Source: a virus | IMG/VR virus record: IMGVR_UViG_3300045988_087611 | Strand: one strand, 5' to 3' | Length of the DNA: 61,953 nt | In this document: piece by piece, positions 1-61,953 of the stretch | How positions within the stretch are numbered: position 1 is the stretch's first letter | Layout of the letters: each line of letters starts with the position of its first letter | Notes under the pieces: generated by a model | The model's input: only the letters and a program-made list of their open reading frames with translations | The model's database searches: none | What the model was told of the DNA's origin: nothing | Program-made: the position numbers and the translations under genes

Positions 1-99
1 GTTTTTTTTGCTGACAGTGTTTCCGAAAAAGAAAGTATTTCGGCCTGTTGACAAAAGTTTACCATCAGGAAGGAGTGAAATATATGCCCAAAAGTGCCA
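1..99. repeat. Terminal overlap copy 1 (identical to 61855-61953)
   Basis: Read directly: gttttttttgctgacagtgtttccg...aaaagtgcca occurs at both ends. It runs through the 3' end of the cro-like gene and the start of the next gene. Confidence 0.95.
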
Positions 100-563
100 C
101 GAAAGCCGCCCAAAACGTGTTCTACCTCGCACGGATGGAGGCGGCGACGTGCAACGACCGGCTGGCAAGCCGCGAGGGGGCATCTGAAGAGATTGGCATT
201 GACCGCACACGCCTGGCCCGAATCGAGCTTGGAAGCCTGACGCCGTATCCGGAAGAGGTGCTTCTTATGGCCGAGGCATACGGCGCCCCCCAGCTCACCA
301 ATCACTATTGTTCCACCTGTTGCCCTCTTGGGAAAGAAACCATCCCGCCATGTGAGCTCCTCCAGATCGACCGTCTCACTGTTCAAGTGCTGGATGCCAT
401 GCGCGGAGCCTCCTTCATTCAAGGAGCGATCCTGGACGTGGCCGGGGACGGGAAGGTGACGGCAGAAGAGATTCCCAAGCTGGAACGTGTCCGCGCCAGC
501 CTGGAGGAGATGGAGAAAGCCTCAATGGCGCTCCGCATCTGGATCGAGAAGTACATCAAATAG
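84..563 (+). CDS. XRE-type HTH protein of the early operon
   Basis: ORF 48..563. ATG at 84 follows AGGAGT. HTH-like segment EEIGIDRTRLARIELG. Confidence 0.55.
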   Translation: MPKSATKAAQNVFYLARMEAATCNDRLASREGASEEIGIDRTRLARIELGSLTPYPEEVLLMAEAYGAPQLTNHYCSTCCPLGKETIPPCELLQIDRLTVQVLDAMRGASFIQGAILDVAGDGKVTAEEIPKLERVRASLEEMEKASMALRIWIEKYIK

Positions 564-572
564 GAGGCACCT

Positions 573-782
573 ATGGAAGACGAAAGAAAGGAGAAGCAGC
601 CCTCCAGATTTGTGAAGGTACAAGATGTAATGAGCATCTGCGATTGTAGCGAGAGCCATGCCTACCGGATTATGAAGCAGCTCAACGATGAGCTGAAGAA
701 AAAGGGCTTCATTACAACGGCGGGCCGGGTGCCCAAAGGTTACTTCATGGAGCGGTTGCACATAGCCGATGCGATATTTTAA
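573..782 (+). CDS. Small HTH DNA-binding protein (excisionase/MerR-like)
   Basis: 69 aa. VKVQDVMSICDCSESHAYRIMKQLNDEL resembles excisionase-type HTH proteins of Firmicute mobile elements. Confidence 0.4.
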   Translation: MEDERKEKQPSRFVKVQDVMSICDCSESHAYRIMKQLNDELKKKGFITTAGRVPKGYFMERLHIADAIF

Positions 783-1422
783 GAAAACAGCCGTTGGGGT
801 GCTGGCCTTGGTTCTGCTCTCCGGCTTGGCCTGGAAACTGGAGCAACGTGCCAGCCAGTCGGCCGCCGATGCCGCACCTGTAACAGAGGCCTCGGTTCCC
901 CCGGTGGAAGTGATAGCTGTTGACCTTCTCTATCGGGAGGCCAGCCAGGAGCCAGACCCGGAGCCAACACCGGCCATCCCAATATACGACATTCCCCTCT
1001 CCGCCGAGCTCCAGACGTACACCTACCAGCGGTGCGAGGCCATGGGCCTGGTGGCCCCTGGGGTGGATTACCAGACCGTCCTCGCCCTGATGTCCAAGGA
1101 GAGCGGCTACACCGCTGACGCGGTGAGCGGCACCGGAGACTACGGGATTATGCAGATCAACACCGTCAACCATGAATGGCTCCGGGAGGAACTTGGGATC
1201 ACCGACTTTCTGGACGCAGAACAGAGCATCGACGCCGGCACGGAAATGCTGGCCCGCCTTTCCGAGAAGTACAGCGACCCCAACAAAGTGCTTATGGCCT
1301 ACAACATGGGCGAGGGCGGCGCCGCGAAGCTCTGGGCACAGGGCATCACTAGCAGCGAGTACAGCCGGGACATCATGGCCCGGCGGGCCGAAATTTTGGA
1401 AAGCGTAGGTGAAGATCCGTGA
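769..1422 (+). CDS. Membrane-anchored lytic transglycosylase (SLT domain)
   Basis: N-terminal hydrophobic helix VGVLALVLLSGLAW. SLT-like core LALMSKESGY...GDYGIMQIN...AYNMG. Confidence 0.8.
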   Translation: MRYFKKTAVGVLALVLLSGLAWKLEQRASQSAADAAPVTEASVPPVEVIAVDLLYREASQEPDPEPTPAIPIYDIPLSAELQTYTYQRCEAMGLVAPGVDYQTVLALMSKESGYTADAVSGTGDYGIMQINTVNHEWLREELGITDFLDAEQSIDAGTEMLARLSEKYSDPNKVLMAYNMGEGGAAKLWAQGITSSEYSRDIMARRAEILESVGEDP

Positions 1423-1979
1423 ACCCGATCCGCGCCGCCAGAAAGGCAAGCGGGCTCTCCCGGCGAAGGTTATCCGAGCTGACTGGAATACATGACCGGC
1501 AACTTTCAGACTATGAGCGCGGCCGCTACCGTCCGACTGGAGAACGTCTGGAGAAGTTGGCCCGGGTGCTCAATGTTGAGCCTTGTGCCATTGGCAGTCT
1601 GTTCCGGCGCAGCACCAACAGGGCGCACAGGACATATCGGGAAATCCCCACTGAAATCAGGGAGAAGGAGATTTTACAACTGGAGGGCCTGGCCCGCAAC
1701 ATCATCCGCTGGCATTCGGCGGCCGTTAGAGCGTCCGGCATTGACCGGGAAGACTTGCTCCAGGATTTGATGGTTGGCGCTATCATGGCCGTGGACGCAT
1801 TCAACCCTTCTGTCAGCTCCAATCTGGAGGGATACGCTTACAGAACCATGACCTTTCACCTATATCGAAGCGTCCGAAATAGCACCGTCAAGGGAATTGC
1901 AGATGTTCCGGCTGGGATAAACCCACGCATTTGTTCCTATGAAGCACTAACAGAGGCCGGCGTTCAGATCGCCGGATAG
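1419..1979 (+). CDS. Fusion of an XRE HTH with a sigma-70 region-2-like domain
   Basis: GTG start overlaps the upstream stop (GTGA). N-terminus GLSRRRLSELTGIHDRQLSDYERG. C-terminus EDLLQDLMVGAIMAVDAFNP...LEGYAYRTM resembles sigma region 2. No region 4 is seen. Confidence 0.5.
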   Translation: MNPIRAARKASGLSRRRLSELTGIHDRQLSDYERGRYRPTGERLEKLARVLNVEPCAIGSLFRRSTNRAHRTYREIPTEIREKEILQLEGLARNIIRWHSAAVRASGIDREDLLQDLMVGAIMAVDAFNPSVSSNLEGYAYRTMTFHLYRSVRNSTVKGIADVPAGINPRICSYEALTEAGVQIAG

Positions 1980-1991
1980 AAGGGAGAGTTT

Positions 1992-2117
1992 ATGTCAGTT
2001 TACAAAGAGTGCCCTTATTGCGGTGCCCACCTCGACCCCGGGGAGCGGTGCGACTGCAAGGAGGCAGAAGAGCGGCAGAATGCCGCCGGAAAGGAAAAGG
2101 AGGTTAAATCGGCATGA
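1992..2117 (+). CDS. 41-aa zinc-ribbon-like protein
   Basis: Not in the ORF track (<60 aa). RBS GGGAGAG precedes the ATG. MSVYKECPYCGAHLDPGERCDCKE has CxxC...CxC. ATGA overlap with the next gene. Confidence 0.5.
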   Translation: MSVYKECPYCGAHLDPGERCDCKEAEERQNAAGKEKEVKSA

Positions 2118-2476
2118 CGAACATTATCAAGGTCAAGTTCTTCAGAGGAAGCATCCCCGCCGGCCGGGAGTACACCTACTACACTCCGGAACCTGTGATG
2201 GTAGGCGATGTGGTCGATGTGGAAACCAAGATGGGCACCGCCCGTGCCATGGTAAGCCAGGTGGATGTCCCGGAATCCGAGATTGCTCCCTTCAAGTCCA
2301 GAGCCAAGAGCATCATCGGGAAGAGCAGCCTCCAGTGCGAGGGTTGTGACGAGTTCACTCCCATCGGTGAGGGCGACCACATCTGCGGAGCTGACCCCAC
2401 CAGAATGCCTGTGTCCGACTATGCACCGACCGAGGATTACTTCTGGTGTAAAGGGGCCCATTTCGTGGAGAGGTGA
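2114..2476 (+). CDS. Hypothetical protein
   Basis: 120-aa ORF translationally coupled to its neighbours. Confidence 0.5.
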   Translation: MTNIIKVKFFRGSIPAGREYTYYTPEPVMVGDVVDVETKMGTARAMVSQVDVPESEIAPFKSRAKSIIGKSSLQCEGCDEFTPIGEGDHICGADPTRMPVSDYAPTEDYFWCKGAHFVER

Positions 2477-2479
2477 CGC

Positions 2480-2812
2480 ATGAAGAGAAAGCTCTATCTC
2501 GGGCGCAGCGCCATTCTGGGGCTCCGCTTCGGGGCGTTTCTGCTGGGCATCGTAGCTGCCCTGGCTCTTGCCTATATTGGAATCCACACCTACCAGGCCC
2601 GCACAGGGCTCCCGGGAGGGGAACTCACCATCGCGCCGGCTTTTGCCCTGTTCTTCTATGTCGGCTGGACAGCGAAAGAAGGCAGTCTCCGGCGGAGAGC
2701 AGCCAAGCGCAGGGCGCAAAAAAAGACCGCCTCCGAAGAGGACGGCCTTCACGACACCAACAATATATCAGAGATTACCTCCAAATGTCAACCAAAGGAG
2801 TGTGTCAAATGA
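2480..2812 (+). CDS. Membrane protein (2 TM) with a basic tail
   Basis: Hydrophobic segments FGAFLLGIVAALALAYIGI and LTIAPAFALFFYVGW, then RRRAAKRRAQKK. Confidence 0.55.
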   Translation: MKRKLYLGRSAILGLRFGAFLLGIVAALALAYIGIHTYQARTGLPGGELTIAPAFALFFYVGWTAKEGSLRRRAAKRRAQKKTASEEDGLHDTNNISEITSKCQPKECVK

Positions 2813-4800
2813 GGATCAATACCCTTCATATCGAAAACTTCCAGGGCATTCGTGATGCAACTTTCGACCTGGGAGGCCACAGCGCCAGCATTTATGGGGA
2901 CAACGGGACGGGAAAGACCACTGTGTTCAATGCTATTACTTGGCTGCTCTTCGACCGGGCCAGCACCGGCGCCAAGAACTTCACCCCCAAGACCAGAGGG
3001 CCGGGTGGCGACCTTCACCACCTGGAGCACATGGCAGAGGCACAGTTCGTCTTGGACGACGGCCGCCTCGTCCAGCTCCGCAAGGTCTTCCATGAGAACT
3101 ACAAGAAGAAACGCGGCGCGGCCACGGCCGAGTTTGACGGCCACAGCATCGACTTCTACATTGACGGCGTCCCCGTCAAGGAAAAGGAGTACACGGCCAC
3201 CCTTCAGGCGCTCTGCGGCGGGGCCGAGAAGATGAAGATGCTCACCATGCCCAACTACTTCCCCGAGGAAATGGCCTGGGACGCCCGCCGGAAAATCCTC
3301 CTGGAAGTCTGCGGCGATGTTACCGACGGCGATGTGATTGCCGGCCACCCGGAGCTGGAGGAGCTGGACACCTATCTGCTCATGCCCGGCACCACGCGCC
3401 AGTTCTACTCGGTGGAAGAGTACAGGAAGGTTGCCGCGGCCCAGAAGACTGCTATCAATAAACAGCTCCAGGAAATCCCCGGCCGGATCGACGAGGCCCA
3501 GAGGGCCATCCCGGAGGTTGACGCCTCCCCCGAGGAGATCGCCGCGGAGCTGGAGCGCCTGGAGGCCCAGAGCCAGCAGATCACCCAGCGGAAGGCGACC
3601 ATTCTCGCCGGCAACACCGCCACCGCGGAGGCCCAGAAGAGGACGGCCGAGGCCGACGCAAAGGTGGCAGAGGCCAGAGCTGCCTATATCACCAACGCCT
3701 CCACCGTCAACGCCGGCACCAACGCCGCCATTGGTGAGGTGCAGCGCCAAATCGTGGCCGTCCGCAGCCGGCTCAATGCGGCCACGGCCGAAGCGGAGCG
3801 ACAGGAGGCCCTCGCTGAACGCATGGCGGCCCGCCGTAAGGAGCTCCTGGAGGAGTATAGCCGGATTCAGGCCGAATATTGGGATGAAGGGGAGGCCATC
3901 TGCCCTACCTGCCACCAGGCGCTTCCCGCCGATCAGGTGGAGGATATGCGCCAGCAGTTCAACATTCGGAAGAGCAACCGCCTCCAGGCCATCAACGAAA
4001 AGGGCCAGAAGGAGGCCAGCAAGGACATGATCGCGGCAGCCCAGCAGGCCGCCGGGGCCGAGCACCAGAAGGCGGAGGCGGCCGAGGTGGAGCTGAAGGG
4101 GCTGGAACAGCAGCTATCTACCCTCCAGGGAAAGCTCGCCCAGACGCCGCCCTTTGAGACCACCCAGGAATACCACGACCTGATGGAATATGCGGCCAAA
4201 TGCCGGGCCGAAGAGGCAGAGGCAGGCATGGACACCTCTGCCGCCCTGGAGGGCGTGAATAACGAGCTGGAGGCCGTGCAGAGCCGGGCCCGGGAGCTTC
4301 AGCGGAAGCGCAGCTTCTTGGCACAGGCCGAGACCCAGCGGAAGCGGATCGCCGAACTGGAGGCCAAGGAAAAAGACCTGTCCTGCCAGTATGAGGAGCT
4401 GGAGAAGGGCCTCTATCTGTGCGACCTCTTCATCAAGGCCAAGGTGGATATGCTGACCGAGCGAATCAACAGCAAGTTTAAGTCCGTCCGCTTCCGGCTT
4501 TTCCAGGAACAGGTGAACGGGGGCGTCAAGGACGATTGCGAAGTCCTGGTGCCCACAGCGGAAGGCGTCCTGGTGCCCTACACCTTCGCCAACAACGCCG
4601 CCCGCATCAATGCCGGCCTGGAGATCATCGGTGCCCTTTCTGCCCATTGGGGGCTGACGATGCCGGTCTTCATCGACAACGCCGAGAGCATCACCCACAT
4701 TACCTCGCTGCCGTCCCAAGTCGTGCGCCTGGTGGTATCCGAGGCAGACAGCCGGCTCCGCTTGGAGGTAGATGCGGCGGAAACCGTCGGCGCTGCCTAA
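2809..4800 (+). CDS. SMC/SbcC/RecF-like AAA ATPase with a long coiled coil
   Basis: Start chosen at MRINTLHIENFQG (ATGA overlap, RBS AAAGGAG). Walker A GDNGTGKT, Ala/Glu-rich coiled coil, CxxC hook-like ICPTCHQ, Walker B VFIDNAES. Confidence 0.8.
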   Translation: MRINTLHIENFQGIRDATFDLGGHSASIYGDNGTGKTTVFNAITWLLFDRASTGAKNFTPKTRGPGGDLHHLEHMAEAQFVLDDGRLVQLRKVFHENYKKKRGAATAEFDGHSIDFYIDGVPVKEKEYTATLQALCGGAEKMKMLTMPNYFPEEMAWDARRKILLEVCGDVTDGDVIAGHPELEELDTYLLMPGTTRQFYSVEEYRKVAAAQKTAINKQLQEIPGRIDEAQRAIPEVDASPEEIAAELERLEAQSQQITQRKATILAGNTATAEAQKRTAEADAKVAEARAAYITNASTVNAGTNAAIGEVQRQIVAVRSRLNAATAEAERQEALAERMAARRKELLEEYSRIQAEYWDEGEAICPTCHQALPADQVEDMRQQFNIRKSNRLQAINEKGQKEASKDMIAAAQQAAGAEHQKAEAAEVELKGLEQQLSTLQGKLAQTPPFETTQEYHDLMEYAAKCRAEEAEAGMDTSAALEGVNNELEAVQSRARELQRKRSFLAQAETQRKRIAELEAKEKDLSCQYEELEKGLYLCDLFIKAKVDMLTERINSKFKSVRFRLFQEQVNGGVKDDCEVLVPTAEGVLVPYTFANNAARINAGLEIIGALSAHWGLTMPVFIDNAESITHITSLPSQVVRLVVSEADSRLRLEVDAAETVGAA

Positions 4801-4844
4801 TTGAGCACAAGCCCACATTTTCATAATTTGAGGAGGAAATCAGC

Positions 4845-5951
4845 ATGGCAACCAATGAGACCAACACCGGAACCCTTCAGCCCAAGACCGACCAGGCCGT
4901 GGCGCCTCGTGGGAGCAACAGTGAGCGGTTCACCGCCAAGGTGATGAAGGAGTTCGGCAGCTCCGCCGGCGTCCCCCAGGTGACGGACTTCCAGCGGCAG
5001 CTTATCCAGGGTTACTTCATCAGCATTGACCGGGCCCTGAAGGCTGCGGAGGAGGAGCGCCTTCGTAAGAACGCCAACAACAAAGACCACAAGTACGACA
5101 ACGACCTCCCCGTGACCTGGGAGAATGTGAACCTCACCGACCTTGCCCTCGATGTCGTCCACTACGCCCGGATGGGGCTGGATATGATGCAGGACAACCA
5201 CCTTTTCCCCATCCCCTACAAGAATAACAAGGCCCAGAGGTACGATGTCACCCTCATGCCCGGCTATAACGGAATCCGGTATATCGCGGAGAAGTACGCC
5301 CTGGAGCCCCCCCTGGCCGTCACCGTGGAGCTGGTCTATTCTACGGACACCTTCGAGCCTATCAAGAAGGACGCCGCAAACCAGGTGGAGAGCTATCGGT
5401 TCATCATCAACCAGCCCTTCGACCGGGGTGCCGTGGTGGGTGGCTTCGGCTACATCGAGTACACAGACCCCCAGAAGAATGAGCTGGTCATTATGACGCT
5501 GCACGACATTGAGAAGCGCAAGCCGGCCTATGCCTCCCCCAACTTCTGGGGCGGCACCCAGAAGGTCTGGGAGAACGGGAAGCAGGTGGAGAAGCAGTCC
5601 GAGGGCTGGTTCGAGGAAATGTGCATTAAGACCATCAAACGTGAGATTTACAGCGCCAAGCACATTCCCCGCGACCCCAAGAAGATCGACGATGCCTATC
5701 AGTACATGAAAATGCGGGAGGCCCGGTTCGCAGAGATGGAGGCCCAGGCGGAGATCGACGCCAACGCCAACGGGGTGGTCATCGACACCACGCCCGCCTT
5801 CCCCTCGGAGCCGGCGGCGCTTACCGAAGGTGGAGGGGCCCATGCCATCCAGACAGATCCGAGAACCGGGGAGGTTAAAGAGCCTGTTCCCGCTGCCGGA
5901 GCCCCCCAGACCGAGGGGCAGCAGACCACGCTCGGAGGCCCTGATTTCTGA
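4845..5951 (+). CDS. recT: RecT-family single-strand annealing protein
   Basis: RecT-like core PIPYKNNKAQRYDVTLMPGYNGIRYIAEK...GGFGYIEY. It sits between the ATPase and an MBL nuclease. Confidence 0.75.
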   Translation: MATNETNTGTLQPKTDQAVAPRGSNSERFTAKVMKEFGSSAGVPQVTDFQRQLIQGYFISIDRALKAAEEERLRKNANNKDHKYDNDLPVTWENVNLTDLALDVVHYARMGLDMMQDNHLFPIPYKNNKAQRYDVTLMPGYNGIRYIAEKYALEPPLAVTVELVYSTDTFEPIKKDAANQVESYRFIINQPFDRGAVVGGFGYIEYTDPQKNELVIMTLHDIEKRKPAYASPNFWGGTQKVWENGKQVEKQSEGWFEEMCIKTIKREIYSAKHIPRDPKKIDDAYQYMKMREARFAEMEAQAEIDANANGVVIDTTPAFPSEPAALTEGGGAHAIQTDPRTGEVKEPVPAAGAPQTEGQQTTLGGPDF

Positions 5952-6652
5952 TGGAGGTTAAGGTTCTCGCGTCCGGCAGCAGCGGAAATGCTTACCGCAT
6001 AAGTGACGGAGAAACAGCCCTGCTGCTGGACGCGGGGATTCCCCTGAAGGCCATACAGGCCGGCCTCGGATTCAGAGTGCGGGACATCATGGGCTGCTTC
6101 GTCACACACGCGCACAAAGACCACAGCAAGGCTGCCAAAGACCTGGCCCGGCTGGGGGTAGACATCTACACCAGTAAGGGCACCGCGGACGCCTGCGGCC
6201 TCACGGGCCACCGCATAAAGGTCGTGCGGGCCCTGGAGGAGCTGGTGGTCGGCACCTTTAGGGTGCTTCCCTTCGATGTCCAGCACGACGCACCGGAGCC
6301 CCTGGGCTTCCTTTTCGCCAGCATGGTCACCGGGGAGAAGCTGCTCTACTTTACCGATACCTACTACCTCAAGTACAGGTTCCGGGGGCTCACCCACATC
6401 ATGGCGGAGTGCAACTACTCCGAGGAGGGAATCAGGAACAGCATTGCGGCCGGCTATGTCCCCGTCGAGCTGGTGCCGCGCCTGATGAAGAGCCACATGA
6501 GCCTGGAGCACCTGGTGGATATGCTCCGAGCCAATGACCTGGGGAGACTGCGGCAAATATATCTGATCCACCTGAGCCAGAACAACAGCAACGCCCAGCA
6601 AATGAAAGAGGAGATACAGCGGCAGACGGGGGCGGAGGTGTACGTCTGCTGA
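5951..6652 (+). CDS. Metallo-beta-lactamase-fold hydrolase (probable recombination exonuclease partner)
   Basis: HxHxDH-type motif FVTHAHKDH. ATGA-type coupling to recT. Confidence 0.75.
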   Translation: MEVKVLASGSSGNAYRISDGETALLLDAGIPLKAIQAGLGFRVRDIMGCFVTHAHKDHSKAAKDLARLGVDIYTSKGTADACGLTGHRIKVVRALEELVVGTFRVLPFDVQHDAPEPLGFLFASMVTGEKLLYFTDTYYLKYRFRGLTHIMAECNYSEEGIRNSIAAGYVPVELVPRLMKSHMSLEHLVDMLRANDLGRLRQIYLIHLSQNNSNAQQMKEEIQRQTGAEVYVC

Positions 6653-6671
6653 CTGGAGGAGGTGAGCAACA

Positions 6672-7514
6672 ATGGCATGGATCGAATCACATCAAGAGCT
6701 CTGGAGGCACCCAAAGACGAAGAAACTCGCCCGCCTCCTCCAAATATCCATCCCGACCGCTGTTGGACACCTTCACGGTCTGTGGTATTGGGCCATGGAT
6801 TTCGCCCAGGATGGAGACCTGTCTTCCTATGACGCCGAGGACATTGCTGACGCTGTAATGTGGGAAGGCGATGCGAAAAAATTCCTGGATGCGCTGGTAG
6901 AGGCCAGATATGCCGACGCCACCGAGCACGGCATCGTGATCCACGATTGGTACGATTACGCTGGCGGCCTACTGGAGAGCAAGGCCCGTAAGCGGGAGCA
7001 ATCCAGAATTCGCGTCCAGGAGTACCGCAGGCGGAAAAAGGAAGCAGCCGCCCATGAGGGAGAGGCCGATCCCTCCGGGCAGGATGAGCCTCCGCAGGGC
7101 CAAGGCCAGCCCGGTGAGAACAGGGCGCCTCCCGTTCCTTTCGCCAAGATCATGGAAGCCTATAACACCATCTGCACCAGCTTCAGCAAAATCGTGTCTA
7201 TCGACGGAAAGCGCCGGGACGCAGTTCGGGCCCGGTGGGGGGCTTACCCAAACCTGGAAACCTTCTTGGAGGTATTCAAAAAAGCCGAGGCAAGCGACTT
7301 TATGAAAGGTGCAAATGATAGAAACTGGATTGCAGATTTTGACTGGATGATGAAGGCCACCAATATGCAGAAAATCCTGGAAGGGAAATACGAGAACGGG
7401 AGGATGACCAATGGAACAGGTAGCAAGCATTCTGGGAGCGGCCCTGGAAGGGCGCCAGCCCCTCCGCCGGCCGGCACCAACGCCATCGGCGGATTCCACG
7501 TTGCCGAAGAATGA
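6672..7514 (+). CDS. Replisome organiser / DnaD-like replication protein
   Basis: N-terminus WIESHQELWRHPKTKKLARLL...LWYWAMDFA is typical of phage replisome organisers. It lies upstream of the helicase-loader gene. Confidence 0.55.
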   Translation: MAWIESHQELWRHPKTKKLARLLQISIPTAVGHLHGLWYWAMDFAQDGDLSSYDAEDIADAVMWEGDAKKFLDALVEARYADATEHGIVIHDWYDYAGGLLESKARKREQSRIRVQEYRRRKKEAAAHEGEADPSGQDEPPQGQGQPGENRAPPVPFAKIMEAYNTICTSFSKIVSIDGKRRDAVRARWGAYPNLETFLEVFKKAEASDFMKGANDRNWIADFDWMMKATNMQKILEGKYENGRMTNGTGSKHSGSGPGRAPAPPPAGTNAIGGFHVAEE

Positions 7515-7578
7515 GCGGCCAGATCCTGCGTGTACCGTCCGATCCGACGTGGCAAAAGAGCAGGGCTATATCTATAAC

Positions 7579-8436
7579 ATGGAGCCTCCGGAGCCGGAAA
7601 CGTGCCAGTTTTGTGGGAAAGTTCTCTATCACTACGGCGCTATTTTCCCAGGCCAAAAGCGCGTGTTCAGTTGGTTTTCCGAGGCCGAGCGGTGCGATTG
7701 CCAAGGTGCGCAGGAATACTGGGCCCGGGTAGAGGAAGAGAGAAGGGCCCAGGAAGCCGAGGAGAAGAAGCGCATACAGCAAGAGCTTATCCGCCGCCGG
7801 GTCGCAAAACTGCTGGCAGACAGCGGCATGGGGGGCAGATTTCAGACCCGCACCTTTGAGCGGTTCACTGTGAATGACGAAAACCGCCGGGCCTACAATG
7901 CTGCCAAGCGATATGCAGACAGCTTTTCCCTTATGATACCCCACAAAGACGATACCGGCCGCATAACACCGCCCCAAAAGGAGCGCAACGGCCTCTTCAT
8001 CAGCGGCACGAAGGGCACCGGAAAGACCCACCTAGCGGCCGCGATTGCCAATCAGCTTATCCAGGGCGGGGTTCCCGTTATCTGTATGACGATGATTGAC
8101 CTCCTCTCCCGAATCAAAGAAACCTTTGAAGGGGGAAAAGGCACTTCCGAGGCTGAAATCTTGCGGATTTACAAGGATGTTCCCCTTCTTATTATTGACG
8201 ACATTGGCACCGAACAGCCGACCGAATGGGGTCTTGCCAAAATTTACACTATCATCAATGCGAGATACGAGGGCTATATGCCCACCATCATCACCACCAA
8301 TTACTCCGGCGACGAGCTGATCCGGCGCATGACGCCGGCCACCGACGACGGGTACACAGCCGCCAAAACTATCGACCGCCTCCGGGAAATGTGCGCCGGC
8401 ATCGAAATGACCTGGGAGAGCTGGCGGCTTCGCTGA
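7579..8436 (+). CDS. DnaC/IstB-like AAA+ helicase loader
   Basis: Walker A GTKGTGKTHLA and Walker B LLIIDDIG. The start is uncertain: ORF opens at 7411, in-frame GTG at 7549, ATG at 7579. Confidence 0.75.
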   Translation: MEPPEPETCQFCGKVLYHYGAIFPGQKRVFSWFSEAERCDCQGAQEYWARVEEERRAQEAEEKKRIQQELIRRRVAKLLADSGMGGRFQTRTFERFTVNDENRRAYNAAKRYADSFSLMIPHKDDTGRITPPQKERNGLFISGTKGTGKTHLAAAIANQLIQGGVPVICMTMIDLLSRIKETFEGGKGTSEAEILRIYKDVPLLIIDDIGTEQPTEWGLAKIYTIINARYEGYMPTIITTNYSGDELIRRMTPATDDGYTAAKTIDRLREMCAGIEMTWESWRLR

Positions 8437-8447
8437 AGGAGGAGCAC

Positions 8448-8771
8448 ATGAAAAAGAGAAATTGTAGAAAGACCGAGGAGGAAAAAGCTGTGCATGATAG
8501 GGCTGTCAGTATTCGGAAAATGACCGATGCCCAAATCTGCGAGTTTATCGACCACACCTACCAGCGCGGGGTTGCCGAGGGCGCGGAGCTGGCCGCCAGC
8601 TCCAGTACCCAAGCTGCTGCTGATGGCGGCGCTTCAGCAAGAAAGTTTATCACCTTCCTGGAAGGGCGGGTCGGCTCTGGAAACCGCATCGGCAAGGGCA
8701 CTATCCTCTATTTGAGCCGGGAGCTGGAGGCCGCCCAGGCCGCTGGCCTCTTTTCGGAGGCAGCCCAATGA
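8448..8771 (+). CDS. Hypothetical protein
   Basis: ATG at 8448 after GGAGGAG, inside ORF 8226..8771. Confidence 0.45.
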   Translation: MKKRNCRKTEEEKAVHDRAVSIRKMTDAQICEFIDHTYQRGVAEGAELAASSSTQAAADGGASARKFITFLEGRVGSGNRIGKGTILYLSRELEAAQAAGLFSEAAQ

Positions 8772-9367
8772 GAAGCCGGTGGAATACATACGCCAACCGA
8801 GGGCGCCCCTTTGAAGAGCTGCTGAAGCTGGCAAGTTCCAGATACCAGGCCGCCGGCCAGGGCGTTGTCCGCAAGGTGCCGACCGAATTTCTCCCCATTC
8901 GGGACGCCCGCGGGGAGGTCGTGAGTTGCAAGGTTGAAGAGAAGAGCTGCGTCGATTTCCTGGGTAGGTTTTACAATATCCCGGTCGCAGTGGAGGCCAA
9001 GCACACCGACGACCGCCGGATTCGCTTTGATCGGGTGGAGCCACACCAAGCGGAATATATGGATGCCTGGTGCAAAAGCCCGGGATCTGTTGGCCTGGTG
9101 GCCGTCAGCTTCGGCATGAAGCGGTTCTTCGTCGTTCCGTGGAAGTTCTGGGAAGCGGCCCGGAGCGCATGGGCCGCCGGCGGCCCCCGGGGGGCATCTG
9201 TCCCCGTGAAGGGATATGGATGGTTCTGGGACACACCTGGGAAAGCAAGCGTTTCCCCGGAGGAGCTTCTCCCAGATTGGGAAATTAGTGCGGGCGGACG
9301 GTATGCCCTCCCTTACTTGGACATTATCGAGCGTATGGCAAAGGGGGCGCAGCATGGAACGGAATGA
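8768..9367 (+). CDS. recU: RecU-like Holliday junction resolvase
   Basis: VDFLGRFYNIPVAVEAKHTDDRRIRFDRVEPHQAEYM matches the RecU catalytic-core pattern. Confidence 0.7.
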   Translation: MRSRWNTYANRGRPFEELLKLASSRYQAAGQGVVRKVPTEFLPIRDARGEVVSCKVEEKSCVDFLGRFYNIPVAVEAKHTDDRRIRFDRVEPHQAEYMDAWCKSPGSVGLVAVSFGMKRFFVVPWKFWEAARSAWAAGGPRGASVPVKGYGWFWDTPGKASVSPEELLPDWEISAGGRYALPYLDIIERMAKGAQHGTE

Positions 9368-9617
9368 CAAAATTCTGGACAGTTTTGGGTGGCGCTGCAT
9401 TAGGGCCAATGCAGCTGTGCCGCTGATTTGTATTTATTCCAGCCCGACGGATTATCCCGGGAAATATGTGGCCCGCCTCTGGGATATGATGCGCCCAACG
9501 AACCTGGTCACTGTGTCCGACAGCCTGGAGGGCATCCGCCAGACAATCCCGGATGGTATGATGCTCTGTCCTCGATACCCCAACGATGATAACTGTATTG
9601 TAGAAACTTGGATTTGA
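9354..9617 (+). CDS. Hypothetical protein
   Basis: ATG at 9354 within ORF 9216..9617, overlapping the recU end. Confidence 0.4.
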   Translation: MERNDKILDSFGWRCIRANAAVPLICIYSSPTDYPGKYVARLWDMMRPTNLVTVSDSLEGIRQTIPDGMMLCPRYPNDDNCIVETWI

Positions 9618-9632
9618 TGGGGGTGGCAAACC

Positions 9633-9995
9633 GTGCGCTGTAAAATTTTCAACTGCGATAAGCGCCATGGGCATTACTGCTGTGCCGAGTGCCCTCGCCG
9701 GAGCAGATGTAAAAATCCGTGTCAGAACAGCCCTGGAAACTGCGGCCAAGCCCGACCAGAGACAGTGCATGAACTGATGAAGGAGCATGGAATCCGAAGG
9801 GTTGACCTGAAAGAAGCCATTTCCATCATCAATAAGAGAAAGCCGGTGGGCCTTTTCTTTTCCGGGTCGTTCAGAGAGGGATATACCGGCATCGACAACC
9901 GCACCGGAGACGCCTGGACGGAGGAGTTTCAATGCCTTCATTCTTGCGTCGAGTGGTTGATTGGGAAGGCGCCAAGGGAGGAATACGGGCCGTGA
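9633..9995 (+). CDS. Cys-rich hypothetical protein
   Basis: GTG start. N-terminus CKIFNCDKRHGHYCCAECPRRSRCKNPC. Confidence 0.45.
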   Translation: MRCKIFNCDKRHGHYCCAECPRRSRCKNPCQNSPGNCGQARPETVHELMKEHGIRRVDLKEAISIINKRKPVGLFFSGSFREGYTGIDNRTGDAWTEEFQCLHSCVEWLIGKAPREEYGP

Positions 9996-10198
9996 AGACG
10001 TATATCTGCCCTGTTTGCCATAATGAGGAGCACCTTCCTGGAGCCCGCTTCTGCATGGTGTGCGGCGCTGCCTTTCCCCTTGCGGAACAGCCGCCTCCTC
10101 CTGGGCCGTGCAGTCTGTGCGATTATGGCGGTACGCATCTTGACGCCCCGCCCTGTTCCAACTGCCCGGCGACCAGGAGCGGTAGGAAGGGGGTGTGA
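9992..10198 (+). CDS. Zinc-ribbon protein
   Basis: GTGA overlap start. CPVCHNE...CMVCG and CSLC...CSNC. Confidence 0.4.
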   Translation: MKTYICPVCHNEEHLPGARFCMVCGAAFPLAEQPPPPGPCSLCDYGGTHLDAPPCSNCPATRSGRKGV

Positions 10199-10554
10199 GC
10201 GCCGTGAGCGACCATGAGATATTCACGATACCGGCCCGCCGGTGCAAACGGTGTGGAGGCCTCCTGACAAGCGCCCAGGCCCTTCGTGATGGGTACGGCC
10301 CTTGTTGCCTCCGGAAAATGAAGCAAGAGGCCCTGGAGCGAGAGGAAGCAAAAAATCAATACAGCCTTTTCCCGGGAGAAGGTGCCGGCAGTTCCTCGCC
10401 CTTGAACGGGGCCTGCGTGACTGGATTGAGCCCCTCCGGCCATTGCGGGGCAGCCGCTTACTGTCCAGAGCCCTACGACTGCTGCGCTGCCTGCCCGGAG
10501 CCGTGCAATCTCCGGTGCGGATGGCTGAAGAAGGAAGGCGATCCCAACGGCTAA
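10195..10554 (+). CDS. DUF6011-like Cys-motif protein
   Basis: RRCKRCGGLLTSAQALRDGYGPCC fits the CxxCG..LT..S...G.GP.C pattern. Confidence 0.45.
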   Translation: MSAVSDHEIFTIPARRCKRCGGLLTSAQALRDGYGPCCLRKMKQEALEREEAKNQYSLFPGEGAGSSSPLNGACVTGLSPSGHCGAAAYCPEPYDCCAACPEPCNLRCGWLKKEGDPNG

Positions 10555-10561
10555 AACCGAA

Positions 10562-11239
10562 ATGACGAAGGCCATCGAGAAGGCCCTGCGCTGCTACCAC
10601 CCTTCAGAAGTGTGCGGAATTCGCGTGAACAAGTTCAGGAGCACCCACACTGCCTTCGAGGTGCCGGTGGTCTGTGGAACCAGCAAGGCCGGCCTGGTGG
10701 ACTGTATGCGGGTGCAGGAATACTTTGGCGGCATCCGCCGGGAGGAATATTGTTACCTTTCCCACTATGTCGAAAGAGGCAAAGAGTGGGCAAGGGCGAT
10801 GGATGAAGGATTTACCTGCGGCCGAGGCTTCGGCCCCGGGGAGAAGCCAGAGCTCTGCAACGAGGTCAGTTGCCGGTGCCGCCATATCCGGGAAGTTGGG
10901 CACCAGGAGATCCTTATCACCTGTTACGAAATCAAGGTCAGCAAGAGTGACTTCAAAAGCAAGAACGGACACAACTTCGTGGGCAACTGCAATTATTATG
11001 TGATTCCCAACGAACTCTATGCAGCCGTAGCCGACCTGGTGCCAGAGGACATCGGCATTATTCTATACCTCCATGCTGGGAGCTATGTCGGCCTGCGCAG
11101 GAAAAAGGAATGCACCTTCAGAGAACTCACCGACGAAGATCAGAAGTGGTTCATCCTCTCCACTATGAAACGTCTGGAGGAAACCACCTGGAAAGAGCGG
11201 GTCACAGGCGGCCATGCCGGTGACCTGGGCCTTTGGTAA
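10562..11239 (+). CDS. PD-(D/E)XK-type nuclease-like protein (MmcB-like)
   Basis: Segment ILITCYEIKVSKSDFKSKNGHNFVGNCNYYVIP. ExK follows an upstream acidic residue. Confidence 0.4.
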   Translation: MTKAIEKALRCYHPSEVCGIRVNKFRSTHTAFEVPVVCGTSKAGLVDCMRVQEYFGGIRREEYCYLSHYVERGKEWARAMDEGFTCGRGFGPGEKPELCNEVSCRCRHIREVGHQEILITCYEIKVSKSDFKSKNGHNFVGNCNYYVIPNELYAAVADLVPEDIGIILYLHAGSYVGLRRKKECTFRELTDEDQKWFILSTMKRLEETTWKERVTGGHAGDLGLW

Positions 11240-11251
11240 GGAGAAATTTGT

Positions 11252-12274
11252 ATGATGAACAAGAGCAAAATTGACTGGTGCGACTTCACCTGGAATCCGG
11301 TGACGGGCTGCACCCGGGGGTGTGAATACTGCTATGCAGCCAAGCAGGCCCGTCGCTTCTGCGGCGATGTGCGCCTTAATCTGACTTCCCCCCAGATTGT
11401 TGATGCCGGCGGCCGGGCCTATATTCTGGAGCAGCCCTTCAAGAGTGACCGGGAGACCACAATTCCCTTCCCCGTAGGCTTCCGGCCCACCTTCCACCGC
11501 TACCGGCTATCTATGCCGGCGGAGAAGCACAAGGCGGGCACTATCTTCGTGTGCAGCATGGGCGATCTGTTCAATCGTGACATACCGACGCGCTGGATCA
11601 TAGAGGTTTTTGATGCCTGCTTGGCAGCCCCCCAGCACCATTATCTGTTCCTGACGAAGTTCCCGGAGCGATACCAGGAGCTGGAGCACCTGGCACTTTT
11701 GCCCCACGGGTACAACTTCTGGTACGGTACGACAGTCACCAGAAATCACGAGCTCGGGCGCATTTCCCACCTTCCCCTCTCCGCTCACCGCTTCGTTAGC
11801 ATTGAGCCTATTTTGGAGAACATTGGCCTTGACCTCGGCCCTGTTCTTAACCCAGCCGGCCCGGCAGCCGTCGTGCCTCCTGTCGAATGGGTTATCGTCG
11901 GGGCAGAGACAGGGAACCAGAAAAGCAAAAAGGTGCCCCGCCGGGAGTGGCTGACAACTATTCTCGACGAGGCCCACGAGAACCATATTCCCGTTCTGAT
12001 GAAGAACAGCAAGGAAATGCGATCCGTCTGGGGAAATGCTATCCCCCAGGCATTTCCCACCGGCCTGGAGCCCATGCCGCAGGATAACAGCATTCCCCAC
12101 TGTAAGGAGTGTGAGCTTCGGGAAGAGACCCACCAGGGGCGCCGAGGCACCGCCATCGCCTGCCAGATCGGCTGGGAGGCGGACGGATACCACGACCGGC
12201 CAGCTCGGCCCGTTCCCGGCCGCTATACCAGGTCTTCACCGCCATGGTGCCCCAGGAGAGGAGAAAAGGAATGA
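11252..12274 (+). CDS. Phage Gp37/Gp68 family (DUF5131) radical-SAM-like protein
   Basis: N-terminus SKIDWCDFTWNPVTGCTRGCEYCYA carries the family signature and a CxxxCxxC cluster. Confidence 0.75.
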   Translation: MMNKSKIDWCDFTWNPVTGCTRGCEYCYAAKQARRFCGDVRLNLTSPQIVDAGGRAYILEQPFKSDRETTIPFPVGFRPTFHRYRLSMPAEKHKAGTIFVCSMGDLFNRDIPTRWIIEVFDACLAAPQHHYLFLTKFPERYQELEHLALLPHGYNFWYGTTVTRNHELGRISHLPLSAHRFVSIEPILENIGLDLGPVLNPAGPAAVVPPVEWVIVGAETGNQKSKKVPRREWLTTILDEAHENHIPVLMKNSKEMRSVWGNAIPQAFPTGLEPMPQDNSIPHCKECELREETHQGRRGTAIACQIGWEADGYHDRPARPVPGRYTRSSPPWCPRRGEKE

Positions 12275-12411
12275 GATTCCCGTGTTATAACTGCCCGCGC
12301 TGCGGGCAGACAATCGCCCCTGGATGCAGCGGCTTCATGGAGTGCCCGGATTGGCTCGAATGGGCCAGAGAAAAGAATGCCGAAGAGGAGGAAATTCAGG
12401 ATGAAAAATGA
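12271..12411 (+). CDS. 46-aa zinc-ribbon-like protein
   Basis: Not in the ORF track. MRFPCYNCPRCGQTIAPGCSGFMEC. ATGA overlap with the upstream stop. Confidence 0.4.
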   Translation: MRFPCYNCPRCGQTIAPGCSGFMECPDWLEWAREKNAEEEEIQDEK

Positions 12412-12796
12412 ACAGAAATTCACCTATCATACTGGCGGGAAGACCATCTGCACACCACAGAAAGCCATCCCGGTCAAAGATTGGCTGGAGGAAGGGAAGC
12501 GCCTTTTCGGCCCTGATCCTCTCGACTGGCGCTTTCAGTGCCCTATCTGCGGACGGGTCTACACGGCAAGAGAGCACATGGAGGCCGGGAGCTCCGGCCC
12601 CAACAGTGCCTACCAAGAGTGCATCGGCCGCTATCTGAAGGCAGGCCCATTTGACCCAAAGAAAGGGAACGAGAACGGCTGCGACTGGTGCGCCTTCGGC
12701 TTGTTTGGAACTGTTGGAAAAGGTCTTATTGTTGAAGCTGAAGACGGCTCTGTTGTTGAAGCCTTCCGGTTTGCTGAAGGTGAACAGGATGGTTAA
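12401..12796 (+). CDS. Hypothetical protein with CPICG motif
   Basis: ATG at 12401 after GGAGGAGG, inside ORF 12377..12796. Confidence 0.45.
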   Translation: MKNEQKFTYHTGGKTICTPQKAIPVKDWLEEGKRLFGPDPLDWRFQCPICGRVYTAREHMEAGSSGPNSAYQECIGRYLKAGPFDPKKGNENGCDWCAFGLFGTVGKGLIVEAEDGSVVEAFRFAEGEQDG

Positions 12797-13367
12797 GCCT
12801 ATTCTGTTTTCGGCGGATATGGTGAAAGCTATCCTGGAGGAACGGAAAACCGTCACTCGACGGCTGGTAAAGCCACAGCCGCTTCCAGTAGTTAATACTC
12901 TGTACCGGAAGGACGATACGAACATCTGGAGGACTTGCGGCGCAGACTGGTGGTATGAGTTCCGGGCTCCTTGTGTACCTGGTGACATTCTGTGGGTACG
13001 GGAGGCCTGGGGAATGGCGTCCGATCTGCTCGGCGGCGTTCCCGGGCCAGTCTACCGTACCGATTACACCGATAACGAGCTGCGGGCGCTGCGGGAGAAG
13101 CACTACCACTGGTACCCCTCCATTCACATGCCCAAGGAAGCGGCCCGGATATTTCTCCAGGTCAAGGAGGTGCGAGCGGGGCGGTTGCAGGACTGCGGAA
13201 ACGCTCAGGCGAAAGATGAGGGCTGTACCTGTTGCAGTCAGTTTGTCAGAGTATGGAACAGCGCCATCAAGCCGGCTGACCGCGCTATCTACGGATGGGA
13301 GGCCAATCCCTGGGTGTGGATCATTCAGTTTGAGCGGTGCGAAAAGCCGGAGGGGTGGCCCGGATGA
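12789..13367 (+). CDS. ASCH-like domain protein
   Basis: N-terminus MVKPILFSADMVKAILEERKTVTRR is typical of ASCH/PUA-like phage proteins. Confidence 0.45.
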   Translation: MVKPILFSADMVKAILEERKTVTRRLVKPQPLPVVNTLYRKDDTNIWRTCGADWWYEFRAPCVPGDILWVREAWGMASDLLGGVPGPVYRTDYTDNELRALREKHYHWYPSIHMPKEAARIFLQVKEVRAGRLQDCGNAQAKDEGCTCCSQFVRVWNSAIKPADRAIYGWEANPWVWIIQFERCEKPEGWPG

Positions 13368-13537
13368 ACACCATCACCATCAAGAACCTATCGACACTTT
13401 CTGACTTTTCCGCGGTGGCCCGGGTGGCCTCCTTCATGGCCGGGGACAGCCACTCGGCCACCCATGACTGGCGGGAGGTCGAGATCGTGAAGATCGCCCG
13501 GAGGGGGAACACCTACACCGTGACAGACAAGGAGTGA
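13364..13537 (+). CDS. Hypothetical small protein
   Basis: ATGA overlap start within ORF 13337..13537. Confidence 0.4.
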   Translation: MNTITIKNLSTLSDFSAVARVASFMAGDSHSATHDWREVEIVKIARRGNTYTVTDKE

Positions 13538-13542
13538 CCACC

Positions 13543-13905
13543 ATGCCCTGTGAACCTGTTTTCAATAAGGGGAAGCTGGTCGGGTGGATGTGCCGGCGGG
13601 GGCGCGGAAAGCCAAAGCCTCCCCCCTGCTATAAATGCGGAGCCCCCGCCACCTGTTTCTGCGATCACCGGGATATGGAGGCACTCTATCAGACGGACGA
13701 TTATGGACACAAGCTCCGGAAGAGATGGGTCGCATCCATTGACACATGCAGCCGCCCCATGTGCGCCGCCTGTGCTCATCATTATGACCCGGACACTGAC
13801 TTCTGCGACGAACACAACAGCGAAATCGCCAGGGTGCGGAGCGCCAAGGCGGAGCAGCTATACCAGGAGCAGCTCCGTGCCCTGGGCATTGAGGAGGAGC
13901 CATGA
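13543..13905 (+). CDS. Cys-rich hypothetical protein
   Basis: ATG at 13543 lies 8 nt after AAGGAG (alternative GTG at 13534). Several CxxC pairs. Confidence 0.45.
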   Translation: MPCEPVFNKGKLVGWMCRRGRGKPKPPPCYKCGAPATCFCDHRDMEALYQTDDYGHKLRKRWVASIDTCSRPMCAACAHHYDPDTDFCDEHNSEIARVRSAKAEQLYQEQLRALGIEEEP

Positions 13906-14081
13906 GTAAGAAAAAGAACCTTCGCCGATTAAGCACCCTTGTCACCGCACAGACCCTTGGGAACCTGGAGAAGCTGGCTGCCATGGCCGGATATGGGAAC
14001 ACCGGCCGGGTCATTGATAAGCTGGTGCGGGATCACATGATGAGGCTACGTCTGGGGAGCAAGAAGGAGAATACAAGATGA
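13902..14081 (+). CDS. 59-aa ribbon-helix-helix-like protein
   Basis: Not in the ORF track. ATGA-coupled at both ends. RRLSTLVTAQTLGNLEKLAAMAGY..GRVIDKLVRDH fits a strand-helix-helix layout. Confidence 0.4.
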   Translation: MSKKKNLRRLSTLVTAQTLGNLEKLAAMAGYGNTGRVIDKLVRDHMMRLRLGSKKENTR

Positions 14082-14365
14082 ACATGATTATTCTATATGC
14101 CATGGGGCTCGCGTCTCTGGCCGTTTTGATTGCCGGGGCCTTTTTCCTGGTAGTCCTGATCGTCTACGGCATCCAGCGAATCTGGGCAAAAGTGTCGGCC
14201 TGCGCCAAAAATACGAGGGAGTACATGGAGAACCGCCAAGATTACATCCTTTACAAGCGGGATTTTATCTATTGGGAGGAGAGCAAGCGGGCCAAGGCCG
14301 ACAGGTGCCACCTCTGTGAATACCGGAAAATGTTTTTGGAAGAGGAAGAAGGTGCGGAACCGTGA
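14078..14365 (+). CDS. Membrane protein (1 TM)
   Basis: IILYAMGLASLAVLIAGAFFLVVLIVYGI. Confidence 0.5.
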   Translation: MNMIILYAMGLASLAVLIAGAFFLVVLIVYGIQRIWAKVSACAKNTREYMENRQDYILYKRDFIYWEESKRAKADRCHLCEYRKMFLEEEEGAEP

Positions 14366-14652
14366 CAGATCAAGAGAAGATGGTTTCTCTTATCGTTCAG
14401 GCGAAAGCCGAAGATCCGGAAACAGGCAGCTTCACCGAGTTCTTGGCCGGATTTCTCCTTAGGCGTGGTGCGAGCCTTCCTGCGACATCTCGAAGCGAGC
14501 CACGCTCACCCTACATCGACGACAATATCCTTGCTTGCCCATGCTGCGGCAGCGGGGAGTATCTGGAGAACGAAGACGGAAATGAGAACCGCTACTGCGG
14601 CCAGTGCGGCCAGTGCCTTGATTGGAGCCGCCCGCCGGTAGGGAAAGGATGA
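14362..14652 (+). CDS. Zinc-ribbon hypothetical protein
   Basis: GTGA overlap start. CPCCGSG...YCGQCGQC. Confidence 0.4.
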   Translation: MTDQEKMVSLIVQAKAEDPETGSFTEFLAGFLLRRGASLPATSRSEPRSPYIDDNILACPCCGSGEYLENEDGNENRYCGQCGQCLDWSRPPVGKG

Positions 14653-14658
14653 GTGAGT

Positions 14659-14973
14659 ATGGAAAGGAAAGAAGCAGTTGTCGTTCTCCAGGAAAGCAAG
14701 CGGCAGAATGAGATTATGCGGGATAATCCTTCGACTTTTTTCACTTCAAAAACAATGGCGAGCGGAGTGGGCAGTGCAAAAAAGCGGATTGCTGCCCTCG
14801 ATATGGCTATCGCTGCCTTGTCCCAGACCAATGAGCCATTGACGTGCGAGGGGTGTGCCTGTGAGAAATACAGCCGAGATGCCTACCCGTGCAATAGTTG
14901 TTCCAGGAACAATGAAACGATTTCTGACCAATACCGCCCGCCGGAGGGAGAGGAGGAGCGTCATGGCGATTAA
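14659..14973 (+). CDS. Hypothetical protein
   Basis: ATG at 14659 (GTG alternative at 14653). C-terminal CEGCACE..CNSC. Confidence 0.4.
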   Translation: MERKEAVVVLQESKRQNEIMRDNPSTFFTSKTMASGVGSAKKRIAALDMAIAALSQTNEPLTCEGCACEKYSRDAYPCNSCSRNNETISDQYRPPEGEEERHGD

Positions 14974-15385
14974 GAACTACACGACCGAGGTAGAGGTCTA
15001 TAAGAGTTTAGGAGAAATTCAAGGGGCGCTCGCCGGCCATGGCGCCAGAAAGGTCATGGTGGACTATAATACCGCCGGCCAGCCCACCGGCATCATGTTT
15101 GCCATCGAAACTCCGGCCGGGCCTCGTGGCTTCTGCCTCCCTGCCAATATTGACGGGGTACGGACAGTATTTACCCAGCAGAAGGTGAAAGCCAAACCAG
15201 GTCAAGCCGAGCGCACCGCGTGGCGCAACGTCCGGGACTGGGTCATGGCGCAGATGGCGATTATTGAAGCCGGGCAAGTGCAAATGGAAGAGGTATTTCT
15301 GCCCTATCTGACTGACAGTAGCGGGCAAACGCTATATCAGCTATACCAGAGAGGCCGGTTGTCCCTCGGCCCTGGGGAGGGTTGA
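14963..15385 (+). CDS. Hypothetical protein
   Basis: ATG at 14963 after GAGGAGGAG, inside ORF 14855..15385. Confidence 0.45.
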   Translation: MAIKNYTTEVEVYKSLGEIQGALAGHGARKVMVDYNTAGQPTGIMFAIETPAGPRGFCLPANIDGVRTVFTQQKVKAKPGQAERTAWRNVRDWVMAQMAIIEAGQVQMEEVFLPYLTDSSGQTLYQLYQRGRLSLGPGEG

Positions 15386-15386
15386 C

Positions 15387-15893
15387 ATGAAGCGGCTGAC
15401 ATACTTTGACGGCGGGAAATGGCGGCTCAAAATCGGAGATACGGAATACAGCGGTGAAGCCGCTGACCGCCTCGCAGCCTACGAGGGCACGGGGCTGGAG
15501 CCGGAGGAAATCATTTCTGCCGTGGATATGGCAAAAATCGCCTGTGCGCTGCATGAGCTTAATATCTACAAGGAGCTCGGCTCCATTGACTGCCTCCGCA
15601 AGCTGGCTGGCGTCCCGGGAGAGACATCAACCATCACCAATGGGGGTAAAATCCGGGCCATGGACGACGACAGACTGGCGCAAGAGATTCTGCGCCGCTG
15701 GCGGGCAGAAATGGAGGCGGGAAAGTTTGAGGATATTTCCACTCGGTGGTGTGACATGAAGGGTGGATGTGTCAGCAGTAAGGGATACCCACGCCCCTGC
15801 ACGGAAGAGCGTCTGCTGGCCTGCATCAAACGATGGCTCCAGCAGCCGGCAGAAGAGGGGGTGAACCTTTGGCACCCTCAAAGTTCGGACTGA
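15387..15893 (+). CDS. Hypothetical protein
   Basis: 168-aa ORF in the co-directional early operon. Confidence 0.45.
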   Translation: MKRLTYFDGGKWRLKIGDTEYSGEAADRLAAYEGTGLEPEEIISAVDMAKIACALHELNIYKELGSIDCLRKLAGVPGETSTITNGGKIRAMDDDRLAQEILRRWRAEMEAGKFEDISTRWCDMKGGCVSSKGYPRPCTEERLLACIKRWLQQPAEEGVNLWHPQSSD

Positions 15894-15904
15894 CGCCAGA
15901 GGAG

Positions 15905-16249
15905 ATGGCAGACCTACAAAAAACCGTCCAAGCATTGAAAGCGGCCTTTTGCGCCGCCGGCGATGCCATCACTGCCGCAGCAGAGCAACTCCGGGAGGCA
16001 TACATGGCCGCCGAAGCGGCGGCCATGGCCCGCGTTGACATGGAGGCTATATGGGCCCTGTTTGCCCAAGAGGCGGACGCAGAGGAAACAAAGAGAAAAG
16101 CCAGGGGTAATCCCTGCCCCAAGCCATACCGCCGCCCGTGGCCCCGTGAAACGGCCGTGCGGCTATATTATCAATCAACGTCCAAGAGGAGCACCCGTCC
16201 GACGGCGCGCTCCTCCATCAAGCAGCGACGGAACCGACGGAAGCCGTGA
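15905..16249 (+). CDS. Hypothetical protein with an Arg/Lys-rich tail
   Basis: ATG at 15905 after AGAGGAG, inside ORF 15833..16249. Confidence 0.35.
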   Translation: MADLQKTVQALKAAFCAAGDAITAAAEQLREAYMAAEAAAMARVDMEAIWALFAQEADAEETKRKARGNPCPKPYRRPWPRETAVRLYYQSTSKRSTRPTARSSIKQRRNRRKP

Positions 16250-16273
16250 GCGTTCCGAGAGGAGGAGAACACC

Positions 16274-16873
16274 ATGAAGAGCACAGACAACACCGGGGCC
16301 ACCGGGTTCCTCTATGCCTGCATCAGCTCCCGGGTCATGGAGCAGGCGATCCAAAGGGGAATTGATGCCGGGGTGAAAGCGGCTATGGAGCATATCCGCA
16401 CCGAGCGGGAGAAGGAGCGGAAAAGCCGCCAGGATAGGAGGCTCCACAACACCCGCCTCCTCCTGAAGAATTACCGGCTCCTGAAGGAGCATACCAAGGG
16501 AGCCATCTTCCGTGCCAACCAGGCCAGGGAGCGAGCTGTGGACATCTTGGATGGCCTCAACGACTATGAGATGGACGATGGCCTTTACATCGAGAGCATC
16601 AAGAAAAGCCAGCAGCGCACCCTCATCATCCTGGCACACATAGACCAAATGCTGGAGCTCTACAAGGCATACTGTTATAACAGCGGGAACCCAGAAAACA
16701 TCCGCCGGTATGGCGTGGTCATGGCGACCTATATCGACGAGCCGAAAAAAAGTGCCCTCGAAATTGCGGGCACTTTTGGCATCGAAAAGCGCACCGTTTA
16801 CAAGGACATCAAAGCGGCCGCAAACCCGCTCACCGCCTTGCTTTTTGGCATCGACAGCCTGCGGATGGAATAG
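16274..16873 (+). CDS. ArpU/RinA-like late-gene transcriptional regulator
   Basis: C-terminal sigma-region-4-like HTH KKSALEIAGTFGIEKRTVYKDIK. It is the last early gene before the packaging module. Confidence 0.55.
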   Translation: MKSTDNTGATGFLYACISSRVMEQAIQRGIDAGVKAAMEHIRTEREKERKSRQDRRLHNTRLLLKNYRLLKEHTKGAIFRANQARERAVDILDGLNDYEMDDGLYIESIKKSQQRTLIILAHIDQMLELYKAYCYNSGNPENIRRYGVVMATYIDEPKKSALEIAGTFGIEKRTVYKDIKAAANPLTALLFGIDSLRME

Positions 16874-16910
16874 CAAAATAGGCCCTCCCCCAGAGGGCAC
16901 AAAGTGGGCA

Positions 16911-16939
16911 CTGACAATTCACTTCGTATGTGCTAAAAT
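16911..16939 (+). promoter_or_regulatory. Promoter upstream of the ParB-MTase and packaging genes
   Basis: CTGACA, 17-bp spacer, TAAAAT. Preceded by hairpin GCCCTC-N5-GAGGGC (16883-16899). Confidence 0.5.
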
Positions 16940-16960
16940 TGATAGCGTGGAGGATTGGAT

Positions 16961-18670
16961 ATGAGCAACGAAACCACCACACCGGCCCAGCCAAGGGCCA
17001 CCACACCGGACGGCTTTAAGGTCTGGTGCAGCTTCGACGAACTCGTGGAGCTGGACAGCTTGAAGCCAAATCCCAGAAATCCCAATAAGCACCCGGTGGC
17101 CCAGCTTGAGCTCCTGGCGAATATTATCAAGAAGGGCGGCTGGCGGGAGAAGATCACCGTCAGCCGCCGCAGCGGTTTTATCGTCAAGGGACATGCCAGG
17201 CGGGAGGCCGGGAAGATGGCCGGAGGGCAGTATGCTCCCGTCGAATGGCAGGACTACGCCACCGAGGCCGACGAGATGGCCGACCTGATTGCCGATAACC
17301 GGATCGCCGAGCTGGCGGTTCTGGATGAAGAGGCCATCACCGAGCTGCTGGCCGAGCTGGAGGCCAACACCGACGGCATAGACCCGGAAATGAGCGGCTT
17401 CACCGCCGAGCAGATCAGGGAAATGGTGGAGAAGGCGCAGAAGGGGGCAGACGAGGCAGAGCAGCAGGCAGCCCGCCTCACCCTTCAGCAGAAGTTCCTG
17501 ATCCCGCCATTCACCGTCCTGGACGCCCGTGGCGGCTTCTGGTCGGAGCGGAAGAAGGCATGGAAGGCCCTGGGCATCCGCTCCGAGATGGGCCGGGGCG
17601 CCGACGACTGCAAGACCGAGGGCGGCCTTACCTTCGCCCGGAGCTCCCAGCCGCCGGCAGTCTACCAGGCCAAGAATGACTACGAGGCCAAGGTGGGCAA
17701 GAAGATCTCCTGGGAGGAGTTTGCCAACCTGTTCCCCGAGGTCATGGCCCAGGGCGGCACCTCCATTTTTGACCCGGTGCTCTGTGAGGTAGCCTATCGG
17801 TGGTTCTGCCCACAGGGCGGCTCCATCATTGACCCCTTCGCCGGCGGGAGCGTCCGGGGCATCGTGGCAGCCCTTACCGGCCGGCGCTATACCGGCGTTG
17901 ATTTATCCGGCCGGCAAATCGAGGCTAACACCCAAAATTGGGAGGAAATCTCTCACGAAAGCGTCTTAGAGGACAGTGAGTGCCCCGTAACTCCTCCCAA
18001 CTGGATCAACGGCGACAGCAGCCACATTGAAGAGCTGGCCCCGGGAGATTATGACCTATTCTTTACCTGTCCCCCCTATGCAGACCTGGAGGTTTATAGC
18101 GACAAGCCGGAAGACCTCTCCAACAAGGATTATCCGGAGTTCCTGGAGCTCTACCGGGGCATTATCCGAAAGACGGCGGCCATGCTGAAGCCAAACCGCT
18201 TCGCCTGCATCGTTGTGGGGGATGTGCGGGACAGCCGGGGCTTCTACCACAACTTCGTGAGTGACACCATCACGGCCTTCCGGGACGCCGGCATGGACTT
18301 CTACAATGAAGCCATTCTGATTATGCCTTTTGGCAGCCTGCCCATCCGGGCCGGCAAGCAGTTTGCCAGTGGCCGGAAGCTGGGCAAGGCCCACCAGAAT
18401 GTCCTTGTGTTCTGCAACGGAGACCCGGCCCAAAGTGGAGCCTTCGACCTGGAGACCCCGGAGGGGTACGCCGGGGACATTGGCCGCTATCTGGCCGCCG
18501 GCGCCGGCAAGCTGGGTCAGGAACACCAAAAGGTGCTGGTCTTCTCCAAAGGCGATCCCGCCCAGGCATCGGCCGATATTGGAGTGCCTGAGGACACGGA
18601 GGCCCTGGACAGCACCGACAACGCCCGGTTGCTGAAGGAGCTCCTGGGCAGCGACTATCCAGACGAATAA
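16961..18670 (+). CDS. ParB-like nuclease domain fused to a DNA methyltransferase
   Basis: N-terminus LKPNPRNPNKHP...GHARREA (ParB N-domain). AdoMet motif IIDPFAGGSVRG. Catalytic FTCPPY. ATG at 16961 after GGAGGA. Confidence 0.8.
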   Translation: MSNETTTPAQPRATTPDGFKVWCSFDELVELDSLKPNPRNPNKHPVAQLELLANIIKKGGWREKITVSRRSGFIVKGHARREAGKMAGGQYAPVEWQDYATEADEMADLIADNRIAELAVLDEEAITELLAELEANTDGIDPEMSGFTAEQIREMVEKAQKGADEAEQQAARLTLQQKFLIPPFTVLDARGGFWSERKKAWKALGIRSEMGRGADDCKTEGGLTFARSSQPPAVYQAKNDYEAKVGKKISWEEFANLFPEVMAQGGTSIFDPVLCEVAYRWFCPQGGSIIDPFAGGSVRGIVAALTGRRYTGVDLSGRQIEANTQNWEEISHESVLEDSECPVTPPNWINGDSSHIEELAPGDYDLFFTCPPYADLEVYSDKPEDLSNKDYPEFLELYRGIIRKTAAMLKPNRFACIVVGDVRDSRGFYHNFVSDTITAFRDAGMDFYNEAILIMPFGSLPIRAGKQFASGRKLGKAHQNVLVFCNGDPAQSGAFDLETPEGYAGDIGRYLAAGAGKLGQEHQKVLVFSKGDPAQASADIGVPEDTEALDSTDNARLLKELLGSDYPDE

Positions 18671-18681
18671 ACATTACCGCA

Positions 18682-18704
18682 GCGCGGGGGCACAGCCCCC
18701 GCGC
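18682..18704 (+). terminator. GC hairpin after the methyltransferase gene
   Basis: GCGCGGGGG-CACAG-CCCCCGCGC, then ATTCTT. Confidence 0.5.
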
Positions 18705-18732
18705 ATTCTTATGCAGGAAGGAGGAGACGGCA

Positions 18733-19362
18733 TTGAGTAGGCCGAAGAAGGCCGCCCCGGCCTATAACGGGGAGATGTGGGAGCAGATGATCGGAGAGAG
18801 CACCCAGCAGTACGAGCGGTTCTGCCTTTATCGGGATATGCGTTATAAGCCCCCTGACAAGGAGAAAGACCCTCCGAAGCTCGACCTCACCAGCCGGCGA
18901 AGCATCCGGGGCGTGGCGGAGCGCCTGGGCATGGCCCGCCAGACGCTGGAGAGCTGGAGCTCTGCCTTCCACTGGCGGGAGCGGTGCGAAGCATACGACG
19001 CCTATATCCTCGGGCGGCTGCGTGAGAAGAACGAAGCCGACATCCTGAAGATGCGGGAAACCCATGCTTCCTTGGCAAATCAGATGTTGAAGAAGGCGAC
19101 CAGGCGCCTTCTGACCCTCAAAGACGAGGAGATCACCGCCGCCGACATCGTGCGCCTGGTCGATGTAGGTGTGAAAATAGAGCGGTTGAGCCGTGGAGAG
19201 AGTACCGAGCGCCAGGAGATCACCGGGGAGGCCAAAGTCCACCACAGCGGCACCCTGGACGTGACAGCGGCAGGCGGTCTCGACCTCTCCGGGCTTTCCG
19301 ACGAGGAGCTGGGCCAGCTTGAGCAGCTATTGGGCAAGCTACATCCAGAGCCCAGCGTTTGA
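18733..19362 (+). CDS. terS: Terminase small subunit
   Basis: TTG start after AGGAAGGAGGAG. HTH-like SIRGVAERLGMARQTLESWSSAFHW. It lies directly upstream of terL. Confidence 0.65.
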   Translation: MSRPKKAAPAYNGEMWEQMIGESTQQYERFCLYRDMRYKPPDKEKDPPKLDLTSRRSIRGVAERLGMARQTLESWSSAFHWRERCEAYDAYILGRLREKNEADILKMRETHASLANQMLKKATRRLLTLKDEEITAADIVRLVDVGVKIERLSRGESTERQEITGEAKVHHSGTLDVTAAGGLDLSGLSDEELGQLEQLLGKLHPEPSV

Positions 19363-20818
19363 CCCGGAGGCGCTGCAAGCCGCCATCCGTAAAGAGAAGG
19401 CGGAGCGCAGCTTATCCGATTTCATCCGCCAGGCGTGGCCGGTGATCGAACCAGGCACAGAGTACATCGAGAACTGGCACACTGACCTTATCAGCGAATA
19501 CCTCCAGGCTGTGAACCTGGGACAGATCCACCGCCTGATCGTCAACATCCCGCCCCGGCACATGAAGTCCATCCACGTCACCGTCTGCTATCCTGTGTGG
19601 ACGTGGCTGCGGGCGCCGGCCAAGCGGTTCATCAAGGTTTCTTACAGCGACGCCCTCTCCCGGAAGCACAATATCCTTTCCCGTGATATTATCCGCTCCC
19701 CCTGGTATCAAGGGAACTGGAGCGATAGATTTAGCCTGAAGGACGATGTGAACCGGCAGAACGAGTTCCGCAACGACCACCAGGGCATGATGATGTCTAC
19801 CTCCGTCGGCGGCTCTCTGACCGGCGAAGGCGGCGACGTTATCATCATCGACGACCCGCAGAACCCCCTCATGGCGAACAGCGAAACGGAGCGACAGAAC
19901 AGCATCAACTTCTTTAAGAACACGCTCCAGACCCGTCTAAATGACCCCAAGAACGGCGCCATTATTATCATCATGCAGCGCCTTCACGAAAGCGATCTGA
20001 CCGGCTACGTCCTGTCGGAAGACCTGGGGTACACCCACCTGTGCCTCCCGGCGGAAGCCGAGGAGCGCAGCACCATCATCTATCCCATCAGCAAGAAGAA
20101 GGTCGTCCGGGAGCCGGGCGACCTTCTGAACCCCGCCCGCTTCGATAAGGAAGTCCTGGACAGCCTGAAGCGGAGCATGGGCTCGGCGCAGTACGCCGGC
20201 CAGTTCCAGCAGACTCCGGCTCCGGCGGAGGGTATCATATTCAAGCGTGAATGGATGAACAACACCTTCACGGCAAAGAGCCTCCCACACCAGAGCATAA
20301 TAATCCAATCCTGGGATATGGCCTTCACCAAAAGCGAAGGCAGCGCCAAGGTGGCCGGCTTCGTCCTCTCCCGGGCCGGGAGCAATATCTATATCCGTGA
20401 CCTGGAGAACGACAAAATGACCTTCACGGAGAGCGTTGCGGCCGTCCGCCGCCTCTCTGGCAAGTGGCCGAAGGCCCGCGCCAAGGTGGTGGAGAACAAG
20501 GCCAATGGGCCTGCCATCGTTGACCTGCTGAAGAAGGAAATCCCCGGCATGGTGGAGTTCAACCCCAAGGGCAGCAAGGAGGAGCGGGCCATATCCGTCA
20601 CTCCCTATTTTGAGGCCGGAAACATCTGGTTCCCAGACCCCAAGGATGCCCCCTGGGTGAACGACCTGATCCGTGACCTTCTGATTTTCCCCAAGGGCAC
20701 CTTCAAGGACACCACAGACGCGCTGGTGCAGGGTATCCTCTACCTGATGGATAAGCCCACCACCTCCGCCCCGCCCAAGGACATCACCACCACCCGGAAG
20801 AGCTACTGGATGAAATAA
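19319..20818 (+). CDS. terL: Terminase large subunit
   Basis: 499-aa ORF. ATPase region LIVNIPPRHMKS, Walker B-like VIIIDDP, C-terminal nuclease-type region. Start (TTG 19319) uncertain. Confidence 0.8.
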   Translation: MSSYWASYIQSPAFDPEALQAAIRKEKAERSLSDFIRQAWPVIEPGTEYIENWHTDLISEYLQAVNLGQIHRLIVNIPPRHMKSIHVTVCYPVWTWLRAPAKRFIKVSYSDALSRKHNILSRDIIRSPWYQGNWSDRFSLKDDVNRQNEFRNDHQGMMMSTSVGGSLTGEGGDVIIIDDPQNPLMANSETERQNSINFFKNTLQTRLNDPKNGAIIIIMQRLHESDLTGYVLSEDLGYTHLCLPAEAEERSTIIYPISKKKVVREPGDLLNPARFDKEVLDSLKRSMGSAQYAGQFQQTPAPAEGIIFKREWMNNTFTAKSLPHQSIIIQSWDMAFTKSEGSAKVAGFVLSRAGSNIYIRDLENDKMTFTESVAAVRRLSGKWPKARAKVVENKANGPAIVDLLKKEIPGMVEFNPKGSKEERAISVTPYFEAGNIWFPDPKDAPWVNDLIRDLLIFPKGTFKDTTDALVQGILYLMDKPTTSAPPKDITTTRKSYWMK

Positions 20819-21025
20819 TCGCCCAAAATAGACACCAGAATCTTGTAAAATTATGTATAATTTTATTGGGCCCTGTGGGGAGGTGACGAGATTTCGGTGG
20901 AACCCCCAAAACGGCAGCGCCTCCACCGTCAATGCGGCGGCCGTGGAATAGAGATGGCTGGCTGGTGAAATATGCCCAATCAGCGGCCGGCCCTCCCTGG
21001 ACTTACGATAGGAGGAACCGCACCA

Positions 21026-21187
21026 ATGAAAAACGACAGATACATCATTTCTATTGCTGCCGACGAAGACCCTGCCATCTTCTCCAAGAAGGCCAAAGAT
21101 GGCGCCACCGTGACCATGATCACCGCCCGGACGTTTGAGGAGGCCACCGCCCTGTATGAGCAGGCGGCCGCCGAGAACGCGGAGTAA
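21026..21187 (+). CDS. 53-aa hypothetical protein (paralog of 21588..21749)
   Basis: ATG at 21026 after TAGGAGGAA. ISIAADEDP...DGATVTMITARTFEEA parallels the second copy. Confidence 0.45.
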   Translation: MKNDRYIISIAADEDPAIFSKKAKDGATVTMITARTFEEATALYEQAAAENAE

Positions 21188-21194
21188 AAGCGAA

Positions 21195-21220
21195 GGGGGC
21201 CCCGAATTGGGCCCCCGTTT
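21195..21220 (+). terminator. Terminator-like hairpin
   Basis: GGGGGCCC-N6-GGGCCCCC followed by GTTT. Confidence 0.5.
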
Positions 21221-21237
21221 CTCCTTGAAATTCGATG

Positions 21238-21266
21238 TTGACTTGTAGCGGGCTACATGGTAGAAT
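21238..21266 (+). promoter_or_regulatory. Promoter of the RHH/antirepressor module
   Basis: TTGACT (21238-43), 17-bp spacer, TAGAAT (21261-66). Confidence 0.7.
21244..21257. promoter_or_regulatory. Palindromic operator 1 TGTAGCGGGCTACA (fills the promoter spacer)
   Basis: Arms TGTAGC/GCTACA are perfect inverted repeats. Confidence 0.65.
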
Positions 21267-21280
21267 TGTAGCAGGCTACA
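21267..21280. promoter_or_regulatory. Palindromic operator 2 TGTAGCAGGCTACA (immediately after the -10)
   Basis: Same arms as operator 1, 23 bp centre to centre. Confidence 0.65.
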
Positions 21281-21288
21281 AGGAGGCG

Positions 21289-21468
21289 ATGCACTTGGCC
21301 GACAAGAGCAGAGCCGAGTATTTCCGCGAAAGACGGAAGACCATGAAGTCCTTTAATGTGATGCTCAAACGGGAAAAGGTCGAGGCCCTGGAGGCCAAAC
21401 TTAAAGCCGAAGGCAGAACAAAGGCAGAGTGGTTGGACGAAAAGGTGGATGAAGAGCTCGGCAAATAG
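21289..21468 (+). CDS. Ribbon-helix-helix repressor (Arc/Mnt/CopG-like)
   Basis: ATG at 21289 after AGGAGG. KSFNVMLKREKVEALEAKLKAEGRTKAEWLDEKV is a strand-helix-helix. It sits just downstream of a promoter flanked by twin palindromes. Confidence 0.6.
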   Translation: MHLADKSRAEYFRERRKTMKSFNVMLKREKVEALEAKLKAEGRTKAEWLDEKVDEELGK

Positions 21469-21587
21469 GAAGGACGCCCACCGTCCCTGACAAAGACCTG
21501 GTGAGCGCCCTCCATAAACAACAACCCCGAAGGATTGATAAATCCATTCTATCAGACCTCCGGGGGAATTTCAAGGAGGAAAAATAG

Positions 21588-21749
21588 ATGGAGGCACGGT
21601 ATTATATTACCATTTCCCCCGACGAGGAGCTCCACACCTACACCCGCCAGGCCGAGGACGGCGCGACCGTGGTTCTTATCACGGCGCCCACCTTTGAGGC
21701 CGCCGCCGGCGCCTATCTGGCGTTTACCGGAGGGAGGGTGCTGGCATGA
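21588..21749 (+). CDS. 53-aa hypothetical protein (paralog of 21026..21187)
   Basis: Not in the ORF track. RBS AAGGAGGA. ITISPDEEL...DGATVVLITAPTFEAA. Confidence 0.45.
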   Translation: MEARYYITISPDEELHTYTRQAEDGATVVLITAPTFEAAAGAYLAFTGGRVLA

Positions 21750-21973
21750 CCGCGAGAGAAACTATCGAGGCCGAGCTGAAGCAGATGGTCTTTGACCTTC
21801 TCCATGAGCAGGATATGGACGATCTGAGGGACGGCGAGAAGAAAGCCCTGCCCCATATCTCCGCCGCCGAGCAGGCCCACATCCTGGACAGCACCCAGTC
21901 CACCGCCTGGAGGAATGAGATCGAAAAGGCGGCCACGTTCAGCCGCCTTCTGAAAGGAGATGCAGAGCCGTGA
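21746..21973 (+). CDS. Hypothetical acidic protein
   Basis: 75-aa ORF, ATGA-coupled. Confidence 0.4.
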   Translation: MTARETIEAELKQMVFDLLHEQDMDDLRDGEKKALPHISAAEQAHILDSTQSTAWRNEIEKAATFSRLLKGDAEP

Positions 21974-22728
21974 ATGGGCTCCAGGTATTCAGCTATAATG
22001 ACCACAGTGTGAGAACTGTTAAGCAGGATGGCCAGCCCTGGTGGGTGCTGGCCGATGTGTGCGATGTGCTGGAGCTGAAAAACCCCGCAAGAGTGGCCGC
22101 ACGTTTGGACGAGGACGAAAAGAATACCCTAACTTTTGTGAAGGGTATTCCTGGCCCCGGAAATCCGACTATGACCATCATCAACGAACCGGGGCTATAT
22201 TCGGTGATCCTGCGGAGCAACAAGCCGGAGGCGAAAGCCTTTAAGCGGTGGATTACCCATGAAGTTCTCCCCACCATTCGCGCCACGGGGGCCTATGGAG
22301 CCCCGCAGGCAGCCCCCGCAATAACTGATGCCTTGGAGCGCATGACGGGTGTTGTGGAGGCGCTGGCGAGCCGCATCGAGGCGCTGGAACATCAGGCGCA
22401 GGAAGTCCCCCGGGCAGAATTGATTGCCCCCCCTGACCTCAGCATTCCGCGAACTACCCGACGCCACTGGATGAGGAAATTCAACGAGAAGCTGGAAACG
22501 CTGGAATATAACTTCAATCTCTCAAAGCCGGCCATTCTTCGCCGCCTCTACGATATGGTAGAAAAGAAGTTTGACACCGTGCTGGACGAAGAGCGGTTCC
22601 GATATATTGAGAAAACCGGCCAGGAAGAGTGCTCTGTACTCGAAATTATCTATCGAAATGAGCAGTATAGAGCCTATTTCCAGCACATTATCGACCAAAA
22701 GCTGGGGCCGGAATATTGGGATTGGTGA
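21970..22728 (+). CDS. Bro-N domain antirepressor-like protein
   Basis: LQVFSYNDHSVRTVKQDGQPWWVLADVCDVLEL...INEPGLYSVILRSNKPEAKAFKRWITHEVLPTIR is a canonical BRO N-terminal domain. Confidence 0.8.
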   Translation: MNGLQVFSYNDHSVRTVKQDGQPWWVLADVCDVLELKNPARVAARLDEDEKNTLTFVKGIPGPGNPTMTIINEPGLYSVILRSNKPEAKAFKRWITHEVLPTIRATGAYGAPQAAPAITDALERMTGVVEALASRIEALEHQAQEVPRAELIAPPDLSIPRTTRRHWMRKFNEKLETLEYNFNLSKPAILRRLYDMVEKKFDTVLDEERFRYIEKTGQEECSVLEIIYRNEQYRAYFQHIIDQKLGPEYWDW

Positions 22729-22732
22729 ATGC

Positions 22733-22767
22733 GAAAGGGCTGGGGGCCATAAGCTCCCAGCCCTTTC
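22733..22767 (+). terminator. Terminator after the antirepressor gene
   Basis: GAAAGGGCTGGG-loop-CCCAGCCCTTTC. Confidence 0.6.
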
Positions 22768-22782
22768 TGTCCGGAAACGCGC

Positions 22783-22822
22783 CTGTAATTCTGGTGTAAT
22801 TGGAGTGTAACAAGGGTGTAAT
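22783..22822 (+). repeat. Four (G)TGTAA(T/C) direct repeats in exact 11-bp phase
   Basis: Copies start at 22783, 22794, 22805 and 22816. They are followed by the inverted pair TGCGTTAC (22822-29) / GTAACGCA (22840-47). Confidence 0.8.
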
Positions 22823-23051
22823 GCGTTACCTTTTCGCACGTAACGCACATGAAATCTGGTGTAGCATTTCTGTGTAATTTGGTAATCGCTCGACGAAATT
22901 TCATTCGGATTTTTTGAAGGAGATTATTTGTTCACACAGGCAGAATGATATGGGTATTTGAAGACAGAGTTGTGTGCAAAAAAGTGTGGAAATGTTGATA
23001 AAATCCCGCAATTCTTTTCTGAAATAGAAACTTTTATGAAAGGGATTAGTG

Positions 23052-23089
23052 TGTAACGCACTTGTAACGCACCAGTAATCCGAAGTTAC
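23052..23089 (+). repeat. TGTAACGCAC x2 plus GTAAT and GTTAC, 11-bp phase
   Basis: Copies at 23052-61 and 23063-72, GTAAT at 23075, inverted GTTAC at 23085. Confidence 0.8.
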
Positions 23090-23093
23090 GCGC

Positions 23094-23165
23094 CTACCTA
23101 ACCGTACCTAACCTAACCTAACCTAACCTACCATACCATACCTGACCATACCTAACCTACCAGAC
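23094..23165 (+). repeat. Degenerate pentanucleotide tract (CCTAA/CCATA)n, ~14 units
   Basis: cctac ctaac cgtac ctaac ctaac ctaac ctaac ctacc atacc atacc tgacc atacc taacc tacc. Confidence 0.85.
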
Positions 23166-23265
23166 CCAGGGGAAGTTCCTCTTTGCCCACTGAAAAGCCG
23201 TGGGCGGTAGCTGGGTGTGGCCTGGGCATTTTCGATACCGTGAACAACAGAACACCGCCAGTCCG

Positions 23266-23292
23266 ACGGCCGCCGCTTGGTGGCCGTTTTCT
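23266..23292 (+). terminator. Terminator-like hairpin with a U-tract 13 nt before the portal RBS
   Basis: ACGGCC-N10-GGCCGT followed by TTTTCTT. Confidence 0.45.
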
Positions 23293-23318
23293 TATACGCT
23301 GGAGAAAGGAGGAAAAGC

Positions 23319-24728
23319 GTGGCTACTTTGCGTGAAATCGGCCGGATAGGACAAAACCGCTGGGGCGGTGTCTTCCGGGAAGAGTTCTTGACGGAGCTCC
23401 AGGGCCGCCGGGGAGTCCAGGCGTTCCGAGAGATGTCGGAGAATGACGACATCGTGGGCGCTATCCTATTCGCCATTGAGATGCTGATTCGGCAGGCCGT
23501 GTGGGAAGTGCAGCCAGCCGGGGACACGGCCAAGGACAAGGAGGCCGCCGAGTTTGTGGAGAGCTGCATGGATGATATGGCCGACACCTGGACGGACACC
23601 ATCGCGGAGATCCTGTCCTTCCTGACCTATGGCTGGAGCGCCCACGAAATCGTCTACAAGCGCCGGGTCGGCCGGAGCAACGACCCCCGGCTCCAGAGCA
23701 AGTATGGGGACGGCCTAATTGGCTGGCAGAAGCTGCCCATCCGGGCCCAGGAAACCCTCTATGAGTGGCGCTATGACGCCCGGGACAACCTCATGGGCCT
23801 GGTGCAGATGCCACCCCCGGACTATGGCCTGATTGAGATACCTGTGGAAAAGCTGCTGCTCTTCCGCACGAAGAGCCGGAAGGGCAACCCGGAGGGGCGC
23901 AGCATCCTCCGCAACGCCTACCGGGATTGGTACTTCAAGCGGCGCATCCAGGAAATAGAGGGCATCGGCATTGAGCGCGACCTCGCCGGCCTCCCGGTGA
24001 TCACCGCGCCGGAGGGGTTGGACATCTGGGACACAGAAGACCCGGACATGGTGACGGCCAGAGCCCAGGCGGAGCGGATTGTGCAGAACGTCCGGCGGGA
24101 CAGCTTGGAGGGGCTGGTAAAGCCCTCAGGCTGGACATTGGAGCTGCTGTCCACCGGCGGCCGCCGGCAGTTTGACACCAACAGCATCATCGACCGCTAC
24201 GACAGCCGCATTGCTATGACGGTGCTGGCGGACTTCGTGCTGCTGGGGCACCAGAACGTGGGCAGTTTTGCCCTGTCCAGCGACAAGACCAAGCTCTTCG
24301 GCACGGCTATCGGGGCTTACCTGGATATTATCTGTGAGGTCTTCAACAACCAGGCAATCCCCCGGCTCATTGACCTGAACGGCGAGCACTTCCGGGGTAT
24401 CACCGATTATCCGGAAATGACCCACGGCGACGTGGAGAGCCCCAACCTCGCCACCCTGGGCACCTTCCTGCGGGAAGTCACCGGCGCCGGCATCCTAATC
24501 CCGGATGAAGGCGTGGAGGACTATGTACGCCAGGCCGCCAACCTCCCGGAGCGCATGGAAGACTACGGCACACAGCTCAACCAGCAGAACCGGGAGCGGC
24601 AACAGCCGCCCAAAGGCCAATCTATGAAGCCAGCCGCCGGCCAGGAGGAAGACCAGGATGGAGAACTCCCGGACGATGAAAAAGACGCCGTAGAGGCCGC
24701 CAAACGGCGCCTCGGGAGGTATGATTGA
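23319..24728 (+). CDS. Portal protein (Mu gp29/DUF935-like)
   Basis: GTG at 23319 after AAAGGAGG. About 470 aa, located upstream of the MuF gene. Acidic C-terminal tail. Confidence 0.75.
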   Translation: MATLREIGRIGQNRWGGVFREEFLTELQGRRGVQAFREMSENDDIVGAILFAIEMLIRQAVWEVQPAGDTAKDKEAAEFVESCMDDMADTWTDTIAEILSFLTYGWSAHEIVYKRRVGRSNDPRLQSKYGDGLIGWQKLPIRAQETLYEWRYDARDNLMGLVQMPPPDYGLIEIPVEKLLLFRTKSRKGNPEGRSILRNAYRDWYFKRRIQEIEGIGIERDLAGLPVITAPEGLDIWDTEDPDMVTARAQAERIVQNVRRDSLEGLVKPSGWTLELLSTGGRRQFDTNSIIDRYDSRIAMTVLADFVLLGHQNVGSFALSSDKTKLFGTAIGAYLDIICEVFNNQAIPRLIDLNGEHFRGITDYPEMTHGDVESPNLATLGTFLREVTGAGILIPDEGVEDYVRQAANLPERMEDYGTQLNQQNRERQQPPKGQSMKPAAGQEEDQDGELPDDEKDAVEAAKRRLGRYD

Positions 24729-27700
24729 TGCGGAAACTCGCTGTGATGAAACGGGCCCGAGTGCGTCCCATCCTAAAGGCCAAGAAGAGCCAGGGCGCCC
24801 AGGATGTCCTTGACCGCCTCAACGCCTTCCTCAACGCTGCGGAGCCCGAGCCGGTCTACTGGCTTACCAGGCTGTGGAACGACCAGCAGCAGGCCGTGAC
24901 CTACAAGGAGCTGCGGGAGGCTATCCAGCAGGGCTATATCGACGAGAAGACCCTGGCGGCCTGGCAGGCCGACTACGCCAACTTCGTCAATGAGCACCTG
25001 AAGGGCATCTGGCAGGATGCGGCCAAAGCCGCAAACGCCGCCCTGGAGGCCCAGCACCCCGATTTCTTCTATGACCCTATGGGAGAAGGCATCCAGAATT
25101 GGACGGCCACCCACGGCGCCGAATGGGTAACGAATATCTCGGACGACCAGCGGGAGGCAATCACCAGCATGATCGACCGGGCTACGACCGGGGCATGGAC
25201 AGGCGACGAGCTAGCCCGTGCCATCCGCCCCCTAATCGGGCTCACTAAGCCCCAGGCTCTCGCCAACCTGAACTACTACGAGCACCTGAAGGCGACCCTG
25301 CTGGCGAATAACCCAACCATGAAGGAGGCCACGGCCGCCAAAGCCGCCCGGGACGCAGCGGCCAAGTACGCCGCCAAGCAGCACCGGCAGCGGGCCTATA
25401 CCATCGCCACCACAGAACTCGCCTACGCCTACAACAAGGGCGCCGACGATGGAATCATCCAGGCCCAGCAGCAGGGCTTCATCGGCAAGGTGAAGCGCGT
25501 CTGGAGCACCGCCTACGACGACGGTGTGTGTGAGATATGCTCGGCCCTGGAAGGCCAGGAAATCGACATGGATGGGGAGTTTGACTTCAAGGGAAAGAGC
25601 CTATATGCCGGCCAGAAGAAGACACCGCCGGCACACCCGCGCTGTCGGTGCGCCGTGGAATATCGGGAGGTGGAGCCACCAGAGGTAGAGCAGCAAGAGC
25701 CGGAACAGCCCCCTACCACCTGGGGGGATCCCCCGGAGCAAGACCTCCCGGAGCCGCCGTCTCCTGTGGCTGCCCCAAGTATTCCCATCCCGTCCGGCAT
25801 GACCTATCAGGGCAAGCCAAATCTGGGCGGCACCGGGGAGATGCACCTATACCGGGACGGCGCCGGCCAGGAGTGGCTATTCAAGCCGGCCCAGACCAAG
25901 AGCGGCTCCCCTGAAGCCTTCCGGGCCTATGTCCAGGAGGCCGGCTATAAGGTGCAGTACATCGTTGACCCAGATACGGCCGTTCCTGTCGGCGTCGGGG
26001 AGCTGGGTGGCAAGTTCGGCGCCTTCCAGAAGCGGATCACCACCATCGGCAGCGCCACGGACTATAAGGCATGGCAGCACAGCGGCGGCCACCTCCCAGA
26101 CGGCTCCGCGCAGCAGTTCCAGCGGGAGCATGTCACTGACTGGCTCCTGGGGAACTACGACAGCCACGGCGGGAACTTCGTCACCGACAGCTCCGGCCGT
26201 CTGGTGGGCATCGACAAGGAGCAGTCCTTCAAGTACATCGGCAAGGACGGCGCCCAGGCCATGAGCTACGCCTTCCACCCCAACAAGAGCTACGGGGAGA
26301 CGGAGCCCATCTATAACACCATCTATCGCCGGTTCGCCAAAGGTGAGCTTGACCTTGACCTCCAAGACACCCTTGCTTATATCAAGCGCGTGGAGGCCAT
26401 TCCTGACAGCGAATATCGGGAGATATTCAGGGACTATGCCGAGGCCCTGCATGGCAAGGGCAAAGAGGCCGAGGCTCTGCTGGACGCCATTGTGGAGCGG
26501 AAGGACAACCTTCGGGAGACCTACCGGGCCTTTTACTCCGACCTCCTCACCGAGCGCACCGGCCGCAAGCAGATATTTACCTGGGCCGACGAAGTGGCCC
26601 AGCAAGCCAAGCAGCCCCTCGCGGCTGTCACCCATTCCGCTGATGCTCTGAAGAAGATGAATGTGGCGGAGCTGAAGCAGCTCGCCAAGCAGAAGGGAAT
26701 CCCGTACTACAACAAGTTCAACAAGAAGGAGCTGATCGAGGCCATCTCCGACCCGGTGAAGGCCGTGGAGATCAGCGCCAAGACCAAGGCCAAGCTGCTG
26801 AACCTGGAGGCCACTCGCCCCGAGCGCCTCGGCCGGACAACGGAGAAACCGCCCCGGCCACCCCGCACCGGCGCAGTTGACGCCGGCGACCTGTTTCAAG
26901 ACTTCGGCCAGATCCCGCCGCAGCGCATCGGCGTCGCGGTATCCAGCGACGAGGGCATGGTGGAGGGCCTGAATCTGACCGCCCGGAAAGTCAACCTGGA
27001 CGGTCAGGATGTCTATGAAATCACCGGGAAGCTGGCCGAAAGCACCTGGTCGCAGACCTGGGACACCCTGAAGAAGCAAAGCAAGGTAAAGCAGCTAACC
27101 TTCGAGCAGGCAGACGATACCCTCGCCCTGCTGGCCTCCCGGCCAATCAATATGCACGGGGTAGAAATCAAGGCCCGCACCATGGAGGATTCCGGCGGCA
27201 CCTTCCAGCTCTATGTTCACAACGGCTCCCAGCAGTACAACGCCTGGAAGGGCTTCTTCCGGCTTCGGGTGCCGGCTACCGGGAACGGAGCAGCCGACGC
27301 CAAAGCGGCCAAAAATCTCCTTGACCGGGCCGGCCTTTCCGGCCTGGCCTCTACTCCGACAGCGGAGGCCGAGGCGATATTCAAGAAGAGCCGGCTCCTC
27401 TGGCAACATGCTCCCGGGCGGATGAAAGAGCTGAAGGGGTTGCAAGGCGGCGCTTTGGAGAGTACACTAAACACAATCCTTCAGGAAGAGGGCATCGACC
27501 CGGGCAGAGCAGAGCACATGGTCATGCGGAAGGTGTTCGACGGCTATCAGACCCTTGTTGAGGAGGGCATCAGCGCCGAGTACCAGAAAGCCGGCCTGAA
27601 ATATCTATGGGCCGGCGTGCGAAGGCCGGAGGCCCTTGTCGGAATTCTGAATGGGAAGGGTTTCATGTCTACCAACACCCGCTGCCTGTATGGAATGGAC

Positions 27701-28147
27701 TTCACCGGGGCAAGCCCGGGGGATGATATGAGAACCGGCGGAAGCGACAGCGTCTTCACCCGGATAGGCGTCAAAATGAAGAGCGGCGATCAGCCCCGCT
27801 TCGATGACAGCTATCTCGGTGGTTATTACCGGGTCATCATCGACCCGAAGGAGCTGGAGCGCACCGACTGGTACGCATACACCTTCGACAACTTCGGCAC
27901 CACGGATGAAGGGGAGCTCCTTGGCCGGAAAAGGGCCCTGGAATTCATTGATTATTTGGCTACCAGTTGGAAGGCAAGCAACGAGGTCATGTTCCGGCAC
28001 GGCATACCGAAGGAGCACTTCACCGGGATCATGTGCCCCAATGAGGCGAGGCGGGCCGACCTCCTAAAACAGTTGAAGGACGCGGGCATCACCGAGGTAA
28101 ACGGGGTTCCGATTGAAGATTTCGTGAAAGTGGGGAATGAGATATGA
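24728..28147 (+). CDS. Giant MuF/SPP1-gp7-family head protein fused to a HipA/PI3-4-kinase-like domain, a HeH (Rho-N/SAP-like) motif and an unassigned ~400-aa C-terminal domain
   Basis: MuF core ...VKRVWSTAYDDGVCEICSALEG...PPAHPRCRCAV. Pro-rich linker. Kinase-like LGGTGEMHLY / EWLFKP / LGNYDSHGGNFV / LVGIDKEQSF. HeH MNVAELKQLAKQKGIPYYNKFNKKELIEAI. Confidence 0.8.
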   Translation: MRKLAVMKRARVRPILKAKKSQGAQDVLDRLNAFLNAAEPEPVYWLTRLWNDQQQAVTYKELREAIQQGYIDEKTLAAWQADYANFVNEHLKGIWQDAAKAANAALEAQHPDFFYDPMGEGIQNWTATHGAEWVTNISDDQREAITSMIDRATTGAWTGDELARAIRPLIGLTKPQALANLNYYEHLKATLLANNPTMKEATAAKAARDAAAKYAAKQHRQRAYTIATTELAYAYNKGADDGIIQAQQQGFIGKVKRVWSTAYDDGVCEICSALEGQEIDMDGEFDFKGKSLYAGQKKTPPAHPRCRCAVEYREVEPPEVEQQEPEQPPTTWGDPPEQDLPEPPSPVAAPSIPIPSGMTYQGKPNLGGTGEMHLYRDGAGQEWLFKPAQTKSGSPEAFRAYVQEAGYKVQYIVDPDTAVPVGVGELGGKFGAFQKRITTIGSATDYKAWQHSGGHLPDGSAQQFQREHVTDWLLGNYDSHGGNFVTDSSGRLVGIDKEQSFKYIGKDGAQAMSYAFHPNKSYGETEPIYNTIYRRFAKGELDLDLQDTLAYIKRVEAIPDSEYREIFRDYAEALHGKGKEAEALLDAIVERKDNLRETYRAFYSDLLTERTGRKQIFTWADEVAQQAKQPLAAVTHSADALKKMNVAELKQLAKQKGIPYYNKFNKKELIEAISDPVKAVEISAKTKAKLLNLEATRPERLGRTTEKPPRPPRTGAVDAGDLFQDFGQIPPQRIGVAVSSDEGMVEGLNLTARKVNLDGQDVYEITGKLAESTWSQTWDTLKKQSKVKQLTFEQADDTLALLASRPINMHGVEIKARTMEDSGGTFQLYVHNGSQQYNAWKGFFRLRVPATGNGAADAKAAKNLLDRAGLSGLASTPTAEAEAIFKKSRLLWQHAPGRMKELKGLQGGALESTLNTILQEEGIDPGRAEHMVMRKVFDGYQTLVEEGISAEYQKAGLKYLWAGVRRPEALVGILNGKGFMSTNTRCLYGMDFTGASPGDDMRTGGSDSVFTRIGVKMKSGDQPRFDDSYLGGYYRVIIDPKELERTDWYAYTFDNFGTTDEGELLGRKRALEFIDYLATSWKASNEVMFRHGIPKEHFTGIMCPNEARRADLLKQLKDAGITEVNGVPIEDFVKVGNEI

Positions 28148-28509
28148 GCATTGACCGCCGCAAAGCCTATTACTACCGCTGGACGGGAGAACCGAAGTTC
28201 TCCGGCATCGCCGTAGATGTCCATGTCCACACCGGGACGGGCGGGAAAGAGCTCCGCTTCATTTCCCCGCCAGAGCGGCCCCATTCCCAGCCCGGCGCCG
28301 TGCTCCGGGAGACCGCCGGCGGCTTCGTCTTCCGCAGCGACGGTTTCATGCCCGGGGAATGGGTATTCAAAGAGCTTACCATCGAGGAGTTCCGCCGCTG
28401 GATTGCAAAGCGCGTCGGGATGGGAGAGGCCATCGCCTCCAAAATCACGACCACCGATGACCTTCACGAGTGGTATCGGAAGACCTTCCACTTCCCAACT
28501 GAAGACTGA
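28144..28509 (+). CDS. Hypothetical protein, translationally coupled to the MuF fusion
   Basis: ATGA overlap with the MuF gene stop. 121 aa. Confidence 0.5.
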   Translation: MSIDRRKAYYYRWTGEPKFSGIAVDVHVHTGTGGKELRFISPPERPHSQPGAVLRETAGGFVFRSDGFMPGEWVFKELTIEEFRRWIAKRVGMGEAIASKITTTDDLHEWYRKTFHFPTED

Positions 28510-28567
28510 CCCGGGGGCGGGGCGCTACGGCGCTTCGCCCCCTTCGCATTGAGAGGAGTGATGCAAA

Positions 28568-29029
28568 ATGTTCACATTCAATGAGCTGGCCGGCCGGCAG
28601 CCCGCCGACGTGAAAAAGACCGCCGGCACCATCACCGGCCGGTTTTCCATCAAAAAGGCCGACGAGGATAAACACCTGGCCTTCGGGTGGGCCTATGTGT
28701 CCCAGGATGAAGAGGGGCAGCAGACTGAAGATTGGTCTGGCGACCAACTGGAGCCGTCCGAGTTGGAGCAGGCGGCCTATGGGTTCGTGGAGCTCTACCG
28801 TGAAGGCGGAGAGATGCATGAAAGGGGCGGCTGCGCCGTCCTGGTGGAGAGTATGGTCTTCACCGCAGAGAAACAGGCCGCCCTTGGAATCCCGGAGGGC
28901 ACTCTCCCCGTCGGCTGGTGGATCGGCTTTAAGGTCACCGACGAGGATGTGTGGGCCAAGGTAAAGGACGGCACCTACCCCATGTTCTCCATTGAAGGCA
29001 CAGCCATCCGAGAGGAAACCGAAGAATAA
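28568..29029 (+). CDS. XkdF-like protein (putative prohead protease family S78_2)
   Basis: KKADEDKHLAFGWAYV...GEMHE...VESMVF...GWWIGFKVTDEDVWAKVKDGTYPMFSIEG matches the XkdF pattern. Confidence 0.75.
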   Translation: MFTFNELAGRQPADVKKTAGTITGRFSIKKADEDKHLAFGWAYVSQDEEGQQTEDWSGDQLEPSELEQAAYGFVELYREGGEMHERGGCAVLVESMVFTAEKQAALGIPEGTLPVGWWIGFKVTDEDVWAKVKDGTYPMFSIEGTAIREETEE

Positions 29030-29140
29030 GCGTGGTATCTTCCAAAACGGAAAGAACCACCCACATGAGATAAGCCGGTGGGCAGCGGACAACCGCTGTC
29101 CACCTGTTTATATACACGCCCAAGAAAGGAGGAAAGCAGC

Positions 29141-30340
29141 GTGCCCACAAAACTGAAGGGCCTGGAAGTGACGAAGGTAGACTTTGTTGATGCCGGGGAC
29201 AACAAGCGGGCCGATGTCGTTCTGTTCAAGCGAAAGGACGGAGAGGCCCAGGAGCCCACCCACCAGGAGGAGCCCCAGGGGGTGGTGAAGCGCCTGCTCA
29301 CCAGGATTGCCAAGGCCGTCGGCCTTACCGATGCCGAAGTGGACGAAGCGGTGACCGCCATCCAGAAAGATGCCGTCACCTTTGACGAGAAGGTGGCACA
29401 GAGGCAGCGCCGGAAGACAGCGGATGAAATCTGGGATTTCTGCTGGATGCTCCAGGATAGCCTTTGCTCTATCTTCTGGGACGAGGCCCTCACCGACACC
29501 GAGAAGCAATCCAAAATGAATGAGAGCCTCACCGAGTTTACCACGGCAACCCAGGGAGCTATCCCCAAATGGGCTGGAGGTGTCCCCAGCGTAATCGCCA
29601 AGTCCGCCATGCCCGAACTTACCCCAGAGCGCCTGGCGTTTGCCAAGCAGACCCGCGACCGCCTCAACGACATGATCGCCAAGGCGGAAGACCCAGAGCC
29701 GGCCAATGAGCCGGAGCCCACTAATCCGAAATCCGAGAAAGGAGAACCTGAAGACATGAAGATTGACAAGAGCAAGCTGACCGCCGAGGAGCTGGCCGCC
29801 CTCGATGCTATCGAGAAGAAGGCCGGCATTCCCGACGAGCCCCCCGCCGCCCAGCCCACCGGGGAGCCCGCGCCCACCACAAAGGCCGCCCCCGCCGCCG
29901 AGCCCCAGGAGGGCGACGAGGACATCTACAAGGGCCTGCATCCCGCTGTGAAGGCCGAGCTGGAGCGGCTGCGCAAGGCCGCCGATGCCGCCGAGGAGCG
30001 GGAGCTCCAGGAGGTTGCCAAGAAGTATGAGATCATCGGCAAGAAGGCCGAGGAGCTGGTGCCCACACTGAAGAGCCTGAAGGCCGCCGGCGGAGACGCC
30101 TACAACCAGATGATCGCCGTGCTGGACGCCAGCGTGGCTGCCGTGGAGAAGTCCGGCCTCTTTTCCGAGGTAGGTAAGTCCGGCGGTGCTGGTACTACCA
30201 GCGGCGGTGCCTGGGCCGAGATCGAGAAGCACGCCGAGGCTATTCAGAAGGCCGCACCCACCATGACCTGGGCCCAGGCCGTGGATAAGGCGTGTGAGCA
30301 GCACCCCGACCTCGTGCATGAGTACGAGAGCGGACGATAA
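29141..30340 (+). CDS. Scaffolding protein
   Basis: GTG at 29141 after AAAGGAGGAAA. Acidic, helical and Ala/Glu-rich. Located between the protease-like gene and the capsid genes. Confidence 0.55.
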   Translation: MPTKLKGLEVTKVDFVDAGDNKRADVVLFKRKDGEAQEPTHQEEPQGVVKRLLTRIAKAVGLTDAEVDEAVTAIQKDAVTFDEKVAQRQRRKTADEIWDFCWMLQDSLCSIFWDEALTDTEKQSKMNESLTEFTTATQGAIPKWAGGVPSVIAKSAMPELTPERLAFAKQTRDRLNDMIAKAEDPEPANEPEPTNPKSEKGEPEDMKIDKSKLTAEELAALDAIEKKAGIPDEPPAAQPTGEPAPTTKAAPAAEPQEGDEDIYKGLHPAVKAELERLRKAADAAEERELQEVAKKYEIIGKKAEELVPTLKSLKAAGGDAYNQMIAVLDASVAAVEKSGLFSEVGKSGGAGTTSGGAWAEIEKHAEAIQKAAPTMTWAQAVDKACEQHPDLVHEYESGR

Positions 30341-30356
30341 GAGAGGAGGAACGATT

Positions 30357-30761
30357 ATGAGCTACTTCGGTTCCATCATCAATAACAGTGCAACCATCAT
30401 CGCCAAAGCATCCGCCAAGATTACCGACGGCGCCTTCCTGGCCGCCACGCTCACCGAGAACGGTGTAGCGGTAGCCAAAGCCAGCGAGACCCCTATCGGC
30501 ATCATGGTCGCCGAGACTGGCACCGTTGAGGCCGGCGAGGAGGTCACCATCCAGGTCAAGGACATTGGGCTGGCAAAGGTCGGCGCCGCTGTGAACGCCG
30601 GCGACATTCTGGCCGCCGATGCCAACGGCAAACTGATTAAGGCCACCAATGGCGCCTTTGCTGTTGCGGTTGCCCTGGACACGGCCACCGCCGCTGACCA
30701 GGTCATCCAGGTACAGATCAGCAAGCCCGGCTTTACCGCTGCCGCCGGAGTAGGCGGCTGA
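30357..30761 (+). CDS. DUF2190-like head decoration/cement protein
   Basis: ATG at 30357 after GAGAGGAGGA. Gly/Ala/Val-rich beta protein immediately upstream of the major capsid gene. Confidence 0.55.
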   Translation: MSYFGSIINNSATIIAKASAKITDGAFLAATLTENGVAVAKASETPIGIMVAETGTVEAGEEVTIQVKDIGLAKVGAAVNAGDILAADANGKLIKATNGAFAVAVALDTATAADQVIQVQISKPGFTAAAGVGG

Positions 30762-30781
30762 GAGAAAGGAGATAGCAAACC

Positions 30782-31810
30782 ATGAACATGAACGGCAGAA
30801 GCACCACCGCAGGCATCCAGGCCGACATCGCCAAGGGCTGGAAGCCGAACAATTACCTCACCAATATGTCTATGGCCTATTTCGCCCAGGCGGGCGACTA
30901 TGTGGCCCCCAGCATCTTCCCCATCTGCCCTGTGCCCCTGGCCTCCAGCTACTACTACAAGTTCAGCAAGGGCGACCTGGCCCGGGACAACGTGCGGCGC
31001 AAGCCCCCCTACGGCAAGGTAACTCCCGCCATCATGGGGCAGACGGACGACACCTACAAGTGCGAAGTGGATCAGATTATCGTGGGCATCGACCAGATCG
31101 AGGCCCTCAACTTCCAGCGCAGCCGCGCCCCCGGTGTGGCTGACCCCCGCCGGGCCAAGGTTCGTTTTGCATCCGAGCAGATGCTCATCCACCTGGACAT
31201 CCTGTTTGCCAGCGGCTTTTTCAAGGCCGGTGTGTGGGGTCAGGAGTGGGCAGGCGTCACCTCCAGCGCCTCCGGCAAGCAGTTCCTGAAGTTCTCTGAT
31301 GCCAACTTTGACCCTGTCCACTTCTTTGACGAGCGGATCAAGGACATCAAGCAGAGCGGCCGCCGGAAGCCCAACCGTCTGGCCCTCGGCTATGACGCCT
31401 ATCTGGCTCTGAAGAACCACCCCGATCTGCTGGAGCGGGTGAAGTACACCGGCACCACCGCCAACCCCGCCAATGTGACCCCCGCCGTCCTGGCGCAGCT
31501 CTTTGGCGTTGAGCAGGTCAAGGTTCTGGAGAGCACCTATAACGCCGGTGGCATCGGCGAGGAGAATATGCAGTTTATCTGCGACAGCAAGGGCGCTCTC
31601 CTCTGCTATGCCACTCCCAGCCCCGCCATTGACGAGCCGTCCGCCGGCTACATCTTCACCTGGGATATGCTGGGCAACGGAGCCTGGACGGCCTTCGACC
31701 AGTTCGAGGGGGAGAACGGCACTCACAGCGAGTTTGTGGAGGGCCTCATGTCCACCGATATGCGTAAGACCGCCGATGACCTGGCGATCTACATGAAGGA
31801 CTGTGTGTGA
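30782..31810 (+). CDS. Major capsid protein (lambda gpE-like family)
   Basis: 342 aa. Assigned by position after the scaffold and decoration genes, plus the N-terminal YLTNMSMAYFAQ..YVAPSIFP pattern. Confidence 0.75.
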   Translation: MNMNGRSTTAGIQADIAKGWKPNNYLTNMSMAYFAQAGDYVAPSIFPICPVPLASSYYYKFSKGDLARDNVRRKPPYGKVTPAIMGQTDDTYKCEVDQIIVGIDQIEALNFQRSRAPGVADPRRAKVRFASEQMLIHLDILFASGFFKAGVWGQEWAGVTSSASGKQFLKFSDANFDPVHFFDERIKDIKQSGRRKPNRLALGYDAYLALKNHPDLLERVKYTGTTANPANVTPAVLAQLFGVEQVKVLESTYNAGGIGEENMQFICDSKGALLCYATPSPAIDEPSAGYIFTWDMLGNGAWTAFDQFEGENGTHSEFVEGLMSTDMRKTADDLAIYMKDCV

Positions 31811-31824
31811 GAAAGGAGGCCCCT

Positions 31825-32274
31825 ATGAGCGATTTTATTTGCACCAAGGGGCTCACCCTGGGCGGCGTTGACTATACCCCCGGCCAGACAATCCCGGCCG
31901 GGGCCGTCCTTCCCTCCCGTGTCCGCGCCTTGGCACGCCAGGGCTACATCACACAGGTGGATGATACGCCAAAGGGCCAGAGTGAGCCCCCTGCGGAGCC
32001 GCTGACACCGACTATGGAGCCTGGCCCCATCACTATCCCCCTCACTGTTGACGGTGGTGTGTACGAGGTCGTGGCGACCCCGGAGGACATCATCACGACC
32101 GCCGGCATTCTTCAGCTCACAGTCGAGGAAGCCAAGCCGGCCATCGAAGGCATTGACAGTGAGGAGGCGCTGATCCTGATTAACGCTCTGGACAGCCGGA
32201 AAGGCATCAAAGAAGCCGCCCGGGCCAGAGCGGAAGCCTTGGATGATGCGCAGGGAGGCGGAGGTGGCGCCTGA
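31825..32274 (+). CDS. Hypothetical head-associated protein
   Basis: ATG at 31825 after GAAAGGAGG. Confidence 0.45.
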   Translation: MSDFICTKGLTLGGVDYTPGQTIPAGAVLPSRVRALARQGYITQVDDTPKGQSEPPAEPLTPTMEPGPITIPLTVDGGVYEVVATPEDIITTAGILQLTVEEAKPAIEGIDSEEALILINALDSRKGIKEAARARAEALDDAQGGGGGA

Positions 32275-32705
32275 TGTCCACCTACACTTACGAGCCAGAC
32301 CACATCAAAGAGAATGGGAAAGACCGGATGCGCTTTGAGCTTGGCGATACGATGGTGGAGGGCGGTATGGAAACCTGTGCCTTGTGCGACGAGGAGTACA
32401 CAGCCGCCCTTTCCATTTACCCAAATAGCTGGCGCCGGGCCAAGTTGGCGCTTCTGGAGAGCGTCGTCCGCCGCTTTTCCTACGAGGTTGACACAAAGGT
32501 GGGCCCCCTGTCCCTCTCCCTGCGGCAGAGGGCGGAGGCGTGGAAAGCTATGTACGACGACCTAAAGGCCGAATGTGCTGCCATGGGAGCCCCGAGCGCG
32601 AATCCCAAGGCGCTTTCCCGCCCGCCCTATTTCTACGAAGGGATGCACGATAACCGGGAAATGGGCTCCACCAGAGGGAAACGAGGTGGGCACCTTGTAC
32701 CTTAG
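32274..32705 (+). CDS. Head-tail connector (gp6-like) protein
   Basis: Assigned by position and size. ATGA-type coupling. Confidence 0.45.
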   Translation: MSTYTYEPDHIKENGKDRMRFELGDTMVEGGMETCALCDEEYTAALSIYPNSWRRAKLALLESVVRRFSYEVDTKVGPLSLSLRQRAEAWKAMYDDLKAECAAMGAPSANPKALSRPPYFYEGMHDNREMGSTRGKRGGHLVP

Positions 32706-33051
32706 GCCGGGAAACCTTTTCAAAGATTTCTGGGTAGAAAAGCGCATCACCGGGAAGACCAGCCGGGGCCGAAAAACAGCGGCATTCCAGTCTGAAGGAG
32801 CCCCACACCTCCTGGCCGTCTTGGCAGAGGCCAAGCCAGAGGAGATAGAGCGGTTCCGCCAGCAGAACGCACATCCTATCACTCACACCATCACCCAGCG
32901 CGGGCGGCCTAAGGCGGGGCCAGAAGACCGCCTCGTGTACCAAGGGCGCTATTTCTATATTCAGGGCGTTGATTGCCCTGGAGATTTGGGCCTCTGGACG
33001 ATTTATTATGCGGAGGAAAGGAGCGATGTCGATGGAGATCAACCTGGATGA
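32686..33051 (+). CDS. Head closure / head-tail adaptor protein
   Basis: GTG at 32686 (or TTG at 32695). The pattern ...HTITQRG....RLVYQGRYFYIQGV resembles SPP1 gp16-type proteins. Confidence 0.5.
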   Translation: MGTLYLRPGNLFKDFWVEKRITGKTSRGRKTAAFQSEGAPHLLAVLAEAKPEEIERFRQQNAHPITHTITQRGRPKAGPEDRLVYQGRYFYIQGVDCPGDLGLWTIYYAEERSDVDGDQPG

Positions 33052-33457
33052 TACCGTGGCCGGCATCGTGGGCCAAGTGACGGCGCAAGCAAAATCCAGG
33101 GGCTTCCGGGCGGCCAACGAGCTGAGAAACGCGGCCCTCCAGGTGCTCCGTGGACAGCGTAGCGGCCGTATTTATAAGCGGCCGCACTCCAGCAGTACCT
33201 ATACGGCTTCTGCACCCGGAGAGCCGCCGGCCGTGAGAACCGGCGGCCTCCGGGTGAGCTGGAAGCAGCAGGCAAGATCAGAAAAGGACGGGAAGACAGT
33301 CAAAATCCGGCCGGCTATCTGGACGGATAAGAAGTATGCCCCTATTCTCCAAGAGGGCACCCACAAAATGGCACCCAGGCCATTTGAAGAGCCTATCATC
33401 GAAAAGGCAAAACCGAAGGTTATGACGATATTCGGCCAGCCTTACAACCACACCTGA
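33026..33457 (+). CDS. HK97 gp10-family tail-completion protein
   Basis: ASAPGEPPAVRTGGLRVSW matches the gp10-family signature. Confidence 0.7.
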   Translation: MSMEINLDDTVAGIVGQVTAQAKSRGFRAANELRNAALQVLRGQRSGRIYKRPHSSSTYTASAPGEPPAVRTGGLRVSWKQQARSEKDGKTVKIRPAIWTDKKYAPILQEGTHKMAPRPFEEPIIEKAKPKVMTIFGQPYNHT

Positions 33458-33474
33458 AGGAAAGGAGGAGCGAA

Positions 33475-33750
33475 ATGCCGCTGATTAAAGAAAGTTCCGT
33501 GAAGTCATTTGACTTGGAGGCCGTACACATTGGGGATTTGGTGCGAGCACAATACCATACATGGCCGGAGCCCAGAAATGGCATCATTGCCGCTGCCTCC
33601 GAGTTGGAGCTGGTTGTCCTCTATCTTCCGGGGCTGCGGAACGTGTCAAACTACTTCCCCATCAAAGCGGCCGAAGTTGCGGATGGAAAATGGACGCTCC
33701 TGTGGTCAGAAGACCTGAAGGACATCCAGGAGGAGGGCACGGAGCTGTGA
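33475..33750 (+). CDS. Hypothetical neck protein
   Basis: 91-aa ORF with RBS GGAGGAG. Confidence 0.4.
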   Translation: MPLIKESSVKSFDLEAVHIGDLVRAQYHTWPEPRNGIIAAASELELVVLYLPGLRNVSNYFPIKAAEVADGKWTLLWSEDLKDIQEEGTEL

Positions 33751-34610
33751 CACTGGAAGATCTGATTTATTCCCGCCTAACAGGGACGGAAGCTCTGGCG
33801 GCAAAACTGGCAAAGTGGGATGGGGAGCCCGCTGTGTTTTACCAGACCACTCCTGGGGACACAGCGGAGGGCTGGGGCGGCAAGTCTCAATATCCCCGCA
33901 TCGACTACATCGTTGACATGCAGAGCAATCCAGAGCGCCACGCCGAGGGAAAGCTCACAGTCAATATCTGGTGCAGTGAGAATGTGGAGCCACCGGAGAA
34001 CCTAGAGCCGGAAGTCAGAACCGCCCTGCGCGACATTTTCCTTCAGCCAGACGGAACCCCGCCTTTCAGCCTGTCGTGGGCAAGCTCTGACGCATTCCAG
34101 GCCCAGCGCAGCGACGAAGCTCTGGTAAACGGTATCACCGTCCTGTTTGACCTATTCGCCTTCCCGTCCCATGAAACCACAGACCCAGATCCGGTGCTTG
34201 CCATCAATGAGTATGTTAAGAATTGGGCCCCCGGTGCTCTTGTCATTGGGCGGGACACCCTGGCCCCCTTCAACACTGCCACAGAGCAGAAACCCATTTT
34301 CTACTTTCGTATTTTATCCCTGTCCCTATATCGGGAAACGAACACCGTCGCATGGATGAATGGAGTGCTGATAGGACATATCTTCGCACCGGAGGCGGTG
34401 CAGATAGAGTGGCTGAAGGCATTGGTGGACACCTTGGCCTTGGACGGCGAGGTGATTATGCTGGATAAGTCCCCTATGTTCCTCACCAATATCAAGGCCG
34501 ACAGCAGCGCGTCTGCACTTGCGGCGGGGCAGCTCCAGCTTTCCGTCCGGTTCGGCCTGCTGCGCCGGAAACCCTATGCACATCCCCTTATGCACACTTA
34601 CCACCCGTGA
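33747..34610 (+). CDS. Putative tail terminator/neck protein
   Basis: GTGA overlap start. Located immediately before the sheath operon. Assigned by position only. Confidence 0.35.
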   Translation: MTLEDLIYSRLTGTEALAAKLAKWDGEPAVFYQTTPGDTAEGWGGKSQYPRIDYIVDMQSNPERHAEGKLTVNIWCSENVEPPENLEPEVRTALRDIFLQPDGTPPFSLSWASSDAFQAQRSDEALVNGITVLFDLFAFPSHETTDPDPVLAINEYVKNWAPGALVIGRDTLAPFNTATEQKPIFYFRILSLSLYRETNTVAWMNGVLIGHIFAPEAVQIEWLKALVDTLALDGEVIMLDKSPMFLTNIKADSSASALAAGQLQLSVRFGLLRRKPYAHPLMHTYHP

Positions 34611-34625
34611 GAAAGGAGGGTCAAT

Positions 34626-34835
34626 ATGGCCCAGAAAACCGCAGCGAAAGCTGCTGGCACCGCGGCACCTGAAGCGGAGTATTCCGCCAAGGAGCTCGTT
34701 TCCGCAGCCCGATCCAAATTTGGGGTGTCGCCCGATATTATGGCGGCAGCCTTGAAGACAGCCGGCCTCACCAGGGCTTCCAAGTCCCAGGCGAAAAAGC
34801 TGGCTGAAGATTTTGCGAAGAAGGAGGTCAAATAA
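34626..34835 (+). CDS. Small Ala/Lys-rich protein
   Basis: 69-aa ORF between the neck and sheath genes. Confidence 0.4.
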   Translation: MAQKTAAKAAGTAAPEAEYSAKELVSAARSKFGVSPDIMAAALKTAGLTRASKSQAKKLAEDFAKKEVK

Positions 34836-34837
34836 TC

Positions 34838-36256
34838 ATGGCCGGAACATTTACCATTGGCGAAACCAAAACCCGCCCCGGCATTTACCACCGCTATGAG
34901 AACGCCGGCGGCGTTTCGATTGCCGGTGCCATCAACGGCATCGGCGCCGGCGTGATCCAGGCCAACTGGGGCCCGCTGAATCAGGCAATCGAGATGGAGC
35001 CCAGCACCAAGGTCAATCAGATTTTCGGTTCTGGAAAGACGGAAGACCTGATTACCAAGATGTTCGACGGAGGCATCACCTCTGGATTCTTCGTCCGCGC
35101 CGGCACCGGGGGTACGGTTCCCAGCGTCAAGCTGAAGAATAACTCGGAAACGGACGCAGGCACCCTTACGGGAGCCTATGTCGGTGACCGCAAGTTTACC
35201 GTCACCATTCGGGACAGCCTCACCACGGACGACCGGGAGTGCATCATCTATGACGGTACGACCGAGTTCCTGAAGGTATCCTTCCCCTCCGGCGAGGGAG
35301 AGCCCAAGGCGCTGAAGGAGGCGCTGGCTGCCAAGACGAAGGATTTTATCTTCACTCCGGAGGACAGCGTGAATGGCCCGCTGAAGGATGTGCTCCAGGA
35401 GGTCATTACCCCCGGCACCAATCCCACGGCCTCCACGACGGAGTACAGTGCGGCGTTTGACGCACTGGAGCCCTACGTCTGGAATGTGCTGTGCGTAGAC
35501 ACCGAGGACACCGCTATTCATACTCTGATGGCAACCTACCTCAACCGCATTTATGAGGCGGGGGCCTACCCCATGGGCTGTGTCGCACCCAAGACCAGCA
35601 CCGCCCTCGACACCCGCATGACAAACGCGGCTGCATTCAACGACCCCAAGATGCACTATGTCCTCAACTCCGCCAAGGACGCCAGCGGGAACGTCTATGA
35701 GGGCTACAAGCTGGCCGCCCGGGTCGGCGGCATGATTGCGGCCATTGCATCCAACCAGAGCCTCACTCACGAGGTGCTGTCTGGTATGACCGACCTGGTG
35801 GAATCCCTCACCAACACCCAGATTATCAATGCGCTGAAGAAGGGCTGTATCGTCCTCACCAAGAACGAGAGCGGTCAGGTTCAGATCGAGCAGGGAATCA
35901 ACACCCTTATCACCCCCAACGGGGAGCAGGACGAGGGCTGGAAGAAGATCCGCCGTGTCAAGACCCGCTTTGAGCTGATGCAGCGCGTGGACGACACCAC
36001 CGAGAAGCTGGTGGGCAAGGTAGATAATGACACTGATGGCCGGGCGACCGTGATTGCCGCCGGCAACGGTGTCATTAAGACCATGATCGGAGAGAAGAAG
36101 CTCCTGGATGGGACGAAGATGCTGGAAGATGACAGCAACCCGGCCCAGGGAGACAGCGCCTGGTTCGTCTTTGAGGTCTACGACAAGGACAGCATGGAGA
36201 AGGCGTACATGACCTACCGGTTCCGGTTCGCGGCCGATACCAGCGGAGCCGAGTAA
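34838..36256 (+). CDS. Tail sheath protein (XkdK-like)
   Basis: 472 aa. N-terminus GTFTIGETKTRPGIYHRYENAG is typical of sheath proteins. Followed by the tube gene. Confidence 0.85.
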   Translation: MAGTFTIGETKTRPGIYHRYENAGGVSIAGAINGIGAGVIQANWGPLNQAIEMEPSTKVNQIFGSGKTEDLITKMFDGGITSGFFVRAGTGGTVPSVKLKNNSETDAGTLTGAYVGDRKFTVTIRDSLTTDDRECIIYDGTTEFLKVSFPSGEGEPKALKEALAAKTKDFIFTPEDSVNGPLKDVLQEVITPGTNPTASTTEYSAAFDALEPYVWNVLCVDTEDTAIHTLMATYLNRIYEAGAYPMGCVAPKTSTALDTRMTNAAAFNDPKMHYVLNSAKDASGNVYEGYKLAARVGGMIAAIASNQSLTHEVLSGMTDLVESLTNTQIINALKKGCIVLTKNESGQVQIEQGINTLITPNGEQDEGWKKIRRVKTRFELMQRVDDTTEKLVGKVDNDTDGRATVIAAGNGVIKTMIGEKKLLDGTKMLEDDSNPAQGDSAWFVFEVYDKDSMEKAYMTYRFRFAADTSGAE

Positions 36257-36273
36257 GAGAGGAGTGAGAAGCG

Positions 36274-36729
36274 ATGCTGAATAACAGAGGCCCCATTGAT
36301 ACCCGACTGGCTCTGACCGGGAAAGACGGTGCTCTTTACAGCGACGACGGCACAATGCTGGCGACCTGCGAGAGCTTTCAGACCCAGGTGAATGTAACCA
36401 ACGCCAAGTACCAGCCTCTGGGCGATGCCCAGGAGCATGAGGTGTTCCAGAGCTATGGCGTGACCCTCACCTTCACCGAGGTAGTCGTCACCGATGAACG
36501 ATTTATCTCTGAACTGTTCGATGGCATGGTCAGTGGCAACATGCCGAGCTGGAATTTCCAGGGCGTTGTCAAGGGGCGCAACGGCAGCGAGCAGCGGATG
36601 AACTACCGCCAGTGTGTGCCCAGCGGTGCCATTGACCTTCAGAACGTGACCGTGGGCGATCTGCTGAAGCGAGCCTGGAGCATGTTCGTCAACGAGCCCC
36701 CCGAGCTTCAGAAGCTCTTGACTGCGTGA
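36274..36729 (+). CDS. Tail tube protein (XkdM-like)
   Basis: 151 aa. Assigned by position and the TCESFQTQVNVTNAKYQPLGD pattern. Confidence 0.8.
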   Translation: MLNNRGPIDTRLALTGKDGALYSDDGTMLATCESFQTQVNVTNAKYQPLGDAQEHEVFQSYGVTLTFTEVVVTDERFISELFDGMVSGNMPSWNFQGVVKGRNGSEQRMNYRQCVPSGAIDLQNVTVGDLLKRAWSMFVNEPPELQKLLTA

Positions 36730-36740
36730 TTTCATGCGCA

Positions 36741-36765
36741 AGCTGTTTCCAAAAAGGAAACAGCT
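36741..36765 (+). terminator. Hairpin after the tail tube gene
   Basis: AGCTGTTTCC-AAAAA-GGAAACAGCT. Confidence 0.5.
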
Positions 36766-36795
36766 CACATACCCGGGAAAATATCACCCAAATAA

Positions 36796-36828
36796 GCAAG
36801 GCCGCCCCTGACAGCGGGGCGGCCTTGC
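36796..36828 (+). terminator. Second GC hairpin after the tail tube gene
   Basis: GCAAGGCCGCCCC-N7-GGGGCGGCCTTGC. Confidence 0.5.
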
Positions 36829-36849
36829 TCCATAAGGAGGAACAGATTT

Positions 36850-37374
36850 ATGAGCAGCTATGACGAAATCAGAACCGAAACCGGCACCGATGAAGAGCTC
36901 GATCCCACCACCCCCGAGGGGAAGGACACCTTGCGGAGATATGAGGACGATATTCTGGGTGGCCTTCTGGCTGCTGCCAGCTTCAAGGAGAGCGAGGAGG
37001 AAACCTATCCTATGGAGGTCGCACGGAACGGGGTCGTCTATTTCAAGTTCCGGGTGCATCCGCTCCGCGAAGAGGACTACCAGAAGTGCAAGGAGCGGTA
37101 CACCAAGTACGTCCGCAATAAGCAGCTCGGTATCCGTGTGCCGGAGAAGACCGATTCTATCTCCTATCGGAATGCCCTGATCTACGAGGCCACTGTCAAG
37201 GAGGACAGAGAGCGCCTGTGGGATAACCACGAGGCATGGCGCCGCCTGGATGTAATCAACGGCGTGGAGCTGATTGGCCGAGTGCTGAAGGCCGGCGAGA
37301 AGGACGCCATTCTGGAGTATATCGACAAAATCAGCGGCTATTCCATGATGGCAGAGGACACCACAAAAAACTAA
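36850..37374 (+). CDS. Tail assembly chaperone (XkdN-like), short form
   Basis: 174-aa acidic protein upstream of the tape measure. It ends just after a slippery heptamer. Confidence 0.7.
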   Translation: MSSYDEIRTETGTDEELDPTTPEGKDTLRRYEDDILGGLLAAASFKESEEETYPMEVARNGVVYFKFRVHPLREEDYQKCKERYTKYVRNKQLGIRVPEKTDSISYRNALIYEATVKEDRERLWDNHEAWRRLDVINGVELIGRVLKAGEKDAILEYIDKISGYSMMAEDTTKN

Positions 37375-37571
37375 TCATGGCCGGCGGGAGAGCTACCCTG
37401 CTCCACCACGTCTTGCAGCGTATCGGTTTTGAGGCGTGGGCGGCTGCCGCCGGCTTTACATCGACCGAGGAGGCCATGACGTGCCCAGGAACCGGCATCT
37501 TTGTCCGGGCATCCATGCGGGCGCAGATAGACGCCGATACCAACGGAAGGGGGGAAACGGATGGCGGCTGA
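36850..37571 (+). CDS. Tail assembly chaperone, -1 frameshift-extended form
   Basis: A AAA AAC at 37365-37371 is in the zero frame (aca aaa aac taa). The -1 frame stays open to 37571 (KKLIMAGGRATLL...). Confidence 0.6.
37365..37371 (+). promoter_or_regulatory. Programmed -1 ribosomal frameshift slippery site A_AAA_AAC
   Basis: Canonical X_XXY_YYZ heptamer one codon before the chaperone stop. Confidence 0.6.
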
Positions 37572-40500
37572 AACTTTTCGCATTGAAATCCCCATTGATG
37601 TCGAGGACAATACCGAGCCTGGCGTAAGCAGCGCAAAGCGTAAGGTGAAATCCTTTGACGATGTGAACCGAAAGACACAAGAGCGTTTGGACAAGATGAA
37701 CCGCACTAAATACCGGGTGGTGCTGGACGCGCTGGATAGAGCCAGCAGCGTTATCGGAGCCGTCCGCTCCAAGGTGGGCGGTTTTGCCGGGAGGACTTTC
37801 AGCTTTACCCTGAAGGTCTTGGATATTGCCACCGCCCCCCTTCGGGGCGTTTTGAACCTGGTAACATCAATCCAGGGTGCCGTGCTCGGGGCAACGGGGG
37901 CATTTGCTGGCATCTACCAGCCGATGAACCTGGCCGGAGACTATGAGCAGACGGTGGTGGCCTTCAACACCCTGCTGGGCAGCGCCGAAAAGGCCACCAA
38001 GTTCTTGAAAGAGGCCCAGCAATTCGCCAATACGACGCCCTTTGAGTTCCCAGAGCTGCTGGACAGCAGCAAACTGCTATTGGCCTTCGGTTTCCAGGCA
38101 GACAATATCCTGGACATGATGGAGACCATTGGTGATACATCCAGCGGCCTCGGTGCTGGAGCTGAAGGTATCGACCGGATCACTCGGGCCCTGGGGCAGA
38201 TGTACGCAAAGGGCCGCGTCCAAGCCGAAGAGCTGCTTCAGCTCCAGGAAATGGGCGTGCCGGCAGCGGAGATCCTTCAGCAAGAGCTTGGCCTAACGGC
38301 GGAGCAGGTTGCCAACATCGGAAATGAGAGCGTAAATGCCTCAGTGGCTATCCAAGCTCTCCTCACCGGCATGGATAAGCGGTTCGGCGGCATGATGGCA
38401 AACCAGTCCAAAACGGCCAAAGGCATGATAAGCACCATAAAGGACACAATCCAAAACAACCTGATCCGAAACTGGGGTGAAGGTCTATGGGAAGGTGTTA
38501 AGCCCGGCCTGGAGAAGGTCACCACTTGGCTCGATGAGAACCAGGACACCGTTGCCGAATGGGGCGAGGCTTGGAAAGAGGCCGGTGCCAACATCAGCAA
38601 ATGGGTCATGGATAGGATTGACGGTCTCCGGAAGACCGTCAGCGACCTTGTGAACTCCCAGGAGTGGAAGGATGCAGAATCCTTTGGGGAGAAAGTAAGT
38701 CTTGCCTGGGACAAAATAATTGCGGAGCCCTTTGATGCCTGGTGGAATAGTACGGGGAAAGCCTGGTTGTCCGAGAAAGCGGCCAGTATCGGACACGGCC
38801 TTGGAAGCGCCATCAGCACCGGCCTCCTTGGGTTGCTTGGCATTGATGTAAGCGACGCTCTCGCAGACGGAAAAACCGTGGGCAGCTCCTTCATCGACGG
38901 GTTCGCCCAGGGATTTGACACCGAGAAGATCACCGCAGCCCTGAAGACCTGGGCTGACGAAAACAAGGAAATCGTTGCTGCGATTGGCATCGGTATTGGA
39001 GCCAAAATGCTGGGAGGCATTATAACCGGACTGGGGAAGCTGGCCGAGCTGAAGAACCTCTTCGGAGGAAAGGGCAGCAAGGCGACAGAAGCGGCCGGTG
39101 CATCAGGCGGAAGTAGATACACCACCACAACCATGAATGTGACCGCCAGCGTTGTCAACGTCTATGGAAACAGCATTGGAAATCGGACTTCCACATCGGC
39201 GAATGTGGCGGGTGCTTCTGGTAGCTCACTTCCGGTACTCGCCGGTGCCGGAGCTGGTGGTGTAGGTCGTGCTCTCATAGGCGGTGCTCCCCTGGCCCTT
39301 CCGGGTGGGCAGCTCGCACTTCCGGGAGAAGTTGCAACTACGGCAGCCGGCGGCGGTAAGGCGGCATGGCTGGCCCAGGCACCCGGCGGCGTTATTGGGT
39401 CACTTTTGGCAAAGGCAGGCGTGGCCTTGGGCAGCGGTGCCAGCACTGCTGCCGGCGCAGCAGCTGCCGGCGCAGCCAGTATCGGAGGCGGCATTCTCGG
39501 CGGCATTGGCATCATCGACGGCATTCGGAACATCATCCGAGGCACCCAGACCAGCGGCAAGGAGGCCCAGGACGAATACGCTAAAGGCGGTACTAAGATT
39601 GGCATGGTCGGAGCTGGTGCGGCAACTGGAGCTGCTATCGGGGCAGCATTCGGCGGCATCGGAGCCGTCCCCGGTGCCCTTGTGGGAGCCGGCGTCGGAG
39701 GCATAGGCGCCCTCCTGGGCGGTGACAGCCTGGGCCAGGTTATTTCTGACGCCTTGGACGAAGGCGGAGCCCTCTCTACATTTTGGGAGAATACGAAGGA
39801 AACCGCAGGCAACGCATGGGAGGCGATTAAAACCGGCGCTTCCGATGCCGGAACCTGGGTATCTGAAAAGTTGGGCTCTGCCGGAGACTGGATCAGCGAA
39901 AAATGGAGCGGCTTCAGCGAATGGTTTGATAGCTCTGTCTGGACACCAGTGAAGGACGTCGGCATTTCCGCAATCAATATCGCCGCCGGTGCCTGGGGTA
40001 GTGCCAAGGAGACCATCAGCGAAGGATGGGCCGACTTTTCAGGATGGTTCGATGAAAATATCTGGACACCAGTTACAGAAGCAGCGCAAAATGCCGGGGA
40101 CTGGATCAGCGAGCGATGGACGGAGGCCAAACAGTGGATTTCTGATGGCTGGTCGGACTTTTCAAGTTGGTTCGACAGCAACGTATGGGAGCCCGTCAAG
40201 GAAGCGGCTGCTGGAGCCGGACAGTGGATAGAAGACCGCTGGACAGAGGCGCGTACATGGGTTGGTGACCGCTGGAACGACTTTTCCACCTGGTTTGATG
40301 AATCTATTTGGACGCCCGTAAAAACCGGCGCCCAGAACGCCGCCACCTGGGTAAGCACACGCTGGACAGAAGCAAAAACCTTTTTGAGTGAGAGTTGGCA
40401 GACGGTCAGCACATGGTTTTCTGAAAATGTATGGGAGCCAGTTAAAACTGCTGCCAAAGATGCTGGTGCATGGCTTGGTGACAAGTTTACAGCCGCAAAA

Positions 40501-41151
40501 GATGCCGTACACACGGCCTGGGCCGGTGTTTCTACCTGGTTCGAGGACAATGTATGGACGCCTATCAAAAATGGAGCGTCTGCGGCCTGGGATTGGGTCG
40601 GCGACAAACTGAACGGAATAGGTGCGTGGATCGGTGATCAGTGGCACAGCTTTACGGATTGGCTCGGCGGCTTGGGCCAAAAAGGTTCTGAAGTTACAGG
40701 ACTGACCACGAGCCAGGGAAAATCAACCGTGCTGGAACACGCCTGGGGCGGCATTATGACAAGGCCGCACATGGGCATTGTGGCTGAAGATGGTGCCGAG
40801 AGCATTATCCCACTGTCCCCCTCAAAGCGCGGCCGCGGCATCGACCTGTGGGAGCGCACAGGCCAGGCCCTGGGGGTGCGGCCCTATGCAGAAGGTGGAA
40901 TCGTCGGTGAGCCGGAAGACACAGCGGCCATTCCGCTCGACACCGGAAGCTCCGGCGGCCCCAGAATAGACGTGCATCTGGAAATGAGCCCGCAGTTTGT
41001 GGTCGAGGCCAGGGAAAGCGGCCTGGATGAAGAGAGCATCGTCGCCATCATCAAGGCCCGCATCCGGGAAATGGTGGACGACATCAGCGACGAGCTGGCC
41101 GAGCGGCTGGCTCGCATCTTTGCCAATATGCCGGTGAAAGGAGGAGCGTGA
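37561..41151 (+). CDS. Tape measure protein
   Basis: 1196 aa. Gly/Ala-rich hydrophobic central region, Trp-rich 41-aa tandem repeats, located after the chaperone pair. Confidence 0.9.
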   Translation: MAAETFRIEIPIDVEDNTEPGVSSAKRKVKSFDDVNRKTQERLDKMNRTKYRVVLDALDRASSVIGAVRSKVGGFAGRTFSFTLKVLDIATAPLRGVLNLVTSIQGAVLGATGAFAGIYQPMNLAGDYEQTVVAFNTLLGSAEKATKFLKEAQQFANTTPFEFPELLDSSKLLLAFGFQADNILDMMETIGDTSSGLGAGAEGIDRITRALGQMYAKGRVQAEELLQLQEMGVPAAEILQQELGLTAEQVANIGNESVNASVAIQALLTGMDKRFGGMMANQSKTAKGMISTIKDTIQNNLIRNWGEGLWEGVKPGLEKVTTWLDENQDTVAEWGEAWKEAGANISKWVMDRIDGLRKTVSDLVNSQEWKDAESFGEKVSLAWDKIIAEPFDAWWNSTGKAWLSEKAASIGHGLGSAISTGLLGLLGIDVSDALADGKTVGSSFIDGFAQGFDTEKITAALKTWADENKEIVAAIGIGIGAKMLGGIITGLGKLAELKNLFGGKGSKATEAAGASGGSRYTTTTMNVTASVVNVYGNSIGNRTSTSANVAGASGSSLPVLAGAGAGGVGRALIGGAPLALPGGQLALPGEVATTAAGGGKAAWLAQAPGGVIGSLLAKAGVALGSGASTAAGAAAAGAASIGGGILGGIGIIDGIRNIIRGTQTSGKEAQDEYAKGGTKIGMVGAGAATGAAIGAAFGGIGAVPGALVGAGVGGIGALLGGDSLGQVISDALDEGGALSTFWENTKETAGNAWEAIKTGASDAGTWVSEKLGSAGDWISEKWSGFSEWFDSSVWTPVKDVGISAINIAAGAWGSAKETISEGWADFSGWFDENIWTPVTEAAQNAGDWISERWTEAKQWISDGWSDFSSWFDSNVWEPVKEAAAGAGQWIEDRWTEARTWVGDRWNDFSTWFDESIWTPVKTGAQNAATWVSTRWTEAKTFLSESWQTVSTWFSENVWEPVKTAAKDAGAWLGDKFTAAKDAVHTAWAGVSTWFEDNVWTPIKNGASAAWDWVGDKLNGIGAWIGDQWHSFTDWLGGLGQKGSEVTGLTTSQGKSTVLEHAWGGIMTRPHMGIVAEDGAESIIPLSPSKRGRGIDLWERTGQALGVRPYAEGGIVGEPEDTAAIPLDTGSSGGPRIDVHLEMSPQFVVEARESGLDEESIVAIIKARIREMVDDISDELAERLARIFANMPVKGGA

Positions 41152-41819
41152 TATTGGACATCTACATCACCGAAAAGGAGAGCGGAACCAGGATCGCGCT
41201 CTCCATGCTGCCGGAAAAGGTGAAGCGCAAAGCGAGCACCAAGTTCCAAAGCTATGACATTATCAACATTGGGGAGGTAAAGCTGCCCAGAGGGACGAAG
41301 CTGCTGACGTTTTCCTGGGACGGCACCTTCCCCGGCTCCGGTCGGAAGAGCTACGGATTTATCAAAAGCCACTTCTGGATGGAGCCAAAAGAGCTGGAGG
41401 CAATCTTCGACCAATGGAGAACCGACGGCACTATTTTAATCCTGATGGTAACCGAAACCTTCATCAACCATGAGGTTTATATTTCTGATTTCACGGCCAC
41501 GAACACCGGCGGCGCCGGAGATGTTTCTTACAGCGTCACCTTCACCGAGGCCAAGGAAATCAAGGTTTACACCACCTCGGAGCTGAACATCAAGCCGGCA
41601 GCCAAGACCAACGAAACCAGCTCCGCCACCCGGCCGGCGCCAGCAGCGGCGTCGGCCAAAACCTATACCGTCAAGAGCGGGGATAGCCTCTGGGCTATTG
41701 CAAAGCGGTATCTCGGAAGCGGATCACGCTACAATGAGATATATGAGCTGAACAAGAGCACCATCGGCAGCAACCCGAATCTGATTTATCCCGGCCAAGT
41801 CTTCACCCTTCCGAGCTAA
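41148..41819 (+). CDS. LysM-domain tail protein (XkdP-like)
   Basis: C-terminal LysM YTVKSGDSLWAIAKRYLGSGSRYNEIYELN...IYPGQVFTLP. Confidence 0.8.
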   Translation: MILDIYITEKESGTRIALSMLPEKVKRKASTKFQSYDIINIGEVKLPRGTKLLTFSWDGTFPGSGRKSYGFIKSHFWMEPKELEAIFDQWRTDGTILILMVTETFINHEVYISDFTATNTGGAGDVSYSVTFTEAKEIKVYTTSELNIKPAAKTNETSSATRPAPAAASAKTYTVKSGDSLWAIAKRYLGSGSRYNEIYELNKSTIGSNPNLIYPGQVFTLPS

Positions 41820-41832
41820 AGGAGGTTCCGCC

Positions 41833-43065
41833 TTGATTGATGTTAAAAAGCTGAAGTACCAATTCATCGGCATCTCGGAGGATGGAACGCAACTGGACAT
41901 CACCGGAGCCACGGAAGACCAGGGCTGGGAAGAAGGCGAAGGAGAACTGGCTATGCGGGTCAGCCTCACCGTCCACAACACCAAGTACAACGGGAAATAC
42001 CTGTCTGATATTCTGAAGCCTGGGTGCATCATCGCGGTCGTGGCTGACTGGGGAGACGGCACCGAGGAGGTCGCCCGGGGGAGCATCGTTGATTGGGACA
42101 CCAGCAACCAGAGTTCCAAGGACACCTTTTCCATCCTCGCCTATGATGAACTTTTCAATTTGCAGGACAGCCAGGACAACCGCTATATTACCGCCGGTAC
42201 GGGCACCAAGGCCGCGCTGACAGCCATTTTCTCCGATTGGGGCATACCTGTCGGGGAGTACAAAGGGCCCGATGTGCCCCACGCAAAGACGCCATTCAAG
42301 AACGAGTATATCAGCGATATGATCGAGCAGCTTCTGGACGACGCCGTGAAACAAGGTGCCGAGAAGTGCATAATCCGGGCCTCCAAGGGAACGGTAAGCG
42401 TCCTCCCTGAAGGTGGGAACGACACCATTTATCACTTCGACGAGGACGGCAGCATTGAGGTCACCAAAGACAAGGTGAGCATTCAGGGGCTCATTACCCG
42501 TGTGAAGGTGGTCGGCAAGGAGGACAGCGAGGGCCGCCAGGCAGTCGAGGCCATTGTGGATGGGCAGACCCGATTCGGCACCAGGCAGCGCATTTATAAC
42601 CGCCAGGAGAATGACAGCCTTGCGACTGCCAAAGCAGCAGCCCAGAAGATCATCAGTGACAGCGAGGCGGACACCCGCAGCACCACCATTCAGGGGCCCG
42701 ATGTGCCGACTATCCGGAAGGGGGACAAGATACACGTCACCGGCCGGACGCTGGACGGCTATTACATCGTCCTGTCTGTGCAGCATAATGCGGCGTCCTG
42801 CTCCATGACCATGGGAATCAAGCCCTTTGAGGAGACACCTAAACAGCCGGAACAGGCCCAAGAGCCAGCCAGCACCGACTTCAACAAGGGAGATAAGGTG
42901 ATCCTCAACGGTGCAGTCTACCGCGACAGCTACGGCACTGGGAAGGGTAAAACCTTTAGCGGACGTACCTGTACTATCACCATAAAAGTTGATACCAGCC
43001 GGCCATGCCCTTACCATGTGGACGGAATTGGCTGGGTCTATCCCAACACTATCACCAAAGCATGA
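41833..43065 (+). CDS. Baseplate hub / late control gpD-like protein (XkdQ-like)
   Basis: TTG start after AAAGGAGG. 410 aa, located after the LysM protein. Confidence 0.7.
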   Translation: MIDVKKLKYQFIGISEDGTQLDITGATEDQGWEEGEGELAMRVSLTVHNTKYNGKYLSDILKPGCIIAVVADWGDGTEEVARGSIVDWDTSNQSSKDTFSILAYDELFNLQDSQDNRYITAGTGTKAALTAIFSDWGIPVGEYKGPDVPHAKTPFKNEYISDMIEQLLDDAVKQGAEKCIIRASKGTVSVLPEGGNDTIYHFDEDGSIEVTKDKVSIQGLITRVKVVGKEDSEGRQAVEAIVDGQTRFGTRQRIYNRQENDSLATAKAAAQKIISDSEADTRSTTIQGPDVPTIRKGDKIHVTGRTLDGYYIVLSVQHNAASCSMTMGIKPFEETPKQPEQAQEPASTDFNKGDKVILNGAVYRDSYGTGKGKTFSGRTCTITIKVDTSRPCPYHVDGIGWVYPNTITKA

Positions 43066-43116
43066 GAGGAGTGAGGAGCCATAAATCCAGCAGAGGGAAA
43101 CCCCGGCACCAACAAA

Positions 43117-43542
43117 TTGGCCCGGGTCTTCAAGGAGCGCATGGATCGGGAGCGGAACGCCAATTCATCCCTGATTCTGGACTTTGGGGAAATACAGGGG
43201 GATTACAGCCTCCTCACGAACACCTACCCCAATCCTATCCCCAAAGGCGACTATCTCGTATGCCGTCAACTTACCATCGGCCCAACCAGCGGGCATTTGA
43301 CCTACACCATCCAGGCTGGCAAGCCCAATGACGGAACCCACAACCATGGGAGCAGCGGCACCCATGGAGGGCATACTGGCGGAGATGGCAGCCATACCCA
43401 TACCAGCGAAGGCCCCCACGTCCACGACGTTCTGATCCCCGATAAGATGCGGAAGTTGCTGCCTGGGGATCGCGTTCTCGTGGCATGGGTGCAAAATGAC
43501 GCCGTGGTGATTGACCTGGTACTCCCTGCGTCTGTGTTATGA
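43117..43542 (+). CDS. Baseplate spike-like protein (XkdR/DUF2577-like) with a His/Gly-rich tract
   Basis: Assigned by position. GTHNHGSSGTHGGHTGGDGSHTHTSEGPHVHD. The start (TTG 43117) is uncertain. Confidence 0.5.
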   Translation: MARVFKERMDRERNANSSLILDFGEIQGDYSLLTNTYPNPIPKGDYLVCRQLTIGPTSGHLTYTIQAGKPNDGTHNHGSSGTHGGHTGGDGSHTHTSEGPHVHDVLIPDKMRKLLPGDRVLVAWVQNDAVVIDLVLPASVL

Positions 43543-43555
43543 GAGGAGGAGGCCC

Positions 43556-44023
43556 GTGGCAACAACACAAAACCTCTTCCCGACCTATTCTGTCCCAACC
43601 ATTGAAACTCCGGCAGCCGCCCAGGAGCGAAAATACCGCCGGAGCCTATACTTTGACTTCGACACCGGCGACTTTCTCCAGGACGGAGCAGGAAAAATCG
43701 TGGAGGCAGATGGCCGGGAAGCCTATAAACAGTGGTGCATGAAGGTGGCTATGACCGAGCGGTTCACGCGCCTGGCTTACACCACGGACATCGGAACCGA
43801 AATGATAGACGCACTTGCCCAGGAAGACCGGGAGGCCGTCCAAAGTGCCATAGAGCGCACTATCACCGAGGCTCTGATGGTAAACCCCAAGACAGAGTAT
43901 GTCAGAGGGTTTACATTCACATGGGAAAGCGATTCCCTTTTCTGCACCTGTGTTGTGAAGGGGCAGGATTGGGAGGAGTTTTCCCTTGCAATCCCCGCCG
44001 AGGAGGTGAAAAGTATTGGATAA
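43556..44023 (+). CDS. Baseplate wedge gpW-like protein (XkdS/DUF2634-like)
   Basis: GTG at 43556 after GAGGAGGAGG. SLYFDFDTGDF pattern. Confidence 0.6.
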   Translation: MATTQNLFPTYSVPTIETPAAAQERKYRRSLYFDFDTGDFLQDGAGKIVEADGREAYKQWCMKVAMTERFTRLAYTTDIGTEMIDALAQEDREAVQSAIERTITEALMVNPKTEYVRGFTFTWESDSLFCTCVVKGQDWEEFSLAIPAEEVKSIG

Positions 44024-45170
44024 CCCCGTATTCGTTCCGCCGAGCTGGCTAAACGACCAAGACGCCGAAACCATCCACAAGCGCATGATGGAGGCGCTGC
44101 CGGCCGACATCGACGACACAGAGGGCGGCTTCCCCTGGGATATGACGATGCCAACGGCGCTGGAGAAGGCGGAAATGCTAGAGTTCCACCTTGTGGAGAC
44201 GCTGAAGCTCATGCAGCCTATGTGGGCCTATGGTGAGTGGCTGGACTATCACGCCCGCGCCGCACATGTGACCCGCCGGCCGGCAAACGCAGCTTATGGC
44301 ATCGTGACCGTGACCGGGCTGGAGGGGACGGAGATCCCCGCCGGCTTTCTTTTTGCCGTCCCGGCGGTCGGAAACTCGCCAGCAGTGGAATTTGCCACGG
44401 AGGCGACTGTCACGATTGGCGGTTCTGGAAGCGTAGATGTCGGTGTAACTGCGGTAGAGGCCGGGCCCAGCGGAAATGTACCGGCTGGAGCTATCGCCAT
44501 CATGTCCACACCCATGACAGGCATTACCGGCATTACAAACGAAGATCGCACTACCGGAGGAACCGAGGAAGAGGACGACGACACCCTCCGAGAACGTGTC
44601 AACGAAGCCAACCAGGCAGCCGAGGCCGGCTTTGTCGGATGCGATGCCGACTATATCCGCTGGGCGAAGGAAGTCGCCGGTGTGGGCACTCCCTTTGTCA
44701 TCGCCAACTGGAACCCGGATGTAAAGAACAGTGTGAAGCTGGTGATCCTGGACAGCAACGGCGACCCGGCCAACGGGAGCATTCTGGAGGCGGTGGAGAA
44801 ACACATCATGTCCCCGGACGACCGCATCAACCGGAAAGCCCCTGTGGGCGCTATCTTGACGGTGTGTGCCCCGGACATGGTGGAACTGACCTATACCCTT
44901 ACCGCGACCCTCCGGGCCGGTTATAAGGCCGCTGATGTGAAGGAGTACCTGAAGGAAGAGCTCCAAGCATACTACGTCGAGGCCAAGGAAGAAAATCTGC
45001 TCCAGTACAATCGGCTCCACGCTATCTTCACCGAAGCCCCTGGCATCTATGATTTTGCCGATTTCAAGGTCAACGGTGCTGCGAAGAACATTACCCTGGA
45101 GCAGGATGAATACCCGGAAACCGCCAGTATAGACCTCGGTCCGGAGACTGAGGAGGTGCTGGGGACGTGA
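44016..45170 (+). CDS. Baseplate J-like protein (XkdT-like)
   Basis: 384 aa. N-terminus ...DIDDTEGGFPWDMTMPTALE...YGIVTVTG is typical of the Baseplate_J family. Confidence 0.85.
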   Translation: MDNPVFVPPSWLNDQDAETIHKRMMEALPADIDDTEGGFPWDMTMPTALEKAEMLEFHLVETLKLMQPMWAYGEWLDYHARAAHVTRRPANAAYGIVTVTGLEGTEIPAGFLFAVPAVGNSPAVEFATEATVTIGGSGSVDVGVTAVEAGPSGNVPAGAIAIMSTPMTGITGITNEDRTTGGTEEEDDDTLRERVNEANQAAEAGFVGCDADYIRWAKEVAGVGTPFVIANWNPDVKNSVKLVILDSNGDPANGSILEAVEKHIMSPDDRINRKAPVGAILTVCAPDMVELTYTLTATLRAGYKAADVKEYLKEELQAYYVEAKEENLLQYNRLHAIFTEAPGIYDFADFKVNGAAKNITLEQDEYPETASIDLGPETEEVLGT

Positions 45171-45979
45171 AGCGATTCGAGCGCATCGACTTAGAGCATT
45201 TTCCGACCTGTGAAACATCGAAGAGGATGCTCGCTCGTGTGTCACCTATCTATGAACGCTCCTATGTTGGAAAATGGCTTTATCAGGTAATGGGGCTGGA
45301 GATGGAAGATGCCAGGAGGCTCTTTGATGAGCTGCGGCAACAGGCGTTTCCCGAGACGGCAACCTGGGGCCTGACCTACTGGGAGCAGCGATACGGCATC
45401 ACTCCCAACCCGGCAGACGACCTGGAAGCCCGGCGTCAGGCCGTCCTTGATCGCCAGAACGCCAGATCCCCAATGAACCCCGCCCGCATCGAGGCTATCA
45501 TCAACGGCATGACAGGGATGCCGGTCACAGTCACAGAAAATGTGGCTGATTACACCTTTGGAGTAAGGATCGAGAATACCGGGGATGGGAGCGTGGATAT
45601 TCCGGCCGTAATGGTACGGCTCCGAAAAATCAAGCCGTCTCATCAGTGGTTTGAGCTGGATATTGGGCACTCGGTTATTTTTGAGAATAACCCGGGTGCC
45701 TTTATATTTTCAGAATTCCAGGCCCGATATGCTTTTTCCAACGCCCGGGGCGGAAACCTGGTGTTCCTGGACGGCTCAAAACAGTTGGACGGTTCCTGGA
45801 AGCTCAACCAGACCTTCTATGGCGTGACCTTCCCGCTCTTCACCGTGGCCTCCGCTTTCGAGAACGAGGAGAGGCTGACGGCCAGAATGACACTGGACAC
45901 CTGGTATGAGCTCGACGGCACCGTCCGGTTGGACGGGAGCCGGAAGCTCAACGCACAAATCACAGAGGAGGAAATCTGA
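45167..45979 (+). CDS. Tail protein of the XkdU/YmfQ (DUF2313) family
   Basis: GTGA overlap start. ...GLTYWEQRYGI... motif. Confidence 0.65.
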   Translation: MKRFERIDLEHFPTCETSKRMLARVSPIYERSYVGKWLYQVMGLEMEDARRLFDELRQQAFPETATWGLTYWEQRYGITPNPADDLEARRQAVLDRQNARSPMNPARIEAIINGMTGMPVTVTENVADYTFGVRIENTGDGSVDIPAVMVRLRKIKPSHQWFELDIGHSVIFENNPGAFIFSEFQARYAFSNARGGNLVFLDGSKQLDGSWKLNQTFYGVTFPLFTVASAFENEERLTARMTLDTWYELDGTVRLDGSRKLNAQITEEEI

Positions 45980-46374
45980 TGGCAGGAAATACCGAAAACA
46001 GCATCATCACCAAAATCCGCCGTGTCAAGACGTGTAAGGCGTCCCGGGGGGCCATTGAAACCCTCCCCCCGGTTACCCACATTGTATTCGGCGACCAGGG
46101 CGTGGACGAGGGCGGGGAACCCATCCCGCCTACCGAGGAGCAGAATGCCCTCAAGCACCAGATTGCCAAATACCCTATCGGCAGTGTATCGAACCCGGTG
46201 GAGACCACCAACCGATATTCCGTCACCATCCCGGAAACCGAGCTGACCGGCGAGAGCATCAGCGAGGCGGCTCTGATGGACAGCGAAGGAGACCTGGTGG
46301 CGATCAAGACCATGTACGCAAAAAAGAAGGACGCCGGTGCGGCGTTTACCTTCGTCTTCGATGACGAATTCTAA
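45979..46374 (+). CDS. Tail-fibre collar/adaptor protein
   Basis: 131 aa. THIVFGDQGVDEGGEPIPPTEEQNALKHQI resembles tail-collar N-terminal domains. Confidence 0.45.
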   Translation: MAGNTENSIITKIRRVKTCKASRGAIETLPPVTHIVFGDQGVDEGGEPIPPTEEQNALKHQIAKYPIGSVSNPVETTNRYSVTIPETELTGESISEAALMDSEGDLVAIKTMYAKKKDAGAAFTFVFDDEF

Positions 46375-46382
46375 GGAGGGTC

Positions 46383-48794
46383 ATGGATATGGCAGATACG
46401 AATTATCCCATCCCGGAGCAGCCGGTCTACAATCCCAATATCCGCGCCCTTCAGGACAGCGACCCGGCCCGGGCATCCACAGTGTTTAATCCGCTTTTTG
46501 AGCGTCTTATCGAAAACACTCATGCGGTAAAAAAGGCCGCAGACGCTGCACAGGCAGCCGCAGAGGCGGCCGGGGAAAGCGCCAGGGGCGCTATCCCTGC
46601 TGCACAGAAAGGGGCCCCTGGCGGGCTTGCGGAGCTGGACGGGAGCGGGCATGTACCTTCTTCCCAGCTCCCAAGCTATGTGGACGATGTGGTGGATGGT
46701 TATTACCATGAAGGGGCCTTCTATTCAGACCTGGAACATGAGCATCAGATTTCTCCGGAGACCGGAAAAATCTATGTGGATGTGCAGAGTAATATCACCT
46801 ACCGGTGGAGCGGCTCTGTCTATGTGGCTATCGGCTCCGACCTGGCCCTGGGCGAAACATCCAGCACCGCCTATCGAGGCGACCGAGGTAAAGCAGCCTA
46901 TGACCACAGCCAGATCAAGACGGGCAATCCTCATGGCACCAAGGCTGCTGACATCCACTACACAGACAACAAGGATCTGGGTTCGACCAATCTTCAGGGG
47001 GCCATAGATGCGGCCGCACAGAAGGCCATCGACGCGCAGACTTCTGCCGATGCGGCGCTGGAGGCGATTACGGCACTGGCCCATACCATTGATGCCATTC
47101 CATCCCAGAGCGGCAGTCTCACCTATACAGGAAGCCCGCAGAGCCCGTCCTGGAACAGCTACAACCCGGAAACCCTTACCCTGGGCGGACAGACCTCCGG
47201 GACAAATGCCGGCGAGTATCAGGCCACGTTTACACCCAAGGAGGGGTACACCTGGGCCGGCGGCGGAAATGAAGCCAAGACTGTCACCTGGCGCATTGGC
47301 CGGGCCTCGATTGCGGCTGTTCCCACCCAGAGCGGAAGCCTGACTTTTACGGGGCTTTCGCAGAGCCCGTCCTGGAATGGCTATGATACCGGGAAACTCG
47401 CCATTGGCGGGGAGCAGAGCGCCATCAATGCTGGCAGTCACACCGCCACGTTCACCCCGACGGCCAACTATCAGTGGAACGACGGCGGAACGGGTGCCAA
47501 GGAGGCAGTTTGGAGTATCGGCAGAGCGACCATCAGCACAGTGCCCAGCCAGAGCGGGAGCCTGACCTACACGGGATCGGCCCAGACACCCAGCTGGAGC
47601 AACTACAACACGGCGCAGCTGACCATCGGCGGGGACACCAGCGGAACCAATGCCGGCAGCTATACAGCCACCTTCACCCCGACGAGCAATTATCAGTGGG
47701 ACAACGGCAGCACCGCCGCCAAGAGCGTGAGCTGGAGCATTGGGAAGGCCGCCGGAAGCCTGACGCTGAACCCGACGAGCATGACCCTCACCAACGCCAC
47801 TAAGACGGGCTCCATCACCGTCACAAGAGCCGGAGACGGGGCCATTACCGCGCAGTCCAACGCCACCGGCGTGGCCACCGTGAGCGTGAGCGGCAACACC
47901 GTCACCGTGACCGGCGTGGCCTACGGCACGGCCACCATCACCGTGAAGGTTGCGGCCGGCACCAACCACAACGCCCCCGCCGACAAGACGTGTACGGTGA
48001 AGGTGAACGTCTTCAGCACCACCCTGAACTCCAACACCTGGGCCGCCATCAAGGCCGCCAGCGACGCCGGAAACGCGGCCAGCGTGTGGAGCGTGGGAGA
48101 CACCAAGAATATCAAGATCAACGGCAAGGTGGGCAACTTCACCTTCAGCAATCTATCCATCGACGCCTTCATCGTGGGCTTTAACCACAATAGCGCCAAG
48201 GAGGGCAGCAACCGCATTCACTTTGCCCTTGGGAAGATCGGCGGGCATCTGGTGGCTCTCTGCGACAGCAGTTACAGCAACGAGCAGACCACCACCGGCT
48301 ACTTCAACATGAACACCAGCCGTACCAACGCAGGCGGGTGGAACGCTACCTATATGCGGAAGACTTTGCTGGGTAACAGCGGCACCCCCAGCAGCCCGCC
48401 GGCAAACTCCCTGCTGGCCGCCCTCCCGGCTGACCTCCGGGCGGTGATGAAGTCGGTGACCAAGTACACGGATAACACGGGCAACAGCAATTCTTCCGGG
48501 GCTGTGACTGCTACCACGGACTGGCTGTGGCTCTTTGCGGAGTTTGAGGTGCAGGGCAGCCGGAATTATGCTAACCAGTACGAGCAGAACAGCCAGAAGC
48601 AGTATGACTACTGGAAATCCGGAAACCCGAAGGTAGCGTACAAGCATTCGTCGACCGGCGCGGCCGTGTGGTGGTGGCGGCGCTCGCCTCTTTACAGCAA
48701 CAGCGCTCACTTCTGCTATACCCGCGCCGACGGCTCCAGCAGCTATGACTCTGCTTCCTGGTCGGCCGGCGTCGTGGCCGGCTTTGCTGCCTAA
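46383..48794 (+). CDS. Tail fibre; DGR target protein with a C-terminal variable region
   Basis: 803 aa. Three 74-aa tandem Ig-like repeats and a BIG2-like domain. The C-terminus contains the VR, homologous to the TR 1065 nt downstream. Confidence 0.85.
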   Translation: MDMADTNYPIPEQPVYNPNIRALQDSDPARASTVFNPLFERLIENTHAVKKAADAAQAAAEAAGESARGAIPAAQKGAPGGLAELDGSGHVPSSQLPSYVDDVVDGYYHEGAFYSDLEHEHQISPETGKIYVDVQSNITYRWSGSVYVAIGSDLALGETSSTAYRGDRGKAAYDHSQIKTGNPHGTKAADIHYTDNKDLGSTNLQGAIDAAAQKAIDAQTSADAALEAITALAHTIDAIPSQSGSLTYTGSPQSPSWNSYNPETLTLGGQTSGTNAGEYQATFTPKEGYTWAGGGNEAKTVTWRIGRASIAAVPTQSGSLTFTGLSQSPSWNGYDTGKLAIGGEQSAINAGSHTATFTPTANYQWNDGGTGAKEAVWSIGRATISTVPSQSGSLTYTGSAQTPSWSNYNTAQLTIGGDTSGTNAGSYTATFTPTSNYQWDNGSTAAKSVSWSIGKAAGSLTLNPTSMTLTNATKTGSITVTRAGDGAITAQSNATGVATVSVSGNTVTVTGVAYGTATITVKVAAGTNHNAPADKTCTVKVNVFSTTLNSNTWAAIKAASDAGNAASVWSVGDTKNIKINGKVGNFTFSNLSIDAFIVGFNHNSAKEGSNRIHFALGKIGGHLVALCDSSYSNEQTTTGYFNMNTSRTNAGGWNATYMRKTLLGNSGTPSSPPANSLLAALPADLRAVMKSVTKYTDNTGNSNSSGAVTATTDWLWLFAEFEVQGSRNYANQYEQNSQKQYDYWKSGNPKVAYKHSSTGAAVWWWRRSPLYSNSAHFCYTRADGSSSYDSASWSAGVVAGFAA
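47097..47762 (+). repeat. Three in-frame tandem 222-nt repeats inside the tail-fibre gene
   Basis: Units start at 47097, 47319 and 47541 ((I/V)P(S/T)QSGSLT(Y/F)TG...W(R/S)IG(R/K)A). Confidence 0.85.
48662..48785 (+). repeat. DGR variable region (VR)
   Basis: A 124-nt alignment to 49727-49850 has 18 mismatches. Every mismatch falls at a TR adenine. Confidence 0.9.
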
Positions 48795-48822
48795 TCCTCC
48801 GCAGAGCTATCCAGTCCCCATC

Positions 48823-48842
48823 CCGCCCCCGAAAGGGGGCGG
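48823..48842 (+). terminator. GC hairpin after the target gene
   Basis: CCGCCCCC-GAAA-GGGGGCGG. No U-tract follows. Confidence 0.4.
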
Positions 48843-48906
48843 TCCCCCGACAGGAGCACCAGCTCCGCGAAGGAAAACAGAATATAATCGGCGCGTAAGC
48901 GCCGAC

Positions 48907-48935
48907 GCGATTTTTTGAAAATCGCCTTTTTCTGT
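48907..48935 (+). terminator. Rho-independent terminator
   Basis: GCGATTTT-ttg-AAAATCGC followed by CTTTTTCTGTTTT. It is preceded by a second hairpin TCGGCGC-GTAA-GCGCCGA (48888-48905). Confidence 0.6.
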
Positions 48936-49024
48936 TTTGCTATCACTTACCTGTCTTTTGAGTGCATACAGACAGAGAAAAACGCCATAAAATAGCCCTA
49001 TGCCAATAAGTCTGGGGGTATTTC

Positions 49025-49207
49025 ATGGCTACCAACAAAAGGGTGTTCACGCTTCGGCTTTCCGATGAAGTATTTGATAAAATCGGAGCTCTGGCGACAA
49101 ATGAGCACCGCTCTATCACAAATTACATCGAATATGTCCTTATCCGGCATCTGGAGGAGGTGGAGAGAGAGCAAGGGCCCATCAAAATTGAAAAAATAGA
49201 GGAGTAG
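49025..49207 (+). CDS. Arc-type ribbon-helix-helix protein inside the DGR cassette
   Basis: KRVFTLRLSDEVFDKIGALATNEHRSITNYIEYVLIRHL is a strand-helix-helix. Confidence 0.6.
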   Translation: MATNKRVFTLRLSDEVFDKIGALATNEHRSITNYIEYVLIRHLEEVEREQGPIKIEKIEE

Positions 49208-49209
49208 CT

Positions 49210-49668
49210 ATGTCGGTACTCAAATCCAAGCGCAGCACGAGCAAGGCCGAGTTCGTCAATGTTGCCAGTCAAATCTATGATGAGACCATAGATTTCCTGT
49301 CCAGGCTCTCGGCCCGGTATTCCCGCCTAATGGCCGAGGCTATTGCCGATCTGGCCGGAGAGGTCGAAGACCATGCCGAAAAGGCCAACAGCATCTATCC
49401 CTCCGATGCCCAGCGGGTGGAGCTCCGCAAGGCGCATCTCCTGGAAGCGCGGGCCGCTCTCATGGCCCTAGATGTTCGCCTCAATAAGTGCTACCGCTTG
49501 ATGAACAAGAACCCCCAGGGGTGTTTCACGGACGCCAAGGGCAAGACCCTTCCGCCGGCGGAGGCCACGGCCAAGCTGGACAGGATGGCGGACAGCCTGG
49601 GCGAGCTGATCGACCGAGAGAACGAGCTGCTGAAGGGGCAGCTCAAAAGTATGAGCCAGAAGAAGTAG
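49210..49668 (+). CDS. avd: Accessory variability determinant (Avd)-like helical protein
   Basis: 152-aa basic, predicted all-helical protein immediately upstream of the TR, as in the BPP-1 layout. Assigned by position and composition only. Confidence 0.55.
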   Translation: MSVLKSKRSTSKAEFVNVASQIYDETIDFLSRLSARYSRLMAEAIADLAGEVEDHAEKANSIYPSDAQRVELRKAHLLEARAALMALDVRLNKCYRLMNKNPQGCFTDAKGKTLPPAEATAKLDRMADSLGELIDRENELLKGQLKSMSQKK

Positions 49669-49726
49669 CTTCTGGACAGATTGGGTGCATTTCTGAATAT
49701 CCCGCGTCCGGTGTTTCGGCCCTTCG

Positions 49727-49850
49727 GGCCGTGTGGTGGTGGCGGCGCTCGCCTAATTACAACAACAACGAAAACTTCTGCAATACCAACACCGACGGCT
49801 CCAACAACAATAACAATGCTTCCTGGTCGGCCGGCGTCGTGGCCGGATTT
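49727..49850 (+). ncRNA. DGR template repeat (TR)
   Basis: Adenine-rich copy of the VR. Read in the VR frame it gives PNYNNNENFCNTNTDGSNNNNNAS (AAY codons). It is non-coding. Confidence 0.9.
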
Positions 49851-50069
49851 TGCGTTGCGGGGTCACATGGAGTAGCGAGAGTGAAAGACGACCCACGCAA
49901 AAGGAGAAATGCTTCCCTGGGTGCAAATCCCTAAAACTGCCCTCTGATGCCCTTGCACGGACGCTGCTTGCATGGCGGGGCGATATGCCTATCCCCGTTT
50001 CATGTGCCGGGGCAAAGCAGATTAGACGGCATCCTACACCACATCTGTACGGAGGTGCGAATAACTATT
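49851..50069 (+). ncRNA. TR-RT spacer, likely structured part of the DGR RNA
   Basis: Bulged 9-bp stem across 49856-49899 and hairpin CGGGG-N12-CCCCG at ~49975-49996. No plausible ORF. Confidence 0.45.
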
Positions 50070-51245
50070 ATGACAAGCGAGCAGCGCCGAGAGGCGCGAT
50101 ACCAGCGAAGGAAAGCAAAGCGGCAGGCACGTCGGATCGCCCGGAGCGCGGCGGTCGGTGGTCTCCAGGATGTCTTTACCTACCGGAAGATGTTCTTCTA
50201 TGGGCTGAAATGCTGTAACGGGGTGCGCTGGAAGCAGAGCACCCAAAACTTTGAAAACCATCTGTTCTCCGGGACAGCCCGCCGGAGGCGGGAAATCCTG
50301 TCTGGAACATGGAAACCCATGAAGTGCAGCCATTTCACCCTGCGGGAACGTGGCAAGGTGCGGCCCATCGACGCCCCACATATCACAGACCGACAAATCC
50401 ACAAAGTTCTGTGCAACGAAGTTCTGATACCTCTCTATGGCCCCAGCATGATCTATGACAACGGGGCTTCTCAAAAGAAGAAGGGCCTGCATTGGGCCTA
50501 TGATCGCCTGGCGGAGCAGCTTCGGTGGCATTACCGAAGATTCGGCCGGGCCGGTGGAGTGTTCCTCCTAGACCTGAAGGGGTTTTTTCCAAATGCCCCG
50601 CACCCGGCGCTCTATGAACGGCATCGGCAATTCATCCTCGACCCTGGAGTTCGGGCCCTGGCAGACAAGATCATCGCCACCTCCCCGTGCCCTGTGCCTG
50701 GGCGTGGGATGCCTCTCGGCGTGGAACCGTCCCAGCAGGAAATGGTTGCGCTCCCCAGCAGCATTGACAACTGGATCAAGTGCCAGGCCGGCGTCCATGT
50801 GGCCGGCCATTACATGGATGATTACTATATCGTCCTGCCGGACATTGAGGAACTGAAGAAGCTGGCCCGGGAGGTTGTGCGCCGGTTTGAGGCTATGGGC
50901 ATTCGGGTAAACAAGAAGAAATGCAAGATTATCCCGCTCACCAAGCCCTTCCGTTTCTGCAAGGTGCGCTACACCATGACGGAGAGCGGTCACATCAAGA
51001 AAAATGGTTGCCGGGACGGCATCAAGCGGAGCCGACGGAAGCTCAAATTTTTCCAGAGAGAGGTTTCCGCCGGACGGCGCACACTGGCCGATGTCGCCGA
51101 GTTCATGCAATCCCAGCGATCCTATTACAACAACTTTGACGATCATGGGCGGCTGCTCCGCCTGGAGCGGCTGTCCTACGCCATTTTTGGAGGTGCTTTA
51201 TGTTCAAAATCATCAAAGCCAGCAGCGGGGAAAGCCTCGGAATGA
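50070..51245 (+). CDS. DGR reverse transcriptase
   Basis: ATG at 50070 inside ORF 49947..51245. Motifs LGVEPSQ ((I/L)GxxxSQ, the DGR hallmark) and HYMDDYYIV (YxDD). Confidence 0.9.
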   Translation: MTSEQRREARYQRRKAKRQARRIARSAAVGGLQDVFTYRKMFFYGLKCCNGVRWKQSTQNFENHLFSGTARRRREILSGTWKPMKCSHFTLRERGKVRPIDAPHITDRQIHKVLCNEVLIPLYGPSMIYDNGASQKKKGLHWAYDRLAEQLRWHYRRFGRAGGVFLLDLKGFFPNAPHPALYERHRQFILDPGVRALADKIIATSPCPVPGRGMPLGVEPSQQEMVALPSSIDNWIKCQAGVHVAGHYMDDYYIVLPDIEELKKLAREVVRRFEAMGIRVNKKKCKIIPLTKPFRFCKVRYTMTESGHIKKNGCRDGIKRSRRKLKFFQREVSAGRRTLADVAEFMQSQRSYYNNFDDHGRLLRLERLSYAIFGGALCSKSSKPAAGKASE

Positions 51246-51889
51246 CCGAGGCCCCAACCTATATCAAAAAAGCAGACAACGGCTGCTACAACCTGTGCCC
51301 GGAGCCTTCGGAGGCTCCGGGCATTGTTTATGGCGGCGTGGTGTACCATCTGCTCGGTCGGCCGGAGTTGGATGGAGCGGAGGACACCGTGGCCTTGGAG
51401 GAAACGGACGCCGGCGTAGAGCTGGCCGAGGCCAAGGACGCCACAGCCCGCTCCGCCAAAATGGCCGGTCAGATGCAAGTGGCCGCGAAGCTGTATGTGC
51501 AGGCATCCACCAGCATCACAGATGCCCAGGCCCTGGAGATGCCAGACCTATTCCTCACCTGGGCCGAAGTGCTGGCCGTCGGCACCCAGCTTTCCAAGGA
51601 CACCATCATCAACGACGGAAACCAGCTCTACCGGGTGGTGCAGCCGGTGACGCCACAGGAACACCAGGCACCCCACGACGAGGGGATGCTGGCAATCTAC
51701 CGACCTATTGATACCGCCCACGCCGGCACAAAAGAAGATCCCATTCCCTTCGTCTACGGGATGGATACGGAGCAGGGCAAGTATTACAGCTCCGGCGGCA
51801 AGACCTACCTCTGCAACCTCACCATGACCCCCTGTGTGTGGCCTCCGGAAACTCCGGGCCTGTGGCAGTGGTCGGAGGTGACGGAATAA
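51200..51889 (+). CDS. Tail-fibre-associated protein with a possible CBM5/12-like C-terminus
   Basis: 229 aa. Overlaps the RT 3' end by 46 nt. C-terminus GKYYSSGGKTYLCNLTMTPCVWPPETPGLWQW. Confidence 0.4.
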   Translation: MFKIIKASSGESLGMTEAPTYIKKADNGCYNLCPEPSEAPGIVYGGVVYHLLGRPELDGAEDTVALEETDAGVELAEAKDATARSAKMAGQMQVAAKLYVQASTSITDAQALEMPDLFLTWAEVLAVGTQLSKDTIINDGNQLYRVVQPVTPQEHQAPHDEGMLAIYRPIDTAHAGTKEDPIPFVYGMDTEQGKYYSSGGKTYLCNLTMTPCVWPPETPGLWQWSEVTE

Positions 51890-52293
51890 TGGGCCGATAT
51901 GTCACCCGGAAGCGGGCCCGCTTCAAGTCTATCCTGGGCATCGACGTAAATATCCCGTGGGGGGCCGTCCTGGAGGAGCAGGACGGCCTTCTCTTTTTCC
52001 AGGGTGCCCCGGTATGCACCACGACCAGCCAGGATGCCTACGACTTCTTCAGCCAGGACAACGACAGCCAGGGTGAGGTGCGGGGACGCTTGGTCGGTTC
52101 CATCATGGCCCGCCTAGAGCGGCGGGACGCCAACTACCAAGCACGCTGGAACAAGGTGTGGGGTGATGCTCTATGCCAGCAGTACCGCCGGCCGGAGCAT
52201 GAGGATTGGTGGCTTTGGGGGTTCAAATTCTACAATGCCCCCATCTGCGATCTTCAGCACATCGCTGCGCTGGTCGGCGCTGGAAGGGGGTGA
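51889..52293 (+). CDS. Hypothetical protein
   Basis: ATG overlaps the upstream TAA (taATG). Inside ORF 51838..52293. Confidence 0.45.
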   Translation: MGRYVTRKRARFKSILGIDVNIPWGAVLEEQDGLLFFQGAPVCTTTSQDAYDFFSQDNDSQGEVRGRLVGSIMARLERRDANYQARWNKVWGDALCQQYRRPEHEDWWLWGFKFYNAPICDLQHIAALVGAGRG

Positions 52294-52298
52294 TTCCG

Positions 52299-52646
52299 AT
52301 GATTACAATTAACGTCGGCGACCTTGTGCTGGCCTTTATCGCTGCGCTGGGCATCCCCTCGACCATCATGGGGCTGCTGACGTGGCGGTTGAAGAAACGC
52401 ATCGAGGCAGCCGAAGAGGAACAGAGCCAGAAGAACAACGGCCAGAAGGAGCTAATTATGATCCTGGTGCAGAGCACCAGGGCCTCAATAGCTCTCGGAG
52501 AAGCCACAGCGAAGGCCGTCCAGCGTATTCCCGATGCCCACTGTAACGGGGATATGCATTCGGCCCTGGAGTATGCCACCAGCATCAAACACAAGCAGAA
52601 AGAATTTTTAGACCGGCAGGGCATTTCCGCCCTGCTCGATGACTGA
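52299..52646 (+). CDS. Membrane-anchored lysis-module protein
   Basis: N-terminal TM LVLAFIAALGIPSTIMGLLTW followed by a helical domain. Located upstream of the holin. Confidence 0.45.
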   Translation: MITINVGDLVLAFIAALGIPSTIMGLLTWRLKKRIEAAEEEQSQKNNGQKELIMILVQSTRASIALGEATAKAVQRIPDAHCNGDMHSALEYATSIKHKQKEFLDRQGISALLDD

Positions 52647-52660
52647 AAGGAGAATTTACC

Positions 52661-53014
52661 ATGACTTTTGACATCACCGCTATTATTGAGGCCATCCTTG
52701 CCCTTGCGGGCGCGGTCATTACCTGCGTCCTGATCCCTTACATCAAGAGCAAGACCACCACCGAGCAGCAGAAGGAGATCAACGCCTGGGTGAAGATCGC
52801 CGTCACTGCCGCCGAGCAGATCTACAAGGGCCAGGGCCGGGGCGAGGAGAAGAAGGAGTATGTACTCGCATGGCTCCGGGAGCACGGCGTCACCGTGGAT
52901 GACAAGAAGTTGGATGCCATGATTGAGGCCGCGGTATATGAACTCACCAACAACGGGCTGATTGCCATTGAGCAGGGCATCGCCGTGGAGGGGGATAGCC
53001 ATGACGCCGGTTGA
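52661..53014 (+). CDS. Holin (LL-H family-like)
   Basis: N-terminal TM IIEAILALAGAVITCVLIPYI, then ...KEYVLAWLREHG... It sits directly upstream of the endolysin. Confidence 0.7.
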   Translation: MTFDITAIIEAILALAGAVITCVLIPYIKSKTTTEQQKEINAWVKIAVTAAEQIYKGQGRGEEKKEYVLAWLREHGVTVDDKKLDAMIEAAVYELTNNGLIAIEQGIAVEGDSHDAG

Positions 53015-53816
53015 GAAACTTTTGGCAACCGCCCGGGCGGAGATCGGCTACATCGAGAAGAAGTCCAATGCCCAACTCGACGATAAGACGGCCAACGCCG
53101 GGGATAAGAACTGGAACAAGTATGCCCGGGACTTGGATGAACTGGGCCGGGTCTACAATGGCAAGAAGAACGGCTACAACTGGTGCGACATCTTCGCTGA
53201 CTGGTGTTTCATCCACACCTTCGGTTTTGAAGTAGGGATGAAACTGCTGTGCCAGGCGGAGAAGGGGGTGGGGGCCGGATGCACCGGCTCCGCCAACTAC
53301 TACAAGCAAATGGGCCAGTTCCACACCAAAAACCCCCAGCCCGGTGACCAGATTTTCTTCACCAACGACAGCGGCAAGACGATGTACCACACCGGAATTG
53401 TGGAGAAGGTGGCCGGAGGCCGGGTCTACACCATCGAGGGAAACACAAGTTCGCTCCCCGGCGTCGTAGAGAACGGCGGATGTGTCCGGGACAAGAGCTA
53501 TTCGCTCTCCTATGCCAAAATCGGCGGCTATGGCCGCCCTGACTTTTCTATCGTGGAGGATGATGACGACATGGATCAGACCAAGTTCAACGAGATGTTC
53601 AAGACGGCCATGGCTGCCCACCAGCGTGAGCTCATGGACAACGACTGCGGCGAGTGGAGCCGAGAGGCCCGGGAGTGGGCTATTAGCGTGGGCCTGTTTG
53701 CTGGCAACGGAACCACCGCCGACGGCCAGCCCAACTATATGTGGGCCAGTCCTCTGACCCGTGAGCAGGCGGCCCAGCTTTTCTATCGGTTTGCCCAGCA
53801 ACACGGGCTTGTCTGA
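53001..53816 (+). CDS. Endolysin with a CHAP/NlpC-P60-type amidase domain and a C-terminal wall-binding region
   Basis: YNWCDIFADWCF (catalytic Cys context) and MYHTGIVEKV (His). ATG at 53001. Confidence 0.75.
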   Translation: MTPVEKLLATARAEIGYIEKKSNAQLDDKTANAGDKNWNKYARDLDELGRVYNGKKNGYNWCDIFADWCFIHTFGFEVGMKLLCQAEKGVGAGCTGSANYYKQMGQFHTKNPQPGDQIFFTNDSGKTMYHTGIVEKVAGGRVYTIEGNTSSLPGVVENGGCVRDKSYSLSYAKIGGYGRPDFSIVEDDDDMDQTKFNEMFKTAMAAHQRELMDNDCGEWSREAREWAISVGLFAGNGTTADGQPNYMWASPLTREQAAQLFYRFAQQHGLV

Positions 53817-54178
53817 TGGAGTCCGGCAAGAGACTGGCCCCCCGGAAAGGCGGCTTCTCTGCTCTCCTGGAGCGCCTGGGCGTCACCAACTGCCTCGGTT
53901 TCTTGCTGGTGTTCCTGTTGCTTCTGGGCCTAGCCGGCGGTTTTATCCTGGCTGTGCTGAGCATCAAGTACCAGTACACCGGCGCCCTGGCTTGCTGGAC
54001 GGTGGTATTTACCCCAATCGGCACGGCCATCTCCATTGTGCTTGTGCGCATCGTGGATAAATCCAGAGCGGAGAATACTGGCGCAGACGGAGAAGGCATC
54101 AAATATGCGGCCGCCAAAGCCTCCAACTTTGTCCAGACCCAGGAGCCGGAAGGCTCAATCGACAGCCCGGCAATCTAA
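53816..54178 (+). CDS. Two-TM membrane protein (lysis accessory)
   Basis: CLGFLLVFLLLLGLAGGFILAVL and ACWTVVFTPIGTAISIVLV. ATGA-type coupling to the endolysin. Confidence 0.5.
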   Translation: MESGKRLAPRKGGFSALLERLGVTNCLGFLLVFLLLLGLAGGFILAVLSIKYQYTGALACWTVVFTPIGTAISIVLVRIVDKSRAENTGADGEGIKYAAAKASNFVQTQEPEGSIDSPAI

Positions 54179-54180
54179 AA

Positions 54181-54219
54181 AGGACGCCCCCGCCAGCCGA
54201 AAGCCAGCGAGGGCGTCCT
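54181..54219 (+). terminator. Hairpin after the lysis operon
   Basis: AGGACGCCC...GGGCGTCCT. No clear U-tract. Confidence 0.4.
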
Positions 54220-54224
54220 ACATG

Positions 54225-54253
54225 TTGACATTTTGAGGGAAAACCGCTATACT
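54225..54253 (+). promoter_or_regulatory. Sigma-70-type promoter of the antitoxin sRNA
   Basis: TTGACA (54225-30), 17-bp spacer, TATACT (54248-53). Confidence 0.65.
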
Positions 54254-54259
54254 AAAGAT

Positions 54260-54353
54260 AACGAGGGCGCCGCCGGTAGACGGTCAACCCCCTGTTAGGA
54301 CTTTGAAGTGATCGCCGTACTTGTCAGGGTGCCGGCGGTCACTTCTTTTTGTT
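54260..54353 (+). ncRNA. Candidate type I antitoxin sRNA (~90 nt), convergent with the toxin mRNA
   Basis: Bounded by the promoter above and the terminator GTGATCGCCG-N15-CGGCGGTCAC+TTCTTTTTGTT (54308-54353). It overlaps the toxin stop and 3' region. Confidence 0.55.
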
Positions 54354-54425
54354 GGCCATCAGAAAGAGGCCGATAATACCCACGACTAAAATGCCGGTCT
54401 GAATGAGATCGGAATAAGTAACCAT
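54339..54425 (-). CDS. 28-aa hydrophobic type I toxin (holin-like toxin, Hol-Tox-type)
   Basis: Not in the ORF track. MVTYSDLIQTGILVVGIIGLFLMANKKK. RBS AAAGGGGGG lies 8 nt upstream. Confidence 0.65.
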   Translation of the reverse strand: MVTYSDLIQTGILVVGIIGLFLMANKKK

Positions 54426-54519
54426 TGGGCAGCCCCCCTTTCACGAAGATCAGGGGACAAAGAAGCTGCCCCCCGTTATGGGGGCCGACCGCCTACCGTA
54501 TATCGGCAGCGCCACGGTC

Positions 54520-54548
54520 AGAATACCACGAATTCCCCCAAAAAGCAA
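54520..54548 (-). promoter_or_regulatory. Promoter of the toxin mRNA
   Basis: On the minus strand: TTGCTT (54548-43), 17-bp spacer, TATTCT (54525-20). This gives an ~87-nt 5' UTR in which CCCCT can pair with the SD AGGGG. Confidence 0.5.
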
Positions 54549-54574
54549 GGCTCGCTTTCTTGGACACTCTGAAC

Positions 54575-54616
54575 AAAGGCCACCGGATGATTTTGTGTAT
54601 CATTTCGGTGGCCTTT
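54575..54616. terminator. Long hairpin between the toxin promoter and the accessory operon promoter
   Basis: AAAGGCCACCG...CGGTGGCCTTT with inner ATGAT/ATCAT pairing. Confidence 0.5.
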
Positions 54617-54620
54617 CTTC

Positions 54621-54650
54621 TTGACTTATAAACCAATGGCGGTTTATAAT
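54621..54650 (+). promoter_or_regulatory. Promoter of the accessory-gene operon
   Basis: TTGACT (54621-26), 18-bp spacer, TATAAT (54645-50). Confidence 0.6.
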
Positions 54651-54826
54651 TAGGGCACAAGGCAAGGGAAACGCCTGAAGGATAAAACAGAATGCGACAG
54701 TGAAAGCCGGGCCGGAAGCGGACACAGCTCCGGGGATGGCCGGCAGGCGGTAACGGCTGCGAAAGGTAACCTTCAGGCCCCCGGGCCTTGGACAGAAAAC
54801 TTGAGTGCCGCCCGGAGGAAAAGAAA
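54651..54826 (+). promoter_or_regulatory. ~175-nt GC-rich structured 5' leader (candidate cis-regulatory RNA)
   Basis: Long-range pairing CCTGAAGG (54675-82) with CCTTCAGG (54770-77) encloses GCCGG/CCGGC helices. No ORF. Confidence 0.35.
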
Positions 54827-55027
54827 ATGAAAATCTATGTCCGCGACTTTAACTGCAAGAAGAAATACTTTGACACCCTGAATGACGCGGTAAAATTCAT
54901 CCGCAGATACAGTAAGCCCAACGGCAAGGGGTACACACTCTGGGTCGAGGATAGCACCGGAGTTCACAGGGTCGGATTTTTCCGCAAGGACGGCAAAAAA
55001 TTAGTAAAGACCGGCTGGAGGCAATAA
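54827..55027 (+). CDS. Hypothetical small basic protein
   Basis: ATG at 54827 after GGAGGAAAAG, inside ORF 54788..55027. Confidence 0.45.
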   Translation: MKIYVRDFNCKKKYFDTLNDAVKFIRRYSKPNGKGYTLWVEDSTGVHRVGFFRKDGKKLVKTGWRQ

Positions 55028-55033
55028 ACCACC

Positions 55034-55056
55034 CCCGCCCCGGAGGTACGAAGGCA
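55034..55056 (+). repeat. Start-associated conserved leader, copy A
   Basis: CCCGCCCCGGAGGT-ACGAAGGCA, 15 nt upstream of the ATG at 55071. Confidence 0.8.
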
Positions 55057-55070
55057 GAAGGAGGAAAACC

Positions 55071-55229
55071 ATGGTAGCCTATTACGAGAACGAAGCCGCC
55101 GTTGACACCGCTCTGAAGAAGGCGAAGACGCCAGAGGAAGTTCTGAAGATTGCCCACGACCTGGAACAGCGTGAGGCGCCACACCACTGGATACAAAAGG
55201 CCATGTCCGTTTACTGCTCTATGTTCTGA
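55071..55229 (+). CDS. 52-aa hypothetical protein
   Basis: Not in the ORF track. RBS AAGGAGGA. MVAYYENEAAVDTALKKAKTPEEVLKIAHD... Confidence 0.45.
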   Translation: MVAYYENEAAVDTALKKAKTPEEVLKIAHDLEQREAPHHWIQKAMSVYCSMF

Positions 55230-55245
55230 CCCAAACACCTCAACA

Positions 55246-55269
55246 CCCGCCCCGGAGGTCACGAGGGCA
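55246..55269 (+). repeat. Start-associated conserved leader, copy B
   Basis: CCCGCCCCGGAGGTCACGAGGGCA upstream of the ATG at 55284. Confidence 0.8.
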
Positions 55270-55283
55270 GAAAGGAACACACT

Positions 55284-55580
55284 ATGAAAAAGACCTACAT
55301 CGTGCATAAGTGCCTTGACCCTATGGCCGTCCGGGGCCTCTGCATTCATCAGAACTGGTACACCAGAGGCACCACCGCGGAATATGAGAAGATGCTTCAA
55401 AGCCTCTTGGACGAGCACCACATGAGCCGGGACAACATCACTGACCAGGACATTATCGCCTTGGCGGAGGACATCGCAGAGCACAGCGACCTGGAAGACC
55501 TGGAGCCGGAAGCCGATGCCGTGGCCTGTATCGCTTTCGAGCTGGCCCGGCTGGTAACTACCATTTTTGAAGCGGTTTGA
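55284..55580 (+). CDS. Hypothetical acidic protein
   Basis: 98-aa ORF. Confidence 0.5.
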   Translation: MKKTYIVHKCLDPMAVRGLCIHQNWYTRGTTAEYEKMLQSLLDEHHMSRDNITDQDIIALAEDIAEHSDLEDLEPEADAVACIAFELARLVTTIFEAV

Positions 55581-55586
55581 CAGACA

Positions 55587-55610
55587 CCCGCCCCGGAGGT
55601 TACGAGGGTA
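55587..55610 (+). repeat. Start-associated conserved leader, copy C
   Basis: CCCGCCCCGGAGGTTACGAGGGTA upstream of the ATG at 55625. Confidence 0.8.
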
Positions 55611-55624
55611 AGGAGGAGAACACC

Positions 55625-55834
55625 ATGGATTACAGCTTGTATCTGTCCCAGGAATACATCTTGGAAAGCGGAAAAGTTAAATGTACTACCCTAACGGCAG
55701 CGGAAGCCGAGGCCATGGGCTACGAGGATGGCTTCAAGGGGCACAGCAAAAATGGAAACATCATATATGTTGATGGATTCGACACAATGCAGGCCATCCA
55801 GAACCATATTGAAAGCCTGCATGGCGTGATTTAA
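55625..55834 (+). CDS. Hypothetical small protein
   Basis: ATG at 55625 after AAGGAGGAG, inside ORF 55577..55834. Confidence 0.45.
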   Translation: MDYSLYLSQEYILESGKVKCTTLTAAEAEAMGYEDGFKGHSKNGNIIYVDGFDTMQAIQNHIESLHGVI

Positions 55835-55853
55835 GAGAGGGCGGAGAAGCACC

Positions 55854-56321
55854 ATGCTGGATAAGAACGGCGTCGAAATTAAGTCCGGTGACATCGTGGA
55901 GATCACCGGGGCCTTCTTCAAGAACGACAACGGCCTCTACTTCGTGGAGAGTTCCCCGGGAGATCCCTTCTGGAGTGGTAGGGATTACTGCTTGAAAAGG
56001 ATTACAAAGAAGGGCAAAATCAGTAAATCCAAGGATAATATCTGTTTCTGGCCCATTGGTATATTCGTAAGCGACCGTGCCAAGGGGGCGCAAGCCAGAC
56101 GATGGAACAAGGAACATGCCGCCATAGAGGTCAAAGCAGCCTTCTGGAATATAGAAGATGTTGCAGCCTTTTTCCAAGGGAAAGCTGACGAGCTGACCGA
56201 GCAGATCATCAGGGACTCCCGCCGCTGGGGAGAAAATGATTTGCTTATTCAGAGCCTAAAAGATGCCAGAGCGCATTATGAGGCCGTGGTTCGGCATATA
56301 GAGGAGGAACACCATGAGTGA
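55854..56321 (+). CDS. Hypothetical protein
   Basis: 155-aa ORF. Confidence 0.5.
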   Translation: MLDKNGVEIKSGDIVEITGAFFKNDNGLYFVESSPGDPFWSGRDYCLKRITKKGKISKSKDNICFWPIGIFVSDRAKGAQARRWNKEHAAIEVKAAFWNIEDVAAFFQGKADELTEQIIRDSRRWGENDLLIQSLKDARAHYEAVVRHIEEEHHE

Positions 56322-56541
56322 GAAAATCACGCGCACCTGCCCCATCTGCGGGCAGCAGTACACAGAGCCCCCAGCGCTTTCCCGCCGGGACAACAAGACG
56401 GACATCTGCCCGACCTGCGGGATGATGGAGGCCCTGGCGGCCATGCCCCGGCGTGAGGGGCCGGCCGAGCTGACGAGGCGGGCCGTTTATGCCACAGGAA
56501 ACAAGTGGGCCATTGAGAACTTCAAAGCCACGCACGACTGA
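56314..56541 (+). CDS. Zinc-ribbon protein
   Basis: CPICGQ...CPTCG. Confidence 0.5.
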   Translation: MSEKITRTCPICGQQYTEPPALSRRDNKTDICPTCGMMEALAAMPRREGPAELTRRAVYATGNKWAIENFKATHD

Positions 56542-56556
56542 TCGGAGGGAGAATTC

Positions 56557-57357
56557 ATGTCAATAGGACGCCAAGACTATGAGGAGCGCAGAGAGGCCCG
56601 AGCCGACCGCCTGGAGGAGCGGGCTCGGAAGGCCGCCGGGAAGGCTGCCGACGCCTTCTGCCGCTCCGAGGACGCCGTGAGGGGCATTCCAGCGGGGCAG
56701 CCCATCCTTCCCGGAGCCCGAGGAATCCCCCAGCGGAAGGCACAGGAGCGTTCCTGGAGCCTCATGGGGAAAAGCGTGGAGAATGACCAAAAAGCCGCTT
56801 ACCTCCAAGGTCGGGCAGACGCCACCCGGGGTAACACCGCTATCAGCAGCGACGATCCGGAGGCCGTGGAAAAGCTGGAGGCAAAGCTAAAGGCCCTGCA
56901 GGACGCCCAAGAGAGGGACAAGGCCCTGAACGCCTACTATCGGAAGCATAAGACCGTCAAGGGCTTTCCGGGGATCAGCGATGCCCAAGCTGCCAAAGTA
57001 GACGCCAGACTGGCCGAGCTGCGAGAGGCGTTGCGCCGCCCCGCCCCCGCCTTTCAACTATCAAACCGGAACGCCGAAATCAACCGGCTGAAAAAACGCC
57101 TTCAGCAGCTCCAGGCAGTGGACGAGATGGAGCACATCGAGATTTCCTTCCCCGGGGGGCTCCTGACTACCAATGAGGAAATCAACCGGGTGCAGATCAT
57201 CTTTGATGACACCCCAGATGAGGCCACACGGGCGAAGCTGAAAGCCAATGGGTTCCGCTGGGCCCCCAGTGAGGGAGCGTGGCAGACGCAGCGGACGCCG
57301 GCGGCCCTGGCCCGCGCAAAGTGGCTGCTCGGTATTACAGAGGAAGGGGGAAACTGA
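56557..57357 (+). CDS. DUF3560-like protein
   Basis: C-terminus RVQIIFDDTPDEATRAKLKANGFRWAPSEGAWQ matches the DUF3560 pattern common on plasmids and ICEs (from memory). Confidence 0.5.
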   Translation: MSIGRQDYEERREARADRLEERARKAAGKAADAFCRSEDAVRGIPAGQPILPGARGIPQRKAQERSWSLMGKSVENDQKAAYLQGRADATRGNTAISSDDPEAVEKLEAKLKALQDAQERDKALNAYYRKHKTVKGFPGISDAQAAKVDARLAELREALRRPAPAFQLSNRNAEINRLKKRLQQLQAVDEMEHIEISFPGGLLTTNEEINRVQIIFDDTPDEATRAKLKANGFRWAPSEGAWQTQRTPAALARAKWLLGITEEGGN

Positions 57358-57885
57358 ATGCCTATCGAGAGATTGAAGTATGAAACCATCCACCTGAAGG
57401 ACGGGCGGAACGCCGTGTTGAGCACGGCCCGCCTCCCCTCCGGGGAATATGAAACCATGCTGCTGGGCCAGGACGGAGACGAGATTGTGTCGGCAAAGTC
57501 CGCCGGCGAGGAAGAGGCCCTGGCAACCTTCCAGTATTTCAAGATGGTATATTCGGCCCCGGTTCTGACGGGCCGATACAAGAAGCTGTCCGAAGACCTG
57601 AAGGCCGCCTTTGCCTATGGCCGGGAGCACCAAGGGACGGACGATGGAGGCACCAGTAACTTCGACGCCCCGACCATCCACCTCCGGGGATGGAGCCGGA
57701 AGATGGTCGAGGCCGCCGCTGCGGCCGCCGGCGGGAGCTGCTCATTCTGGAACCTCTGCGGCAGTTATATCTTCCCTGTCCCTGGAACGGGGCAAGGAAA
57801 CACCCGGACGGCCGCAGCAGAGGCGGCCGGTGATTACCTGAAGGAACTCGGCTATGATACCGGAATGTACTATCAGATGGATTGA
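57358..57885 (+). CDS. Hypothetical protein
   Basis: 175-aa ORF, TGAATG-coupled. Confidence 0.5.
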   Translation: MPIERLKYETIHLKDGRNAVLSTARLPSGEYETMLLGQDGDEIVSAKSAGEEEALATFQYFKMVYSAPVLTGRYKKLSEDLKAAFAYGREHQGTDDGGTSNFDAPTIHLRGWSRKMVEAAAAAAGGSCSFWNLCGSYIFPVPGTGQGNTRTAAAEAAGDYLKELGYDTGMYYQMD

Positions 57886-57897
57886 GGAGATGCCACC

Positions 57898-58449
57898 ATG
57901 ACAGAACGTGAACGTCTGCTGGAAAAGCTGATGAAAGTGAAAGCCCTCGCCGACCGCGGCGAGGGCGGAGAGCGGGAGAGCGCCGAGCGCACCCTAGCCG
58001 CTTTGATGGAGCGGTATGGCATCACCGAGGCCGACCTGGAGGACAACCAGGTTTCCACCCACTGGATCAGATACAAAACGGTATGGGAGAAGAAGCTCCT
58101 CCACCAACTGGCCTATATGTATCTGGGAGAAGGGAACTCCTTTGGCTGTGTTGGAACTTACACAGGGCGCAGCCGAAAGAAGGTCGGGATCAAATGCACT
58201 CCGGCGCAGTACATCGAGATTGAGGCAGATTTTGCTTTCTACTCTGCGGCCATGGAGGAAGAAATGGGCATTTTCTACTCGGCATTCCTTCAGAAAAACA
58301 ATCTGTTCCCTCCCCCGGAGCTTGCCAGGGAGAACACCGAAGAGGAAATCGCAGAGGCTATGGACTTGGAGCGCCTCGCTAAAATCAGCGCCATGATGGA
58401 CGGAATAGAGCAACACACCCGCCACAAGGCTATCGAAAGCCACCAATGA
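57898..58449 (+). CDS. DUF2786-like protein
   Basis: N-terminus LLEKLMKVKALADRGEGGERESAERTLAALMERYGI fits the DUF2786 pattern. Confidence 0.45.
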   Translation: MTERERLLEKLMKVKALADRGEGGERESAERTLAALMERYGITEADLEDNQVSTHWIRYKTVWEKKLLHQLAYMYLGEGNSFGCVGTYTGRSRKKVGIKCTPAQYIEIEADFAFYSAAMEEEMGIFYSAFLQKNNLFPPPELARENTEEEIAEAMDLERLAKISAMMDGIEQHTRHKAIESHQ

Positions 58450-58464
58450 AAGGAGAAGTTGAAC

Positions 58465-59397
58465 ATGGATATGTTGAGAGATCGGATCGCCGGCGCCCTC
58501 TACGGGGTAGCCGTAGGGGATGCCCTGGGCGGGCCCCTGGAGTTTATGAGCGCAGCAGAAATCAACCGTCAACATGGGTGGGTTTCCACCATGCTGGGCG
58601 GTGGTTGGTTGGGTCTGCGCCCTGGTGAGACCACAGACGACACCGCCATGACACTAGCCGTGGCTGAAGGAATTATGGAGCGCCCAGAGGCCCCAATCCA
58701 GGACATCGGCCGCCGGTTTATCCGGTGGGCAGAAAGTGGCCCAAAGGACATCGGTGGAGCCTGTGCATGGAGCATCAGGAATGCAAAACGGATTGGAGGC
58801 GGGGCGCCGACCACCGAAGACTGGGAAAATGCCGCAGCGGCATACCAGTTACAGGTCGCCGCTCCTGTCGAGGGAAACGGAGCTCTCATGCGAACGATTT
58901 ACCCCGCTTTGTACTATCCCAATCACTCAAAGGCCGAGTATTGGGCCATGAAAATCGCTAGAATGACCCACGCCGGCCTCCGTTCTACCGAGGCTTGCAT
59001 TTTATATTCCCGCATGGTAAACTTAATAACAGCATCGAAAAGTCAACAGCAGGCCTCCCGGGAATTTCTGAAGGAACACTGCGAAGCCGTCAAGGAATAT
59101 CGGGACGCAGCCTCCGGAAAAGAAGTTGCTCCCGCTGGCGGCGGTTGGGTTGTGGACAGTATGAGGATCGCCGTCGGTAGCACGGCGAATACATCATCTT
59201 TCCGGGAAGCCGTCACCATGGCCGTGAACCTCGGCGGAGACGCCGACACCAATGGAGCCATCACCGGAGGCCTGGCCGGCGCCCTGTACGGTTTTCAGAC
59301 CATCCCCAAGGAATGGGTATCCGCTCTATCCACGCACGATAGGGAGCGCCTGGACGCCGCTGTGGACGCTGCGATGGAGAGCCGAATGACTAAATAG
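58465..59397 (+). CDS. ADP-ribosylglycohydrolase (DraG/ARH family)
   Basis: GALYGVAVGDALGGPLEF, TTDDTAMTLA, GNGALMR and GGDADTNGAITGGLAGALYG. ATG at 58465 after AAAGGAG. Confidence 0.88.
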   Translation: MDMLRDRIAGALYGVAVGDALGGPLEFMSAAEINRQHGWVSTMLGGGWLGLRPGETTDDTAMTLAVAEGIMERPEAPIQDIGRRFIRWAESGPKDIGGACAWSIRNAKRIGGGAPTTEDWENAAAAYQLQVAAPVEGNGALMRTIYPALYYPNHSKAEYWAMKIARMTHAGLRSTEACILYSRMVNLITASKSQQQASREFLKEHCEAVKEYRDAASGKEVAPAGGGWVVDSMRIAVGSTANTSSFREAVTMAVNLGGDADTNGAITGGLAGALYGFQTIPKEWVSALSTHDRERLDAAVDAAMESRMTK

Positions 59398-59409
59398 GGA
59401 GGGAAAATA

Positions 59410-59670
59410 ATGGCTGGATATGGGCGCCCACTGAAGGGAAAGAGCCGCCGAGTTCCTATTACTGTGCATTCCACTATCGGGGTGCTGGATGCCATTGATG
59501 ACTATGTGGAGGAGCGCGACAGCCAGGAGCAACGTGCCTATTCCAGATCTGACTTCTTCAATGAAGCTGCTCTGCTCTATTTGAAGCAGCTCGGCCGGGA
59601 AGTTGAGGGAGAAGAAATCCCTGACCGTAACAGAAGCGTAACAGAAAAAAGTGAAGCCACAGAGGAATGA
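59410..59670 (+). CDS. Ribbon-helix-helix (CopG-like) protein
   Basis: RRVPITVHSTIGVLDAIDDYVEER...RSDFFNEAALLYLKQL. Confidence 0.55.
   Translation: MAGYGRPLKGKSRRVPITVHSTIGVLDAIDDYVEERDSQEQRAYSRSDFFNEAALLYLKQLGREVEGEEIPDRNRSVTEKSEATEE
59626..59646 (+). repeat. Tandem CGTAACAGAA x2 (11-bp phase)
   Basis: Copies at 59626-35 and 59637-46. Confidence 0.8.
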
Positions 59671-59764
59671 GAGAATACAGATAATATCCCCTGTGAAAAC
59701 AGTGAAAAATGGCCTATATCGCCTAAAGCAACACTTCCGAAAAAGAGTGGGAATAAGAGATTTT

Positions 59765-59806
59765 AGCCCCGGAGCCCTTGTAAATCAAGGGCTCCGGGGC
59801 TTTTTT
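59765..59806 (+). terminator. Rho-independent terminator between the RHH gene and int
   Basis: AGCCCCGGAGCCCTT-N7-AAGGGCTCCGGGGCT followed by TTTTT. Confidence 0.75.
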
Positions 59807-59816
59807 GCGCCAAAAG

Positions 59817-59836
59817 CGTAACAGAATCGTAACACA
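59817..59836 (+). repeat. CGTAACAGAA / CGTAACACA pair (11-bp phase) abutting the int stop; candidate arm-type sites
   Basis: Copies at 59817-26 and 59828-36. Confidence 0.7.
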
Positions 59837-59837
59837 T

Positions 59838-61001
59838 TTATGGAACCGGGCCTTTTTTGGCCTCTTCCAGCTCCAGCGCCTCGGCAATCGAGAGCGGTGC
59901 CGGAGCCGCGGCATCCACCCTTCTGGCAGGGGCATGGCGCTCCAAGTCTTGCACCAGTGACTCCATCTTATCCGGGTAGAGGTGGGTATAGGTCGCCATC
60001 GCCACTTCCACTGTGTCCCCCAGGCGCTCGGCAACGGCCACAATGGAATATCCAAGCTCCACCAGCAGGGCGGCGTGGCTGTGACGCAGATCATGGATGC
60101 GGATGCGCTGCACCCCTGCGGCCGCCGCGGCACGGTCGAGCTCCCGATTGAGGGTGCCGTGACCAAAGTAGAATATGCGCTCGTCTGGCCCAATTTCATA
60201 GAGGGCGCCGATGTACTGCTGCACCTCGTCATATAGGAAAGCCGGCATGGCGAGATCGCGGACGCTGTTGTCAGTTTTAGTGGGGCCCGGATCGTCCTCC
60301 CCGTTTCTGCGGTGGTGCGTCTTGACGATGTGCGCCACCTTCGACGGCCGGATGTCTGCCGGCGTCAATGCCAGGCACTCGCCCACACGGAGGCCGAGCC
60401 AATACATGAGCTGGAAAGCCACCCGGAAAGCAGGCTTTTTCACCTCCGCCAGAGCGGCCTCAAATTCCGCCAGCGTCCAGAATTTCATGCGGCCCGCCTT
60501 CTTCTTCCCCATGAAGCCAGCCGGCAAGCATGGGTTCTGCCGCAGGCCATAGTACATGACGGCATAGTTCATAATGGCAGAAAGCCGGCTGTTGATGGAA
60601 CGGAGGTATGTGGGGGCATAGGGCTTTCCGGTCTTCGGGTTTGTCTTGGAGAGCAATTCATTCTGCCATTTTCGGATTGTAACGGCGTCGATTTTATCGA
60701 CCGGGAGCTGGCCGAAATACGGAAGCAGCCACCTGTTGATGATGTTGTCCTGGGCTCCCCGGGTCGTGTCCCGGACGCGGTGATCCGCGTCCTCCTGGTA
60801 TAGCTCCACCAGAGATGCAAAGGACATGTCGCAGCTCTGACTATTTTTTAGCAGGAACTGCCGCTCATATTCCTGCGCTTCCCGGCGCAGCGCAAAGCCC
60901 TCCTTCTTTTTCAGACGTCGGGCCCCTGTCCAGTCAGTATAGCGGAAGGCTGCATACCATTTGATTTTCCCGTCCTTTGTTTTATAGGATTTTACAGACA
61001 T
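59838..61001 (-). CDS. int: Tyrosine integrase
   Basis: C-terminal catalytic region RIHDLRHSHAALL...ATYTHLY. N-terminal arm-binding-like SVKSYKTKDGKIKWYAAFRY. ATG at 61001 inside ORF 59838..61055. Confidence 0.9.
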   Translation of the reverse strand: MSVKSYKTKDGKIKWYAAFRYTDWTGARRLKKKEGFALRREAQEYERQFLLKNSQSCDMSFASLVELYQEDADHRVRDTTRGAQDNIINRWLLPYFGQLPVDKIDAVTIRKWQNELLSKTNPKTGKPYAPTYLRSINSRLSAIMNYAVMYYGLRQNPCLPAGFMGKKKAGRMKFWTLAEFEAALAEVKKPAFRVAFQLMYWLGLRVGECLALTPADIRPSKVAHIVKTHHRRNGEDDPGPTKTDNSVRDLAMPAFLYDEVQQYIGALYEIGPDERIFYFGHGTLNRELDRAAAAAGVQRIRIHDLRHSHAALLVELGYSIVAVAERLGDTVEVAMATYTHLYPDKMESLVQDLERHAPARRVDAAAPAPLSIAEALELEEAKKGPVP

Positions 61002-61051
61002 ACTGCGCCCCCAAAACAGAGGCCCTGGCCCGACACGGCCAGGGCCTTCTT

Positions 61052-61516
61052 TCACTCTTCATCGGCCTTCTCGTCACCCGCAGCGCCTTCCACTTCACCT
61101 TTCCCGCGTTTCCGGTTGGCATCAGTGAGCTGGAGCATGTCTATATATTCAAGCAGCCGCCGGCGGGATTTCGTGGAAAGACTGATATACTGGCGAGCGA
61201 TAGACAGCGCCTCTGGGTGGGTAGAGCAAATTACCAGGGCCTTCCGATCCTCTTCAGATAGGTTCCCGGCACTGCCCAGCAGTGCGGCGATATGGGGTGC
61301 GGAATAGGTTGTCCCCCTTTTCCTTTCATCGGACAGGCCGAGGATATAGTCAACAGATACGTCAAAAATGAGAGCAAGCATCCGAAGCGTACCTTCAGAC
61401 AAGCCGCTCTTTTCATTTTCGTACTTGGAAATGACAGCCGGCTTTACTCCGAGCCGGGATGCGAGTTCGCGTTGAGACATATCGGCCTCTTCTCGCAGCG
61501 CACGAATACGGTTCAT
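61052..61516 (-). CDS. cI-like XRE-family repressor
   Basis: HTH MSQRELASRLGVKPAVISKYENEK. Divergent from the cro-like gene. Confidence 0.75.
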   Translation of the reverse strand: MNRIRALREEADMSQRELASRLGVKPAVISKYENEKSGLSEGTLRMLALIFDVSVDYILGLSDERKRGTTYSAPHIAALLGSAGNLSEEDRKALVICSTHPEALSIARQYISLSTKSRRRLLEYIDMLQLTDANRKRGKGEVEGAAGDEKADEE

Positions 61517-61537
61517 AGTTACTGCACCTCCGTTGGT

Positions 61538-61566
61538 ATTTTACTATTTCCACCACGGAAATACAA
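61538..61566 (-). promoter_or_regulatory. Leftward (repressor) promoter overlapping operator O1
   Basis: On the minus strand: TTGTAT, 17-bp spacer, TAAAAT. Confidence 0.5.
61546..61562. promoter_or_regulatory. Operator O1 (ATTTCC-N5-GGAAAT)
   Basis: Perfect 6-bp inverted arms. Confidence 0.6.
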
Positions 61567-61573
61567 GGACTAT

Positions 61574-61590
61574 TTTTCCACGGCGGAAAA
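61574..61590. promoter_or_regulatory. Operator O2 (TTTTCC-N5-GGAAAA)
   Basis: Perfect 6-bp inverted arms, 28 bp from O1. GGAAA half-sites also occur at ~61620 and ~61657. Confidence 0.6.
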
Positions 61591-61604
61591 TTTCTATTTA
61601 CCTC

Positions 61605-61633
61605 TTGACTTTCTAAAATGGAAACATTAGAAT
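61605..61633 (+). promoter_or_regulatory. Rightward early promoter (cro-like operon)
   Basis: TTGACT, 17-bp spacer, TAGAAT. Confidence 0.65.
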
Positions 61634-61680
61634 ATTGATTGTAAAAAGTTCCTCAACGGAAAACAAGGGAGGTGAACACC

Positions 61681-61905
61681 ATGAAAAACAGACTGCAAGA
61701 GCTCCGCATAAAGCACGGGGAAACCCAGCAGCAGCTCGCGGCAATCATGGGCATCAAAACCGCCGGCTATTGCAAAAAGGAGCTGGGCTACAACTCCGTC
61801 ACACTGGCAGAGGCGTATGCGGTGGCTACCCACTGGGGGCTCTCCATTGAGGAAGTTTTTTTTGCTGACAGTGTTTCCGAAAAAGAAAGTATTTCGGCCT
61901 GTTGA
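61681..61905 (+). CDS. Cro-like XRE HTH protein
   Basis: ATG at 61681, 8 nt after AAGGGAGG. ETQQQLAAIMGIKTAGYCKKELG. Its 3' end lies in the terminal overlap. Confidence 0.7.
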   Translation: MKNRLQELRIKHGETQQQLAAIMGIKTAGYCKKELGYNSVTLAEAYAVATHWGLSIEEVFFADSVSEKESISAC

Positions 61906-61953
61906 CAAAAGTTTACCATCAGGAAGGAGTGAAATATATGCCCAAAAGTGCCA
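61855..61953. repeat. Terminal overlap copy 2 (identical to 1-99)
   Basis: Exact 99-nt match to the window start. The length is typical of a k-mer overlap in a circular contig. Confidence 0.95.

Follow-up and report, generated by a model that had tools for sequence, protein, structure and literature searches.

The stretch of DNA analyzed here (the window; 61,953 nt), from a phage of gut Clostridia, carries, between terL and portal, a cassette that we interpret as an "ant moron" able to move horizontally. Its cargo, consisting of orfB53, orfC75, and a Bro-N gene, would be held under a two-layer, dosage-sensing shut-off; we place the probability of this reading at roughly 0.6. Transcription would be limited by a small protein, probably of the RHH type, and translation of the cargo by a predicted cis-antisense RNA encoded in the spacer behind the RHH gene. 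The features are compiled in Table 1.

Table 1. Features of the cassette and its surroundings, with positions in the window
Feature	Position	Strand	Description
orfA53	21026..21187	+	Small ORF directly 3' of terL; paralogue of orfB53; outside the regulated unit
Cassette	21188-22767		Between terL and portal; promoter with two inverted repeats, RHH-like gene, two small ORFs, Bro-N gene
Upstream terminator-like hairpin	21195..21216		Bidirectional; 8 G-C pairs, 6-nt loop, T-rich tail on each strand
Cassette promoter, Pant-like (predicted)	21238..21266	+	TTGACT (21238-21243), 17 nt, TAGAAT (21261-21266); extended -10 TG
Operator O1 (predicted)	21244..21257		TGTAGC-GG-GCTACA, i.e., TGTAGCGGGCTACA; inside the promoter spacer
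Operator O2 (predicted)	21267..21280		TGTAGC-AG-GCTACA, i.e., TGTAGCAGGCTACA; abuts the -10 and covers the predicted transcription start
Probable RHH autorepressor	21295..21468	+	57 aa from TTG 21295, or 59 aa from ATG 21289
Predicted cis-antisense RNA	21463..21539	-	~77 nt; 5' UUCG-capped hairpin or tail, then H1
H1, antisense terminator hairpin (predicted)	21468..21513	-	Arms 21468-21482 and 21500-21513
H2, sense mRNA leader hairpin	21524..21566	+	Arms 21524-21540 and 21550-21566; beside the ribosome-binding site
Antisense promoter (predicted, sigma-A-type)	21546..21574	-	TTGAAA (21574..21569), 17 nt, TAGAAT (21551..21546); extended -10 TGA; 10/12 matches
orfB53	21588..21749	+	First ORF under leader/antisense control (predicted); SD GGAGG at 21575-21579
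orfC75	21746..21973	+	Small acidic ORF; start overlaps the orfB53 stop (ATGA)
Bro-N protein	21970..22728	+	252 aa; GTGA overlap with orfC75
Closing inverted repeat, terminator-like hairpin	22733..22767	+	15 bp, 93% complementary, without a clean U-run

An earlier, sequence-only reading of this DNA had proposed that terL and portal are normally adjacent and have been split here, and comparison with relatives agrees: the gap measures 2458 nt in the window, against a median of 143 nt in 30 relatives, 20 of which have a gap of at most 300 nt. The view of the cassette as a moron-type unit, inserted here and transcribed from a promoter of its own, is thus supported. The gap also contains orfA53 and, at 22770-23276, 500 nt of AT-rich repeats. 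The proposal of a terminator on each side held only upstream, where 8 G-C pairs and a T-run form a hairpin that is predicted to insulate the cassette from terL and orfA53; the downstream hairpin lacks a clean T-run and was not called by the scan. The two small ORFs and the Bro-N gene said to follow the RHH-like gene were all located, and their start-stop overlaps support translational coupling. The orfA53 product shares 50% identity with that of orfB53 across 40 aa (E=2e-13) and matched nothing in Pfam or PHROG; homologues lie 3' of terL in three relatives (L046, L154, and L156). Between 20800 and 23300 the minus strand has no credible ORF, and no second RHH gene was found in that range; a scan of 20700-23400 against Rfam on both strands (E<=1) returned a chance snoRNA match only.

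The promoter assigned to the unit by the earlier reading has 10 of 12 consensus matches and is the best sigma-70-like site within 18.5-25 kb. The two inverted repeats at this promoter, with a center-to-center distance of 23 bp, are the sole matches to the pattern TGTAGCNNGCTACA in the 62-kb window with 2 mismatches allowed, and no further operator copies or antisense targets were found across the window. They had been described as perfect palindromes; their presence at the promoter was confirmed, but each consists of 6-nt inverted arms around a nonpalindromic 2-nt center. Upstream of about 40 RHH homologues (48-86% identity), the same layout recurs (TTGACx, inverted repeat, TAnAAT, inverted repeat, AGGAGG), with the repeats at the positions of O1 and O2 and their sequence varying by lineage. 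The operator core tracks the predicted beta-strand motif of the protein: QFSVLS occurs with GCGC, QLVFMV with GTTAGCTAC, and FNVLLP with GTATC. Conservation of the promoter and two-operator layout, together with this tracking, makes the proposed autoregulation by an RHH-type first gene, acting through the two repeats, probable.

The protein itself is probably of the RHH type, as had been suggested; the 59-aa form given to it is less likely than one of 57 aa, since the TTG start has an 8-nt spacing from AGGAGG and corresponds to the start in homologues. It matches phrog_3896 (E=3.5e-25), a PHROG of unknown function, and, under the curated cutoff, the Pfam family RepB-RCR_reg (E=0.003), which is matched by 25 of the 43 members of the RHH family (RHH_1 is matched by 3 of 43); NCBIfam added a weak match to a RepA regulator (RepA/CopB). 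The AF2 model (pLDDT 76) begins with a basic helix at the N terminus, which is followed by a strand region left unassigned and by two helices. No matches were obtained when this model was compared with the PDB by Foldseek, a profile search of PDB sequences gave coiled-coil noise only, and the Pfam scan found no Arc-family homology. CopG-family RHH proteins hold the same slot in three related loci (L156, L047, and L147).

The 119-nt spacer between the RHH gene and orfB53 is the best-conserved part of the cassette; nucleotide identity to sister phages is 84-99% for the spacer/H2, compared with 75% for the flanking genes. This spacer is predicted to encode an antisense RNA of ~77 nt, delimited by the positions of a promoter and a terminator. 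Of 46 unique spacers downstream from RHH genes, 40 share a predicted minus-strand promoter at this position, in which a TTGnnn -35 is kept 17-18 nt from TGnTAnAAT while the intervening arm sequence varies freely. Among the 31 nonredundant lineages, a set taken after this promoter filter, every minus strand scores at least 9.5, a value reached by 1 of 31 plus strands and by 5% of shuffles; the predicted RNA is 65-91 nt long in these lineages. We read H1 as a terminator of the minus strand because A-C and C-A mismatches on the plus strand become G-U pairs on the minus strand (G-U pairs, 20% versus 2.5% across the 31 lineages). The minus-strand fold of 21541..21462 has a free energy of -35.3 kcal/mol (z=-5.0). 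In the 31 lineages, with a shuffle control correcting the comparison of strands, H1 favors the minus strand beyond composition (-6.65 versus -4.17 kcal/mol; p=2.6e-4), most of the bias (-4.2 of -6.65 kcal/mol) being compositional. In most lineages, an A-run 3' of the RHH stop codon supplies a U-tail, on the minus strand only; that of the window is poor (UAUUUG). Neither the predicted antisense RNA nor the leader matched an Rfam family on either strand.

The sense transcript of the same spacer contains the leader hairpin H2, whose loop includes the antisense -10 and whose right arm includes an anti-SD sequence, CCUCC (21557-21561). MAFFT with RNAalifold on the whole spacer recovered partial hairpins only, as differences in spacer length misaligned the arms, and was replaced by a -10-anchored alignment, alignment-free tests, and a covariance model. 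In the ungapped alignment, which was not fitted to structure, 75.5% of cells are paired and 15 of 17 pairs show compensatory change, a result equaled by 0 of 500 shuffles; when 28 sequences were aligned with the covariance model, pairing reached 82%. Cognate arms pair at -17.8 kcal/mol versus -10.1 kcal/mol for noncognate arms. The right arm also covaries with the downstream SD region (-13.5 versus -10.0 kcal/mol; permutation p<1e-4), the resulting anti-SD/SD alternative helix being weak in the window (5 bp; 12th of the 22 lineages compared). H2 favors neither strand (20/40), and the stability of the whole sense leader is not unusual (z=-1.4). An exact-pattern scan of IMG/VR for an H2 core of the window type found one contig, identical to that of L047.

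Of the cargo genes, orfB53 has only 12 relatives that we could find, none of them named; its slot is occupied by an unrelated 78-aa ORF in L154 and L156 and, at the same position, by an orfB53 homologue in L047. In all three of these loci, orfC75 is kept together with the Bro-N gene, and it has no family match in Pfam, PHROG, PADLOC, or NCBIfam; for the five small proteins, PADLOC and NCBIfam yielded nothing beyond the weak RepA-regulator match of the RHH protein. The Bro-N protein consists of an N-terminal Bro-N domain (residues 14-101; PF02498, E=6e-25, 88.1 bits with a gathering cutoff of 25.6), a long helix, and, at the C terminus, a helical domain that belongs to no known family and for which a profile search of PDB sequences and Foldseek found no informative match and no solved relative. 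The Pfam scan of its 252 aa showed ANT/KilAC, P22_AR_N, and P22_AR_C to be absent; some distant relatives (P0143 and P0149) carry Bro-N fused to P22_AR_N and ANT. Its AF2 model (pLDDT 77) matches Bro-N proteins in BFVD, with E values down to 6e-12, and gives weak Foldseek matches (E 0.035-0.17) to APSES Mbp1/PCG2, Ski/Dachshund, and the DdrC N-domain, all of which bind DNA. The "antirepressor" role comes solely from annotation, namely, the names of the "anti-repressor" PHROG families that the protein matches, and a DNA-binding regulator or an anti-defence cargo is equally possible. AriS, which belongs to a class annotated as antirepressors, was found not to act on CI (PMC9043618). The influence on lysis-lysogeny control that the sequence-only reading predicted is therefore a possibility. 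The CI-like repressor of the window (61052-61516; a 154-aa HTH protein) has no peptidase domain, which is compatible with, and no proof of, induction driven by an antirepressor. Nothing connects the Bro-N protein to this repressor.

The same layout occurs in many phages of gut Clostridia, usually among structural genes, including the cultured C. difficile phage CDMH1, and in most loci a Bro-N or AntA-type gene lies downstream. Related cassettes carry Bro-N with ANT(KilAC) in L133-L136 and an AntA-like cargo in L001 and L002 (judged by eye from a sequence motif). The leader is followed by a first ORF that differs widely between loci (orfB53, a 78-aa ORF, a 59-aa ORF, or ORFs of 75-97 aa), and the terL-portal gap holds differing cargo in L046, L047, L154, and L156; AP2-like small genes are present 3' of the RHH gene in L005 and L006 and in the gap of L046, and a RelB/YafQ pair adjoins the cassette in L126. 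In a DNA search of GenBank phages, neither the cassette nor the phage had a close relative, the only matches being Bro-N core motifs in mycobacteriophage and Pseudomonas phage "antirepressors." In sister phages, the unit of operator and RHH gene is exchanged for unrelated RHH/operator pairs, and two bacterial genomes (L137 and L147) each carry three heterotypic units in tandem; remnants of mini-ORFs in the stacked arrays (MLTI and MAGR, each followed by a stop) point to recombination at the junction of spacer and start codon. We speculate, with some reserve since we rate it as rather unlikely, that the segment composed of promoter with operator, RHH gene, and antisense RNA/leader might be a mobile, exchangeable "immunity cartridge" of gut Clostridia phages under diversifying selection, with the conserved RNA element doubling as a recombination joint and the stacked arrays of prophages silencing in trans the entry-pulse cargo (antirepressor or anti-defence) of several types of superinfecting phage. 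If so, it would represent warfare between phages by repressor arrays, built around an antisense RNA family that is new.

The analysis shows the sequence elements, that they are conserved and covary, and that they are exchanged as modules; DNA binding by the RHH protein, the existence and action of an antisense RNA, and a pulse of cargo expression are inferred and might be connected as follows. When the phage genome enters a cell free of the regulators, host sigma-A RNA polymerase would fire the cassette promoter and produce a single mRNA for RHH, orfB53, orfC75, and Bro-N. Accumulating RHH protein would bind both inverted repeats, in the promoter spacer and at the start site, and close its own promoter. 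Meanwhile, the opposite-strand promoter in the spacer, if constitutive, would supply the ~77-nt antisense RNA, ending at the terminator that abuts the RHH stop codon. Pairing of this RNA with the left arm of H2 would free the right arm, with its anti-SD, to occlude the ribosome-binding site; alternatively, the sense-antisense duplex could be cleaved. Translation of orfB53 would thus be blocked, along with that of the coupled orfC75 and Bro-N genes, and synthesis of RHH would be unaffected. The net effect would be a pulse of cargo at entry followed by silence, and in a lysogen, silencing in trans would extend to the cassette of an incoming phage with a matching RHH type. What the Bro-N cargo does biochemically is the part of this scheme of which we are least sure; candidates are inactivation of the CI-like repressor and an AriS-like function as a DNA-binding regulator.

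The comparison with immI of phage P22, made in the sequence-only reading, is apt for the control logic, but the cassette is not a homologue: it has no Mnt and no divergent second promoter, its proteins have no sequence match to Arc, Mnt, or the P22 Ant domains, and its effector is a Bro-N protein. As regards the circuit, the parallel with arc-ant is closer than that reading had seen, given the sar-like antisense RNA predicted to arise from the spacer between RHH and effector. The mnt/arc/sar/ant region of P22 is a moron in the late operon and differs strongly among phages whose gene order is otherwise shared (PMC2629481). The cassette likewise has an independent promoter, is inserted in a late/structural block, and varies between relatives; its first gene encodes a small, probable RHH protein, predicted to repress its own promoter, and its effector is annotated as an antirepressor. 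Differences are that the antisense RNA predicted here would end short of the ribosome-binding site, on its upstream side, whereas sar covers that site, that the hosts are Gram-positive Clostridia, and that the RHH units are swapped and stacked.

Plasmid copy control offers a second parallel. The CopG and RNAII circuit of pMV158 allows a burst upon entry and establishment in a naive cell (PMC4485353, PMC5717011). As in copG-RNAII-repB, an RHH gene comes first in the operon with an operator on the promoter, autorepression being predicted here, and a short intergenic countertranscript, made up of a 5' tail and one terminator hairpin, is predicted to inhibit translation of the next gene; CopB/CopA of R1 may be likened to it as well. 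The only Pfam and NCBIfam matches of the window's RHH family are replication regulators (RepB-RCR_reg and RepA/CopB). Unlike in pMV158, none of the controlled genes (orfB53, orfC75, and Bro-N) matches a Rep family, the element lies among structural genes of a phage, the predicted RNA has a greater length (65-91 nt versus 48 nt), and a covarying leader hairpin is adjacent. The Bro-N N-terminal domain of the cargo is shared with Listeria AriS and P1 Ant1/2, of the Bro-N/AntA/KilAC class, from which the window protein differs in having no KilAC domain and a C-terminal helical domain outside known families.

Several other readings have to be weighed. The regulatory shell could be as proposed and the Bro-N protein a regulator that binds DNA and times the expression of phage or host genes, comparable in function to the N-terminal domain of Listeria AriS; the cassette would then tune the lytic program instead of inactivating the CI-like repressor. 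All of the weak fold matches of the Bro-N model are in keeping with this, as is the absence of ANT/KilAC and P22_AR domains. AriS-like Bro-N, AntA/B, and pRha N-domains are interchangeable, and, of the domains tested, AntA/B reduces transcription of phage genes and KilAC is an SOS inhibitor; neither works as a CI antirepressor (PMC9043618). However, a CI-like repressor without a self-cleavage domain leads one to expect an antirepressor somewhere in the genome, and the swapping and stacking of RHH specificities resemble immunity-type diversification, which fits trans effects between phages; we regard a temporal regulator as a possible but not a likely identity of the cargo. More doubtful is a reading as an acr-aca-type operon directed against host defence, with the RHH protein acting as an Aca that damps a very strong early promoter and the small acidic ORFs inhibiting host defence. 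Aca logic, too, is an entry burst followed by shut-off. The cassette resembles acr-aca operons in its strong promoter with inverted repeats and predicted autorepressor encoded by the operon, in its small variable ORFs (above all the first one 3' of the leader, and with orfB53 and orfC75 being acidic and without family matches), and in forming an accessory island among structural genes; AP2-like small genes, seen near RHH genes in L005, L006, and L046, are common in acr loci (PMC10732046). On the other hand, no known Acr homologue or anti-defence match was found in searches of Pfam, PHROG, NCBIfam, and PADLOC, the last of which covers defence systems; acr operons usually have an HTH protein as regulator, encoded by their final gene, whereas here the regulator is first and RHH and is joined by a predicted antisense RNA layer, and the recurrent partner is a Bro-N or AntA gene.

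The spacer could also act without a functional antisense RNA, either as a sense element (mRNA stabilizer, processing site, or translational enhancer) or as a mere recombination linker for RHH exchange, the minus-strand promoter then being a by-product of an A/T-rich loop. Covariation of H2 could be explained by sense RNA alone, the mini-ORF remnants place recombination at the spacer junction, and the strand bias of H1 is mainly compositional; but the TTGnnn and TGnTAnAAT elements are kept at their spacing in 40 of 46 spacers despite a freely varying arm, the U-tail is restricted to the minus strand, and there is excess minus-strand stability (p=2.6e-4), so that we consider this explanation improbable, slightly more so than that of an anti-defence operon. 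A toxin-antitoxin or abortive-infection module, in which the RHH protein would be the antitoxin or regulator, recalls the RHH-first autoregulated operons typical of type II loci and the RelB/YafQ pair beside the cassette in L126. It is the least credible reading by far; the gene 3' of RHH is not conserved. It was rejected, no cassette ORF matching a toxin or defence family in Pfam, PHROG, NCBIfam, or PADLOC.

If the prediction of a moron with two-layer shut-off holds, the cassette would exemplify a widespread and so far undescribed regulatory module of temperate gut Clostridia phages, whose hosts include Oscillospiraceae and Lachnospiraceae and whose carriers include CDMH1. It would provide a function for phrog_3896 and a new family of cis-antisense RNA and leader, absent from Rfam, and would show that Gram-positive phages reuse, for the gating of accessory cargo, the repressor and antisense circuit known from P22 immI and plasmid copy control. 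With RHH/operator units being swapped and stacked, interference between coresident and superinfecting prophages in the gut would become directly testable, a matter of relevance to prophage induction and to phage-based measures against C. difficile. The antisense unit, the modular exchange, and the wide spread are three points that came from the relatives and were absent from the sequence-only reading.

The window is the genome of a temperate siphophage-like virus, in which the terL-portal gap holds, in order, orfA53, a terminator, the cassette (21188-22767), a hairpin, and AT-rich repeats. This gap measures 2458 nt; among 30 IMG/VR relatives (terL identity of at least 65%), the median is 143 nt. 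The cassette noticed in the sequence-only reading, and its insertion between terL and portal, are confirmed. Kilobase-size cargo in the gap is seen only in the closest clade (the related loci L046 and L047, with terL identity of 88%, and L154-L157, found via Bro-N homologues), and it differs from member to member. None of 45 viral contigs with a homologue of the first cassette gene, encoding a ribbon-helix-helix (RHH)-like protein, shares terL or portal with the window phage. In such contigs the cassette usually lies among structural genes, for example, 3' of portal/MuF, 5' of the tape measure, or 5' of terS, and the Clostridioides difficile myophage CDMH1 has it between its tail chaperone and tape measure genes. 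Such a distribution is moron behavior, as described for the "ant moron" of P22 (PMC2629481).

Coordinates of features in the window and in related loci
Feature	Coordinates	Strand	Remarks
terS	18733-19362		
terL	19319-20818		
orfA53	21026-21187		just after terL
Bidirectional terminator	21195-21216		G+C-rich; 3' of orfA53, 5' of cassette
Antisense promoter	TTGAAA 21574..21569; TGATAGAAT 21554..21546	minus	
orfB53	21588-21749		
Hairpin	22733-22767		3' of cassette
AT-rich repeat region	22770-23276		~500 nt, noncoding, between cassette and portal
Portal, Mu-type	23277-24728		MuF-like gene next
Integrase	59838-61055	minus	right end of window
HTH repressor	61052-61516	minus	right end; 154 aa, without peptidase domain
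cro-like HTH gene	61681-61905		opposes HTH repressor
L154 locus with exchanged operator-RHH	4170-4540		operators CTTTGTGGGTAC/GTACCCACAAAG; 58-aa RHH-like protein
L156 locus with exchanged operator-RHH	4190-4540		operator GTAGCAAC twice; CopG-family RHH, above Pfam cutoff
L047 locus with exchanged operator-RHH	5700-6040		operators TTGCTTACCGAAAG/CTTTCGGTAAGCAA; borderline RHH_1 protein
L137 stacked array	3170-4310		Bacillota MAG; three units, one cargo gene after
L147 stacked array	3945-5040		Muriventricola aceti; three units, one cargo gene after

The cassette promoter (TTGACT-17-TAGAAT, extended -10) is the best match within the surrounding 6.5 kb. TGTAGCGGGCTACA occupies its spacer and TGTAGCAGGCTACA comes after the -10, 23 bp apart center to center, and sites of this type are found nowhere else in the window. 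For the first gene, TTG 21295 is the most likely start codon (57 aa), being placed 8 nt from AGGAGG and matching the start in homologues such as L126. The three genes downstream (orfB53, orfC75, and the Bro-N gene) overlap at ATGA and GTGA and are therefore probably translationally coupled. The first-gene protein belongs to phrog_3896 (E=3.5e-25), a family of unknown function, and its other matches are all subthreshold, to the RHH-class plasmid replication regulators RepB-RCR_reg and RepA/CopB; at the family level, RepB-RCR_reg is matched by 25 of 43 members and CopG RHH_1 by 3. In an AlphaFold model (pLDDT 76), a basic, conserved N-terminal helix is followed by residues 19-27, unassigned where the ribbon strand is expected, and by two helices. 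Because these matches and the model point to an RHH fold but Foldseek and PDB sequence searches returned no match, we regard the fold as probable, not proven.

The RNA features of the 119 nt that separate the RHH stop codon from orfB53 were overlooked in the sequence-only reading. No other part of the cassette is as well conserved as this spacer: it shares 84% identity with L154 over its whole length, and its downstream half, holding hairpin H2, is 98.6% identical to L156. In this sister-phage comparison, flanking genes show about 75% identity, and similarity is entirely absent from the operator-RHH segment and orfB53. Three features, an antisense promoter and hairpins H1 and H2, are shared by 40 of 46 distinct spacers downstream of RHH genes; no Rfam family matches the spacer. 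The promoter, on the minus strand, is of the sigma-A type (TTGnnn, 17-18 nt, TGnTAnAAT) and always lies 69-94 nt downstream of the RHH stop codon. Among lineages first filtered at a score of 9, it reaches at least 9.5 in 31/31 nonredundant lineages, compared with 1/31 on the plus strand and 5% of shuffles. H1 adjoins the RHH stop codon and is followed on the minus strand by a U-run, and its plus-strand mismatches become G-U pairs on the minus strand. Its minus-strand advantage is -6.65 kcal/mol, of which composition alone accounts for -4.17 (excess beyond composition, p=2.6e-4; G-U pairs, 20% versus 2.5%). The predicted antisense RNA of the window would run from 21539 to about 21463 on the minus strand (77 nt), folding into a UUCG-capped 5' hairpin and the H1 terminator (z=-5.0).

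H2, a hairpin of the sense mRNA leader, has the antisense -10 box within its loop. With the sequences aligned without gaps and that box as the sole anchor, compensatory changes are seen in 15 of 17 pairs, and 75.5% of all cells pair, compared with at most 49% when partners are slid; 0/500 shuffles reach this value. The covariance model built from this alignment yields 29 elements, all in RHH orientation, with 82% pairing. Arm pairing is -17.8 kcal/mol for cognate and -10.1 kcal/mol for noncognate arms, with an arm identity between lineages of only 33%. The right arm, often with CCUCC, covaries with the downstream Shine-Dalgarno region (p<1e-4); the window's own version of this alternative helix is weak. 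Second copies of the leader/antisense-promoter element occur in L002, L152, and L136; that of L136 (5413-5700) lies 3' of an inserted 58-aa ORF and directly 5' of a Bro-N+KilAC gene, and the element can therefore repeat before successive cargo genes.

Sister phages of this lineage have the operator-RHH segment exchanged in its entirety for unrelated pairs and keep the downstream sequence: the antisense/leader element and the genes for orfC75 and Bro-N remain in L154, L156, and L047 (in L047, Bro-N is truncated). L156 also encodes a proline-rich membrane protein (217 aa) under a separate promoter. Two bacterial genomes have three tandem units (promoter/operator, RHH, H1, H2) of three different RHH/operator types, and the first two units end in 4-codon cargo-start remnants (MLTI*, MAGR*), so recombination took place at the conserved element. 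Stacking and swapping look like diversification of immunity specificity. The order -35, inverted repeat, -10, second inverted repeat, AGGAGG is kept in about 40 homologous loci, and the repeats vary by lineage in step with the predicted RHH strand motif. This comparison with relatives (shared layout, covarying repeats, and swapped pairs) is the strongest argument for the putative RHH repressor and its operators.

Judged from its sequence, the cassette has the anatomy of two classical circuits. In pMV158, the RHH protein CopG represses the copG-repB promoter, a 48-nt RNAII from the spacer blocks repB translation, and a burst at establishment follows when repression is relieved (PMC4485353, PMC5717011); in P22 immI, ant is controlled by arc and sar RNA (PMC2629481). 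By analogy, entry would produce a pulse of cargo expression, after which the RHH protein would stop transcription and the antisense RNA would stop translation; it is the antisense layer that would let the repressor stay on with the cotranscribed cargo off. We infer the RHH binding and the transcriptional and translational effects in this circuit. The proposal of a P22 immI-like secondary immunity module is apt for how the cassette may work, and the predicted antisense RNA makes the likeness closer than first proposed, but the cassette does not belong to the immI family, having neither homology to it nor an Mnt. CDMH1 (L159; NC_024144, 12.1-13.4 kb) offers a cultured model in which these predictions are directly testable: gp19 (annotated hypothetical) is the RHH homologue and gp20 the Bro-N protein, and the locus, flanked by an XkdN-like tail gene and the tape measure, shares with the window the promoter, here with TATCGCGATA-type operators, and the terminator hairpin; it also has an antisense promoter (TTGAAA-17-TATACT).

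The 252-aa cargo protein has a solid Bro-N domain, and its model adds a long helix and, at the C terminus, a confidently modeled helical domain without known relatives. Cargo in related cassettes is Bro-N+KilAC (L133-L136), AntA-like (L001 and L002, called by eye from sequence), or plain Bro-N, so the cargo class is conserved. Three readings of its function can be considered. It may be an antirepressor acting on the peptidase-less repressor; "anti-repressor" is the PHROG name for such Bro-N proteins, but AriS, the one Firmicutes member of this network of proteins that has been studied, does not act as a CI antirepressor (PMC9043618). It may instead be a DNA-binding regulator, its N-domain weakly resembling the APSES, Ski, and DdrC DNA-binding folds, or it may, with the small, acidic, variable ORFs, have an antidefense function. 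Among the small ORFs, orfA53 and orfB53 are paralogues (50% identity, common DGATV-LITA-TFEEA motif) of a tiny, unnamed family without a domain match; orfA53 homologues come after terL in L046, L154, and L156.

The AT-rich stretch before portal has a GC content of 39-45%, versus about 60%. It contains TGTAAT/TGTAAC repeats phased at 11 bp (22784-22822), three copies of GTAACGCAC (22840, 23053, and 23064), and about 15 CCTAA/CCATA pentamers in tandem (23093-23170). Positions 23039-23290 are conserved in L154 and L156 (73-81%), and upstream of the L047 cassette lies a similar array, TTACTGGTAAC x5. The stretch could serve as a late promoter carrying activator sites, as bent DNA, or in packaging. 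In the lysogeny switch (61052-61905), the HTH repressor and the integrase start overlap by 4 nt, the cro-like gene is preceded by TTGACT-17-TAGAAT (61606-61634), and the candidate operators are two TTTCCAC-N2/3-CGGAAA repeats, at 61547-61562 and at 61575-61590. In a Flavonifractor-associated phage (L126/L129-L132), where the cassette lies just 5' of terS/terL, a RelB/YafQ-ParE toxin-antitoxin pair is found immediately 5' of the RHH-Bro-N cassette (L129, about 4349-4886). Just 5' of terS in the window, a 571-aa protein (16955-18670) whose C-terminal half contains an N6/N4 DNA methylase domain is 76% conserved in L046.

What the first reader, a model, noticed from the sequence alone, without database searches (positions are those of the whole stretch)
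22770..23090. Iteron-like arrays of GTAAY repeats in 11-bp phase flanking an AT-rich core
In a ~550-bp non-coding gap upstream of the portal gene, (G)TGTAA(T/C) occurs four times at exactly 11-bp spacing (22783-22822). An inverted TGCGTTAC/GTAACGCA pair and more GTGTAA/GGTAAT copies follow (22858-22886). Next comes a ~150-bp AT-rich stretch that is unusual for this GC-rich genome. Then come TGTAACGCAC x2, GTAAT and an inverted GTTAC, again in 11-bp phase (23052-23089). Helical-phase direct repeats bracketing an AT-rich segment are the architecture of replication origins, and also of pac/terminase-small-subunit or partition sites. No protein-coding explanation fits: the only ORFs are antisense and low-complexity.
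Basis: seen in the sequence. Interest (0 to 1): 0.65.

Follow-up and report, generated by a model that had tools for sequence, protein, structure and literature searches.

The report
Repeat-flanked control region before phage portal
The phased GTAAY repeats are real and under selection, but they most likely mark binding sites for an unknown protein around a promoter in front of a gut phage's portal gene, not a replication origin or packaging site.

Summary
TGTAAY occurs 4 times at exactly 11 bp, there is an inverted TGCGTTAC/GTAACGCA pair, the core is the most AT-rich 150 bp of the genome (33% GC), and a second 11-bp-phased array follows. Phased triplets occur only here (0 in 100 shuffles). 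Among close relatives the cores stay fixed while the spacers vary (p=2e-4).

The window is a complete circular 61.85-kb temperate myovirus-like phage of Oscillospiraceae. The gap lies in a moron-filled insertion between terL and portal.

The AT core holds an invariant block with an extended -10 (TGATAAAAT).

Distant relatives carry copies of their own late-promoter sites, or a whole late promoter, at this junction.

Best reading (about 0.45): a promoter flanked by operator-like arrays that controls transcription into the head genes.

An origin (SPP1 oriR-like), a pac site and an ncRNA gene remain possible. Each fails at least one defining test.

Nothing here shows protein binding, promoter activity or transcription directly.

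The parts
22733..22767 (+). Terminator-like hairpin closing the Bro-N (anti-repressor-like) gene 21970-22728
   Evidence: 15-nt arms, 93% complementary (I2). L083 differs from the window at five positions in and next to the loop.
22784..22822 (+). Left array: four TGTAAY cores at exactly 11-bp spacing
   Evidence: (D3). Zero of 39 core positions vary within clade A, against 7 of 27 spacer positions.
22822..22847 (.). Inverted repeat TGCGTTAC-N10-GTAACGCA, a dyad operator-like site
   Evidence: I9. The arms are conserved in L089-L092, and substitutions fall only in the spacer.
22859..22886 (+). Degenerate extra copies (GTGTAGC, GTGTAAT, GGTAAT)
   Evidence: These copies vary among close relatives, so they are under less constraint.
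22891..23045 (.). AT-rich core, the most AT-rich 150 bp of the genome
   Evidence: It is poorly conserved apart from the block below.
22985..23004 (+). Invariant block GTGTGGAAATGTTGATAAAAT. It contains an extended -10 (TGATAAAAT, 22996-23004). It can also be read as a 1-mismatch DnaA-box-like 9-mer (TGTTGATAA, 22993-23001).
   Evidence: Zero of 20 positions vary in clade A, and AAATGTTGA is invariant in all three clades. Regex hit. DnaA-box scan. No -35 hexamer, and not reported by the consensus scan.
23051..23095 (+). Right array: GTGTAACGCAC, TGTAACGCAC, AGTAATCCGA and GTTACGCGCC at 11/11/10 bp
   Evidence: It is the best conserved stretch across clades apart from the short GAACA block and the portal RBS (28% variable positions against 77-86% for the left array and core). 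It is nearly identical in L110, whose gap is otherwise only 58% identical.
23096..23165 (+). ACCNN pentamer array (about 13 units). It is C-rich and G-poor (29 C, 3 G) and predicted unstructured as RNA.
   Evidence: The unit number differs by 5-nt steps among near-identical genomes. Distant relatives carry CCTTAAA-type arrays at the same place.
23201..23254 (+). Three TGGGY sites at 11-bp spacing, then CATTTTC, then the invariant TGAACAACAGAACA. This looks like a relic or variant of the family's late-promoter upstream region.
   Evidence: It resembles GGGCAC-N5-GGGCAC at the late promoter 16893-16939. L110 has GGGCAC/GGGCAT/GGGCAA in the same order as the late promoters of L038, L044 and L111. 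L122 has a full promoter between the same flanking blocks.
23265..23296 (+). Intrinsic-terminator-like hairpin plus a T-run, about 10 nt before the portal RBS
   Evidence: Eleven pairs are kept across clades, with only one-sided changes. It is deleted in L093 and shortened in L240. The same design precedes terS and the gene starting at 29142.
23306..23321 (+). Shine-Dalgarno AAGGAGG and the portal GTG start (23319)
   Evidence: called genes.

Best explanation
The GTAAY arrays are two clusters of binding sites for a sequence-specific DNA-binding protein that has not been identified and is probably phage-encoded. The sites lie on one face of the helix (11-bp phase) and sandwich a promoter in the AT-rich core. 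That promoter has an extended -10, TGATAAAAT, at 22996-23004, with an inferred start near 23011. The left array then sits at about -230 to -110 and the right array at about +40 to +85.

Cooperative binding, probably with looping over roughly 270 bp, would switch rightward transcription on or off. That transcription runs through a leader into the portal and head genes. The leader holds the ACCNN array, a relic late-promoter site and a terminator hairpin.

The region would act as a re-initiation or checkpoint module for structural-gene transcription. It lies downstream of a roughly 2.5-kb cluster of autonomous morons and their terminators, inserted between terL and portal.

Shown: clustering and phasing of the motif, purifying selection on the cores, the invariant -10-like block, the hairpins, and the family context.

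Inferred: protein binding, promoter activity, looping, and the regulatory outcome.
For: 1. The phased arrays are unique in the complete genome and far beyond chance.

2. Cores are fixed while spacers vary among close relatives: 1/70 variable positions against 10/42, Fisher p=2e-4.

3. The only invariant block of the AT core reads TGATAAAAT. This is the same extended -10 as the late promoters of the L113/L014/L025 relatives.

4. AT-rich islands mark promoters in this phage. The second most AT-rich window is the cI/cro promoter region.

5. In most relatives terL abuts portal, with gaps of about 5-50 nt. The gap here therefore sits inside an insertion that carries its own promoters and terminators.

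6. Relatives place late-transcription signals at this junction. L112, L002 and L122 have a full copy of the family's late promoter. The L113, L014 and L015 group has a roughly 22/25-nt copy of its own late-promoter upstream site. The window and L110 have GGGCA-type sites like their lineage's late promoter.

7. There is published precedent. Late activators of Gram-positive phages bind short direct repeats next to the late promoter (PMC3753634).
Against: No -35 hexamer is present, and the consensus promoter scan found nothing in the gap.

The -10 reading weakens in clade B (TGATAATTT) and in L110 (TGAAAGTTT). The same block can also be read as a DnaA-box-like 9-mer.

No cognate protein is identified. 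The RHH moron gene is missing from other carriers of the gap. The Bro-N gene does not co-vary with the arrays. The cI/cro operators are TTTCC-N5-GGAAA and the RHH operators are TGTAGCnnGCTACA, so neither matches GTAAY.

A terminator sits between the proposed promoter and portal, so expression needs read-through or antitermination, which is untested.

The ACCNN array has no assigned role. There are no transcript data.
Confidence: 0.45

Rival explanations
1. It is a secondary replication origin or fork-arrest site like SPP1 oriR. The initiator, or another origin-binding protein, binds the short iterons on both sides, and the AT-rich core melts or blocks forks.
For: Two arrays of short phased repeats flank the most AT-rich 150 bp of the genome. 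A conserved DnaA-box-like TGTTGATAA lies in the core. No other iteron-like cluster was found in the first 20 kb, including the initiator gene. SPP1 keeps oriR together with three morons, bracketed by transcription signals, inside its head-gene cluster (PMC6316719).
Against: In SPP1 the same repeats also occur in the initiator gene. Here GTAAY/GTAACGCAC is absent from 6-9 kb. The gap lies about 15 kb from the DnaD/O-like initiator and DnaC-like loader. Eleven-bp units are shorter than typical initiator iterons (my own knowledge). The junction holds transcription signals in relatives. One 1-mismatch DnaA box is expected by chance: 11 were found in the window against 7.4 expected.
Confidence: 0.15
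2. It is the headful packaging (pac) site. The TerS ring binds the left and right arrays, as at pacL and pacR, and TerL cuts in the core.
For: The layout of repeat, about 150-bp core, repeat, about 310 bp in all, resembles SPP1 pacL-pacC-pacR. One site per helical turn would suit HTH domains around a TerS ring (my own knowledge). The motif is unique in the genome. The terminase is a headful type (Terminase_6C, Mu-like portal). The genome assembled as a circle with a 99-nt overlap.
Against: The site lies about 3.4 kb past terS, beyond terL and at least five ORFs, whereas the SPP1 pac site overlaps the terS promoter and 5' end. The whole gap is missing in L001, L002, L112 and L094. Their TerS (56-67% identity) and TerL (87% in L001, L002 and L112) are closer to the window's than those of the array-bearing L113 group (TerS 46-49%). 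The right array co-localises with late-promoter-type sites in relatives.
Confidence: 0.1
3. It is a regulated non-coding RNA gene. The core promoter makes an RNA of about 285 nt that ends at the 23265-23296 terminator. Its functional part is the unstructured ACCNN array, acting as a protein sponge, a Rho-loading site or a ring-protein target. The GTAAY arrays merely regulate it.
For: A promoter-like block and a terminator bracket 23011-23296. The array is C-rich, G-poor and predicted single-stranded. ACC is kept every 5 nt while the two spacer bases vary. Similar CCTTAAA arrays lie on the sense strand just upstream of structural-type genes in unrelated viral contigs L243, L245, L265 and L267.
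Against: No Rfam family matches. The fold is no more stable than shuffles (z -0.74). The internal hairpins are not kept by compensatory changes. Unit number is free to vary between 9 and 14. In L113-type phages the array has no promoter of its own and lies in the terL-portal transcript. L093 lacks the terminator.
Confidence: 0.12
4. It is a recombination-type nucleoprotein site, like an attP or a Cox/Apl-style site. The integrase arm-binding domain or the excisionase-like protein binds GTAAC repeats both at attP and here.
For: The candidate attP next to int has four CGTAACAGAA-type repeats in two 11-bp-spaced pairs. It is the second-highest GTAAY cluster in the genome. A 69-aa ICEBs1-Xis-like protein is encoded at 573-782 (NCBIfam E 6.7e-11, below the cutoff). 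The arm-core-arm layout resembles attP. P2 Cox and 186 Apl bind phased direct repeats at both attP and a promoter (my own knowledge).
Against: Only the GTAAC pentamer is shared, and the flanking bases differ. The gap is about 36 kb from int. No second recombinase was found among the proteins scanned.
Confidence: 0.06

Closest known systems
Ltr-dependent late promoters of Gram-positive phages (RinA, ArpU, LtrC; PMC3753634)
   Same: Short direct repeats next to a promoter are bound by a phage HTH activator. In this phage, GGGCAC-N5-GGGCAC lies immediately downstream of an HTH gene (16274-16873) and upstream of an extended -10 promoter that reads into the ParB-methyltransferase, terS and terL genes. 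Related sites recur in the gap at 23201-23228.
   Different: The GTAAY arrays have a different motif. There are about 12 sites in two clusters on both sides of the promoter, about 6 kb from the regulator gene, and they are followed by a terminator.
SPP1 oriR segment (PMC6316719)
   Same: Direct repeats plus an AT-rich element sit together with morons inside the head-gene cluster of a phage with an SPP1-like terS-terL-portal-MuF order. The segment is bracketed by transcription signals.
   Different: SPP1 oriR shares its repeats with oriL inside the initiator gene. Here the repeats occur nowhere else.
SPP1 pac (pacL-pacC-pacR)
   Same: Two protein-binding regions flank a central segment of similar total size.
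   Different: SPP1 pac overlaps the terS promoter and coding start. This region is downstream of terL and is dispensable in phages with orthologous terminases.
parC of plasmid R1 (two sets of five 11-bp repeats flanking the parMR promoter; my own knowledge)
   Same: Eleven-bp direct repeats lie in two arrays on either side of a promoter core.
   Different: The downstream genes here are portal and head genes, not a partition operon. The phage integrates.
Lambda PR'-6S-tR' late control (my own knowledge)
   Same: A promoter, a leader of about 0.2-0.3 kb and an intrinsic terminator lie immediately before late structural genes. Several terminator-like hairpins lie within the late operon, which implies read-through control.
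   Different: No Q-like protein or binding element is identified. terS and terL lie upstream of this unit.

Membership tests
Iteron-type replication origin (lambda ori, SPP1 oriL/oriR, SaPI ori) | Arrays of direct repeats adjacent to an AT-rich unwinding element | tested here: met
Iteron-type replication origin (lambda ori, SPP1 oriL/oriR, SaPI ori) | Repeats lie in or beside the initiator gene, or the same repeats are duplicated there | tested here: not met
   There is no GTAAY/GTAACGCAC cluster and no iteron array at 6-9 kb or elsewhere in the first 20 kb.
Iteron-type replication origin (lambda ori, SPP1 oriL/oriR, SaPI ori) | Co-inheritance with the initiator across relatives | tested here: inconclusive
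   An IMG/VR contig has a 99% identical initiator (L305), and the exact array motifs are absent from IMG/VR. The contig may simply not reach this region.
Iteron-type replication origin (lambda ori, SPP1 oriL/oriR, SaPI ori) | Initiator binding and origin firing | not testable with these tools
   This needs EMSA or footprinting and replication mapping.
pac site (SPP1 type) | Lies in or overlaps terS and its promoter | tested here: not met
   terS is at 18733-19362. The arrays begin at 22784, after terL and at least five ORFs.
pac site (SPP1 type) | Present wherever the orthologous TerS is present | tested here: not met
   It is absent in L001, L002, L112, L111 and L094 (TerS 56-67% identity). 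A related module is present in the L113 group (TerS 46-49%).
pac site (SPP1 type) | First packaging cut maps to the site | not testable with these tools
   No read data are available.
Partition centromere (R1 parC or P1 parS type) | Repeat arrays flanking a promoter or bending site | tested here: met
Partition centromere (R1 parC or P1 parS type) | An adjacent partition operon (ParM/ParR or ParA/ParB) | tested here: not met
   The downstream gene is portal. The only ParB-like domain is fused to a methyltransferase about 4 kb upstream. No ParA or ParM was found among the ORFs scanned, which were not all ORFs.
Promoter with flanking operator arrays (looping regulators; Cox/Apl-style repeat arrays) | A promoter element between or next to phased repeats | tested here: met
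   The invariant TGATAAAAT at 22996-23004 lies between the arrays, at sequence level only.
Promoter with flanking operator arrays (looping regulators; Cox/Apl-style repeat arrays) | A cognate DNA-binding protein identified | tested here: inconclusive
   RHH, Bro-N and CI/Cro were disfavoured as binders. The Xis-like 69-aa protein and other HTH proteins remain untested.
Ltr-type late promoter region | Direct repeats immediately distal to the activator gene and upstream of the late promoter | tested here: not met
   This is met at 16893-16939 but not by the GTAAY arrays. Only the TGGGY x3 sites at 23201-23228 resemble that site.
attP | Arm-type repeats next to the integrase gene | tested here: not met
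   Int is at 59838-61055, with its own repeat pairs at 59626-59650 and 59816-59840. The gap is about 36 kb away.
Known RNA families (Rfam 15) | A covariance-model match | tested here: not met
   No match up to E=1 in 22000-24000.

The most novel reading that the evidence does not exclude
The right half of the gap may represent an undescribed, family-wide cis element in front of the portal genes of gut Clostridia phages. It consists of four 11-bp-phased sites, a C-rich short-tandem array (ACCNN here, CCTTAAA in relatives) and a hairpin. It could act at the RNA level, with the periodic ACC triplets serving as the target of an oligomeric RNA-binding protein or as a Rho-loading site that sets the terminase-to-head expression ratio or silences head genes in lysogens. 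Alternatively, together with the GTAAY arrays, it could act as an SPP1 oriR-like second origin or fork trap.
Probability: 0.15. Interest if true: 0.7.

Novelty: new variant of a known kind. Interest (0 to 1): 0.45.

Why it matters
This phage is common. Its exact portal and Bro-N proteins are indexed in more than 460 sample blocks of public assemblies. It belongs to a large family of Oscillospiraceae and Lachnospiraceae phages whose gene regulation is unstudied.

The analysis turns an isolated oddity into a testable map. That map comprises a family-wide late promoter, a moron insertion hot-spot between terL and portal, and a conserved non-coding module before portal whose sites co-vary with each lineage's late promoter.

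If the arrays prove to be operators around a structural-gene promoter, they offer a handle on how temperate gut phages time head assembly despite moron insertions. If instead they are an origin or a pac site, they would show an unusual placement. A pac site here would matter for predicting transduction.

Tried and rejected
- Rfam search of 22000-24000: no match.
- Single-sequence RNA folds of 23040-23300 on both strands were no better than shuffles, with z of -0.74 and +1.02.
- A lambda boxB-like hairpin (GCCCAC...GTGGGC, 23185-23205): its 5' arm changes without compensation in relatives.
- An RfaH ops-like GGCGGTAG (23203-23210): not conserved, reading GGCGGCAA or GGCGGTAA in relatives, and RfaH is proteobacterial.
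- CodY-box-like and rrn boxA-like readings of TTCTTTTCTGAAAT: present only in clade A.
- An ECF-sigma reading of TGTAAC/GAAAC: the spacing to any CGT-type -10 does not fit.
- A TRAP-like reading of the minus strand (UAG-N2 repeats): it is antisense to all neighbouring genes, and unit number is unconstrained.
- The RHH moron protein (21289-21468) as binder: it is absent from L089-L093 and L110, which keep the arrays.
- The Bro-N protein as binder: the arrays are identical where the Bro-N proteins are only 57-64% identical, and they persist in L087 and L088, which lack the Bro-N domain.
- A MITE or target-duplication reading of the 8-bp ACGCGCCT repeat at 22777 and 23088: such an 8-mer match is expected by chance in 600 bp.
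- Exact-motif scans of IMG/VR found nothing.
- A literature search for the array motifs returned only insect telomere papers.
- MT835491, the nearest GenBank phage, has a different terL abutting portal and no gap.
- Coincidence of site positions between clades A and C was not significant once the 11-bp periodicity is allowed for, so I make no claim from it.

Full report
**1. What the window is**

The last 99 nt of the window repeat the first 99 nt, so it is a complete circularly assembled genome of 61,854 bp.

It is a temperate, myovirus-like phage. The early genes include:
- an integrase at 59838-61055 (minus strand) and a cI-like repressor at 61052-61516 (minus strand);
- a cro-like gene and an ICEBs1-Xis-like 69-aa gene at 573-782;
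- RecT and SbcC-like genes, a DnaD/O-like initiator at 6672-7514 and a DnaC-like loader at 7411-8436.

The late genes run in this order:
- an HTH gene at 16274-16873;
- a ParB-domain methyltransferase at 16955-18670;
- terS at 18733-19362;
- terL at 19319-20818;
- small ORFs;
- a Bro-N anti-repressor-like gene at 21970-22728;
- the 590-nt gap;
- portal, starting with GTG at 23319;
- a MuF fusion at 24725-28147.

Head, tail, lysis and moron genes follow, among them a diversity-generating retroelement (DGR).

The nearest relatives by portal are MAG contigs of Flavonifractor (87%) and Dysosmobacter (78%), then other Oscillospiraceae and Lachnospiraceae. The exact portal and Bro-N proteins are indexed in more than 460 sample blocks.

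**2. The observation**

It is not chance:
- 5 of 8 GTGTAAY sites and 4 of 5 GTAACGCAC-like sites in the genome lie in the gap.
- There are 12 GTAAY/RTTAC sites in 330 bp against 0.55 expected.
- Phased TGTAAY triplets occur only here, with 0 in 100 shuffles.
- The core is the most AT-rich 150 bp of the genome.

**3. Conservation**

Near-identical copies (L081-L088) differ only by one 5-nt ACCNN unit and a few positions in and next to the first hairpin's loop. Two of them, L087 and L088, carry other cargo upstream of the same gap.

I found three diverged clades:
- Clade A: the window, L089-L092, L228 and L240.
- Clade B: L093, L235 and L196.
- Clade C: L110 and L194.

Pairwise identity across the gap falls to 55-60% between clades.

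Within clade A, 1 of 70 motif-core positions varies against 10 of 42 spacer positions (p=2e-4). That is the footprint of protein-binding sites.

Across all clades the best conserved pieces are:
- the right array together with the start of the ACC array;
- the block AAATGTTGA(T)A in the AT core;
- TGAACAACAGAACA;
- the portal RBS.

One-nt indels in the core exclude a conserved ORF. The second hairpin keeps 11 pairs through one-sided changes only. It is deleted in L093.

**4. Genomic context**

In most of about 70 relatives, terL abuts portal with gaps of about 5-50 nt. The roughly 2.5-kb terL-portal segment here is therefore an insertion.

It contains autonomous cassettes:
- a TATAAT promoter at about 20855;
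- a bidirectional hairpin at 21195-21216;
- a TTGACT-17-TAGAAT promoter overlapped by two TGTAGCnnGCTACA operators, in front of an RHH gene;
- the Bro-N gene and its terminator.

**5. The family's late promoter, and its copies at this junction**

Immediately after the HTH gene 16274-16873 lies GGGCAC-N5-GGGCAC-TGACAA-N16-TGCTAAAAT, then the ParB-methyltransferase RBS. This is the layout described for Ltr-type late activators (PMC3753634).

Relatives have the same promoter with lineage-specific repeats:
- L038, L044 and L111: GGGCAC, GGGCAY and GGGCAM at 11 bp.
- L113, L014, L015 and L025: AGCACCATACAAGCACGGTGCAAAATGTGGGCAT, followed by TGATAAAAT.

The portal-upstream region of those same phages repeats these signals:
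- The L113-group module begins with AGCATTATACAAGTACGGTGCGA, about 22 of 25 nt identical to its own late-promoter site. AGCAY cores recur there at exactly 11 bp.
- L112, L002 and L122 carry an entire late-promoter copy, with TGCTAAAAT and, in L122, TAGCGTGGA, before the portal hairpin.
- The window has TGGGCG, TGGGTG and TGGGCA at 11 bp (23201-23228).
- L110 has GGGCAC, GGGCAT and GGGCAA in the same order as the L038 promoter.

Compared with L122, the window lacks about 33 nt that hold the -10. I therefore read 23200-23255 as a relic or variant of this promoter.

The junction is thus a recurrent site of late-transcription signals.

**6. The core block**

The invariant core block contains TGATAAAAT (22996-23004). 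This is the extended -10 used by L113-type late promoters.

Against this reading, there is no -35 and the consensus scan did not report the site. The -10 is weaker in clade B and in L110. The overlapping 9-mer TGTTGATAA is also a 1-mismatch DnaA box, although 11 such sites occur in the window against 7.4 expected.

With a start near 23011, the left array lies at about -230 to -110 and the right array at about +40 to +85.

**7. Terminator-like hairpins within the late operon**

A hairpin, a T-rich TATAC-like stretch and a GAAAGGAGG module also precede terS (18682-18730) and the gene starting at 29142. The same design precedes portal in nearly all relatives that have any gap.

Late transcription from 16912 must therefore pass at least four such hairpins. 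I infer that read-through or antitermination is needed, or that these hairpins act as RNA processing or stability elements.

**8. The C-rich array**

ACCNN here, or CCTTAAA in relatives, occurs at least 4 times in the 320 nt before portal in about 25 further loci, against a background of at most 0.3. It is always on the sense strand. Unit number is polymorphic, from 9 to 14 units.

Similar arrays sit directly before structural-type ORFs in unrelated viral contigs. Its function is unexplained. I list RNA-level hypotheses, but none is tested.

**9. Weighing the explanations**

Promoter with flanking operator-like arrays controlling entry into the head genes (about 0.45). This reading fits the selection pattern, the invariant -10-like block, the AT-island logic of this genome, and the family context.

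Origin (0.15). This is architecturally attractive, and SPP1 oriR is a real precedent for an origin lying with morons among head genes. But the repeats are not shared with the initiator region.

Pac site (0.10). The location argues against it, as does its absence from phages with closer terminases.

ncRNA gene (0.12). No structure or family supports it.

att- or Xis-type site (0.06). This rests on a shared GTAAC pentamer with the attP-like repeats.

Partition (about 0.02). There is no partition operon, and the phage integrates.

**10. Limits**

No expression, binding, termini or replication data were available. The promoter calls are sequence inferences. Only three diverged clades carry the GTAAY arrays. 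The identity of the binding protein is open.

Noticed in passing
window 46383-51245: A complete diversity-generating retroelement. The target is a tail-fibre-like gene with its VR at 48662-48785. An avd-like ORF lies at 49210-49668, the TR at 49727-49850 and the reverse transcriptase at 49947-51245. All 18 TR/VR mismatches fall at TR adenines.
   Followed up: yes
window 23096-23165; L015 5880-5950, L113, L005, L011, L026, L122: A C-rich, G-poor short-tandem array lies on the sense strand before portal in many related phages (ACCNN x13 here, CCTTAAA x5-8 in distant relatives). Unit number differs among near-identical genomes. Its function is unexplained.
   Followed up: partly
L243, L245, L265, L267: Unrelated viral contigs carry CCTTAAA/CCTTATA/CCTTGAA arrays immediately upstream of start codons of structural-looking genes, in the same orientation. 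This may be a general leader feature.
   Followed up: no
window 16893-16945: The family-wide late promoter: GGGCAC-N5-GGGCAC-TGACAA-N16-TGCTAAAAT. It lies right after a SpoIIID-like HTH gene (16274-16873) and before the ParB-methyltransferase, terS and terL genes. It is conserved, with lineage-specific repeats, in many relatives.
   Followed up: partly
window 18682-18730, 23265-23318, 29077-29144: A recurrent module of GC hairpin, T-rich TATAC-like stretch and GAAAGGAGG RBS precedes terS, portal and the gene starting at 29142. It suggests antitermination or mRNA processing and stabilisation in the late operon.
   Followed up: partly
window 59626-59650 and 59816-59840: Four CGTAACAGAA-type repeats in two 11-bp-spaced pairs flank a hairpin next to the integrase stop codon. 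These are candidate attP arm sites, and they share the GTAAC pentamer with the arrays in the gap.
   Followed up: partly
window 573-782: A 69-aa HTH protein resembles the ICEBs1 excisionase (NCBIfam E 6.7e-11, below the curated cutoff). It is a candidate RDF and a possible binder of phased repeats.
   Followed up: no
window 20840-21470: A moron cassette. A promoter TTGACT-17-TAGAAT is overlapped by two TGTAGCnnGCTACA palindromes in front of a small RHH (CopG/RepB-regulator-like) gene, preceded by a bidirectional hairpin at 21195-21216.
   Followed up: partly
L093 about 3960-3975; L240: Natural deletion variants. L093 lacks the whole portal-proximal hairpin (41 nt), and L240 lacks 12 nt of its 5' arm. 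The hairpin is therefore dispensable, or these phages are defective.
   Followed up: no
window 1-99 and 61855-61953: An exact 99-nt terminal overlap shows that the window is a circularly closed assembly of the whole phage genome.
   Followed up: yes
L305 (IMGVR_UViG_3300045988_099569): An IMG/VR contig encodes a 99% identical replication initiator, yet it did not appear among the 80 portal relatives kept (151 were found). This suggests module exchange between phages.
   Followed up: no

Follow-up and report, generated by a model that had tools for sequence, protein, structure and literature searches.

A single protein in the gut-bacterial phage DNA analyzed here (the window, 61,953 nt) joins a MuF head morphogenesis domain to an atypical protein-kinase-like domain and a C-terminal ADP-ribosyltransferase (ART)-fold domain, and its gene is followed by a conserved small partner gene. 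We consider it probable, at roughly 60%, that this fusion is a MuF minor head protein extended into a multi-enzyme cargo that acts on the host after injection. The features of the locus, with residues counted from the ATG at 24728, are as follows.

19319-20818, large terminase (head module)
23277-24728, portal (head module), directly before the fusion gene
24728-28147, + strand, whole fusion gene: MuF, kinase, HeH, beta domain, helical linker, ART (ORF; >120 homologues)
24728-25687, + strand, MuF/SPP1-gp7-type head morphogenesis domain, residues 1-320 (Pfam, PHROG)
25688-25789, + strand, Pro/Glu-rich linker, residues 321-354 (sequence reading; variable in the alignment consensus)
25790-26611, + strand, atypical protein-kinase-like domain, residues 355-628 (AF2 model, Foldseek, residue conservation)
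26627-26755, + strand, Rho-N/SAP-type helix-extended-helix (HeH) motif, a predicted nucleic-acid binder, residues 634-676 (Pfam Rho_N)
26900-27283, + strand, beta-rich domain, residues 725-852 (AF2 model, 8 strands)
27284-27517, + strand, helical linker domain, residues 853-930 (helices in the AF2 model; co-occurs with the ART domain)
27518-28144, + strand, ADP-ribosyltransferase-fold domain, DarT-like, residues 931-1139 (AF2 model, Foldseek)
28144-28509, + strand, partner gene, 121 aa; its ATG overlaps the fusion stop (ATGA)
30294-30761, scaffold (head module), 3′ of the fusion gene
30782-31810, major head protein (head module), after the scaffold gene

The fusion gene is a single uninterrupted ORF of 1,139 codons from the ATG at 24728, in a frame open from 24725. 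GGGAGG lies 8 nt 5′ of this ATG, and the start overlaps the stop of the portal gene (TGATG). The residue numbers of a preliminary description of this DNA equal the ATG-based numbers plus 1. More than 120 full-length homologues (43 to 98% identity) have the same length and order of parts. The head-module gene order seen in the window recurs elsewhere, as in a Dysosmobacter prophage; loci L001 and L007 have it. A megablast search of the fusion gene against 50,697 phage records gave zero matches. Searches of the PDB sequences with the fusion protein or its family profile returned only the Rho-N motif and noise, and no peptidase family in Pfam, PHROG, or NCBIfam matched the protein. NCBIfam and PADLOC returned nothing for the kinase or the ART, so that a defense-system reading is unsupported.

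At the N terminus, the MuF assignment of the preliminary description was borne out by Pfam Phage_Mu_F (residues 218-310, E = 1.1e-8, 36.2 bits against a cut-off of 29.6) and by PHROG head morphogenesis families spanning residues 13-316 (E = 9e-37). This part contains a CxxC...HPxCxC motif at 267-310, in which C268, C271, H303, C306, and C308 are invariant in the alignment. The Pro-rich linker was likewise found, at residues 321-354, and the proposed Rho-N/SAP-like HeH motif scored above the curated cut-off of Pfam Rho_N (residues 641-673, E = 5.3e-9; MNVAELKQLAKQKGIP at residues 644-659).

The kinase-like domain carries a Gly-rich loop (366-372; LGGTGEMHLY, 366-375), Lys386 (EWLFKP, 382-387), the helix-C Glu404, the loop D478-x-H480-x-x-N483 (LGNYDSHGGNFV, residues 474-485), and a DFG-equivalent D496 (LVGIDKEQSF, 492-501); every kinase motif claimed earlier was found where it had been placed. 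When the AlphaFold model of residues 340-640, which is of high confidence (pLDDT 93), was searched with Foldseek, kinase-fold structures were returned: there were 394 PDB matches at E ≤ 1e-3, and all 50 of the 50 matches listed were kinases. Helicobacter pylori CtkA was the closest by TM-score among the matches listed (0.46 to 0.51), and the best fold neighbors were CtkA and eukaryotic-type kinases. The predicted order of secondary structure matches that of a canonical kinase core: K386 falls on strand 3 and E404 on helix C, while D478 and N483 come after helix E. The catalytic roles of K386, D478, N483, and D496 are assigned from motif order and secondary structure rather than from superposition. 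In an alignment of 28 sequences, K386, D478, H480, and D496 never vary, and N483 rarely does. Loss of the catalytic loop was looked for among homologues, and its residues are retained in close and distant relatives (among 175 kinase-domain instances, K386 is kept in 168, D478 in 169, N483 in 156, and D496 in 169).

The domain had been described as HipA/PI3-4-kinase-like; the kinase fold held, whereas a specific kinship to HipA or PI3/4-kinases, for which the profiles stay below threshold, is not established. HipA and the PI3/PI4-kinases share with the fusion a GNxDxHxxN catalytic loop followed by a DFG-equivalent Asp, but the matches are sub-threshold and cover about 45 residues, and the HipA N-terminal domains are absent from the fusion. 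Pfam PI3_PI4_kinase aligned only to the catalytic loop (residues 461-503; 15.5 bits against a cut-off of 27.1), and HipA_C gave no match to the fusion protein at E ≤ 10. Membership in HipA is unsupported: hhalign against Escherichia coli HipA reached 14% probability over 46 columns, again only the catalytic loop, placing D478/H480/N483 and D496 on the TDGHAKN and YD of HipA. A relative, Onyinye gp16, has a sub-threshold HipA_C match (18.2 against 30.5 bits). Against the PDB sequences, the kinase profile matched only the catalytic loops of Fam20B and DNA-PKcs (E = 0.2 to 1; DNA-PKcs about 0.9). Such PDB-sequence matches, of the kinase profile and of the ART profile below, are consistent leads, not proof.

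The C terminus, which the preliminary description called effector-sized and unassigned, is now resolved in predicted structures into a beta-rich domain, a helical linker, and a DarT-like ART-fold domain. The beta-rich domain is modeled with a pLDDT of 83 to 97 per 10-residue block (AF2), gave only low-probability Foldseek matches (lipocalin and EagT6-type proteins), and accompanies the ART domain in many homologues. For the ART-fold domain (AF2 model, pLDDT 94), the best Foldseek match was DarT1 (8baq; E = 1.6e-4, TM-score of 0.56 on the target), with further matches to Mycobacterium tuberculosis and Thermus DarT, OspC3, and Tpt1 at probabilities up to 1.00. Conserved positions include R985, S996, D1000, R1045, D1047, D1054, and Glu1086, with E1086, R1045, and D1054 retained in 121 of 121 ART instances. 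E1086 aligns to the catalytic Q-x-E Glu of ScARP in a sub-threshold match (E = 0.8), the only one of the ART profile in the PDB sequences, and it also falls inside a below-cut-off match to Pfam DarT (PF14487; residues 1082-1124 on profile positions 149-193, 11.7 against 22.5 bits). Identity with Tox-ART-HYD2 was rejected, since that clade has Asp where the ART of the fusion has an invariant Glu. The DarT1/DarT2 toxins of DarTG systems, the best structural matches, also have one invariant catalytic-type Glu; DarT is a member of a toxin-antitoxin pair, whereas the DarT-like domain here is joined to a virion protein and its putative His position is not conserved. The likely equivalent of the NAD-binding His of H-Y-E enzymes is Ala962, at a site that varies (H in 19, N in 19, S in 16, and A in 13 of 121). 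No DarG macrodomain or NADAR antitoxin lies next door, and searches of Pfam, PHROG, and the PDB sequences matched nothing to the downstream gene. The Pfam models of kinases and ARTs all score below their cut-offs, so the enzyme class of both domains rests on predicted structure and motif conservation.

To place the fusion among other phage proteins, we compared the distribution of its modules. Kinase and ART modules recur in 3,231 representative proteins (E ≤ 1e-3), giant phage proteins included; in four giant homologues (1,631 to 3,065 aa), Pfam found no family whatever. Most of the best 150 of the 3,231 representatives carry both modules on one polypeptide, a co-occurrence that is inflated there because ranking by total score favors two-domain proteins. 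Among the 73 viral loci found via the ART alone, about 60 also have both on one polypeptide. Kinase-less MuF-ART variants exist (P0140, P0143, and P0151). For homologues with only 53% BLASTP coverage (P0104 and similar), the idea of a polymorphic C terminus was dropped, as they share the architecture minus the HeH motif; some of them, such as P0104, have a Pro/Lys-rich linker in its place. The kinase-ART family is common in human-gut Clostridia prophages.

The same kinase family occurs in cultured mycobacteriophages, in McProf gp54 and Onyinye gp16, beside a C3/VIP2-type ART; the mycobacteriophage proteins match the kinase model at E = 5.6e-41 and 1.8e-26. In McProf gp54, prophiFVLQ01-1 gp56, and Onyinye gp16, as in the fusion, the kinase is flanked by a capsid-protein domain on one side and a C-terminal ART on the other, and the genes likewise come after the portal gene and before an ORF of 122 to 132 aa. 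Their ART is of the ADPrib_exo_Tox type (C3/VIP2, R-S-E), whereas that of the fusion is DarT-like, and their small ORFs do not match the partner model. McProf gp54 and prophiFVLQ01-1 gp56 were deposited as "minor capsid and ADP-ribosyltransferase fusion" proteins, an annotation without the kinase domain.

The conserved partner gene, absent from the preliminary description, follows an ART-ending ORF in 62 of 72 viral loci. Behind distant ART-ending proteins, homologous ORFs are found at the equivalent position (hhalign 92%, E = 5.4e-7), and the gene is retained behind a kinase-less MuF-ART (BLASTP, 5e-13). Loci with another type of ART carry another small ORF at this position. At three viral loci the partner domain forms the N terminus of proteins with RelA_SpoT or Zeta_toxin domains. 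The partner protein has no Pfam, PHROG, or PDB match, and its database search returned only 32 small unnamed proteins.

From these observations we infer a course of packaging, ejection, enzymatic activity, substrates, and partner function. MuF proteins sit at the portal inside the capsid, which makes packaging and exit with the DNA most likely; that so large a MuF extension is packaged and ejected is our assumption. A few copies of the fusion would be packaged per virion and leave with the DNA, carrying four cargo parts: an active atypical kinase-like enzyme, a DNA-binding HeH motif, a beta/helical module, and a DarT-like ART. Once inside the new host, the kinase would consume ATP and the ART NAD+ as they modify host targets, which might be proteins or, in the case of the ART, perhaps nucleic acid. 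The purpose may be host takeover or counter-defense, comparable to the action of T4 Alt and T7 gp0.7. Alt is an ART that is packaged inside the head and enters the cell along with the DNA, and gp0.7 is a phage kinase whose substrates are host proteins of transcription and translation (both PMC5512222); these belong to other enzyme families with a single activity each, and gp0.7 is expressed early, not packaged. The 121-aa partner, translationally coupled to the fusion, would be an accessory subunit specific to the DarT-like type of ART, serving either as an inhibitor or chaperone that restrains the enzyme in the producing cell or as an adaptor that rides along. The variable putative His site (Ala962) and the lack of any Pfam kinase or ART model at cut-off count against the injected-enzyme view.

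A close precedent for such cargo is found in the polyvalent phage proteins described by Iyer et al. in 2017 (PMC5512222), which combine several disparate activities on one polypeptide predicted to be injected with the DNA; the fusion likewise has MuF, a kinase fold, HeH, and an ART fold on one head-module polypeptide. Among polyvalent-protein parts are kinase domains, including a divergent Ser/Thr/Tyr-kinase-superfamily domain, as well as Rho-N HeH motifs and ARTs; the same study also reported fusions of zeta-toxin kinases to MuF. Compared by description, the conserved Gln434 of the fusion (last N-lobe strand) and its His468-Asp478 spacing fit the polyvalent kinase. That kinase is reported mainly from Verrucomicrobia-Chlamydia and Bacteroidetes prophages, and the polyvalent-protein ARTs are H-Y-D (Tox-ART-HYD2), in contrast to the invariant Glu of the DarT-like domain here. 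The releasing metallopeptidase, frequent but not obligatory in polyvalent proteins, was not found in the fusion. CtkA (JHP0940) is an autophosphorylating Ser/Thr (and Tyr) kinase whose gene lies on a mobile element and which may be delivered into target cells (PMC5536186); its structures (PDB 3akj, 3akk, and 3akl) share 12 to 15% identity with the fusion kinase without a sequence-level match, and it is a stand-alone protein linked to type IV secretion rather than a virion protein.

Effectors fused to MuF have been predicted to enter virions and to be injected (PMC5576092; PMC5512222), and the MuF polymorphic toxins (Zhang et al. 2012, PMC3482391; Jamet et al. 2017, PMC5576092) share with the fusion an N-terminal MuF domain, a portal-adjacent gene, C-terminal enzymatic domains, and a small gene directly 3′. 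The fusion could be such a toxin, with phage particles delivering toxic enzymes that kill nonlysogenic competitors and the partner acting as cognate immunity, as in the model of Jamet et al. A small gene that switches with the ART family and persists without the kinase would suit an immunity gene, and ARTs make up 14% of MuF toxins (PMC5576092). We nevertheless think this unlikely. The fusion differs from these toxins in carrying two enzymes, both conserved and not swapped among relatives: kinase and ART are constant within the family (43 to 98% identity), and so the C terminus is not polymorphic within it, although kinase-less MuF-ART variants exist. The partner start overlaps the stop of a late structural gene, so that the partner is probably expressed with the late genes and not in lysogens needing immunity, and a domain that heads RelA_SpoT and Zeta_toxin proteins at three loci would be unusual for an immunity protein. 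Nowhere in their main text do Jamet et al. (2017, PMC5576092) use the word "kinase."

Instead of working after injection, the enzymes might serve in the producing cell or target components of the phage itself: the DarT-like ART and HeH, for instance, could modify phage DNA during packaging, or the kinase could modify host envelope or assembly proteins late for superinfection exclusion. The latter was proposed by Benler et al. (2021, PMC8008677), who describe a late-expressed HipA-like kinase of gut phages, encoded between the genes for the portal and the major capsid protein, and have it act in the producing cell, a reading that counts against injection. That kinase is of the HipA family and comes from five phages of the proposed "Gratiaviridae," in a paper centered on Bacteroidetes phages; compared by description, the accessible text mentions no MuF fusion, ART, or partner gene. 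The position of the fusion gene among late genes, its DNA-binding HeH motif, and the DNA-base modification carried out by the nearest structural relatives of the ART (PMC11543638) fit such a role as well. A MuF fusion in more than 100 homologues is, however, hard to explain for a purely cytoplasmic enzyme, HeH is dispensable in some homologues, and the giant proteins embed the modules in hundreds of unassignable residues, like injected polyvalent proteins (PMC5512222), all of which makes action in the producing cell distinctly unlikely. It is highly improbable that the kinase-like and ART-like regions lack catalytic activity and serve only for structure or binding (e.g., internal head or ejection scaffolds with folds kept for shape): the curated enzyme models all fall below threshold, position 962 is not His, and some giant homologues have tandem kinase copies without Lys and Asp (e.g., P0255, residues 324-578), but all canonical catalytic residues are invariant in the fusion and its close family and are among the best-conserved positions tallied in the 175 kinase and 121 ART instances.

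Returning to a fusion that acts on the host after injection, it is conceivable, though we hold it with little confidence, that kinase, ART, and partner work as a single coupled enzyme system and not as separate pieces of cargo. The joining of one kinase family to two unrelated ART families suggests that phosphorylation and ADP-ribosylation may converge on a single host target or pathway. Such convergence might take the form of phosphorylation-primed or phosphate-linked ADP-ribosylation of a protein or nucleic-acid end, or of a double hit on a defense or transcription factor.

Benler et al. (2021, PMC8008677) count only two characterized phage protein kinases, T7 gp0.7 and 933W Stk, and our literature search found no study of a phage-borne DarT-like ART. 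The preliminary description, which was aware of no described MuF-kinase fusion, overstated the novelty, given the kinases noted in silico in injected polyvalent proteins and the zeta-toxin-MuF fusions (PMC5512222), the head-module kinase likewise noted in silico (PMC8008677), and the mycobacteriophage kinase genes. The family is nonetheless very large, and none of its three distinctive parts (kinase, ART, and partner) has a Pfam model. Since the family also occurs in cultured, genetically tractable mycobacteriophages, where annotation overlooked the kinase, a direct test is possible. The questions opened are whether kinase and ART are coinjected, which targets they meet in the first minutes of infection, and whether they overcome host defenses. 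If the partner is an inhibitor or adaptor, it would represent a new regulatory principle for virion-borne enzymes. If the system is coupled, it would constitute a widespread phage takeover or counter-defense module (3,231 representatives at E ≤ 1e-3, giant virion-type proteins included), whose partner domain may in some phages recruit further toxins (RelA/SpoT and zeta toxin).

On the + strand, a single ORF (24725/24728-28147) encodes a protein of 1139 aa counted from its ATG, here called the fusion, with GGGAGG 8 nt 5′ of that start. The TGA of the portal gene shares bases with the fusion ATG (TGATG, 24726-24730), and the next gene, here called the partner, starts inside the fusion stop; portal, fusion, and partner appear to be three translationally coupled genes. 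The order of genes at this locus is large terminase, Ant-like, portal, fusion, small ORF, S78-type protease-like ORF, 420-aa ORF, scaffold, and major head protein, and the window overall is that of a contractile-tailed (pro)phage. Features of the window are as follows.

16955-18670, +: 571-aa fusion of a ParB-like domain to a DNA methyltransferase, 5′ of the terminase genes
21970-22728, +: anti-repressor (Ant) family gene, inserted between large terminase and portal
24728-28147, +: fusion, 1139 aa
28144-28509, +: partner, 121 aa, start within the fusion stop (ATGA, 28144-28147)
28568-29029, +: 153-aa ORF 3′ of the partner, with head-maturation-protease PHROG matches
29078-30340, +: 420-aa ORF, PHROG 17741
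46383-48794, +: 803-aa ORF in the tail region, with weak peptidase and major-tail PHROG matches
49947-51245, +: reverse-transcriptase ORF (PHROG 1423, E = 1.7e-72), just 3′ of the 803-aa ORF

The ParB-like-methyltransferase gene holds the same position in a Dysosmobacter prophage (L001:2922-4637). This prophage and a second homologous locus, L007, carry size-matched ORFs at the positions of the 153-aa and 420-aa ORFs, and their counterparts of the 153-aa ORF match Peptidase_S78_2. The reverse-transcriptase and 803-aa ORFs may form a diversity-generating retroelement.

More than 120 full-length homologues of the fusion (43 to 98% identity) have the same length, so the gene is no assembly artefact. 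Close relatives were present in metagenome-assembled genomes of Flavonifractor, Christensenellaceae, Dysosmobacter, and Atopobiaceae. Some sequences 88 to 93% identical to the fusion (L084:1501-3888; P0024, 768 aa; P0032, 747 aa) match it only partly or end in unrelated sequence, and appear to be frameshifted or truncated, with the ADP-ribosyltransferase (ART) or the N terminus lost.

A preliminary description, made from the sequence alone, had proposed a MuF domain, a HipA/PI3-4-kinase-like domain, a Rho-N/SAP HeH motif, and an unassigned C terminus. All motifs that it quoted were found on re-reading the sequence: LGGTGEMHLY (366-375), EWLFKP (382-387), LGNYDSHGGNFV (474-485), LVGIDKEQSF (492-501), and the HeH motif from residue 644 (its residue numbering equals ours plus 1). 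Pfam recovered both flanking elements, with Phage_Mu_F at residues 218-310 (36.2 bits against a cut-off of 29.6) and Rho_N at 641-673 (36.3 bits against 24.9). PHROG head-morphogenesis families cover residues 13-316.

To examine the kinase domain, we modeled residues 340-640 with AlphaFold2 from a 61-sequence alignment (mean pLDDT 93, pTM 0.90). With this model, a Foldseek search of the PDB returned 394 matches (E ≤ 1e-3); each of the 50 that were listed is a kinase. Among the matches listed, Helicobacter pylori CtkA had the top TM-score (0.46 to 0.51); Staphylococcus aureus Stk1, RIPK2, Rio2, and the kinase of a lanthipeptide synthetase were also present. The modeled N lobe has the Gly-rich loop between strands 1 and 2, K386 in strand 3, E404 in helix C, and Q434 in the last strand, and the C lobe has D478-x-H480-x-x-N483 past helix E and D496 past strands 7 and 8, a predicted order that fits the canonical kinase core. 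In 175 kinase instances drawn from the best 150 of 3,231 representative homologues, K386 was kept in 168, D478 in 169, N483 in 156, and D496 in 169; position 480 was His in 111 and Lys in 45. In close homologues the residues placed by this predicted order are invariant or nearly so. A kinase fold and a retained catalytic loop, the two points on which the preliminary description had made its kinase reading depend, were thus both found.

The family of this kinase is less readily named. No curated kinase profile scored above threshold on the fusion, the Pfam PI3_PI4_kinase match to the catalytic loop being below it. A diverse profile of the domain, compared with PDB sequences, matched Fam20B and DNA-PKcs alone, in each case at the catalytic loop (E = 0.2 to 1). 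In the profile comparison with Escherichia coli HipA, DWLLGNYDSHGGNF...GIDKEQSF lay opposite QWLIGATDGHAKNF...YDIISAF, with a probability of only 14%. The proposed likeness to HipA and PI3/4-kinases therefore holds for the catalytic loop, which appears to be that of an atypical kinase in the HipA/PI3K style, but is not supported as family membership, and the domain is assignable to neither family.

The C terminus is no longer unassigned, since a model of residues 710-1139 (pLDDT 94) and its Foldseek matches resolve it into three parts.

about 725-852: beta-rich domain
853-930: helical segment
931-1139: alpha/beta domain with an ART fold

The only strong PDB matches were DarT1 (8baq, E = 1.6e-4, TM-score 0.56 normalized to the target), Mycobacterium tuberculosis DarT, and Thermus DarT2, followed by OspC3 and Tpt1; all those listed are ART-fold enzymes. 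Among viral models, uncharacterized proteins matched, including iridovirus 422L and baculovirus ORF32 and ORF30, which may belong to the "ORF28" family of arthropod viruses, linked to DarT by Iyer et al. (2022). Two independent sequence signals, both sub-threshold, also indicate an ART: residues 1082-1124 match the Pfam DarT profile (E = 0.21), and a diverse ART profile hit a single protein among PDB sequences, the guanine-specific ART ScARP, whose catalytic Glu is aligned with Glu1086 of the family (E = 0.8). Across 121 ART instances, E1086, R1045, and D1054 were invariant, and D1000, G989, G1004, D1047, S996, and R985 nearly so. A caveat to this predicted assignment is that the expected histidine position of an H-Y-E motif varies across the family and is Ala962 in the fusion. 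Polyvalent-protein ARTs are of the H-Y-D type, from which the fusion ART differs.

To determine how widely the combination occurs, we searched 1.84 billion proteins with a profile of residues 345-1139, which detected 3,231 representatives at E ≤ 1e-3 (939 at E ≤ 1e-30). In the best 150 of the 3,231, kinase and ART usually form one polypeptide of 1,000 to 6,330 aa, a co-occurrence inflated by ranking on total score. These polypeptides are typically arranged kinase-kinase...ART, ending in the ART; kinase-less MuF-ART proteins, stand-alone kinases, and stand-alone ART modules are also included. Among 73 IMG/VR loci retrieved instead through the C-terminal ART motif, about 60 encode kinase and ART in the same ORF. 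Tandem copies of the kinase occur in giant phage proteins (1,600 to 6,330 aa), the majority of which, among those mapped, have the ART at the C terminus.

P0142: L004:10001-16903
P0163: L006:10001-19198
P0144: L003:844-5739
P0255: 6330 aa

Neither these first three giants nor P0149 had a Pfam match. Genes for ribonucleotide reductase and Ro60/TROVE accompany P0142 and P0163 in phage-like contigs of 59 to 71 kb; for one of the two, DNA polymerase A and ParB are encoded as well (DNA polymerase A in the P0142 contigs). In some first tandem kinase copies, including P0255 residues 324-578, the Lys and both Asp residues (catalytic and DFG-type) have been lost; such copies are likely pseudokinases beside an intact copy.

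Among phage GenBank records, tblastn matched the kinase part alone, in 12 mycobacteriophage records. Two of the encoded proteins were mapped.

McProf gp54, L087:3288-6845: 1185 aa, deposited as [quoted passage not shown]
Onyinye gp16, L088:4461-8483: 1340 aa, deposited as "ADP-ribosyltransferase"

In McProf gp54, a kinase of the fusion's family (E = 5.6e-41) lies between a VG15 capsid domain and an ADPrib_exo_Tox ART; in Onyinye gp16, the same kinase (E = 1.8e-26), which also matches HipA_C weakly, is joined to ADPrib_exo_Tox. The kinase family therefore occurs with two ART families that are unrelated to each other. The GenBank entries record the capsid and ART parts alone, leaving the roughly 250-aa kinase domain unannotated. 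Each gene is followed by a small ORF that the partner model does not recognize; the downstream ORF therefore tracks the type of ART.

Positional counterparts of the partner are ORFs of 116 to 136 aa. They follow the Dysosmobacter homologue (54% identity), a kinase-less MuF-beta-helical-ART protein (BLASTP, 5e-13), and giant kinase-kinase-ART proteins in phage contigs, and the close and distant sets align with an hhalign probability of 92% (E = 5.4e-7). With an iterated model, the partner was detected in 62 of the 72 viral loci evaluable for it (E = 1e-17 to 1e-46), starting −12 to +20 nt relative to the stop of the ART-ending ORF. The 10 loci lacking it are among the more divergent (24 to 36% identity), and in 8 of these no kinase was seen within 3 kb upstream. 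No partner-like neighbor was present beside one bacterial kinase-kinase protein that lacks an ART. The partner, a member of an unnamed family, matched nothing in Pfam, PHROG, or PDB sequences. In three viral loci its domain forms the N terminus of a longer protein of 397 to 464 aa.

L066:3569-4759
L068:3734-5038
L069:3636-5027

The C termini of these proteins match RelA_SpoT in one (E = 1.4e-18) and Zeta_toxin in two (E = 2.4e-19 and 7.2e-13), which suggests that additional effectors can be joined to the partner domain. These fusions, together with coupling to a late gene, disfavor the partner as a simple lysogen-protecting immunity protein; candidate roles are inhibitor or chaperone, or co-packaging adaptor. 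An inter-bacterial toxin with the partner as its immunity protein is an unlikely account of the locus.

Enzyme-carrying MuF or polyvalent virion proteins are an established concept (PMC3482391, PMC5576092, PMC5512222). A divergent kinase in polyvalent/MuF-type proteins has been noted in silico (PMC5512222), and so has a gut-phage gene for a HipA-like kinase that is located between the portal and capsid genes (PMC8008677). In the literature searched, we found no description of the MuF-kinase-HeH-DarT-like-ART architecture, of the repeated joining of this kinase to ARTs of two families, or of the partner gene, and no experimental work on this kinase family.

Taken together, the locus encodes a head-module MuF protein with an intact-looking kinase, an intact-looking ART, and a linked partner gene. 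MuF/gp7 proteins are minor head components of portal-terminase phages, complexed with the portal in few copies per capsid. Most likely, a few copies of the fusion would enter the cell along with the DNA and use ATP and NAD+ to modify host targets; the HeH motif may hold the fusion on DNA. Action of the enzymes in the producer cell is somewhat less plausible still than a toxin-immunity pair, and inert kinase and ART domains are very improbable. MuF-fused effectors are predicted to be injected (PMC5576092, PMC5512222), and T4 Alt and T7 gp0.7 provide precedents for a packaged ART and for host-directed phosphorylation, respectively (PMC5512222). DarT relatives act on DNA bases (PMC11543638) and CtkA and HipA on proteins; the targets of the fusion could be proteins or, for its ART, possibly nucleic acid. 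Through McProf and Onyinye, the kinase-ART fusion is open to direct testing in mycobacteriophages.
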